From positions 1 to 41,867 of the forward strand of contig JAUCBJ010006292.1 in assembly GCA_032718475.1 (NCBI GenBank): a DNA stretch of 41,867 nt, read 5' to 3'. The DNA comes from Nemertoderma westbladi. Lineage: Eukaryota > Animalia > Xenacoelomorpha. The position numbers were made by a program, and so were the translations under genes. This document shows, one piece after another, positions 1-41,867 of this stretch. A model generated the notes under the pieces. The model did not search any database and was not told where the DNA came from. It saw nothing but the letters and a program-made list of their open reading frames with translations. The stretch's first letter is position 1; every line of letters begins with the position of its first letter.

Positions 1-606
1 ATCTCACGCAATGAGTAAGCCTACATGCAATGTGTTTGTTAGGCTTCTTCATGTGATTTGGAGATACAAAAACGTCATCAATTTCTCTTAATATCGCCTT
101 ATTGCTAAACCTCTTTCATTAGTTCTGAGGCCAAACAATCGCCACTAGAATTCGCCCAAACCGGGGGGCCGTCAATGCACGATGGCCGTCCTCACAAATA
201 CGCAGCTCCAGACATTATTACCATCTATTTATCATTATGATGTCATGTAGGAATTTTCCATTGTCCTCCTATAAAGTGGGCAAGGAATTGGTTTCCATAG
301 CAACCCTCAACCCATCTTGGCACTGGGAAGGAGTACCAACGCTCATATATCTTGTTTGTATACCCTACTGTTTAGTGTTGTTATACAGATATTAATTAAT
401 TATATATATTTGGCAATCTTACTGTACTATTATATACAAGCGTGACCTTTAAATAATATAAATATTACAGTTGAACTACTAAGTGAAACTATTAGTTTGA
501 TACACACATACTGTAATGTAATTACCAGGATACAATATTATACAAGGAAATTATATTACTATTTGAATTCTAATATTATTTGAGATTTCTGAATAAATTC
601 TCCAAG

Positions 607-810
607 ATGGTAAAGCCTCCAGGTTATAGTAAGGAGTTGATGTGCAGCAATGCGGCAAAACCGACTCCACGTCTCGCCCATAAGACCTTGTTGATACTGA
701 GTATCGCTCAACTTGGTCTGGCTGTCTTCGTCATTGCCATCGCCCATGCTGCCATGACTGTTGTCAAGGGAAGATGGGTCTCATGCGATGCAATGGCAGC
801 TGGCATCCTG
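607..810 (+). CDS. MS4A-like coding exon 1 (N-tail, TM1, start of TM2)
   Basis: aagATGG start; MVKPPGYSKELM...AMAAGIL; donor CTG|GTATGT at 811. An upstream exon cannot be excluded because the ATG directly follows ttctccaag. Confidence 0.8.
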
Positions 811-3800
811 GTATGTAATGTATATATAATGCAGCTTCAATGCAGAATGTTGATAGTATTTAGTAGTAGTATGTACTGTGCTGCGTAATTTTATTATAAT
901 AAAACTTATAAAACTGTTGCTTCTTTAGGACACGAAATTATTTACAAACTCTCTGTAGAAAATACAGATGCATTTAAATAGGCGGAATTTTATACAATAT
1001 ACAGACAAAAAGCATTACATTAATACCGGTAACTGAAAATGAAATACGGTATCTCCTCTCTTCTGGAGGGTGCGAAAAAGGGGTTTTTTATCTCACAAAG
1101 CATTTCCCACAATAATTTGTTTAATTAATTCGAATAAATAGCTGCTGTATTTTTTTAATGCTCTATTTTATATTTCAGTTTGTCATTACTGCTGTGGTGG
1201 GAATTATTGCCTCTCAACGAAAGACAAGAGGAATTGTAAGTTACAATAAATTCATGTACCAAATTAGAAATTGAAGTAAAAACTTGAGGAAACATTAATT
1301 TTAGGCAATATTATATTAAATTCAAGCACATAAAGTAAAAACTCGTACCTGTAGGTATTCAAGTATAGAAAGAAAGAACTGACAAGCAACGGACCTGGAG
1401 TTTGCAAGCAATCAGTCAGCTGACGGCAGTTACCTGATTGGTAGATTTCGCCCCGCAGGTGAAGGCATTGTCAAGAGGCCAAGTCAGTAAATTTCACTAA
1501 AGAAAAATCCCAAAGGACGAATTAAATAGTAATGTATTGAAGAGAGACGTGTACTACTGTATAACTAGGTCAGGGGTTGAGTGAATTCTTAGACCGCGAG
1601 TATTCTTAGCCCGCGGGTATTCTTAGCCCGCGAGTATTCTTAGCCCGCGAGTATTCTTAGCCCGCGAGTTAGTAAAGGAGCAGGTGAGTAAAGGAGCAGG
1701 TTTCTTGGGCGTATTGTGGGAACCAAAACAATAAACTTTATTGTTTTGCGGGCTAAGAATACTCGCGGTCTAAAAATACTCGCGGGCTAAGAATTCCTGA
1801 GACCAGCTCAGGCGGGCAGCAGCATCACAAACGCGTTTCGGCCTTTTGATGACTGACTGTTTTGCGTGCGTATATAAAACATGGCCGCAAAGGTTGTCGT
1901 GCTACGTGTAGAATATGCCGCTTACAACAATATTACTGATTAAACAAAATATATTTTATTATAATTCTAGATCATTGCGGTGCTTGTGTTGACTATTCTG
2001 AGTACTATTGTACTTTGCGTCGTTGGAGGGCTGACCTTTCGTCATATTAAAACCATCAACCGTGCTGAAAGGTAAGATATTAAAACCATCAACCGTGCTG
2101 AAAGGTAAGATATTAAAACCATCAACCGTGCTGAAAGGTAAGATATCAAAACCATCAACCGTGCTGAAAGGTAAGATATTAAAACCATCAACCATGCTGA
2201 AAGGTAAGATATTAAAACCATCAACCGTGCTGAAAGGTAAGATATTAAAACCATCAACCGTGCTGAAAGGTAAGATATTAAAACCATCAACCGTGCTGAG
2301 GTAAGATATTAAAACCATCAACCGTGCTGAAAGGTAAGATATTCAAACCATCAACCGTGCTGAGGTAAGATATTAAAACCATCAACCGTGCTGAGGTAAG
2401 ATATTAAAACCATCAACCGTGCTGAAATGTAAGATATTAAAACCATCAACCGTGCTGAGGTAAGATATTAAAACCATCAACCGTGCTGAGGTAAGATATT
2501 AAAACCATCAACCGTGCTGAGGTAAGATATTAAAACCTTCAACCGTGCTGAGGTAAGATATTAAAACCATCAACCGTGCTGAAAGGTAAGATATTAAAAC
2601 CATCAACCGTGCTGAGGTAAGATATTAAAACCATCAACCGTGCTGAGGTAAGATATTAAAACCATCAACCGTACTGAGGTAAGATATTAAAACCTTCAAC
2701 CGTGCTGAGGTAAGATATTAAAACCATCAACCGTGCTGAAAGGTAAGATATTAAAACCATCAACCGTGCTGAGGTAAGATATTAAAACCATCAACCGTGC
2801 TGAAAGTTAAGATGTTAAAACCATCAACCGTGCTGAGGTAAGATATTAAAACCATCAACCGTGCTGAAAGGTAAGATATTAAAACCTTCAACCGTGCTGA
2901 GGTAAGATATTAAAACCATCAACCGTGCTGAAAGGTAAGATATTAAAACCATCAACCGTGCTGAGGTAAGATATTAAAACCATCAACCGTGCTGAGGTAA
3001 GATATTAAAACCTTCAACCGTGCTGAGGTAAGATATTAAAACCATCAAACGTGCTGAGGTAAGATATTAAAACCATCAACCGTGCTGAAAGGTAAGATAT
3101 TAAAACAATCAACCGTGGTGCTGAAAGGTAAGATATTAAAACCATCAACCATGCTGAAAGGTTAAGATATTAAAACCACCCATCGTGCCGAAAGGTAAGT
3201 TATTAAAACCATCAACCGTGCTGAAAGGTTAAGATATTAAAACCATCAACCGTGCTGAAAGGTAAGATATTAAAACCATCAACCGTGCTGAGGTAAGATA
3301 TTAAAACCATCAACCGTGCTGAAAGGTAAGATATTAAAACCATCAACCGTGCTGAAAGGTAAGATATTAAAACCATCAACCGTGCTGAGGTAAGATTAAG
3401 ATATTAAAACCATCAACCGTGCTGAAAGGTAAGGTATTAAAACCATCAACAGTGCTGAAAGGTAAGATATTAAAACCATCAACCGTGCTGAAAGGTAAGA
3501 TATTAAAACCATCAATCGTGCCGAAAGGTAAGATATTAAAACCATCAACCGTGCTGAAAGGTAAGATATTAAAACCATCAACCGTGCTGAAAGGTAAAAT
3601 ATTAAAACCATCAGCCGTGCTGAAAGGTAAGATATTAAAACCATCAACCGTGCTGAAAGGTAAAATATTAAAACCATCAGCCGTGCTGAGGTAAGATATT
3701 AAAACCATCAACCGTGCTGAGGTAAGATATTAAAACCATCAACCGTGCTGAGGTAAGATATTAAAACCATCAACCGTGCTGAGGTAAGATTAAGATATTA

Positions 3801-6800
3801 AAACCATCAACCGTGCTGAAAGGTAAGGTATTAAAACCATCAACAGTGCTGAAAGGTAAGATATTAAAACCATCAACCGTGCTGAAAGGTAAGATATTAA
3901 AACCATCAACCGTGCTGAAAGGTAAGATATTAAAACCATCAACCGTGCTGAGGTAAGATATTAAAACCATCAATCGTGCTGAAAGGTAAGATATTAAAAC
4001 CATCAACCATGCTGAGGTAAGATATTAAAACCATTAATCGTGCTGAAAGGTAAGATATTAAAACCATCAACCATGCTGAAAGGTTAAGATATTAAAACCA
4101 TCAATCGTGCCGAAAGGTAAGATATTAAAACCATCAACCGTGCTGAAAGGTAAGATATTAAAACCATCAACCGTGCTGAAAGGTAAAATATTAAAACCAT
4201 CAGCCGTGCTGAGGTAAGATATTAAAACCATCAACCGTGCTGAGGTAAGATATTAAAACCATCAATCGTGCTGAAAGGTAAGATATTAAAACCATCAACC
4301 ATGCTGAAAGGTTAAGATATTAAAACCATCAATCGTGCCGAAAGGTAAGATATTAAAACCATCAACCGTGCTGAAAGGTAAGATATTAAAACCATCAACC
4401 GTGCTGAAAGATTAAGATATTAAAACCATCGACCGTGCTGAAAGGTAAGCTATTAAAACCATCAACCGTGCTGAAAGGTAAGATATTAAAACCATCAACC
4501 GTGCTGAAAGGTAAGATATTAAAACCATCAACCGTGCTGAAAGGTAAGATATTAAAACCATCAACCGTGCAGAAAGGTATGATATTAAAACCATCAACCG
4601 TGCTGAGGTAAGATATTAAAACCATCAACCGTGCTGAAAGGTAAGATATTAAAACCATCAACCGTGCTGAAAGGTAAGATATTAAAACCATCAACCGTGC
4701 TGAGGTAAGATATTAAAACCATCAATCGTGCTGAAAGGTAAGATATTAAAACCATCAACCATGCGGAAAGGTTAAGATATTAAAACCACCCATCGTGCCG
4801 AAAGGTAAGATATTAAAACCATCAACCGTGTTGAAAGGTTAAGATATTAAAACCATCAACCGTGCTGAAAGGTAAGATATTAAAACCATCAACCGTGCTG
4901 AAAGGTAAGATATTAAAACCATCAACCGTGCTGAGGTAAGATTAAGATATTAAAACCATCAACCGTGCTGAAAGGTAAGATATTAAAACCATCAACCGTG
5001 CTGAAAGGTAAGATATTAAAACCATCAACCGTGCTGAGGTAAGATATTAAAACCATCAACCGTGCTGAAAGGTAAGATATTAAAACCATCAACCGTGCTG
5101 AGGTAAGATATTAAAACCATCAACCGTGCTGAGGTAAGATATTAAAACCTTCAACCGTGCTGAGGTAAGATATTAAAACCATCAAACGTGCTGAGGTAAG
5201 ATATTAAAACCATCAACCGTGCTGAAAGGTAAGATATTAAAACCATCAACCGTGCTGAAAGGTAAGATATTAAAACCATCAACCGTGCTGAGGTAAGATT
5301 AAGATATTAAAACCATCAACCGTGCTGAAAGGTAAGATATTAAAACCATCAACCGTGCTGAAAGGTAAGATATTAAAACCTTCAACCGTGCTGAGGTAAG
5401 ATATTAAAACCATCAACCGTGCTGAAAGGTAAGATATTAAAACCATCAACCGTGCTGAAAGGTAAGATATTAAAACCATCAACCGTGCTGAGGTAAGATA
5501 TTAAAACCATCAATCGTGCTGAAAGGTAAGATATTAAAACCATCAACCATGCTGAGGTAAGATATTAAAACCATTAATCGTGCTGAAAGGTAAGATATTA
5601 AAACCATCAACCATGCTGAAAGGTTAAGATATTAAAACCATCAATCGTGCCGAAAGGTAAGATATTAAAACCATCAACCGTGCTGAAAGGTAAGATATTA
5701 AAACCATCAACCGTGCTGAAAGGTAAAATATTAAAACCATCAGCCGTGCTGAGGTAAGATATTAAAACCATCAACCGTGCTGAGGTAAGATATTAAAACC
5801 ATCAATCGTGCTGAAAGGTAAGATATTAAAACCATCAACCATGCTGAAAGGTTAAGATATTAAAACCATCAATCGTGCCGAAAGGTAAGATATTAAAACC
5901 ATCAACCGTGCTGAAAGGTAAGATATTAAAACCATCAACCGTGCTGAAAGATTAAGATATTAAAACCATCGACCGTGCTGAAAGGTAAGCTATTAAAACC
6001 ATCAACCGTGCTGAAAGGTAAGATATTAAAACCATCAACCGTGCTGAAAGGTAAGATATTAAAACCATCAACCGTGCTGAAAGGTAAGATATTAAAACCA
6101 TCAACCGTGCAGAAAGGTATGATATTAAAACCATCAACCGTGCTGAGGTAAGATATTAAAACCATCAACCGTGCTGAAAGGTAAGATATTAAAACCATCA
6201 ACCGTGCTGAAAGGTAAGATATTAAAACCATCAACCGTGCTGAGGTAAGATATTAAAACCATCAATCGTGCTGAAAGGTAAGATATTAAAACCATCAACC
6301 ATGCGGAAAGGTTAAGATATTAAAACCACCCATCGTGCCGAAAGGTAAGATATTAAAACCATCAACCGTGTTGAAAGGTTAAGATATTAAAACCATCAAC
6401 CGTGCTGAAAGGTAAGATATTAAAACCATCAACCGTGCTGAAAGGTAAGATATTAAAACCATCAACCGTGCTGAGGTAAGATTAAGATATTAAAACCATC
6501 AACCGTGCTGAAAGGTAAGATATTAAAACCATCAACCGTGCTGAAAGGTAAGATATTAAAACCATCAACCGTGCTGAGGTAAGATATTAAAACCATCAAC
6601 CGTGCTGAAAGGTAAGATATTAAAACCATCAACCGTGCTGAGGTAAGATATTAAAACCATCAACCGTGCTGAGGTAAGATATTAAAACCTTCAACCGTGC
6701 TGAGGTAAGATATTAAAACCATCAAACGTGCTGAGGTAAGATATTAAAACCATCAACCGTGCTGAAAGGTAAGATATTAAAACCATCAACCGTGCTGAAA

Positions 6801-9800
6801 GGTAAGATATTAAAACCATCAACCGTGCTGAGGTAAGATTAAGATATTAAAACCATCAACCGTGCTGAAAGGTAAGATATTAAAACCATCAACCGTGCTG
6901 AAAGGTAAGATATTAAAACCTTCAACCGTGCTGAGGTAAGATATTAAAACCATCAACCGTGCTGAAAGGTAAGATATTAAAACCATCAACCGTGCTGAGG
7001 TAAGATATTAAAACCATCAACCGTGCTGAGGTAAGATATTAAAACCTTCAACCGTGCTGAGGTAAGATAGTAAAACCATCAAACGTGCTGAGGTAAGATA
7101 TTAAAACCATCAACCGTGCTGAAAGGTAAGATATTAAAACCATCAACCGTGGTGCTGAAAGGTAAGATATTAAAACCATCAACCATGCTGAAAGGTTAAG
7201 ATATTAAAACCACCCATCGTGCCGAAAGGTAAGATATTAAAACCATCAACCGTGCTGAAAGGTTAAGATATTAAAACCATCAACCGTGCTGAAAGGTAAG
7301 ATATTAAAACCATCAACCGTGCTGAGGTAAGATATTAAAACCATCAACCGTGCTGAAAGGTAAGATATTAAAACCATCAACCGTGCTGAAAGGTAAGATA
7401 TTAAAACCATCAACCGTGCTGAGGTAAGATTAAGATATTAAAACCATCAACCGTGCTGAAAGGTAAGGTATTAAAACCATCAACAGTGCTGAAAGGTAAG
7501 ATATTAAAACCATCAACCGTGCTGAAAGGTAAGATATTAAAACCATCAATCGTGCCGAAAGGTAAGATATTAAAACCATCAACCGTGCTGAAAGGTAAAA
7601 TATTAAAACCATCAGCCGTGCTGAGGTAAGATATTAAAACCATCAACCGTGCTGAGGTAAGATATTAAAACCATCAACCGTGCTGAGGTAAGATTAAGAT
7701 ATTAAAACCATCAACCGTGCTGAAAGGTAAGGTATTAAAACCATCAACAGTGCTGAAAGGTAAGATATTAAAACCATCAACCGTGCTGAAAGGTAAGATA
7801 TTAAAACCATCAACCGTGCTGAAAGGTAAGATATTAAAACCATCAACCGTTCTGAGGTAAGATATTAAAACCATCAACCGTGCTGAAAGGTAAGATATTA
7901 AAACCACCCATCGTGCCGAAAGGTAAGATATTAAAACCATCAACCGTGCTGAAAGGTTAAGATATTAAAACCATCAACCGTGCTGAAAGGTAAGATATTA
8001 AAACCACCCATCGTGCCGAAAGGTAAGATATTAAAACCACCCATCGTGCCGAAAGGTAAGATATTAAAACCATAAACCGTGCTGAAAGGTTAAGATATTA
8101 AAACCATCAACCGTGCTGAAAGGTAAGATATTAAAACCATCAACCGTGCTGAAAGGTTAAGATATTAAAACCATCAACCGTGCTGAAAGGTAAGATATTA
8201 AAACCACCCATCGTGCCGAAAGGTAAGATATTAAAACCATCAACCGTGCTGAAAGGTTAAGATATTAAAACCATCAACCGTGCTGAAAGGTAAGATATTA
8301 AAACCATCAACCGTGCTGAGGTAAGATATTAAAACCATCAACCGTGCTGAAAGGTAAGATATTAAAACCATCAACCGTGCTGAAAGGTAAGATATTAAAA
8401 CCATCAACCGTGCTGAGGTAAGATTAAGATATTAAAACCATCAACCGTGCTGAAAGGTAAGGTATTAAAACCATCAACAGTGCTGAAAGGTAAGATATTA
8501 AAACCATCAACCGTGCTGAAAGGTAAGATATTAAAACCATCAATCGTGCCGAAAGGTAAGATATTAAAACCATCAACCGTGCTGAAAGGTAAAATATTAA
8601 AACCATCAGCCGTGCTGAGGTAAGATATTAAAACCATCAACCGTGCTGAGGTAAGATATTAAAACCATCAACCGTGCTGAGGTAAGATATTAAAACCATC
8701 AACCGTGCTGAGGTAAGATTAAGATATTAAAACCATCAACCGTGCTGAAAGGTAAGGTATTAAAACCATCAACAGTGCTGAAAGGTAAGATATTAAAACC
8801 ATCAACCGTGCTGAAAGGTAAGATATTAAAACCATCAACCGTGCTGAAAGGTAAGATATTAAAACCATCAACCGTTCTGAGGTAAGATATTAAAACCATC
8901 AACCGTGCTGAAAGGTAAGATATTAAAATCATCAACCGTGCTGAAAGGTAATATATTAAAACTATCAACCGTGCTGAGGTAAGATATTAAAACCTTCAAC
9001 CGTGCTGAGGTAAGATATTAAAACCATCAACCGTGCTGAAAGGTAAGATATTAAAACCATCAACCGTGCTGAAAGGTAAGATATTAAAACCACCAACCGT
9101 GCTGAGGTAAGATATTAAAACCACCAACCGTGCTGAGGTAAGATATTAAAACCATCAACCGTGCTGAGGTAAGATATTAAAACCATCAACCGTGCTGAAA
9201 GGTAAGATATTAAAACCATCAACCGTGCTGAGGTAAGATATTAAAACCATCAACCGTGCTGAGGTAAGATATTAAAACCATCAATCGTGCTGAAAGGTAA
9301 GATATTAAAACCATCAACCATGCTGAGGTAAGATATTAAAACCACCAACCGTGCTGAGGTAAGATATTAAAACCATCAACCGTGCTGAAAGGTAAGATAT
9401 TAAAACCATCAACCGTGCTGAGGTAAGATATTAAAACCATCAACCGTGCTGAGGTAAGATATTAAAACTATCAACCGTGCTGAGGTAAGATATTAAAACC
9501 TTCAACCGTGCTGAGGTAAGATATTAAAACCATCAACCGTGCTGAAAGGTAAGATATTAAAACCATCAACCGTGCTGAAAGGTAAGATATTAAAACCATC
9601 AACCGTGCTGAAAGGTAAGATATTAAAACCATCAACCGTTCTGAGGTAAGATATTAAAACCATCAACCGTGCTGAAAGGTAAGATATTAAAACCATCAAC
9701 CGTGCTGAGGTAAGATTAAGATATTAAAACCATCAACCGTGCTGAAAGGTAAGGTATTAAAACCATCAACAGTGCTGAAAGGTAAAATATTAAAACCATC

Positions 9801-12800
9801 AGCCGTGCTGAGGTAAGATATTAAAACCATCAACCGTGCTGAGGTAAGATATTAAAACCATCAATCGTGCTGAAAGGTAAGATATTAAAACCATCAACCA
9901 TGCTGAAAGGTTAAGATATTAAAACCATCAATCGTGCCGAAAGGTAAGATATTAAAACCATCAACCGTGCTGAAAGGTAAGATATTAAAACCATCAACCG
10001 TGCTGAAAGATTAAGATATTAAAACCATCAACCGTGCTGAAAGGTAAGATATTAAAACCATCAACCGTGCTGAAAGGTAAGATATTAAAACCATCAACCG
10101 TGCTGAAAGGTAAGATATTAAAACCATCAACCGTGCTGAAAGGTAAGATATTAAAACCATCAACCGTGCAGAAAGGTATGATATTAAAACCATCAACCGT
10201 GCTGAGGTAAGATATTAAAACCATCAACCGTGCTGAAAGGTAAGATATTAAAACCATCAACCGTGCTGAAAGGTAAGATATTAAAACCATCAACCGTGCT
10301 GAGGTAAGATATTAAAACCATCAATCGTGCTGAAAGGTAAGATATTAAAACCATCAACCATGCGGAAAGGTTAAGATATTAAAACCACCCATCGTGCCGA
10401 AAGGTAAGATATTAAAACCATCAACCGTGTTGAAAGGTTAAGATATTAAAACCATCAACCGTGCTGAAAGGTAAGATATTAAAACCATCAACCGTGCTGA
10501 AAGGTAAGATATTAAAACCATCAACCGTGCTGAGGTAAGATTAAGATATTAAAACCATCAACCGTGCTGAAAGATAAGATATTAAAACCATCAACCGTGC
10601 TGAAAGGTAAGATATTAAAACCATCAACCGTGCTGAGGTAAGATATTAAAACCATCAACCGTGCTGAAAGGTAAGATATTAAAACCATCAACCGTGCTGA
10701 GGTAAGATATTAAAACCATCAACCGTGCTGAGGTAAGATATTAAAACCTTCAACCGTTCTGAGGTAAGATATTAAAACCATCAAACGTGCTGAGGTAAGA
10801 TATTAAAACCATCAACCGTGCTGAAAGGTAAGATATTAAAACCATCAACCGTGCTGAAAGGTAAGATATTAAAACCATCAACCGTGCTGAGGTAAGATTA
10901 AGATATTAAAACCATCAACCGTGCTGAAAGGTAAGATATTAAAACCATCAACCGTGCTGAAAGGTAAGATATTAAAACCTTCAACCGTGCTGAGGTAAGA
11001 TATTAAAACCATCAACCGTGCTGAAAGGTAAGATATTAAAACCATCAACCGTGCTGAGGTAAGATATTAAAACCATCAACCGTGCTGAGGTAAGATATTA
11101 AAACCTTCAACCGTGCTGAGGTAAGATATTAAAACCATCAAACGTGCTGAGGTAAGATATTAAAACCATCAACCGTGCTGAAAGGTAAGATATTAAAACC
11201 ATCAACCGTGGTGCTGAAAGGTAAGATATTAAAACCATCAACCATGCTGAAAGGTTAAGATATTAAAACCACCCATCGTGCCGAAAGGTAAGATATTAAA
11301 ACCATCAACCGTGCTGAAAGGTTAAGATATTAAAACCATCAACCGTGCTGAAAGGTAAGATATTAAAACCATCAACCGTGCTGAGGTAAGATATTAAAAC
11401 CATCAACCGTGCTGAAAGGTAAGATATTAAAACCATCAACCGTGCTGAAAGGTAAGATATTAAAACCATCAACCGTGCTGAGGTAAGATTAAGATATTAA
11501 AACCATCAACCGTGCTGAAAGGTAAGGTATTAAAACCATCAACAGTGCTGAAAGGTAAGATATTAAAACCATCAACCGTGCTGAAAGGTAAGATATTAAA
11601 ACCATCAATCGTGCCGAAAGGTAAGATATTAAAACCATCAACCGTGCTGAAAGGTAAGATATTAAAACCATCAACCGTGCTGAAAGGTAAAATATTAAAA
11701 CCATCAGCCGTGCTGAAAGGTAAGATATTAAAACCATCAACCGTGCTGAAAGGTAAAATATTAAAACCATCAGCCGTGCTGAGGTAAGATATTAAAACCA
11801 TCAACCGTGCTGAGGTAAGATATTAAAACCATCAACCGTGCTGAGGTAAGATATTAAAACCATCAACCGTGCTGAGGTAAGATTAAGATATTAAAACCAT
11901 CAACCGTGCTGAAAGGTAAGGTATTAAAACCATCAACACTGCTGAAAGGTAAGATATTAAAACCATCAACCGTGCTGAGGTAAGATATTAAAACCATCAA
12001 TCGTGCTGAAAGGTAAGATATTAAAACCATCAACCATGCTGAGGTAAGATATTAAAACCATTAATCGTGCTGAAAGGTAAGATATTAAAACCATCAACCA
12101 TGCTGAAAGGTTAAGATATTAAAACCATCAATCGTGCCGAAAGGTAAGATATTAAAACCATCAACCGTGCTGAAAGGTAAGATATTAAAACCATCAACCG
12201 TGCTGAAAGGTAAAATATTAAAACCATCAGCCGTGCTGAGGTAAGATATTAAAACCATCAACCGTGCTGAGGTAAGATATTAAAACCATCAATCGTGCTG
12301 AAAGGTAAGATATTAAAACCATCAACCATGCTGAAAGGTTAAGATATTAAAACCATCAATCGTGCCGAAAGGTAAGATATTAAAACCATCAACCGTGCTG
12401 AAAGGTAAGATATTAAAACCATCAACCGTGCTGAAAGATTAAGATATTAAAACCATCAACCGTGCTGAAAGGTAAGATATTAAAACCATCAACCGTGCTG
12501 AAAGGTAAGATATTAAAACCATCAACCGTGCTGAAAGGTAAGATATTAAAACCATCAACCGTGCTGAAAGGTAAGATATTAAAACCATCAACCGTGCAGA
12601 AAGGTATGATATTAAAACCATCAACCGTGCTGAGGTAAGATATTAAAACCATCAACCGTGCTGAAAGGTAAGATATTAAAACCATCAACCGTGCTGAAAG
12701 GTAAGATATTAAAACCATCAACCGTGCTGAGGTAAGATATTAAAACCATCAATCGTGCTGAAAGGTAAGATATTAAAACCATCAACCATGCGGAAAGGTT

Positions 12801-15800
12801 AAGATATTAAAACCACCCATCGTGCCGAAAGGTAAGATATTAAAACCATCAACCGTGTTGAAAGGTTAAGATATTAAAACCATCAACCGTGCTGAAAGGT
12901 AAGATATTAAAACCATCAACCGTGCTGAAAGGTAAGATATTAAAACCATCAACCGTGCTGAGGTAAGATTAAGATATTAAAACCATCAACCGTGCTGAAA
13001 GGTAAGATATTAAAACCATCAACCGTGCTGAAAGGTAAGATATTAAAACCATCAACCGTGCTGAAAGGTAAGATATTAAAACCATCAACCGTGCTGAGGT
13101 AAGATATTAAAACCATCAACCGTGCTGAAAGGTGAGATATTAAAACCATCAACCGTGCTGAAAGGTAAGATATTAAAACCATCAACCGTGCTCAGGTAAG
13201 ATTAAGATATTAAAACCTTCAACCGTGCTGAGGTAAGATATTAAAACCATCAACCGTGCTGAAAGGTAAGATATTAAAACCATCAACCGCGGTGAAAGGT
13301 AAGATATTAAAACCATCAACCGTGCTGAAAGGTGAGATATTAAAACCATCAACCGTGCTGAGGTAAGATATTAAAACCATCAACCGTGCTGAGGTAAGAT
13401 ATTAAAACCTTCAACCGTGCTGAGGTAAGATATTAAAACCATCAACCGAGCTGAAAGGTAAGATATTAAAACCATCAACCGTGCTGAAAGGTTAAGATAT
13501 TAAAACCATCAATCGTGCTGAAAGGTAAGATATTAAAACCATCAACCGTGCTGAAAGGTAAGATATTAAAACCTTCAACCGTGCTGAGGTAAGATATTAA
13601 AACCATCAACCGTGCTGAAAGGTAAGATATTAAAACCATCAACCGTGCTGAGGTAAGATATTAAAACCATCAACCGTGCTGAGGTAAGATATTAAAACCA
13701 TCAACCGTACTGAGGTAAGATATTAAAACCTTCAACCGTGCTGAGGTAAGATATTAAAACCATCAACCGTGCTGAAAGGTAAGATATTAAAACCATCAAC
13801 CGTGCTGAGGTAAGATATTAAAACCATCAACCGTGCTGAAAGTTAAGATGTTAAAACCATCAACTGTGCTGAGGTAAGATATTAAAACCATCAACCGTGC
13901 TGAAAGGTAAGATATTAAAACCTTCAACCGTGCTGAGGTAAGATATTAAAACCATCAACCGTGCTGAAAGGTAAGATATTAAAACCATCAACCGTGCTGA
14001 GGTAAGATATTAAAACCATCAACCGTGCTGAGGTAAGATATTAAAACCTTCAACCGTGCTGAGGTAAGATATTAAAACCATCAAACGTGCTGAGGTAAGA
14101 TATTAAAACCATCAACCGTGCTGAAAGGTAAGATATTAAAACCATCAACCGTGGTGCTGAAAGGTAAGATATTAAAACCATCAACCATGCTGAAAGGTTA
14201 AGATATTAAAACCACCCATCATGCCGAAAGGTAAGATATTAAAACCATCAACCGTGCTGAAAGGTTAAGATATTAAAACCATCAACCGTGCTGAAAGGTA
14301 AGATATTAAAACCATCAACCGTGCTGAGGTAAGATATTAAAACCATCAACCGTGCTGAAAGGTAAGATATTAAAACCATCAACCGTGCTGAAAGGTAAGA
14401 TATTAAAACCATCAACCGTGCCGAGGTAAGATTAAGATATTAAAACCATCAACCGTGCTGAAAGGTAAGGTATTAAAACCATCAACAGTGCTGAAAGGTA
14501 AGATATTAAAACCATCAACCGTGCTGAAAGGTAAGATATTAAAACCATCAATCGTGCCGAAAGGTAAGATATTAAAACCATCAACCGTGCTGAAAGGTAA
14601 GATATTAAAACCATCAACCGTGCTGAAAGGTAAAATATTAAAACCATCAGCCGTGCTGAAAGGTAAGATATTAAAACCATCAACCGTGCTGAAAGGTAAA
14701 ATATTAAAACCATCAGCCGTGCTGAGGTAAGATATTAAAACCATCAACCGTGCTGAGGTAAGATATTAAAACCATCAACCGTGCTGAGGTAAGATATTAA
14801 AACCATTAACCGTGCTGAAAGGTAAGATATTAAAACCATCAACCGTGCTAAGGTAAGATTAAGATATTAAAACCATCAACCGTGCTGAAAGGTAAGGTAT
14901 TAAAACCATCAACAGTGCTGAAAGGTAAGATATTAAAACCATCAACCGTGCTGAAAGGTAAGATATTAAAACCATCAACCGTGCTGAAAGGTAAGATATT
15001 AAAACCATCAACCGTTCTGAGGTAAGATATTAAAACCATCAACCGTGCTGAAAGGTAAGATATTAAAATCATCAACCGTGCTGAAAGGTAATATATTAAA
15101 ACTATCAACCGTGCTGAGGTAAGATATTAAAACCTTCAACCGTGCTGAGGTAAGATATTAAAACCATCAACCGTGCTGAAAGGTAAGATATTAAAACCAT
15201 CAACCGTGCTGAAAGGTAAGATATTAAAACCACCAACCGTGCTGAGGTAAGATATTAAAACCACCAACCGTGCTGAGGTAAGATATTAAAACCATCAACC
15301 GTGCTGAGGTAAGATATTAAAACCATCAACCGTGCTGAGGTAAGATATTAAAACCATCAACCGTGCTGAGGTAAGATATTAAAACCATCAACCGTGCTGA
15401 AAGGTAAGATATTAAAACCATCAACCGTGCTGAGGTAAGATATTAAAACCATCAACCGTGGTGAGGTAAGATATTAAAACCATCAATCGTGCTGAAAGGT
15501 AAGATATTAAAACCATCAACCATGCTGAGGTAAGATATTAAAACAATCAATCGTGCTGAAAGGTAAGATATTAAAACCATCAACCATGCTGAAAGGTTAA
15601 GATATTAAAACCATCAATCGTGCCGAAAGGTAAGATATTAAAACCATCAACCGTGCTGAGGTAAGATATTAAAACCATCAACCGTGCTGAAAGGTAAGAT
15701 ATTAAAACCATCAACCGTGCTGAGGTAAGATATTAAAACCATCAACCGTGCTGAGGTAAGATATTAAAACCATCAATCGTGCTGAAAGGTAAGATATTAA

Positions 15801-18800
15801 AACCATCAATCGTGCTGAAAGGTAAGATATTAAAACCATCAATCGTGCTGAAAGGTAAGATATTAAAACCATCAACCATGCTGAAAGGATAAGATATTAA
15901 AACCATCAATCGTGCTGAAAGGTAAGATATTAAAACCATCAACCGTGCTGAAAGGTAAGATATTAAAACCATCAACCGTGCTGAAAGGTAAAATATTAAA
16001 ACCATCAGCCGTGCTGAGGTAAGATATTAAAACCATCAACCGTGCTGAGGTAAGATATTAAAACCATCAATCGTGCTGAAAGGTAAGATATTAAAACCAT
16101 CAACCATGCTGAAAGGTTAAGATATTAAAACCATCAATCGTGCCGAAAGGTAAGATATTAAAACCATCAACCGTGATGAAAGGTAAGATATTAAAACCAT
16201 CAACCGTGCTGAAAGGTAAGATATTAAAACCATCAACCGTGCTGAAAGGTAAGATATTAAAACCATCAACCGTGCTGAAAGGTAAGATATTAAAACCATC
16301 AACCGTGCTGAGGTAAGATATTAAAACCATCAACCGTGCTGAAAGGTAAGATATTAAAACCATCAACCGTGCTGAAAGGTATTATATTAAAACCATCAAC
16401 CGTGCTGAGGTAAGATATTAAAACCATCAACCGTGCTGAAAGGTAAGATATTAAAACCATCAACCGTGCTGAAAGGTAAGATATTAAAACCATCAACCGT
16501 GCTGAGGTAAGATATTAAAACCATCAACCGTGCTGAAAGGTAAGATATTAAAACCATCAACCGTGCCGAGGTAAGATTAAGATATTAAAACCATCAACCG
16601 TGCTGAAAGGTGAGATATTAAAACCATCAACCGTGCTGAGGTAAGATATTAAAACCATCAACCGTGCTGAGGTAAGATATTAAAACCTTCAACCGTGCTG
16701 AGGTAAGATATTAAAACCATCAACCGAGCTGAAAGGTAAGATATTAAAACCATCAACCGTGCTGAAAGGTTAAGATATTAAAACCATCAATCGTGCTGAA
16801 AGGTAAGATATTAAAACCATCAACCGTGCTGAAAGGTAAGATATTAAAACCTTCAACCGTGCTGAGGTAAGATATTAAAACCATCAACCGTGCTGAAAGG
16901 TAAGATATTAAAACCATCAACCGTGCTGAGGTAAGATATTAAAACCATCAACCGTGCTGAGGTAAGATATTAAAACCATCAACCGTACTGAGATAAGATA
17001 TTAAAACCTTCAACCGTGCTGAGGTAAGATATTAAAACCATCAACCGTGCTGAAAGGTAAGATATTAAAACCATCAACCGTGCTGAGGTAAGATATTAAA
17101 ACCATCAACCGTGCTGAAAGTTAAGATGTTAAAACCATCAACCGTGCTGAGGTAAGATATTAAAACCATCAACCGTGCTGAAAGGTAAGATATTAAAACC
17201 TTCAACCGTGCTGAGGTAAGATATTAAAACCATCAACCGTGCTGAGGTAAGATATTAAAACCATCAACCGTGCTGAAAGTTAAGATGTTAAAACCATCAA
17301 CCGTGCTGAAAGGTAAGATATTAAAACCATCAACCGTGCTGAGGTAAGATATTAAAACCATCAACCGTGCTGAGGTAAGATATTAAAACCTTCAACCGTG
17401 CTGAGGTAAGATATTAAAACCATCAAACGTGCTGAGGTAAGATATTAAAACCATCAACCGTGCTGAAAGGTAAGATATTAAAACCATCAACCGTGGTGCT
17501 GAAAGGTAAGATATTAAAACCATCAACCATGCTGAAAGGTTAAGATATTAAAACCACCCATCGTGCCGAAAGGTAAGATATTAAAACCATCAACCGTGCT
17601 GAAAGGTTAAGATATTAAAACCATCAACCGTGCTGAAAGGTAAGATATTAAAACCATCAACCGTGCTGAGGTAAGATATTAAAACCATCAACCGTGCTGA
17701 AAGGTAAGATATTAAAACCATCAACCGTGCTGAAAGGTAAGATATTAAAACCATCAACCGTGCCGAGGTAAGATTAAGATATTAAAACCATCAACCGTGC
17801 TGAAAGGTAAGGTATTAAAACCATCAACAGTGCTGAAAGGTAAGATATTAAAACCATCAACCGTGCTGAAAGGTAAGATATTAAAACCATCAATCGTGCC
17901 GAAAGGTAAGATATTAAAACCATCAACCGTGCTGAAAGGTAAGATATTAAAACCATCAACCGTGCTGAAAGGTAAAATATTAAAACCATCAGCCGTGCTG
18001 AAAGGTAAGATATTAAAACCATCAACCGTGCTGAAAGGTAAAATATTAAAACCATCAGCCGTGCTGAGGTAAGATATTAAAACCATCAACCGTGCTGAGG
18101 TAAGATATTAAAACCATCAACCGTGCTGAGGTAAGATATTAAAACCATCAACCGTGCTGAAAGGTAAGATATTAAAACCATCAACCGTGCTGAGGTAAGA
18201 TTAAGATATTAAAACCATCAACCGTGCTGAAAGGTAAGGTATTAAAACCATCAACAGTGCTGAAAGGTAAGATATTAAAACCATCAACCGTGCTGAAAGG
18301 TAAAATATTAAAACCATCAGCCGTGCTGAGGTAAGATATTAAAACCATCAACCGTGCTGAGGTAAGATATTAAAACCATCAATCGTGCTGAAAGGTAAGA
18401 TATTAAAACCATCAACCATGCTGAAAGGTTAAGATATTAAAACCATCAATCGTGCCGAAAGGTAAGATATTAAAACCATCAACCGTGCTGAAAGGTAAGA
18501 TATTAAAACCATCAACCGTGCTGAAAGATTAAGATATTAAAACCATCAACCGTGCTGAAAGGTAAGATATTAAAACCATCAACCGTGATGAAAGGTAAGA
18601 TATTAAAACCATCAACCGTGCTGAAAGGTAAGATATTAAAACCATCAACCGTGCTGAAAGGTAAGATATTAAAACCATCAACCGTGCTGAAAGGTATTAT
18701 ATTAAAACCATCAACCGTGCTGAGGTAAGATATTAAAACCATCAACCGTGCTGAAAGGTAAGATATTAAAACCATCAACCGTGCTGAAAGGTAAGATATT

Positions 18801-21800
18801 AAAACCATCAACCGTGCTGAGGTAAGATATTAAAACCATCAACCGTGCTGAAAGGTAAGATATTAAAACCATCAACCGTGCCGAGGTAAGATTAAGATAT
18901 TAAAACCATCAACCGTGCTGAAAGGTGAGATATTAAAACCATCAACCGTGCTGAGGTAAGATATTAAAACCATCAACCGTGCTGAGGTAAGATATTAAAA
19001 CCTTCAACCGTGCTGAGGTAAGATATTAAAACCATCAACCGAGCTGAAAGGTAAGATATTAAAACCATCAACCGTGCTGAAAGGTTAAGATATTAAAACC
19101 ATCAATCGTGCTGAAAGGTAAGATATTAAAACCATCAACCGTGCTGAAAGGTAAGATATTAAAACCTTCAACCGTGCTGAGGTAAGATATTAAAACCATC
19201 AACCGTGCTGAAAGGTAAGATATTAAAACCATCAACCGTGCTGAGGTAAGATATTAAAACCATCAACCGTGCTGAGGTAAGATATTAAAACCATCAACCG
19301 TACTGAGGTAAGATATTAAAACCTTCAACCGTGCTGAGGTAAGATATTAAAACCATCAACCGTGCTGAAAGGTAAGATATTAAAACCATCAACCATGCTG
19401 AGGTAAGATATTAAAACCATCAACCGTGCTGAAAGTTAAGATGTTAAAACCATCAACCGTGCTGAGGTAAGATATTAAAACCATCAACCGTGCTGAAAGG
19501 TAAGATATTAAAACCTTCAACCGTGCTGAGGTAAGATATTAAAACCATCAACCGTGCTGAAAGGTAAGATATTAAAACCATCAACCGTGCTGAGGTAAGA
19601 TATTAAAACCATCAACCGTGCTGAGGTAAGATATTAAAACCTTCAACCGTGCTGAGGTAAGATATTAAAACCATCAAACGTGCTGAGGTAAGATATTAAA
19701 ACCATCAACCGTGCTGAAAGGTAAGATATTAAAACCATCAACCGTGGTGCTGAAAGGTAAGATATTAAAACCATCAACCATGCTGAAAGGTTAAGATATT
19801 AAAACCACCCATCGTGCCGAAAGGTAAGATATTAAAACCATCAACCGTGCTGAAAGGTTAAGATATTAAAACCATCAACCGTGCTGAAAGGTAAGATATT
19901 AAAACCATCAACCGTGCTGAGGTAAGATATTAAAACCATCAACCGTGCTGAAAGGTAAGATATTAAAACCATCAACCGTGCTGAAAGGTAAGATATTAAA
20001 ACCATCAACCGTGCCGAGGTAAGATTAAGATATTAAAACCATCAACCGTGCTGAAAGGTAAGGTATTAAAACCATCAACAGTGCTGAAAGGTAAGATATT
20101 AAAACCATCAACCGTGCTGAAAGGTAAGATATTAAAACCATCAATCGTGCCGAAAGGTAAGATATTAAAACCATCACCCGTGCTGAAAGGTAAGATATTA
20201 AAACCATCAACCGTGCTGAAAGGTAAAATATTAAAACCATCAGCCGTGCTGAAAGGTAAGATATTAAAACCATCAACCGTGCTGAAAGGTAAAATATTAA
20301 AACCATCAGCCGTGCTGAGGTAAGATATTAAAACCATCAACCGTGCTGAGGTAAGATATTAAAACCATCAACCGTGCTGAGGTAAGATATTAAAACCATC
20401 AACCGTGCTGAAAGGTAAGATATTAAAACCATCAACCGTGCTGAGGTAAGATTAAGATATTAAAACCATCAACCGTGCTGAAAGGTAAGGTATTAAAACC
20501 ATCAACAGTGCTGAAAGGTAAGATATTAAAACCATCAACCGTGCTGAAAGGTAAGATATTAAAACCATCAACCGTGCTGAAAGGTAAGATATTAAAACCA
20601 TCAACCGTTCTGAGGTAAGATATTAAAACCATCAACCGTGCTGAAAGGTAAGATATTAAAATCATCAACCGTGCTGAAAGGTAATATATTAAAACTATCA
20701 ACCGTGCTGAGGTAAGATATTAAAACCTTCAACCGTGCTGAGGTAAGATATTAAAACCATCAACCGTGCTGAAAGGTAAGATATTAAAACCATCAACCGT
20801 GCTGAAAGGTAAGATATTAAAACCACCAACCGTGCTGAGGTAAGATATTAAAACCACCAACCGTGCTGAGGTAAGATATTAAAACCATCAACCGTGCTGA
20901 GGTAAGATATTAAAACCATCAACCGTGCTGAGGTAAGATATTAAAACCATCAACCGTGCTGAGGTAAGATATTAAAACCATCAACCGTGCTGAAAGGTAA
21001 GATATTAAAACCATCAACCGTGCTGAGGTAAGATATTAAAACCATCAACCGTGGTGAGGTAAGATATTAAAACCATCAATCGTGCTGAAAGGTAAGATAT
21101 TAAAACCATCAACCATGCTGAGGTAAGATATTAAAACCATCAATCGTGCTGAAAGGTAAGATATTAAAACCATCAACCATGCTGAAAGTTTAAGATATTA
21201 AAACCATCAATCGTGCCGAAAGGTAAGATATTAAAACCATCAACCGTGCTGAGGTAAGATATTAAAACCATCAACCGTGCTGAAAGGTAAGATATTAAAA
21301 CCATCAACCGTGCTGAGGTAAGATATTAAAACCATCAACCGTGCTGAGGTAAGATATTAAAACCATCAATCGTGCTGAAAGGTAAGATATTAAAACCATC
21401 AATCGTGCTGAAAGGTAAGATATTAAAACCATCAATCGTGCTGAGGTAAGATATTAAAACCATCAATCGTGCTGAAAGGTAAGATATTAAAACCATCAAT
21501 CGTGCTGAAAGGTAAGATATTAAAACCATCAATCGTGCTGAAAGGTAAGATATTAAAACCATCAACCATGCTGAAAGGTTAAGATATTAAAACCATCAAT
21601 CGTGCTGAAAGGTAAGATATTAAAACCATCAACCGTGCTGAAAGGTAAGATATTAAAACCATCAACCGTGCTGAAAGGTAAAATATTAAAACCATCAGCC
21701 GTGCTGAGGTAAGATATTAAAACCATCAACCGTGCTGAGGTAAGATATTAAAACCATCAATCGTGCTGAAAGGTAAGATATTAAAACCATCAACCATGCT

Positions 21801-24800
21801 GAAAGGTTAAGATATTAAAACCATCAATCGTGCCGAAAGGTAAGATATTAAAACCATCAACCGTGCTGAAAGGTAAGATATTAAAACCATCAACCGTGCT
21901 GAAAGATTAAGATATTAAAACCATCAACCGTGCTGAAAGGTAAGATATTAAAACCATCAACCGTGATGAAAGGTAAGATATTAAAACCATCAACCGTGCT
22001 GAAAGGTAAGATATTAAAACCATCAACCGTGCTGAAAGGTAAGATATTAAAACCATCAACCGTGCTGAAAGGTATTATATTAAAACCATCAACCGTGCTG
22101 AGGTAAGATATTAAAACCATCAACCGTGCTGAAAGGTAAGATATTAAAACCATCAACCGTGCTGAAAGGTAAGATATTAAAACCATCAACCGTGCTGAGG
22201 TAAGATATTAAAACCATCAATCGTGCTGAAAGGTAAGATATTAAAACCATCAACCATGCGGAAAGGTTAAGATATTAAAACCACCCATCGTGCCGAAAGG
22301 TAAGATATTAAAACCATCAACCGTGTTGAAAGGTTAAGATATTAAAACCATCAACCGTGCTGAAAGGTAAGATATTAAAACCATCAACCGTGCTGAAAGG
22401 TAAGATATTAAAACCATCAACCGTGCTGAGGTAAGATTAAGATATTAAAACCATCAACCGTGCTGAAAGGTAAGATATTAAAACCATCAACCGTGCTGAA
22501 AAGTAAGATATTAAAACCATCAACCGTGCTGAAAGGTAAGATATTAAAACCATCAACCGTGCTGAGGTAAGATATTAAAACCATCAACCGTGCTGAAAGG
22601 TAAGATATTAAAACCATCAACCGTGCTGAAAGGTAAGATATTAAAACCATCAACCGTGCTGAGGTAAGATTAAGATATTAAAACCATCAACCGTGCTGAA
22701 AGGTAAGGTATTAAAACCATCAACCGTGCTGAAAGGTAAGATATTAAAACCATCAACCGTGCTGGAGGTAAGATATTAAAACCATCAACCGTGCTGAAAG
22801 GTAAGATATTAAAACCATCAACCGTGCTGAAAGGTAAGATATTAAAACCATCAACCGTGCTGAGGTAAGATATTAAAACCATCAACCGTGCTGAGGTAAG
22901 ATATTAAAACCATCAACCGTGCTGAAAGGTATGATATTAAAACCATCAGCCGTGCTGAGGTAAGATATTAAAACCTTCAACCGTGCTGAGGTAAGATATT
23001 AAAACCATCAACCGTGCTGAAAGGTAAGATATTAAAACCATCAACCGTGCTGAGGTAAGATATTAAAACCTTCAACCGTGCTGAGGTAAGATATTAAAAC
23101 CATCAACCGTGCTGAAAGGTAAGATATTAAAACCATCAGCCGTGCTGAGGTAAGATATTAAAACCTTCAACCGTGCTGAGGTAAGATATTAAAACCATCA
23201 ACCGTGCTGAAAGGTAAGATATTAAAACCATCAACCGCGGTGAAAGGTAAGATATTAAAACCATCAACCGTGCTGAAAGGTGAGATATTAAAACCATCAA
23301 CCGTGCTGAGGTAAGATATTAAAACCATCAACCGTGCTGAGGTAAGATATTAAAACCTTCAACCTCAGGTAAAATATAGACCTGGAAATACTACATGACA
23401 CCTTGTATGTCCGCAATTTACCTCTTTACCATAGGCTGCCACTGTACTCAACCCTACCGTACTTGGCCGTCTTTAACCACTCGCTACAATGTAAGGATAG
23501 TGTATATTAACCATGAACCATCACGGCCACAATGATTAATTATACATTCTAGCTACTAAATTAGGTAGGACAGTTACACTCATAGAGAATTGCGACCGGT
23601 ATATTTATAGTTTATTATTGTTACTTCGAGTTATTCGATTCGAGTATTAGTTACTTCCAACCCGGAGGTTACCGGTTCGAGCCCACCTGGACGTCATTGC
23701 TGACTTCGCAAAAGCTGTGCCCAACAAACAGTTATAATAATATGAAGCCACTCATTCACCCATAACACCAATAATAAACCTTAGTTTGTATCATAAAATG
23801 TTCAATAATGTTGGTCCCTGAAGATAAAATTACACCTTAGTATTTTTATGTACAATTAAATATATAAATAAGATATAATGTTACGGGCATATAAAACGAG
23901 GAACCAAATAAATATCTGTACTTTTTATTTTTAGATATCGATACGATTATATGGATGACATCATATACCCAGATGGTTAGTATTGTATTATTGTGGGGCG
24001 AGTCAAAACTGCGAGCCATGAGCGAGCTGTTATAATTATACTATGGCCGTTTTCCAAACGTCTGTTAGTCTGTGGGGGTGTGTCCGGGTATGTGTGTGTC
24101 GGAAGCCATAATTGTCGGAAGCCAAGATCTGAATAGGCCTATGCAGTATAACTAGCCATAATAAAATTATAATTGTTCGCTAATATGGCTTGCAGCTTTT
24201 GCTGCACGAAGCAAAATTGTGTAATTCCCGTATATTTTAGAATATAAGTCACTTTTTAGATGAGCTGTTTGCCACGATTTGGGACGTTTAATAAACTTAT
24301 TTATTTTGCAGATGATCTGGTTTTCCAGGAGGGACGAATTCACATTGACTTCGGGCGATTATGTGACAGAATGCCAAACTCCGAAGGTTGCAAAGAAATG
24401 GTCAGACAAGCATTGGTCTACGTCAACTATATGCTTGACAATGTTGATATCGGACAAATGCTCGAAAATGTTGATATCGACCAAATTATGAATAACCTAA
24501 ATTTCGACGAGATATTGAACAACATGAATCTCGATGAGTTGATGGCAAATTTCGGAAATATCGATCTCGAACACTTCGATATGGAACAGGTGCAACAATT
24601 CCTCCAGGATTCAGGGTGAGTAGTTTTAGTGATTATAAGTAATAGTTGATACAAGTTCAGTTCCTGATGAGTATTGCAACAAACCTTGCTGTGTGTTTTT
24701 AATACAATTTGGCTTTTCGGTTATTTTTCTTATATATTTTTTGCTAAAACATACAGTAGGCAGGCCCCTACATAATACTGTAACAGGACGGGTTTTTGTT

Positions 24801-26548
24801 CTAATTTTCATGTTTTGTATTCCAGCAGTTCCCCCAACAAGGGGAGTTTAAGCTTTAATCCATTTAGATCCCAGAACTTTCATTTCTTGCATCTAACGTC
24901 GAGTTTTCTTTCTCCTGTGCCTATTTAAGGAACATGTTTGACATACAACTAACACTCGAACACTGACTGCACCAGTGTTACACACATATAAGTTCGAAGG
25001 AGTCAACCGATTACCATGTAACCAGAAACCCAAGTTTACATCTATGTCTCGCTTAATTTATAGATTGGGAGATCTTTTTGGACACCAGGGCGATGACCGA
25101 AAACGCCGAGGTCTTGGCGACAATCTCTTTGATGGTCACAAGGGCAACAGTCACGAATTCCGAGACAAGCACGATTTCAAGAAGATGTTCACCTCGATTG
25201 CACGCGATCCCTACCGCGGACAACAGATTAGAGATTCTGACGAACTCCTGAATGTGAGTTTTTGTTATTGCGCTGTTCGGTAGACCTATCATATGATTTT
25301 ATCAAAGTTTTATTGTACTGTACTTCATTCGCAAATCATGTTGGAATTTTACAAACGTAAAGTATTCGTTTTTATTCAAAACTTGAAACATTACCCTTAC
25401 GTTTTTTATACTATGAAAACATATCGGCGGGGTTAGCTCAGTTGGTTGACCACCGGTCCTACAATCAATAAGTGGTTGTAGGTGTAGGTTCAGCCCCGCC
25501 CTGGTCCACTCAGCCTTTTAATAACTGTGACCAGTTTAATTACTGGGAGCAAAACATGGGATGAGAGTAGCGCCTTACTGCAATAAATTACATTAATCGA
25601 GTATAAATGAATCTTGTAGGCTTATTTAATTAATTATAGTTTATGAGTGGTGTTAATAATTAATTAATTAATCATTAATTAATTATGAAATCCACATTTA
25701 CTACAAACATACAGGACTTCCACGAGCAGTATTGTAAATACGGTATCAATTCCTCATTCCAAAGAAAAATGTGATAACGTAATTAGGTCTACTTAACTAA
25801 ACTTGGAGCATTTTGTACGTTCCAATATGGCTACCGGTACTTCTCATACTTTACTTGGCCTAACCTTCCACAGAAACTCCGCTGCTCCGTTTACGCGGCC
25901 CTCGCTTGTTTGGCCGTCTACTTCATTCTCAGCATCGTGGTTATCGTGATCCTTTCCGTGGCGGTCTGCTGCATGAAGCCTGGATCTACTTCAATGGTCT
26001 CCTCTGCCTACGCCACACCACTCCCGCCACCCCCGAGCTACACTGCGCCGCCGATAACTCCCGAAGGTATTCTAGATTTTAAAGTAATATTTAACTATAA
26101 AATGTAACTAATAATATGTTGCATGTTAAAATCATGTAAACAATATATTATATTGAAACACTATGCTTATTATTAACATTTACTATGGCTTGAGATTTGG
26201 ATTACTGTAGAATTTAATTATTTACAATAATGGTAACTAAATTAATCTTTCTTTAATTGATTTATACATTTAGTTACCAATCCACGTGACAATGGAGCCA
26301 AGAGCAACCTGCCATTTATTGTCATACCTGCTGCACCGGGTGTAGATCGCAAAGGTTAGTTTGCTTTGAATCGGGATTGTAAATACCTACAAATATATAT
26401 ATTTGGGATTGGAAATTATATCCAAGGTACATTAATTATATCCAAATCAGGATAGAAGTGATATAAAACAGGACATTTTTCAGTTTATTCTAATATGCCG
26501 CACTTTTATTTTGTTTTTTTTATCTACACAGGTCAATACATCGTTTGA
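607..26548 (+). CDS. Spliced gene for an MS4A/CD20-like four-transmembrane protein, 395 aa; join(607..810,1179..1235,1971..2071,23935..23975,24312..24615,25064..25253,25874..26066,26274..26354,26532..26548)
   Basis: All 8 introns are GT-AG with phases 0,0,2,1,2,0,1,1 that chain into one open 1188-nt frame. Four hydrophobic segments. KTLLILSIAQLGLAVFVIAIA and AGIL|FVITAVVGIIASQRKTRGI|IIAV resemble CD20 KTLGAVQIMNGLFHIALG and GGIM|YIISGSLLAATEKNSRKCL|VKG, including a 57-nt phase-0/0 exon (CD20 comparison recalled, not searched). CC follows TM4. Confidence 0.85.
1179..1235 (+). CDS. MS4A-like exon 2 (57 nt, FVITAVVGIIASQRKTRGI)
   Basis: Acceptor tatttcag|, donor ATT|GTAAGT, phase 0/0. Confidence 0.88.
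1575..1804. mobile_element. 230-bp MITE-like element in intron 2 with inverted subterminal 17-bp repeats
   Basis: About 5 x GAGTATTCTTAGCCCGC on the left and about 3 inverted copies at 1748-1797; GG...CC termini; flanks AGGTCAGG / AGCTCAGG (8-bp TSD with 1 mismatch); internal palindrome AAAACAATAAACTTTATTGTTTT. Confidence 0.65.
1971..2071 (+). CDS. MS4A-like exon 3 (TM3; IIAVLVLTILSTIVLCVVGGLTFRHIKTINRAE-R); its 3' end is the first unit of the satellite
   Basis: Acceptor ataattctag|, donor AAG|GTAAGA at 2072; phase 0 in and phase 2 out, matching exon 4. Confidence 0.85.
2044..23377. repeat. 21.3-kb tandem array, about 650 units (estimated from length); 33-bp ATATTAAAACCATCAACCGTGCTGAAAGGTAAG and 31-bp ...GCTGAGGTAAG, with rarer 34/36/37-bp variants
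   Basis: Directly visible; highly homogeneous; no unique spacers. Confidence 0.99.
23660..23780 (+). mobile_element. Possible 5'-truncated tRNA-derived SINE fragment
   Basis: Pol III B-box GGTTCGAGCCC at 23674-23684; no A-box seen; boundaries uncertain. Confidence 0.35.
23935..23975 (+). CDS. MS4A-like exon 4 (41 nt, YRYDYMDDIIYPD)
   Basis: Acceptor ctttttatttttag|, donor ATG|GTTAGT; phase 2 in and phase 1 out, exactly bridging exons 3 and 5. Confidence 0.78.
23988..24220 (+). mobile_element. DINE-1/HINE-like (non-autonomous Helentron-type) element in intron 4
   Basis: Subterminal inverted repeats CTGCGAGCCAT (24009-24019) and ATGGCTTGCAG (24185-24195); GTCT/GT microsatellite-like tract; 3' stem-loop TTTTGC...GCAAAA (24197-24216). 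Confidence 0.5.
24312..24615 (+). CDS. MS4A-like exon 5 (acidic loop with 9-aa repeats)
   Basis: Acceptor ttattttgcag|, donor AGG|GTGAGT; lies in ORF 24260..24619. Confidence 0.85.
25064..25253 (+). CDS. MS4A-like exon 6 (contains RKRR)
   Basis: Acceptor aatttatag|, donor AAT|GTGAGT; lies in ORF 24975..25283; phase 2/0. Confidence 0.83.
25426..25640 (+). mobile_element. tRNA-derived SINE in intron 6
   Basis: A-box TAGCTCAGTTGG, degenerate B-box GGTTCAGCCCC, then a CCACTCAGCCTT core and an AT-rich tail; I could not fold it into an intact cloverleaf. Confidence 0.6.
25874..26066 (+). CDS. MS4A-like exon 7 (TM4, CC, PPPPSY)
   Basis: Acceptor ccttccacag|, donor AAG|GTATTC; KLRCSVYAALACLAVYFILSIVVIVILSVAVCCMKP... 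Confidence 0.88.
26274..26354 (+). CDS. MS4A-like exon 8 (VTNPRDNGAKSNLPFIVIPAAPGVDRK)
   Basis: Acceptor tacatttag|, donor AAG|GTTAGT; phase 1/1, open frame. Confidence 0.75.
26532..26548 (+). CDS. MS4A-like terminal coding exon (GQYIV-stop)
   Basis: Long T tract plus tctacacag| acceptor; TGA at 26546-26548. Confidence 0.72.
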
Positions 26549-27569
26549 TTGGATCTCAACGTTACGTTGCTAAGGAGATAAAACTCACTCGTGTGCTTCT
26601 ATTAGATGTGCTATGCCTGATCACCTTTGTAGATAGTTGACCGCCACCATATTTACTCTACACAAACTGGCATTCAAAGCTGTTCTAGAAATTCCTTCTA
26701 GCTTACTTATTGTTAGCTCTGTTTATTTTTCATCTTTCTACTTTACTTGAACATTGTTTATATAATGTACTTAATGTACTGTAGCTTACGCTACACAACC
26801 TTATTTTATACTCCCTTAGGATAGTAATATGTTCAGACTATAAACTCTAGATGCACCGAGTATTTATTTTTATTACGAAGGACTTACTTATTCAACTGAA
26901 TCTTTAATGGATATGGTTTAAAACGCTGTGACTCGCCACACAGAAAATGTTTAAATTTCATATTTTCTTCTGATAAAGCCAGTTGTGAAATATCACGAAT
27001 GTGTAAGATGGTAATATATACATATATTTATATCATTCATATATACGTTTATTCATTTATTTTGATTTCGGCTTAACGACATATATACCAAATATAGAAA
27101 TTAAATAAATAAACAATATAAATATATTTTGTATATATTGGCCATTTGAATAAATTAATATTAATAACCTATAATTGTAAAAAATTACATGCGATAAATT
27201 GTAAATATAATAATATGTATTATTATACTGTATAATATAATATTTCGATCGATTATAATAATTAATCCTACATTTAATGTGTAAGATATTTTTACTTTCC
27301 AATGGGTGAGGGGGGTGGAGGTCATGTTGTTAAAAAATTCATGCAAACAAAAATAAAATTGGAAAATAGCTTTTATCTTAACCAACATTTTCTTATAGCC
27401 ATGGGAGTTATTGGCTCGCCCCTAGATCCATATAATAAAATTAAGCAGTGGCGTAAAATCAAAAAGCTGATACAGAACTTACTTTGCGTAAATTATTTTG
27501 CCCAAAGAAAATAACTATATGATACGGAGCCCCTAAAGGGATATTTGGGAAAATATATTTTTTTCCTAA

Positions 27570-28048
27570 GTTGTGCGCACAGCTTAGTATATTGTGCGCA
27601 CAACTTAGTATCTTGTGCGCACAACTTAGTATCTTGTGCGCACAACTTAGTATCTTGTGCGCACAACTTAGTATCTTGTGCGCACAACTTAGTATCTTGT
27701 GCGCACAACTTAGTATCTTGTGCGCACAACTTAGTATCTTGTGCGCACAACTTAGTATCTTGTGCGCACAACTTAGTATCTTGTGCGCACAACTTAGTAT
27801 CTTGTGCGCACAACTTAGTATCTTGTGCGCACAACTTAGTATCTTGTGCGCACAACTTAGTATCTTGTGCGCACAACTTAGTATCTTGTGCGCACAACTT
27901 AGTATCGTGTGCGCACAACTTAGTATCGTGTGCGCACAACTTAGTATCTTGTGCGCACCACTTAGTATCTTGTGCGCACAACTTAGTATCTTGTGCGCAC
28001 AACTTAGTATCGTGTGCGCACCACTTAGTAGCTTGTGCGCACAACTTA
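27570..28048. repeat. 21-bp minisatellite CTTAGTATCTTGTGCGCACAA (about 23 copies; resumes at 28740-28800)
   Basis: Directly visible; each unit carries the 12-bp palindrome TTGTGCGCACAA. Confidence 0.98.
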
Positions 28049-28739
28049 CAGTACAGGCCACCAGAAAAAGCAGATTTCTTCCAATGTGATCACATTTGAA
28101 CACGTTTGTTCAAGTCATCTGATTGGATATATCTTCTAGATCACACAGCAGGAGGCTAACTAACTTGCTGGGACCGACAAAGGCTTTGTGTGCGGTGCGC
28201 CTGTATGTCTGATATCAGGTAGATGAGAGGGCCCCCAGGGCGTAACATTGCGGACATGGGCTGTATTGGTAGAGAGAACTACATACAAGACCACATGGAG
28301 GTTCATGGAGTGTATGGGAGTGGATGGGTATATGGATGGAGGAGCCTAGACCATTGAATAATTAATTTAGTGCAGGGAGATGTCGCGCCATTAGTCTGAC
28401 ACCGAAAGGGCACAGAGAAACACCAGAAGATGCCTTAACATCACTAACTATTCAGTAGGCCTGCCTACTAGATACTATTAAGCGCACACTATAAAGGTAA
28501 ACAAAATCCTTATCGCATTTCCAGCTGCAGTGAGTGACAGTTCGGCAAACTACAGAGAGTTTCCAGATTACTAAGCGTTTCAAAAGTATTCAATTGTATC
28601 CTTTGGCGAAAAAATTTTGGTTGTTGCCAGTTCAATTATGTTCAATTGTCCCGTTCAACAACATTACATTACACTGGTACACATTCGATAAAATGTGTTC
28701 ACAATTGTACAAATCTGCGTTTTCTGGTGGCCTGTACTG
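28049..28739. mobile_element. 691-bp Tc1/mariner-type MITE inserted into the 21-bp minisatellite
   Basis: TIR CAGTACAGGCCACCAGAAAA(A/C)GCAGATTT extending imperfectly to about 49 bp; TA duplication at 28047-28048 and 28740-28741; removing it restores CACAACTTAGTATCTTG. Confidence 0.92.
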
Positions 28740-29237
28740 TAGTATCTTGGGCGCACAACTTAGTATCTTGTGCGCACAACTTAGTATCTTGTGCCCACAA
28801 CGTATATTTTGCATGTCCCTTTAGGGGCTCCGTAATATGAGGCCTAACTAACAAAATGAATTATATTGAGCAATAAAATAATTAATTTCAGGGAGAAAGA
28901 GTATAGCGAGTTTGAATACTAAATTGTTCAGCATGCCATAAAGAGAGACTGATTTTGCTGGTTATTTGCCCGACATGGTTGACTAATTGCTGAGGTTCTG
29001 TGCCCTTGTAGTTTTAGGAGGGTAGGTGACTATTATATTACATAGGCTTAAGGTACACCCGCTCTCTACGTTGTAAGTAATGTTATAATGGGGTTCTTAG
29101 GCTATACGGTACCTCGTTAAGGGTAATCAGCTGAGCAACACAATGCAATTCGATAGCGAGGTGTGCCTTGTTGCCTTTACCACTAGTCTTCAATAAATAT
29201 ATGCCATCACATCTATCCAATGCTGAAATGATTGCGT

Positions 29238-32200
29238 CGAGCCACAAAAGTAAGAGACACTAAGCCTACCAAATGGGACGAGCCACAAAGTAAGAGACAC
29301 TAGCGTACCAAATGGGACGAGCCACAAAGTAAGAGACACTAAGCGTACCAAATGGGACGAGCCACAAAGTAAGAGACACTAGCTTTCCAAATGGGACGAG
29401 CCACAAAGTAAGAGACACTCTAGCGTACCACAAAGTAAGAGACACTAGCGTACCAAATGGGACGAGCCACAAAGTAAGAGACACTAGCGTACCACGAAGT
29501 AAGAGACACTAGCGTACCAAATGGGACGAGCCACAAAGTAAGAGACACTAAGCCTACCAAATGGGACGAGCCACAAAGTAAGAGACACTAGCGTACCAAA
29601 TGGGACGAGCCACAAAGTAAGAGACACTAAGCGTACCAAATGGGACGAGCCACAAAGTAAGAGACACTAGCGTACCAAATGGGACGAGCCACAAAATAAG
29701 AGACAATAGCGTACCAAATGGGACGAGCCACAAAGTAAGAGACACTAGCGTACCACAAAGTAAGAGACACTAGCGTACCACAAAGTTAGAGACACTAGCG
29801 TACCAAATGGGACGAGCCACAAAGTAAGAGACCCTAGCGTACCAAATGGGACGAGCCACAAAGCAAGAGACACTAGCGTACCACAAAGTAAGATACACTA
29901 GCGTACCCCAAAGTAAGAGACACTAGCGTACCACAAAGTAAGAGACACTAGCGTACCACAAAGTAAGAGACACTAGCGTACCGCAAAGTAAGATACACTA
30001 GCGTGCCACAAAGTAAGACACACTAGCGTACCACAAAGTAAGACACACTAGCGTACCACAAAGTAAGAGACACTAGCGTACCGAATGGGACGAGCCACAA
30101 AATAAGAGACAATAGCGTACCAAATGGGACGAGCCACAAAGTAAGAGACACTAGCGTACCACAAAGTAAGAGACACTAGCGTACCACAAAGTTAGAGACA
30201 CTAGCGTACCAAATGGGACGAGCCACAAAGTAAGATACCCTAGCGTACCAAATGGGACGAGCCACAAAGCAAGAGACACTAGAGTACCACAAAGTAAGAT
30301 ACACTAGCGTACCCCAAAGTAAGAGACACTAGCGTACCACAAAGTAAGAGACACTAGCGTACCACAAAGTAAGAGACACTAGCGTACCATAAAGTAAGGG
30401 ACACTAGCGTACCAAATGGGACGAGCCACAAAGAAAGAGACACTAGCGTACCAAATGGGACGAGCCACAAAGTAAGAGACCCTAGCGTACCAAATTGGAC
30501 GAGCCACAAAGTAAGAGACACACTAGCGTACCAAATGGGACGAGCCACAAAGTAAGAGACACTAGCGTACCAAATGGGACGAGCCACAAAATAAGAGACA
30601 ATAGCGTACCAAATGGGACGAGCCACAAAGTAAGATACACTAGCGTACCACAAAGTAAGAGACACTAGCGTGCCACAAAGTTAGAGACACTAGCGTACCA
30701 AATGGGACGAGCCACAAAGTAAGAGACCTAGCGTACCAAATGGGACGAGCCACAAAGCAAGAGACACTAGCGTACAACAAAGTAAGATACACTAGCGTAC
30801 CCCAAATTAAGAGACACTAGCGTACCACAAAGTAAGAGACACTAGCGTACCACAAAGTAAGAGACACTAGCGTACCGCAAAGTAAGATACACTAGCGTGC
30901 AACAAAGTAAGACACACTAGCGTACCACAAAGTAAGACACACTAGCGTACCACAAAGTAAGAGACACTAGCGTACCGAATGGGACGAGCCACAAGGTAAG
31001 AGACACTAGCGTACCACAAAGTAAGAGACACTAGCGTACCACAAAGTAAGAGACACTAGCGTACCAAATGGGACGAGCCACAAAGTAAGAGACACTAGCG
31101 TACCAAATGGGACGAGCCACTAAGTAAGAGACCCTAGCGTACCAAATGGGACGAGCCACAAAGTAAGAGACACTAGCGTACCAAATGGGACGAACCACAA
31201 AGTAAGAGACACTAGCGTACCAAATGGGACAAGCCACAAAGTAAGAGACACTAGCGTACCACAAAATAAGAGACACTAGCGTACCACAAAGTAAGAGACA
31301 CTAGTGTACCAAATGGGACGAGCCACAAAAAGAGACACTAGCGTACCACAAAGTAAGAGACACTAGTGTACCAAATGGGACGAGCCACAAAGTAAGAGAC
31401 CCTAGCGTACCAAATGGGACGAGCCACAAAGTAAGAGACACTAGCGTACCAAATCGGACGAGCCACAAAGTAAGAGACACTAGCGTACCACATAGTAAGA
31501 CACACTAGCGTACCAAATGGGACGAGCAACAAAGTAAGAGACTCTAGCGTACCACAAAGTAAGAGACACTAGCGTACCAAATGGGACGAGCCACAAAGTA
31601 AGAGACCCTAGCGTACCAAATGGGACGAGACACAAAGTAAGAGAAACTAGCGTACCAAATGGGACGAGCCGCAAAGTAAGAGACACTAGCGTACCACAAA
31701 GTAAGAGACACTAGCGTACCACAAAGTAAGAGACACTAGCGTACCACAAAGTAAGAGACACTAGCGTACCAAATCGGACGAGCCACAAAGTAAGAGACCC
31801 TAGCGTACCAAATGGGACGAGCCACAAAGTAAGAGACCCTAGCGTACCAAATGGGACGAGCCACAAAGTAAGAGACACTAGCGTACCAAATGGGACGAGC
31901 CACAAAGTAAGAGACACTAGCGTACCAAATGGGACGAGCCACAAAGTAAGAGACCCTAGCGTACCAAATGGGACGAGCCACAAAGTAAGAGACTCTAGCG
32001 TACCAAATGGGACGAGCCACAAAGTAAGAGACTCTAAAAGACGAGCCACAAAGTAAGAGACACTAAAAGACGAGCCACAAAGTAGGAGACTCTAGCGTAC
32101 CAAATGGGACGAGCCACAAAGTAAGAGACACTGGCGTACCAAATGGGACGAGCCACAAAGTAAGAGACACTAGCGTACCAAATGGGACGAGCCTCAAAGT

Positions 32201-32847
32201 AAGAGACTCTAGCGTACCAAATGGGACGAGCCACAAAGTAAGAGACTCTAAAAGACGAGCCACAAAGTAAGAGACACTAGCGTACCACAAAGTAAGAGAC
32301 TCTAGCGTACCAAATGGGACGAGCCACAAAGTAAGAGACTCTAAAAGACGAGCCACAAAGTAAGAGACACTAGCGTACCACAAAGTAAGAGACACTAGCG
32401 TACCACAAAGTAAGAAACACTAGCGTACCACAAGGTTAGAGACACTAGTGTACCAAATGGGACGAGCCACAAAGTAAGAGACTCTAAAAGACGAGCCACA
32501 AAGTAAGAGACACTAGCGTACCACAAAGTAAGAGACTCTAGCGTACCAAATGGGACGAGCCACAAAGTAAGAGACACTAGCGTACCAAATGGGACGAGCC
32601 ACAAAGTAAGACACTCTAGCGTACCCAATGGGACGAGCCACAAAGTAAGAGACTCTAAAAGACGAGCCACAAAGTAAGAGACACTAGCGTACCACAAAGT
32701 AGGAGACTCTAGCGTACCAAATGGGACGAGCCACAAAGTAAAAGACCCTAGCGTACCAAATGGGACGAGCCACAAAGTAAGACACTCTAGCGTACCAAAT
32801 GGGACAAGCCACAAAGTAAGAGACTCTAGCGTAGCGTACCAAATTGG
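29238..32847. repeat. 3.6-kb intergenic tandem array: 39-bp GAGCCACAAAGTAAGAGACACTAGCGTACCAAATGGGAC interspersed with 25-bp and 29-bp deletion variants
   Basis: Directly visible. Confidence 0.98.
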
Positions 32848-33627
32848 TATTGCTGCCTGCCTGTCCGTTTGAGCGTCTGGAATATATATTTAAGATTAAA
32901 AAGTTTATTTTCTAGTTTATTTATTCTAGTCTATTAATATTTTATGTACCAGATGCTATTAGAGTAAAAGAGCATGATACATTAGTATAATAAACTATTT
33001 ACACTTTTATTTTAGTTCACTACCCCATCGTCTTACGTCCATCTTTGTCACCACTTTTTGTTCATTACAGTAGCAGTAGTAGGGAAGGCCTAACTGCAAT
33101 CTGTTAGAGGTGACTTTCGACGCAATCAAAATTCATTCCTCTCCAAGGGAAAATGGTCGCAAATATTTCCTCGCAAAAATAAAACTGTAATCTTGTTTTA
33201 TTCACTTTCGTTTATTGTTTTGGTTAGAATGAGGTGTCACTGTAACCTGTTCCTTTCCCTAAATCGTATTTTTAACATTGAAACGAGATATTTGCATCAA
33301 TCCCCCCCACCCTCGCCTCACTGCGGTAGTGGGATGCTGGGATGTTATGTTACAGGGGAACGAAAATCGTAGTTATTGTCTTTGGTGCAAATTTACTGTA
33401 TATTAATTTTCCATCATAATTATTATATTCTTCAGGATAATATATTTTACAATCTTAGTGAATTAATACAAGTTGTTGTCGCAGTTCCACACATTCTATG
33501 CAGATGAGTGTCATTTTACTAAGTGACGCCCTGTAGTAACTAGTGTGCAGGAGTTACAAATATTTAATGCATAAGAAGGCCTTATTATACAGTATATAGC
33601 GAATATACAAATTTAGTAAAATTCCAC

Positions 33628-33797
33628 AAGATGGCGAACAATAATCATCTCATCAATTTGGCACATCATTGGTTGTGAGGTGTGGATGAGGACAATCTCA
33701 TTGGTTATTAGCTTGTTTGTGAGCTGGCATCTCGAATTATCTAGATTCTTCCATTCCTTCTTATATATAAACGTTGCTGACAATGATTGACTCATTC
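33628..33797 (+). promoter_or_regulatory. HSP90 proximal promoter: YY1-like site, two inverted CCAAT boxes, imperfect heat-shock element, TATA box, Inr
   Basis: AAGATGGCG at 33628; ATTGG at 33668 and 33700 (32 bp apart); cGAAt-tATCt-aGATt-cTTCc at 33733-33752; TATATAAA at 33764-33771; TCATTC Inr with its A at 33794 (TATA at -30). Confidence 0.7.
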
Positions 33798-33926
33798 ATC
33801 AGATAGCACTTATTTAGTTCTTTCTGTTGGGTTAAATATTGCAGTATTGTAGGCCTATTGGGTTTGTAGCTTCAGTAATTTGAGAGAATTCAACTTTAAA
33901 GTTCAACAATTATTAACGAAACAACA

Positions 33927-36900
33927 ATGCCTGAAAACGCTACCGCCGATTCAGAAGTAGAAACCTTCGCATTTCAAGCTGAAATTGCGCAGCTCCTCAG
34001 TTTAATCATCAACACATTCTACTCGAATAAGGAAATCTTTATTCGCGAACTCATTTCCAACTCATCCGATGCTCTGGATAAGATTCGCTATGAAAGTCTT
34101 ACGGATCCCACGAAACTGGACACTGGGAAAGATCTTCGCATCAAACTGATTCCGGATAAAAGCGCGAAAACGCTAACCATAGAGGACACCGGAATTGGAA
34201 TGACGAAGGCTGACCTTGTCAACAACTTGGGAACCATCGCCAAGTCCGGGACCAAAGCGTTCATGGAAGCGCTCCAGGCCGGGGCCGATATATCGATGAT
34301 CGGGCAGTTTGGCGTCGGTTTCTACTCAGCTTATCTCGTTGCTGATAAGGTTGGTCTAGTTTAATGAACTTACTGCATTGCAGCACCGTTTGACTGCTTC
34401 ACTTCACAGTACCGGTCTGCCGGTAGTTCCTAGTTATGTAGTTATAGCTATAGGCAGCTAGGCCTACCGGCGACCGGTACCGGTACTTAAAATTTGTCAA
34501 TTACAGAATTAGTAACGCCAGAACACATAGAGCCGCTCACGTATTGCCAACTGCCGTACCGCTGTACCGGTCAGCCGGTACGGTATTATGTCCCGTAATT
34601 AATATAAACCGAAACGCAGACAGCAGGACAGGCCAGTTTCCACACCCTCACCCCCCAGACTGGAATCCATAGGCCTACACTTTGCGCCGGATTAATCCGG
34701 CTCGCTTTACAATAAAAGCGCGCTCGAAAATCGTAAAGCGCGCCGGCTTTGGCGCTCCCAAAAATAAAAACCGGCGCCGATTTGTTTGTTTAACAATTAC
34801 GGAAGTGCCTTAAAAATAGCATTAGCTGTTTAAAAATTTCGGCTCGCTTCGCACGCCCCCTTTTCTCTTTTTCTATTGTATGGTTAGGTTCTTAGGTTAC
34901 TGATGTACACAAGTCCCTAAAAGGTGCCACCCTGCTCCATAGCGCGGGAAATTCAAATGATTGAAAGACATGTTATTTGTACTGGAAAGGGTGGCAGATC
35001 AGATCTGCCACCTATATATTGGCGGTAAATTCAAATCTGTTTTAACATTGAATACATTAATAGAGCAAGACCAATCTGCCAATGTAATTCATTGAATCAG
35101 AATAAATTATTTATTATCGGTTTAACTCACTCATCCGGTAATGTTGTTGATTTATCTATTGTGGGACTTCGAGCAGCACGTGAACAACTAAACCAGCACG
35201 TTAACTAGTCTGGGGCTTCGAGCAGCACGTGAACAACTAAACTGGCTGGTTAACAAGTCTGGGACTTCGAGCAGCACGTAAACAACTAAGCTGACTGTTT
35301 AACTAGTCTGGTACATGTCTGGGACAGATATAGCAGTATAGGCAGAAGCATTATACTGTTACCCTATAAGCATCAACACGTCAAAAACACGTGGATACGA
35401 CGTAATTATTTGACGTCAACGTGTTGAAAATGACGTCTTGGCCACGTGTATTTTGGAAGTGTCAAACGTACGTGTTTGAGCACGTCAACCCATGACGTGC
35501 TACAGTTTACGTCAAATGACTTGTTAGACACGTGTCAATTACGTCATCAGACGTCAAATACTACACTGGAACACCACACAAGCACGTCAAATGACGTGCT
35601 AGACACGTACTGTAACAATAACAGACGCCAAATTCAAATGACGCTTTTTCTTCATTCTCATTCTTACGCGTCGCTTTTTACATCGCTTAGATCCATGACA
35701 TTATGATTGAAATTGACGGTGTTTGTTGATACTATTAATAAAGAAAAAACATTATTATATAATGTAACCAATAATAAACCAAATACCGGTATAATATAAA
35801 TAAATATCTACATATAATAAACCTAATGGGTCAATTTGGCCATTTTCTAGTCATTGGTGGTAACTCAGAGTGCGCAATAGCACCATTCACACCCACCATA
35901 GTACCTTCCTACCCACTCACACCCACCATATTACCTTCATACCCACTCACACCCACTGCATTACCTTCCTACCCACTCACACACACCTCATTACCTTCCT
36001 ACCCACTCACACCCACCATATTACCTTCCTACCCACTCACACCCACCATATTACATTCATACCCACTCACACCCACCATATTACATTCATACCCACTCAC
36101 ACCCACCTCATTACCTCCCTACCCACTAACACCCACCACATTACCTTCCTACCCACTCACACCCACCATATTTCCTTCCTACCCACTCACACCCACCATA
36201 TTAAATTCATACCCACTCACACTCACCACATTACATACATTCCTATCCTACCCACACGCACCCACCTCATTACTTTCCTACCCACTCACACCCACCGCCT
36301 ATATAAATAACTAACTAAAATATTCCCACGAACCCACCACTAATATAAATATACTGTACTCATACTGTAGTCAGTCGGTAGTAAGTAGATGTGTCATTAA
36401 GACGTGTTCAAGACGTAATTTTAGGTAATTATTTCCAACATGAAAAGTATCACACAGATACGTGCCATCAAGACGTGTTCAAGACGTCATTTTAGGTAAT
36501 TATATCCACCATGTATAAGTCTCATACAGGAACGTGTCAACAAGAGGTGTTCAAGACGTAATTTTACGTAATTACGTCAACCATCAAAACTTTGAGTTCT
36601 TGCAACAAACATAATTGACGTAAAATGACGTCCACATACCTGTTGAGGTGTAAAAATAGACGTCAAATGCTTATAGGGTATACACCTATTGTTATTACAG
36701 TAGGCTTACCTGCGATATATTTTACTATCAGTTCCCTGCTATATTGTTATAATTATAATGTTCTGATGTAATTATAACTGATACAAGCAAATAATAAATG
36801 TTCTTTACATTTTACTGATAGAAGTTAAGCCAAATCCCCCGATCCCCCCCCCCTCCTCAATTTGCAATTTTGCTCGAAGTCCCAGACTAGTGAACAAGTC

Positions 36901-39900
36901 AGCTTAGTTGTTCACGTGCTGCTCGAAGCCCCAGACTAGTTAACGTGTTGATTTAGTTGTTCACGTGCTGCTCGAAGTCCCAGACTAGTTAACAAGTCAG
37001 CTTAGTTGTTCACGTGCTGCTCGAAGTCTCAGACTAGTTAACCAGCCAGCTTAGTTGTTCACGTGCTGCTCTATGCCCCAGACTAGTTAACGTGCTGATT
37101 TAGTTGTTCACGTGCTGCTCGAAGTCTCAGAATTGTTAACCAGTCAGATTAGTTGTTCACGTGCTGCTCGAAGTCCCAGAATTGTTAACCAGTCAGATTT
37201 GTTGTTCACGTGCTGCTCGAAGTCCCAGACTAGGTATCCAGCCAGTTTATTTGTTCACGTGCTGCTCGAAGCCCCAGACTAGTTAACGTGCTGGTTTAGT
37301 TGTTCACGTGCTGCTCGAAGTCCCAGAATAGATAAAACAACAACAATAACGGATGAGTGAGTTACCGATAAGAAATAATTTATTCTGATTCAATGAATTA
37401 CATTTCTTACAACTTACTCTATTCGCAATAATTTTTATTGTCCGTTTAAATCCTTTTTTTGTCCTTTTTTTTGATTTTTTATGTCCTCCAAAAGTCTAAT
37501 GTTAGGTTCCATGCTACCGGTTTCTCTACTGCTGTTCTCTCGGGCTATCAGTACCGGTATTAGTATATATAGCACTATTTTGCTCTATTGTATGTACAGA
37601 TGTAGGTATAAAGCAGGTATTTCTGTATTTTAGTACCGGTACCGGCACCGGTACTGCTATAGGCCTACTGTGTAGCCTACCATTTAAATATGGTAATGGT
37701 AGGCCTACCGGTTGTGCTAATAAATTTTAAATAATTGATAGGCCAAACTGGATTGTAGGATTGTGGAAAATGTGGATATACCTTTCACATAATTTAGGCC
37801 TGCTATTACTGTATTAGTTTTATCGTCTCTGTAACCTGCTCCTTTCCCTCAATTAGTTAAATGATCGTTTATTGTTTTGGTTAGAAAATCCCGCTTCTGT
37901 AACCTGCCCCTTTCCCTCAATTAGTTAAATGATCGTTTATTGTTTTGGTTAGAAAATCCCGCCTCTGTAACCTGCTCCTTTCCCTGAATTGGTAAAGTGA
38001 CCGTTTATAGTTTTGGTTAGATAGGCCCGCCTCTGTAACCTGCCCCTTTCCCTCAATTAGTTAAATGATCGTTTATTGTCTTGGTTAGAAAATCCCGCCT
38101 CTGTAACCTGCTCCTTTCCCTCAATGAGTTAAGTGATCGTTTATTGTTTTGGTTAGAAAATCCCGCCTCTGTAACCTGCTCCTTTCCCTCAATTAGTTAA
38201 GTGATCGTTTATTGTTTTAGTTAGAAAATCTCGTCTCTGTAACCTGCTCCTTTCCCTGATTTGGTAAAGTGACTGTTTATTGTTTTGGTTAGAAAACTCG
38301 GCCTTAACCTGCTCCTTTCCATCAATTGGTAATTGTTTTTGGCTATAAAATTAGTGTTTTGATACGTCATGTGGTAATCGATTATCGACAACAACCACAA
38401 ACTATTAAATATAGAGTCTTTTTACCACAGGCGCATATGGAAATCTATCTCATAGTCTATAAATCATGGAATGTTTTGGCACAGGCATAGTGAAATCTAA
38501 CTGTCTGACAGTCCAGAAATCAGCAGTCTGACAGTTTGAAGAAATACATACATAAAAAGTCATTAAAAGGACAACAAAAGTCATTATGCATAATTCGTAA
38601 AAAAAAAGGACAAAAAAAGTCAAATAAAAGGACATAAAAAATCACTGCCTACTCTATTCATGTATTCAACGTTAAAACAGATTTGAATTTACCGCCAAAA
38701 TATAGGTAGCAGATATGATCTGCCACCCTTTCCAGTACAAATTACATGTCTTTCAATCATTTGAATTTCCCGCGCTATGGAGCAGGGTGGCACCTTTTAG
38801 GGACTTGTCTGATGTACACAGGTACAGGTACAGCAGTACTGGCATTGGCAGACTGGTTTCACTCCTTCAAAGTTGAAATTGCATTGGCGTGGTGCTCTTC
38901 AAAATTATTTCAATGTGCGGTGCGCGTAAAAAATTGTATATACTGTAAATACTGTATATTTGTACAACTATATATATAGTGATAAATATATATACGACCC
39001 TGTACTGTGCTCATAATGAAAACATTCGGAATAATTTAGTTAATTGAACTAAATTAAAAATTCGAGGATTAAATTCGAATTCGAGGAAAACAATAACTGT
39101 ACATAGATTGTTCAAAGAGCAAACCATTTTCCAGTGTCGATGGTTATAAAAAGTCCAGTTAGATGATGCTCACCTGCTGATGGTATTAGAATGAACATAC
39201 CAATCATGTCACCCAAGCAAAAGCAATAATATATAGTATGATATTATAACTCACTCACTATACTGTATATACTGTATATACGCGTAAAATACTGTATTAT
39301 TATTTTTCCTTCCCCAGGTGGTAGTTTATTCGAAACACAACGACGACGAGGGCTACATCTGGGAGTCGTCGGCGGGGGGTTCCTTCACGGTCCGTTCGGC
39401 TGTCGACGACTCGTTGGCTCGCGGTACGAGGATCGTCCTCCACATGAAGGAGGACCAAACCGACTACCTAGAGGAGAAGAAGATTAAAGACATCGTGAAG
39501 AAACACAGCCAGTTTATTGGGTATCCGATTAAGCTGCTGGTTGAGAAGGAGAGAGATCGCGAGATAAGCGACGACGAAGGAGAGGAGGAGGAAGAGAAGA
39601 AGGAGGAGGCCGAGGGTTCCGATGAAGATAAACCGAAGGTTGAGGAGATCGATGAAGACGAGGAAGAGAAGAAGGTAGCGAAGAAGAAGAAGAAGACGAT
39701 CAAAGAGAAATATACTGAGGACGAGGAGTTGAATAGGACGAAACCGATCTGGACGAGGAATGCGGACGACATCACCTCCGAGGAGTACGGCGAGTTCTAC
39801 AAGAGTTTAACCAACGACTGGGAGGAACATCTGGCCGTTAAACACTTCTCGGTTGAAGGCCAACTCGAGTTTAAAGCTCTTCTGTTTGTACCGAAACGCG

Positions 39901-41063
39901 CGCCCTTCGATCTCTTCGAGAACAAAAAGACGAAGAACAACATTAAGTTGTACGTCCGTCGCGTCTTCATCATGGACAACTGCGAGGAGATCATCCCGGA
40001 TTACCTCAACTTCATCAAGGGCGTCGTCGACTCCGAGGATCTCCCGCTCAACATCAGCAGGGAGACACTCCAGCAGAATAAAATCCTAAAGGTTATCCGG
40101 AAGAACCTCGTTAAGAAATGTCTCGAGTTGATAGGCGAGATCGCCGAGGATAAAGATATGTTTAAGAAGTTCTACGAGCAGTTCTCTAAGAACATGAAGC
40201 TCGGGATACACGAGGATTCAACCAACCGGAAGAAGATTAGCGAGTTACTCCGCTACTACACGTCTACTTCCGGTGACGAGATGACGTCATTAAAGGATTA
40301 CGTCGGCCGAATGAAGGAGAACCAGACGGATATTTACTTTGTTACCGGGGAGACCAAAGAGCAGGTGGCCAACTCTGCGTTCGTCGAGCGGGTCAGGAAG
40401 CGCGGCTTCGAGGTTCTCTACCTGATAGACCCCATCGACGAATACGTCGTACAGCAGATGAAGGATTACGATGGTAAGAAGTTAGTCAGCGTCACCAAGG
40501 AAGGTCTAGAGTTACCGGAAGACGACGCCGAGAAGAAGAAGAAAGAGGAAGACAAAGCAAAGTTCGAGAGTCTCTGTAAGGTTATTAAGGACATCCTCGA
40601 TAAGAAGGTTGAGAAGGTTGTTGTTTCCAACCGTTTGGTTTCCTCCCCGTGCTGCATAGTGACCTCGCAGTACGGCTGGAGCGCCAACATGGAGAGGATC
40701 ATGAAGGCCCAAGCCCTTCGCGACTCCTCCACTATGGGCTACATGGCGGCCAAGAAACACCTCGAGATCAACCCGGACCATCCCGTAATCGATACCCTCA
40801 GGGCCAAGGTCGCCGTCGACAAGAACGATAAATCCGTTAAGGATTTGGTTCTGTTGTTGTACGAGACCGCCCTGCTGAGTTCGGGGTTCTCTCTGGAGGA
40901 TCCACAGGTTCACTCGGCTCGAATCTATCGGATGATAAAGCTCGGTCTCGGTATCGACGACGATGATTCCGCAGCCGATGTCATGGACGACGTTCCTGTT
41001 GGAGACGTTCCTCCTCTTGAAGGAGAAGATGATGATGCGTCTAAGATGGAGGAAGTTGATTAG
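33927..41063 (+). CDS. HSP90A: Cytosolic heat shock protein 90, 722 aa; join(33927..34349,39318..41063)
   Basis: [49 protein letters not shown], charged linker, [25 protein letters not shown], terminal MEEVD; phase-0 intron AAG|GTTGGT ... ttccttccccag|GTG. Confidence 0.98.
35362..36678. mobile_element. 1.3-kb CCC...GGG element with 2-bp (TA) TSD and ACGT-rich subtermini (CACTA/CMC-like non-autonomous)
   Basis: 12-bp TIR CCCTATAAGCAT / ATGCTTATAGGG flanked by TA on both sides; dense GACGTC/CACGTG motifs at both ends; superfamily assignment is inference. Confidence 0.8.
35883..36300. repeat. 30-bp minisatellite TTACCTTCCTACCCACTCACACCCACCATA (about 14 copies)
   Basis: Directly visible; almost no G on the + strand. 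Confidence 0.97.
36872..37326. repeat. 49-bp tandem repeat, 9+ copies, each with CACGTG
   Basis: GCTCGAAGTCCCAGACTAGTTAAC...TTAGTTGTTCACGTGCT, period 49. Confidence 0.95.
37827..38340. repeat. 68-bp tandem repeat, about 7.5 copies
   Basis: TCTGTAACCTGCTCCTTTCCCTCAATTAGTTAAATGATCGTTTATTGTTTTGGTTAGAAAATCCCGCC-type units starting at 37828, 37896, 37964... Confidence 0.95.
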
Positions 41064-41453
41064 CGACTTCTGGACTGGGATTGTAATTGATTAAGTTGGC
41101 AATGTTATGCCGTGTTAGTGTGCTACCCTTCTTCAACACGGTGGTTTCGTTTCAACATAATTTTGACGAGATTTTTGTTTGGAATTCTGAACCCATAAAC
41201 TCAATTTAATAGGACAATATAGTGTGAACTTTTGAACTTTGTTACTAAATGGAATTAATATCAGTATTGTGCTGTTGTGGAATAAGTAACGATTTATTTT
41301 GAGTTTTATTAACTATTCAATTTTCATATTTCTGAAACTACGTAACTATTATTATACTGAAATAATAACATTATGTCTAATGGTGTTGTAATATAACGCT
41401 ATACGGTAACTGGTTATTTAGTAAATCAAAGACAACTCTAGTTTTTCAAGATA

Positions 41454-41477
41454 GGGGGGGGGGGGGGGGGGGGGGGG
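41454..41477. repeat. G24 homopolymer
   Basis: Directly visible. Confidence 0.95.
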
Positions 41478-41605
41478 TGTTGGAAGCAAATCCAACCATC
41501 GCGTCTCAATACTGAATTACCATAAAGTAGCAATTGATAATTTTGGAATCCGTATACGCGTTTTACACCTACCCAATTACATGGGCACTTTTTATAATTA
41601 AAATT

Positions 41606-41867
41606 GAAACAGTAACTGGAATGCTGCATTATGTAATACTGAAACTGTAACTGGAATGCTACATTTTATAATACTGATATTGCAACTGTAACTGGAATGC
41701 TACATTTTGTAATACTGAAACAGTAACTGGAATGCTACAATTTGTAATACTGAAACTGTAACTGTAATGTTACATTTTGTAATACTAAAACTATAACTGG
41801 AATGCTATATTTTGGAATACTGTAACTGGAATGCTACATTTTGTAATACTGAAACTGTAACTGGAAT
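41606..41867. repeat. 35-bp minisatellite GAAACTGTAACTGGAATGCTACATTTTGTAATACT, running off the window end
   Basis: Directly visible, period 35. Confidence 0.95.

Follow-up and report, generated by a model that had tools for sequence, protein, structure and literature searches.

A 21-kb tandem array of exon-end and splice-donor units in a predicted intron of Nemertoderma westbladi

Results

The window, that is, the whole stretch of DNA analysed, comprises 41,867 nucleotides of contig JAUCBJ010006292.1 of Nemertoderma westbladi (assembly GCA_032718475.1). Nine exons were predicted on its forward strand, on which all the features described below are located, and the joined exons constitute a single open frame of 395 aa, predicted from the sequence to encode a four-transmembrane protein. 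Exon 1 (607–810) carries the ATG, the first transmembrane segment (TM1) and the start of TM2; exon 2 (1179–1235, 57 nt, phase 0-0) contributes to TM2, and exon 3 (1971–2071, 101 nt) encodes TM3 and ends in phase 2. Exon 4 (23935–23975) is 41 nt long, and within 23377–23970 no AG other than its acceptor maintains the frame between donor 2071 and donor 23975. Exon 5 (24312–24615, 304 nt) encodes an acidic loop that contains an internal repeat of 9 residues and is followed by exon 6 (25064–25253, 190 nt), exon 7 (25874–26066; TM4 and a proline-rich tail), exon 8 (26274–26354, 81 nt) and exon 9, the coding part of which (26532–26548) includes the stop codon. The eight predicted introns are all GT-AG and measure 368, 735, 21,863, 336, 448, 620, 207 and 177 nt. 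The first-pass annotation had described nine open exons and a third intron of 21,863 nt, against 177–735 nt in the other seven, that would be about 0.6 kb without its array; the open frame was confirmed on the sequence for this predicted exon structure, free of stops, frameshifts or lost GT/AG dinucleotides, and intron 3 minus the array was about 566 nt. In simulations of neutral decay, the gene stayed intact in 5–26% of the runs at 2% divergence, which is that of the array, and in 22–70% at 0.5–1%. The decay test of gene integrity is thus weak, and the great length of the array may be recent.

Hydropathy peaks were placed at residues 28–46, 62–80, 87–105 and 308–326, three of these segments being encoded 5' of the array and one 3' of it, with a large loop between the third and the fourth. 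This layout fits that of MS4A/CD20-like proteins. With the host exons scanned singly, Pfam gave no match above the cut-off, CD20 (PF04103) included, and the atlas leads remained below 0.9: FAM70 (0.89, 23% of members) and CD20 (0.87, 14%) for exon 1, and CD20 (0.77, 46%) for exon 7. True MS4A genes are held to be absent from invertebrates (PMC2826416). No homologues were found of exon 5 among proteins of 176–2000 aa (44 candidates) or of exon 1 among proteins of 120–2000 aa (73 candidates). A phmmer search with exon 5 against 1.84 billion representatives gave 66 matches, the best no lower than 8e-10; none of the 66 matched the predicted protein in its N- or C-terminal part (best E 0.75), and they were therefore attributed to the short acidic repeat only. 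The exon 5 search of metagenome contigs yielded 126 pattern matches, 0 of them confirmed, and no PDB sequence matched with E <0.4. A query of RNA runs with 25060–26700 listed none, which speaks neither for nor against expression. Among the Hsp90 matches listed, the highest identity was 80%, with animals of several phyla, in agreement with an animal source.

The array was delimited by TRF at 2044–23364 (period 33, 653.5 copies, 92% matches), while an alignment-based parse resolved 654 tandem monomers over 2044–23373, equivalent to 21,330 bp. Monomers of 33 bp (360) and 31 bp (210) predominate, followed by those of 34 (49), 37 (27), 36 (6), 32 (1) and 27 bp (1), and 66 distinct types were recognized. 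The first monomer (2044–2076) consists of the final 28 nt of exon 3, as predicted, followed by GTAAG, as had been proposed for the 33-bp unit and is borne out by the parse; its sequence is the modal type, present in 210 of the 654 units. The predicted authentic donor, AAG/GTAAGA (2069–2077; the slash marks the splice position), is in phase 2 and contains a TAA at 2073–2075. Both major monomer types were also correctly described as keeping a consensus donor, with AAG/GTAAGA occurring 305 times in the array, unit 1 included, and GAG/GTAAGA 235 times. As to the "about 650 donors" initially counted, the number holds for the units, but consensus-like donors (AG/GTRAG) are retained in 565 of the 654. 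Only 2 AGGTRAG matches were detected on the forward strand of the remaining 20.5 kb. The 28 exon bases followed by GTAAGA are present in 194 exact copies, and 646 ATTAAA hexamers occur in the array, each 20 nt upstream of a donor.

The array is followed by the unique remainder of intron 3 (23374–23934, 561 nt), with a pyrimidine-rich acceptor. The sequence ATAT flanks both array ends (2044–2047, and 23374–23377 immediately after the array); the chance of this is about 1% at a given site, and the motif is a candidate microhomology, its role being putative. No decayed units above the level of shuffles were found on either side of the array, no further copies of the unit elsewhere in the window, and no matches (0) to a 23-nt portion of it in metagenome contigs. 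The array was also considered as coding sequence and rejected, the stop-free runs being at most 67–117 codons across the six frames.

The array is pieced together from duplicated blocks of several units: 434 of 647 eight-unit words were distinct, vs 647 in shuffles, and the longest exact repeat spanned 48 units, vs at most 8 in shuffles. An exact tandem duplication with an offset of 1,540 bp (47 monomers) at 3854–6998 represents either a recent event or a local assembly error. Singleton units are concentrated at the edges, with 11 of 29 among the terminal 40 units on each side, which make up 12% of all units (p=0.0004). The array is thus composed of head-to-tail units of minisatellite size (27–37 bp), with block duplications and less homogenised edges. 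Donor positions, which are 9 of the 33 sites, carry 12 of the 44 distinct substitution alleles (12.0 expected, p=1.0), with copy-weighted rates of 0.017 vs 0.021 per site. The number of units that retain the donor shows no trend along the array (50–59 per bin of 60–66 units), and units 1–11 all retain it. Outside the main array, 12 other tandem arrays occupy 6,291 of 20,534 bp of the window (31%). Neutral expansion fits the growth of the array best, since donor positions mutate like the rest of the unit and the window is itself rich in repeats.

When each GT or GC at positions 1975–23930 was joined to the exon-4 acceptor, 4 of 2,009 kept the frame, and donor 2071 alone was both frame-keeping and donor-like. 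The earlier statement that only the most upstream donor allows full-length protein is therefore upheld. Any later donor exposes the TAA inside the first donor and would give 121 aa; skipping of exon 3 or exon 4 is predicted to give 94 and 121 aa, respectively. Joining exon 3 to exon 6 keeps the frame and would produce 280 aa with all four hydrophobic segments, without exons 4–5. Exon definition operates up to a limit of 300 nt, and over that distance from the exon-3 acceptor there are only 7 donors, so that the suggested contest among hundreds of donors is probably overstated. RNA structure was considered as the cause of first-donor choice and rejected, as the predicted mean unpaired probability was 0.33 at the first donor vs 0.47–0.52 at the next six.

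Discussion

The explanation that we consider probable, with some reserve, is that the repeat of exon-3 end plus donor arose by local duplication of the junction and grew without selection on its donors, and that the first donor is still spliced. A slip between two ATAT motifs, one in exon 3 and the other five bases inside the intron, would have created the second unit, and unequal exchange or slippage would then have multiplied blocks of units until the array reached 21 kb. Exon 3, with its 101 nt, would be defined as a whole shortly after being transcribed, minutes before the exon-4 acceptor exists, and for that reason the first donor would win as in the F7 gene. The few transcripts using later donors would carry a premature stop and be degraded, which would make expansion cheap by hiding its errors. 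Use of donor 2071 is likely by analogy with other species, and some length-dependent drop in output is possible as a side effect like that of ABCA7.

It is also conceivable, although unlikely, that the expansion has crippled the allele or the gene, through splicing at later donors, loss of exon 3 or 4 from the mRNA, or termination of transcription in the array, and that the frames are open as the damage is recent. The exact copies of exon end plus donor, a predicted accessibility of the first donor no higher than that of the next six, the numerous ATTAAA hexamers and the short skipping products are all in line with such damage, as are the intact frames expected in simulations at 0.5–1% divergence and the increase of exon skipping with ABCA7 expansion (PMC5954066). 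On the other hand, the diversity of the array (66 unit types) and its nested block duplications indicate that it has been present for some time, yet the gene shows no stop, frameshift or lost GT/AG, and in the published cases the first donor is described as still functional (PMC1557585, PMC3087553, PMC5954066). An improbable alternative is a selected switch, in which unit number or U1 supply would balance the four-pass protein, decay-bound RNA, a 121-aa three-pass form arising by polyadenylation within the array and the 280-aa form without exons 4–5. The regular placement of ATTAAA ahead of a donor in each unit, the in-frame stop within the first donor, the in-frame exon 3–exon 6 product and the correlation of ABCA7 array length with splicing (PMC5954066) could be read in this way, but ATTAAA is merely the Ile-Lys codons of the exon, the TAA of GTAAG is in frame for every phase-2 donor of that consensus, and other arrays abound in the window. 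Donor positions are conserved no more than the rest of the unit, and the copy-number-tunable control put forward in the first-pass annotation, which as a selected element is equally improbable, thus lacks a signal of selection on the donors.

An origin of the array, or most of its length, as an assembly artefact appears very improbable: the one exact 1,540-bp tandem duplication would agree with it, but accounts for only 7% of the length, while rare variants recur in nested blocks bearing private changes, singletons cluster at the edges, and the four-A run is exactly four long in 649 of 656 matches, unlike noisy reads. Similarly low credence is given to a foreign satellite inserted into exon 3 at ATAT, with a target-site duplication, and taking over the end of that exon with its first unit. 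In the exon-3 frame, the 44 codons that follow the array contain no stop, and a phase-2 CTT/GTATGT at 23405 would give an exon of 104 nt; donors of that quality number 20 per 3,000 intronic bases, however, so that an in-phase one near the array end is expected by chance in roughly 10% of cases. An inserted unit providing an in-frame, stop-free, phase-2 consensus donor would moreover need luck, and the unit was found nowhere else in the window. An AG directly before a donor GT is the core of a recursive splice site, and AG precedes each donor of the array; piecewise removal of intron 3 at the AG/GT junctions of the units is nevertheless most improbable, given that the array contains 0 YAG with a pyrimidine-rich tract and that its AAG sites have 9 of 20 upstream pyrimidines, vs 12–16 of 20 plus CAG or TAG at the eight predicted acceptors.

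If the first donor is indeed used, donor choice would ignore the number of identical sites that follow, and the locus would offer a natural allele for studying the effect on output, if any, of U1 sites or ATTAAA hexamers in their hundreds. Should the gene instead be silenced by the array, this would illustrate how simply a 33-bp slip can lead to gene loss. In both cases, such junctions are difficult to annotate or to count from short reads, and counts of later-donor junctions in RNA would be confounded, since these donors give a premature stop and nonsense-mediated decay (NMD) is likely.

The first-donor splicing considered probable here has precedents, and what the first-pass annotation presented as an extreme natural test of exon definition is not new, having been preceded by the F7 minigenes and by the length-dependent splicing of ABCA7 (PMC1557585, PMC5954066). 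In the 37-bp VNTR of human F7 intron 7, only the most upstream of 5–9 identical donors is reported to be used, and minigenes in which it is knocked out are spliced at the following one (Borensztajn et al. 2006, PMC1557585). Both arrays have a first unit across the exon–intron boundary and identical donors at short spacing (37 bp in F7, 31–33 bp here); they differ in the 5–9 units with 4 exon bases of F7 vs 654 units with 28, and in that donor use was shown there by minigenes, while here it is predicted from sequence. The minigene precedent spans ≤9 units vs 654 here (PMC1557585). The 25-bp VNTR of human ABCA7 intron 18 is described as ranging from 12 units to some 427, with a maximum length of 10,678 bp (De Roeck et al. 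2018, PMC5954066). According to that source, retention of one unit is detected independently of array length, and skipping of the next exon is 3- to 4-fold higher in long alleles; the donor of the second unit leads to a premature stop and NMD (PMC5954066, PMC13747324). Both are large donor-bearing arrays placed directly at an exon end, but the ABCA7 unit begins at GT, without exon sequence, and the present array has ~1.5 times the units and twice the length of the largest ABCA7 allele. The listings of a literature search that covered few subscription journals showed no donor array larger than that of ABCA7.

Junction-spanning minisatellites that reiterate the donor, as here, are also described in human 6-16 intron 2, CBS intron 13, LMNB2 and PDGF, with 10–25 units or pseudo-sites; splicing of 6-16 and CBS also takes place at the following two pseudo-sites (PMC1557585). 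These additional junctions, together with the exon skipping of ABCA7, are points against use of the first donor (PMC1557585, PMC5954066). The gigantic introns of Drosophila Y-linked genes are enlarged mainly by satellite DNA, and the accounts given in these sources make no mention of units of the gene's own donor (PMC11207136, PMC6508621). They reach hundreds of kb to Mb vs 21,863 nt here, a length below the size of intron gigantism.

Among invertebrates, the lancelet "mirages" of Adh3, globin, troponin C and PGBD5 (PMC3087553, PMC3902484) are likewise tandem duplications at exon–intron boundaries whose edge units escape homogenisation, and are described as leaving splicing undisturbed (PMC3087553); they differ in having 3–6 units in the globin cases and in copying the acceptor side in some. 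The array of N. westbladi is best viewed as a very large instance of a phenomenon already known, likely with use of the first copy as in F7 and ABCA7; its unusual feature is its size (654 units and 21 kb, vs about 427 units in print), and the mechanism is not new. With a first unit that spans the boundary of a predicted exon, a reiterated donor, and block turnover with less homogenised edges, it fits the F7/mirage type.

Host Gene and Array Structure

The predicted host gene was re-derived as nine exons separated by eight GT-AG introns, encoding 395 amino acids, and the coordinates and intron sizes of the first-pass annotation were correct on this model. Hydrophobic segments were located at residues 28–46, 62–80, 87–105 and 308–326. 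Three are encoded upstream of the intron 3 array and one downstream, so the exons on both sides fit a single four-pass protein. No homologue of the predicted protein was found in searches with exons 1 and 5, and no CD20 match was obtained in Pfam with the exons scanned singly; atlas similarities of exon 1 (0.87) and exon 7 (0.77) to CD20-bearing clusters are weak leads only. Exon 5 carries a decayed 27-bp coding repeat (24431–24560) with a 9-residue acidic/hydrophobic pattern, giving composition-based matches to unrelated repeat proteins. Intron 2 contains oppositely oriented 17-bp repeats (1585–1669 and 1748–1794), and intron 6 a 27-nt stretch bounded by AG and GT (25716–25742), a candidate small optional exon.

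Intron 3 contained a single array at 2044–23364 (period 33, 653.5 copies; Tandem Repeats Finder), resolved by an alignment-based parse into 654 units of 66 types spanning 2044–23373. The commonest unit lengths were 33 bp (360 units) and 31 bp (210 units). Unit 1 comprises the final 28 nt of predicted exon 3 (1971–2071) followed by GTAAG, and its sequence is identical to the commonest type (210/654 units). AG/GTRAG is kept in 565 of the 654 units, the donor 9-mers including AAG/GTAAGA (305) and GAG/GTAAGA (235); in the rest of the window AGGTRAG occurred twice on the plus strand.

Donor Choice and Predicted Products

When each of the 2,009 GT or GC dinucleotides between 1975 and 23930 was joined to the exon-4 acceptor at 23935, four kept the frame: donor 2071, at the end of exon 3, and three exonic sites that are not consensus-like. 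Conversely, 23935 was the only AG in 23377–23970 keeping the frame from donor 2071 through the exon-4 donor. Because an in-frame TAA (2073–2075) sits within the first donor, all five later donors tested (2104, 2137, 2170, 2300 and 23368) gave 121 amino acids. RNAs with a stop far upstream of later junctions are degraded by nonsense-mediated decay, and later-donor RNA is therefore likely to be degraded in this way. Skipping of exon 3 is predicted to yield 94 amino acids and of exon 4, 121, and joint skipping of exons 4 and 5 an in-frame product of 280.

The first 300 nt downstream of the exon-3 acceptor contain seven donors. Transcription proceeds at 1.5–3 kb per minute, at which intron 3 would take 7–15 minutes. 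RNA structure singling out the first donor was rejected, its predicted unpaired probability being 0.33 versus 0.47–0.52 for the next six (40 random others, 0.38 ± 0.10). Recursive splicing of intron 3 is unlikely, since the array holds no YAG with a pyrimidine tract and its AAG sites are preceded by 9 pyrimidines in 20 positions, against 12–16 at real acceptors. The 646 ATTAAA hexamers in the array, each 20 nt upstream of a donor, come from Ile-Lys codons of the exon; AATAAA was absent from the array.

Origin and Growth of the Array

ATAT is present at the array start and again directly after the array, five bases beyond the last donor, the chance of a given 4-mer match being about 1%. These flanks are compatible with a founding slip across the exon–intron junction. 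Insertion of a foreign satellite also has some support, as the sequence following the array (23376–23510) can be read in the exon-3 frame for 44 codons without a stop, and position 23405 offers a donor-like site in phase 2; this site is unremarkable, however, because 20 such sites occur per 3,000 intronic bases.

The array was enlarged by blocks of units, as indicated by only 434 distinct 8-unit words out of 647 (shuffles, 647); exact repeats extended to 48 units, whereas none of 30 shuffles gave more than 8. Eleven of the 29 singleton units are found among the 40 outermost units at one end or the other (p = 0.0004), a similar edge pattern being described for lancelet mirages (PMC3087553). The four-A run showed no change in length in 649 of 656 matches. 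The block patterns, edge singletons and constant four-A runs argue against an assembly artefact. One exact 1,540-bp duplicate within the array may be either a recent event or a local assembly error.

Neighbouring Hsp90 Gene and Other Repeats

Twelve further arrays occupy 31% of the window outside the main one. An intact cytosolic Hsp90 gene of animal type (33927–34349 and 39318–41063, plus strand) encodes 722 amino acids ending in MEEVD, its best homologue among 120 matches listed being 80% identical. Its single GT-AG intron (4,968 nt) contains several minisatellites, including 49-bp repeats (35162–35311 and 36871–37335) whose units are mutually reverse-complement-like, a possible inverted pair. 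Upstream, at 33730–33780, GAA/TTC inverted motifs resembling a heat-shock element precede a TATA-like box. Between the two genes lies a second, 3.6-kb array (29238–32833) of mixed 25/29/39-bp units, with 88 donor-like AAA/GTAAGA sites and no adjoining exon seen, as well as a 21-bp repeat (27571–28048; 23 copies matching at 97%), of which three further copies lie 700 bp downstream (28740–28801).

Interpretation and Comparison with Known Systems

The array is real and very large, and belongs to the known F7 type. It is probably a neutral expansion, tolerated because splicing favours the first donor and misspliced RNA is degraded. The donor makes up 9 of 33 unit positions and received 12 of the 44 distinct substitution alleles, precisely what neutrality predicts, and donor retention was flat along the array, with donors in all of the first 11 units; within the reach of so small a test, donors are thus neither protected nor purged. 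A selected switch appears very improbable. The main rival, a crippled allele, is considered unlikely. The average divergence of units from unit 1 is 2%. Simulated at that level, a dead gene escaped damage in 26% of runs when indels were left out and in 5% when they were included; at 0.5–1% divergence the share was 22–70% (3,000 runs each). Provided that mutation is as fast in the array as in the genome at large, the simulations speak mildly for a living gene.

Comparable arrays have been described in other animals. Lancelet mirages leave splicing undisturbed (PMC3087553, PMC3902484). In ABCA7 intron 18 the repeat unit is 25 bp long, begins with the donor GT and reaches about 427 copies (10,678 bp); retention of a single unit is seen but showed no dependence on array length, next-exon skipping rises 3- to 4-fold in long alleles, and transcripts equivalent to later-donor RNA are raised by cycloheximide (PMC5954066). 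Large donor arrays and a copy-number effect are therefore both already in print; a literature search that covered few subscription journals, judged from its result listings, brought up none that exceeds ABCA7 in size. Donors are also reiterated in 6-16, CBS, LMNB2 and PDGF, with 6-16 and CBS additionally splicing at two pseudo-sites (PMC1557585). Human F7 intron 7 shares the design of the present array but has 5–9 units versus 654; its most upstream donor is the only one used, and inactivating it shifts splicing to the next (PMC1557585). Every sequence-level feature of the F7 kind was found in the array, which probably works like F7.

Follow-up and report, generated by a model that had tools for sequence, protein, structure and literature searches.

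The third intron of a predicted four-transmembrane gene in Nemertoderma westbladi opens with a minisatellite of about 21 kb in which the exon 3/intron 3 boundary has been copied hundreds of times. With a first unit that spans the boundary and a donor that is repeated within the intron, it is an exon-intron boundary minisatellite of the kind described for F7 and for the amphioxus 'mirages', and a very large one. An earlier note on this DNA had read the in-frame stop codon exposed behind the first donor as a built-in poison switch, making the array an attenuator of expression. That interpretation is partly supported overall, most of its sequence observations being sound, and the switch itself mostly does not hold. 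The account that probably applies is a neutral expansion of a boundary minisatellite in which the stop is a by-product of the donor consensus, splicing takes place at the first donor and rare leak is cleared by NMD. The window, that is the whole stretch of DNA analysed, comprises 41,867 nt (contig JAUCBJ010006292.1 of assembly GCA_032718475.1, positions 1 to 41,867 of the forward strand), and the coordinates of its main features are collected in Table 1.

Table 1. Coordinates of the predicted four-transmembrane (TM) gene, its donors and the minisatellite within the window
Feature	Position	Strand	Remarks
Exon 1, coding part	607..810	+	ATG at 607; TM1 and start of TM2; predicted from sequence
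Exon 2	1179..1235	+	AG/GT boundaries, phase 0
Exon 3	1971..2071	+	TM3; ends at donor 1; the repeat unit takes its exon part from the last 28 nt
Donor 1, AAG/GTAAGA	2069..2077	+	phase 2; 7/9 consensus matches
Intron 3	2072..23934	+	21,863 nt, phase 2
In-frame TAA	2073..2075	+	intron positions +2 to +4 of donor 1
Minisatellite	2044..23378	+	653 complete units of 31-37 bp; 28 exon nt + GTAAG; about 21 kb
Donor 2	2102..2110	+	same as donor 1; cut after 2104
Exact 1605-nt tandem duplication in array	3854..6998	+	3854-5458 equals 5394-6998
Degenerate last unit	23365..23378	+	ends in donor-like site and ATAT, followed by unique intron
Exon 4	23935..23975	+	donor GTTAGT gives stop as first intronic codon
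Exon 5	24312..24615	+	phase-2 donor GTGAGT gives immediate TGA
Exon 6	25064..25253	+	
Exon 7	25874..26066	+	TM4 and proline-rich PPSY tail
Exon 8	26274..26354	+	donor GTTAGT gives stop as first intronic codon
Exon 9, coding part	26532..26548	+	natural stop; AATAAA/ATTAAA cluster at 27100-27149

From the sequence alone nine coding exons of a spliced animal gene are predicted on the + strand, and in this predicted model the exons, when joined by script, form a 395-codon open frame with eight GT-AG introns. Hydropathy peaks corresponding to four helices lie at residues 28-46, 62-80, 87-105 and 308-326, giving an MS4A/CD20-like topology with four transmembrane segments, three of them N-terminal, a large second loop and the fourth near the C-terminus. 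Membership of the MS4A/CD20 family is only a lead: Atlas leads at 0.77-0.89 pointed to CD20 clusters (14% and 46% of members) and to a FAM70 cluster (23%), five single exons gave nothing above the curated cutoff in Pfam, CD20 (PF04103) included, exon 1 had no match among 1.84 billion representatives and in a homologue search with exon 5 against longer proteins none of 44 candidates reached E≤10. At 24431-24600 exon 5 encodes a degenerate acidic Asn/Asp/Leu-rich repeat, with a 27-bp period at 24431-24486, that lies in the large loop of the four-transmembrane protein. Treatment of exons 4-9 as a separate gene was rejected, as they continue only in the frame of donor 1, the others being closed by stops at codons 7 and 72; an extra exon candidate near 25715 was also rejected because it breaks the phase. 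Intron 2 holds inverted 17-bp repeats at 1585-1794 that resemble a small foldback (MITE-like) element.

Beyond donor 1 the frame of exons 1-3 reads GAA (2067-2069), AGG (2070-2072) and TAA (2073-2075), and re-reading of these codons bears out the stop that had been placed there. After donor 2 further copies would cut after 2137, 2170, 2203, 2236, 2269 and 2300; donors 2-7 have exactly the sequence of donor 1, and the exons resulting from their use are only 134-299 nt long. When each GT of the downstream array was taken as the donor, all 1294 gave the same 121-aa product, which includes three hydropathy peaks and lacks the fourth helix (308-326), exactly the three-transmembrane truncation that the earlier note had described, and in this comparison the 395-codon frame was kept by donor 1 only. 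With donor 2 the predicted distance from the stop is 29 nt to the first junction and 70 nt to the exon 4/5 junction, and for all 1294 GTs a premature stop at least 70 nt upstream of a later junction is predicted, in agreement with the NMD-type position that had been proposed. In every case (1294/1294) an in-frame stop separates the downstream donor from the authentic one, as in latent splice sites. The last donor was rejected as the true donor, the stop lying upstream of it, and if exon 3 were skipped, translation would be predicted to stop after 94 aa. A degree of leak to donors 2-3 would be plausible, since donors 2-7 do not differ from donor 1 and since, by analogy, two pseudo-sites are used besides the authentic donor in human 6-16 and CBS (PMC1557585). 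The products of such leak would not form the uniform ladder expected of a 33-bp unit throughout, since unit lengths range from 31 to 37 bp and steps of +33 are found six times only, the sizes that follow being +229, +262 and +293.

An important consideration is whether a stop in this position is more than would be expected of any donor. It is not above chance, and it is part of the donor consensus GTAAG. A phase-2 donor of the form GT(A/G)A always has TAA or TGA as its first intronic codon, the same situation as here, which in the accessible text of its source is discussed for intron retention in Drosophila (PMC2809761). A stop is the first intronic codon in four of the eight introns of the gene, three of them without an array: both phase-2 introns (3 and 5) open in this way, and so do the phase-1 introns 4 and 8, each with a GTTAGT donor. 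This recurrence in the array-free introns 4, 5 and 8 tells against a built-in switch. As a local null, sites with at least 6/9 matches to the donor consensus were collected from the eight remaining introns in the two genes of the window (the four-transmembrane gene and the neighbouring Hsp90), and 44 of these 45 donor-like sites were preceded by an in-frame stop. Donor-spanning duplications comprising 10-41 nt of exon and 5-15 nt of intron were simulated at the window's eight other donors and broke the frame in 2291 of 2816 cases (411 of 936 among units of 3n length) and always did so at a phase-2 GTAA donor (352/352); the real 28+5 geometry broke it at four of the eight. Of the human latent donors in coding introns, more than 98% have an upstream in-frame stop; within 1 kb of the donor the share is 91% (PMC3510495). 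The TAA of unit 1 lies at the authentic donor and therefore likely predates the array, although no orthologue was found to confirm the order of stop and phase.

The first unit occupies 2044-2076, with 28 exon nt and 5 intron nt on either side of the exon 3/intron 3 boundary. Of the complete units 360 are 33 bp long, 210 are 31 bp, 49 are 34 bp, 27 are 37 bp, six are 36 bp and one is 32 bp. The element AG/GTAAG is intact in 560 of the 653, with 83-89% intact in every tenth of the array, and in 41 units insertion of a T has changed the donor to GTTAAG. Just over half of the 33-mers (198 of 360) are equal to unit 1 and their mean divergence is 2.1%; the array is young or homogenised. There are 62 unit types, and variants recur in imperfect multi-kb higher-order blocks which, in the one haplotype available, point to past turnover. 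The exact 1605-nt tandem duplication is twice as long as the second-longest exact repeat (802 nt) and represents either a very recent event or an assembly error. A coding function for the repeat was rejected, with 450-655 stops in each of the six frames and a longest open stretch of 117 codons, as was a strong RNA structure of the unit, three units folding at -13.1 kcal/mol (no shuffle control).

The element ATAT occurs in the exon at 2044-2047 and again behind the donor at 2077-2080, 33 nt away. The degenerate last unit is likely to represent the original start of the intron and, together with the two ATAT copies, would fit a first slippage event between them. It may thus be envisaged that the first duplication arose between these two microhomologies and that the array subsequently grew by block duplication, through slippage and unequal crossing-over that were likely neutral. 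Donor 1 would remain dominant because it is the earliest strong donor after the acceptor of exon 3, and NMD would act as a general safety net that clears leak rather than as a regulated output; such cover may explain why the array is tolerated, with no switch implied.

Selection on the copied donors was assessed in 570 units, those 33 or 31 bp long, the 83 units of other lengths being left out. There were 39 distinct substitution alleles, of which eight lay in the 7-nt donor core against 8.3 expected (p=1.0), two in the TAA against 3.5 and four in the ATTAAA hexamer against 7.1, in a test of low power given that the alleles are few and non-independent and that indel variants were excluded. By this weak test there is neither retention nor purging of the copied donors, the core varying like the rest of the unit, and no special conservation or selection of the stop-bearing element was seen among the array alleles of this one species.

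The surroundings are also prone to repeats: 15 other merged tandem-repeat rows cover 31% of the window outside the array. An intact cytosolic Hsp90 gene encoding 722 aa lies at 33927-41063, with at most 80% identity for its exon 2 among the 120 matches listed of 7995 scored. Its one coding intron (34350-39317, about 5 kb) is long for a heat-shock gene and is filled with arrays of 49, 30, 72 and 68 bp. By eye, the 49-bp array occurs there twice in opposite orientation (35162-35311 and 36871-37335), and stretches near 34900-35150 recur inverted near 38680-38810 in the manner of nested foldback elements. A 21-bp array at 27571-28048 and 28740-28801 has near-identical flanks (about 27520-28070 and 28720-28840) around a central stretch and is possibly an element with internal repeats. 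Between both genes lies a 3.6-kb compound satellite (29238-32833) with units of 39, 25 and 29 bp that share one core and are strongly A-skewed.

Other routes through the array have also to be considered. A YAG precedes only two of 561 copied donors and the upstream T fraction is 0.17, compared with 0.28-0.72 at the eight real acceptors; on these grounds recursive splicing via AG/GT appears unlikely, and recursive splicing or a new intron arising from this element was rejected for want of a pyrimidine tract. The claim that donors 2 onwards cannot add peptide repeats, and its extension that the array can only divert transcripts to decay or truncation, hold for the donors, as every downstream one leads to the stop, but 20 of 3758 internal acceptor-donor pairs are in-frame and stop-free, and microexons would thus constitute a formal exception. 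The ten pairs that were printed are microexons of 9 or 12 nt. Candidates at 3453-3461 and 3615-3626 and 18 similar sites pair a CAG acceptor, which variant units create within their exon-derived part, with a copied donor and have no pyrimidine tract.

A number of boundary minisatellites have been described, with 5-9 copies in F7, 25 pseudo-sites in 6-16, 15-20 copies in CBS intron 13, 10-15 in LMNB2 and 16-18 in PDGF intron 4, and in the 37-bp VNTR of F7 intron 7 the downstream donors, though identical and functional, stay silent, the most upstream being used and only the next one being activated when the first is knocked out (PMC1557585). As far as the accessible text of that source goes, the array described here resembles all five in having a first unit that spans the exon/intron boundary, a donor that is repeated in the intron and a unit of 30-40 bp. 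It differs from F7 in having 653 units (the others have at most 25), in the large exon share of its unit (28 of 33 nt, compared with 4 of 37) and in placing every downstream donor behind a stop, which by the same text is not the case for two F7 pseudo-sites. The amphioxus 'mirages' of Adh3 and the globin genes are likewise tandem copies of exon-intron boundaries in an invertebrate with edge units that diverge from a homogenised core, like the last unit of the present array; the accessible text reports that they are length-unstable and that RT-PCR showed normal splicing, and unlike the present array they comprise 3-6 units of about 155 bp in BflGb6 and units of 10-72 bp in Adh3 (PMC3087553). 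A further likeness is to latent 5' splice sites, unused intronic donors that add a premature stop and whose products go to NMD when their use is forced, although in the text available those are scattered chance matches, about nine per intron, in contrast to some 560 exact copies with exon context here (PMC3510495). No donor array of hundreds of copies, and none shown to act as an NMD attenuator, was found in the literature searched, which mostly excluded subscription papers. The analogy with the precedents would be limited, as they have 3-25 copies and are mammalian or from amphioxus, compared with about 650 units here. In regulated unproductive splicing, which involves poison exons and alternative 5' splice sites, for instance in SR-protein genes, the elements are conserved and regulated. 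The array shares with it a predicted premature stop upstream of later junctions should an alternative site be used, and differs in that conservation, a selection signal and a regulator were not found here.

The possibility that the array is a functional attenuator, in which competing donors would send to NMD a regulated share of transcripts set by array length or stress, is considered improbable. It could draw on the 560 intact donors, on the NMD-type stop predicted for all 1294 downstream GTs, on the two pseudo-sites used in 6-16 and CBS and on the reported activation of latent human donors by heat shock, with products that are NMD targets (PMC3510495). However, the stop needs no special explanation, neither the donor core nor the TAA gives a selection signal in the allele counts, and the F7 pseudo-sites are reported to be silent even when strengthened (PMC1557585). 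From exon definition it would also be expected that products of exon size come from the first few copies alone and that hundreds more add nothing to donor competition. A similarly low probability attaches to the view that assembly has exaggerated an array whose ends are real, or that the array is a recent harmful allele that has crippled splicing of this gene copy. The exact 1605-nt duplication and the closeness of the 33-mers to one another and to unit 1 speak for this view, as does the stop after 94 aa predicted for skipping of exon 3, skipping being the failure mode of F7 mutants (PMC1557585). The 62 unit types and recurring imperfect blocks, with a next longest exact repeat of only 802 nt, look instead like real turnover, and there is no damage to the reading frame, to any of the eight GT-AG pairs or to the poly(A) signals.

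Internal polyadenylation is raised by the hexamer ATTAAA, which occurs 646 times in the array and 14 times in the rest of the window and starts 2 nt after 530 of the 560 intact donors. Were U1 limiting, cleavage within the array might yield a stable mRNA for the 121-aa three-transmembrane protein that escapes NMD, a switch to which slightly less probability still is given. The hexamer is nothing more than two exon 3 codons, for Ile and Lys, no U/GU-rich element follows it (the downstream 35 nt are only 21% T) and its deficit of alleles is too small a count to read. In telescripting, U1 bound beside a poly(A) site suppresses cleavage, and the U1 adjacent to each hexamer would be expected to do the same. 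Escape from NMD by intronic polyadenylation has nevertheless been described in human genes, according to the accessible text (PMC13187750). There is an equally small chance that the array is a length-tunable dial, in which U1 supply or array length would shift the balance between the four-transmembrane protein, NMD-bound transcripts and the polyadenylated 121-aa mRNA.

On the preferred reading, neutral expansion with splicing at donor 1, the stop codon itself is already known and ordinary and contributes nothing new; the array is set apart by its size. The ATTAAA that lies 2 nt behind nearly all the intact donors makes the array a possible test case for the protection by U1 against intronic polyadenylation. 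The array amounts to a natural stress test of first-donor choice, with about 560 intact copies compared with at most 25 in published cases, as given in the accessible text. If donor 1 is used cleanly, then selection of the most upstream donor holds at a 20-fold larger scale and beyond amphioxus and the mammals; should leak or internal polyadenylation increase with the length of the array, the satellite would be an expression dial.
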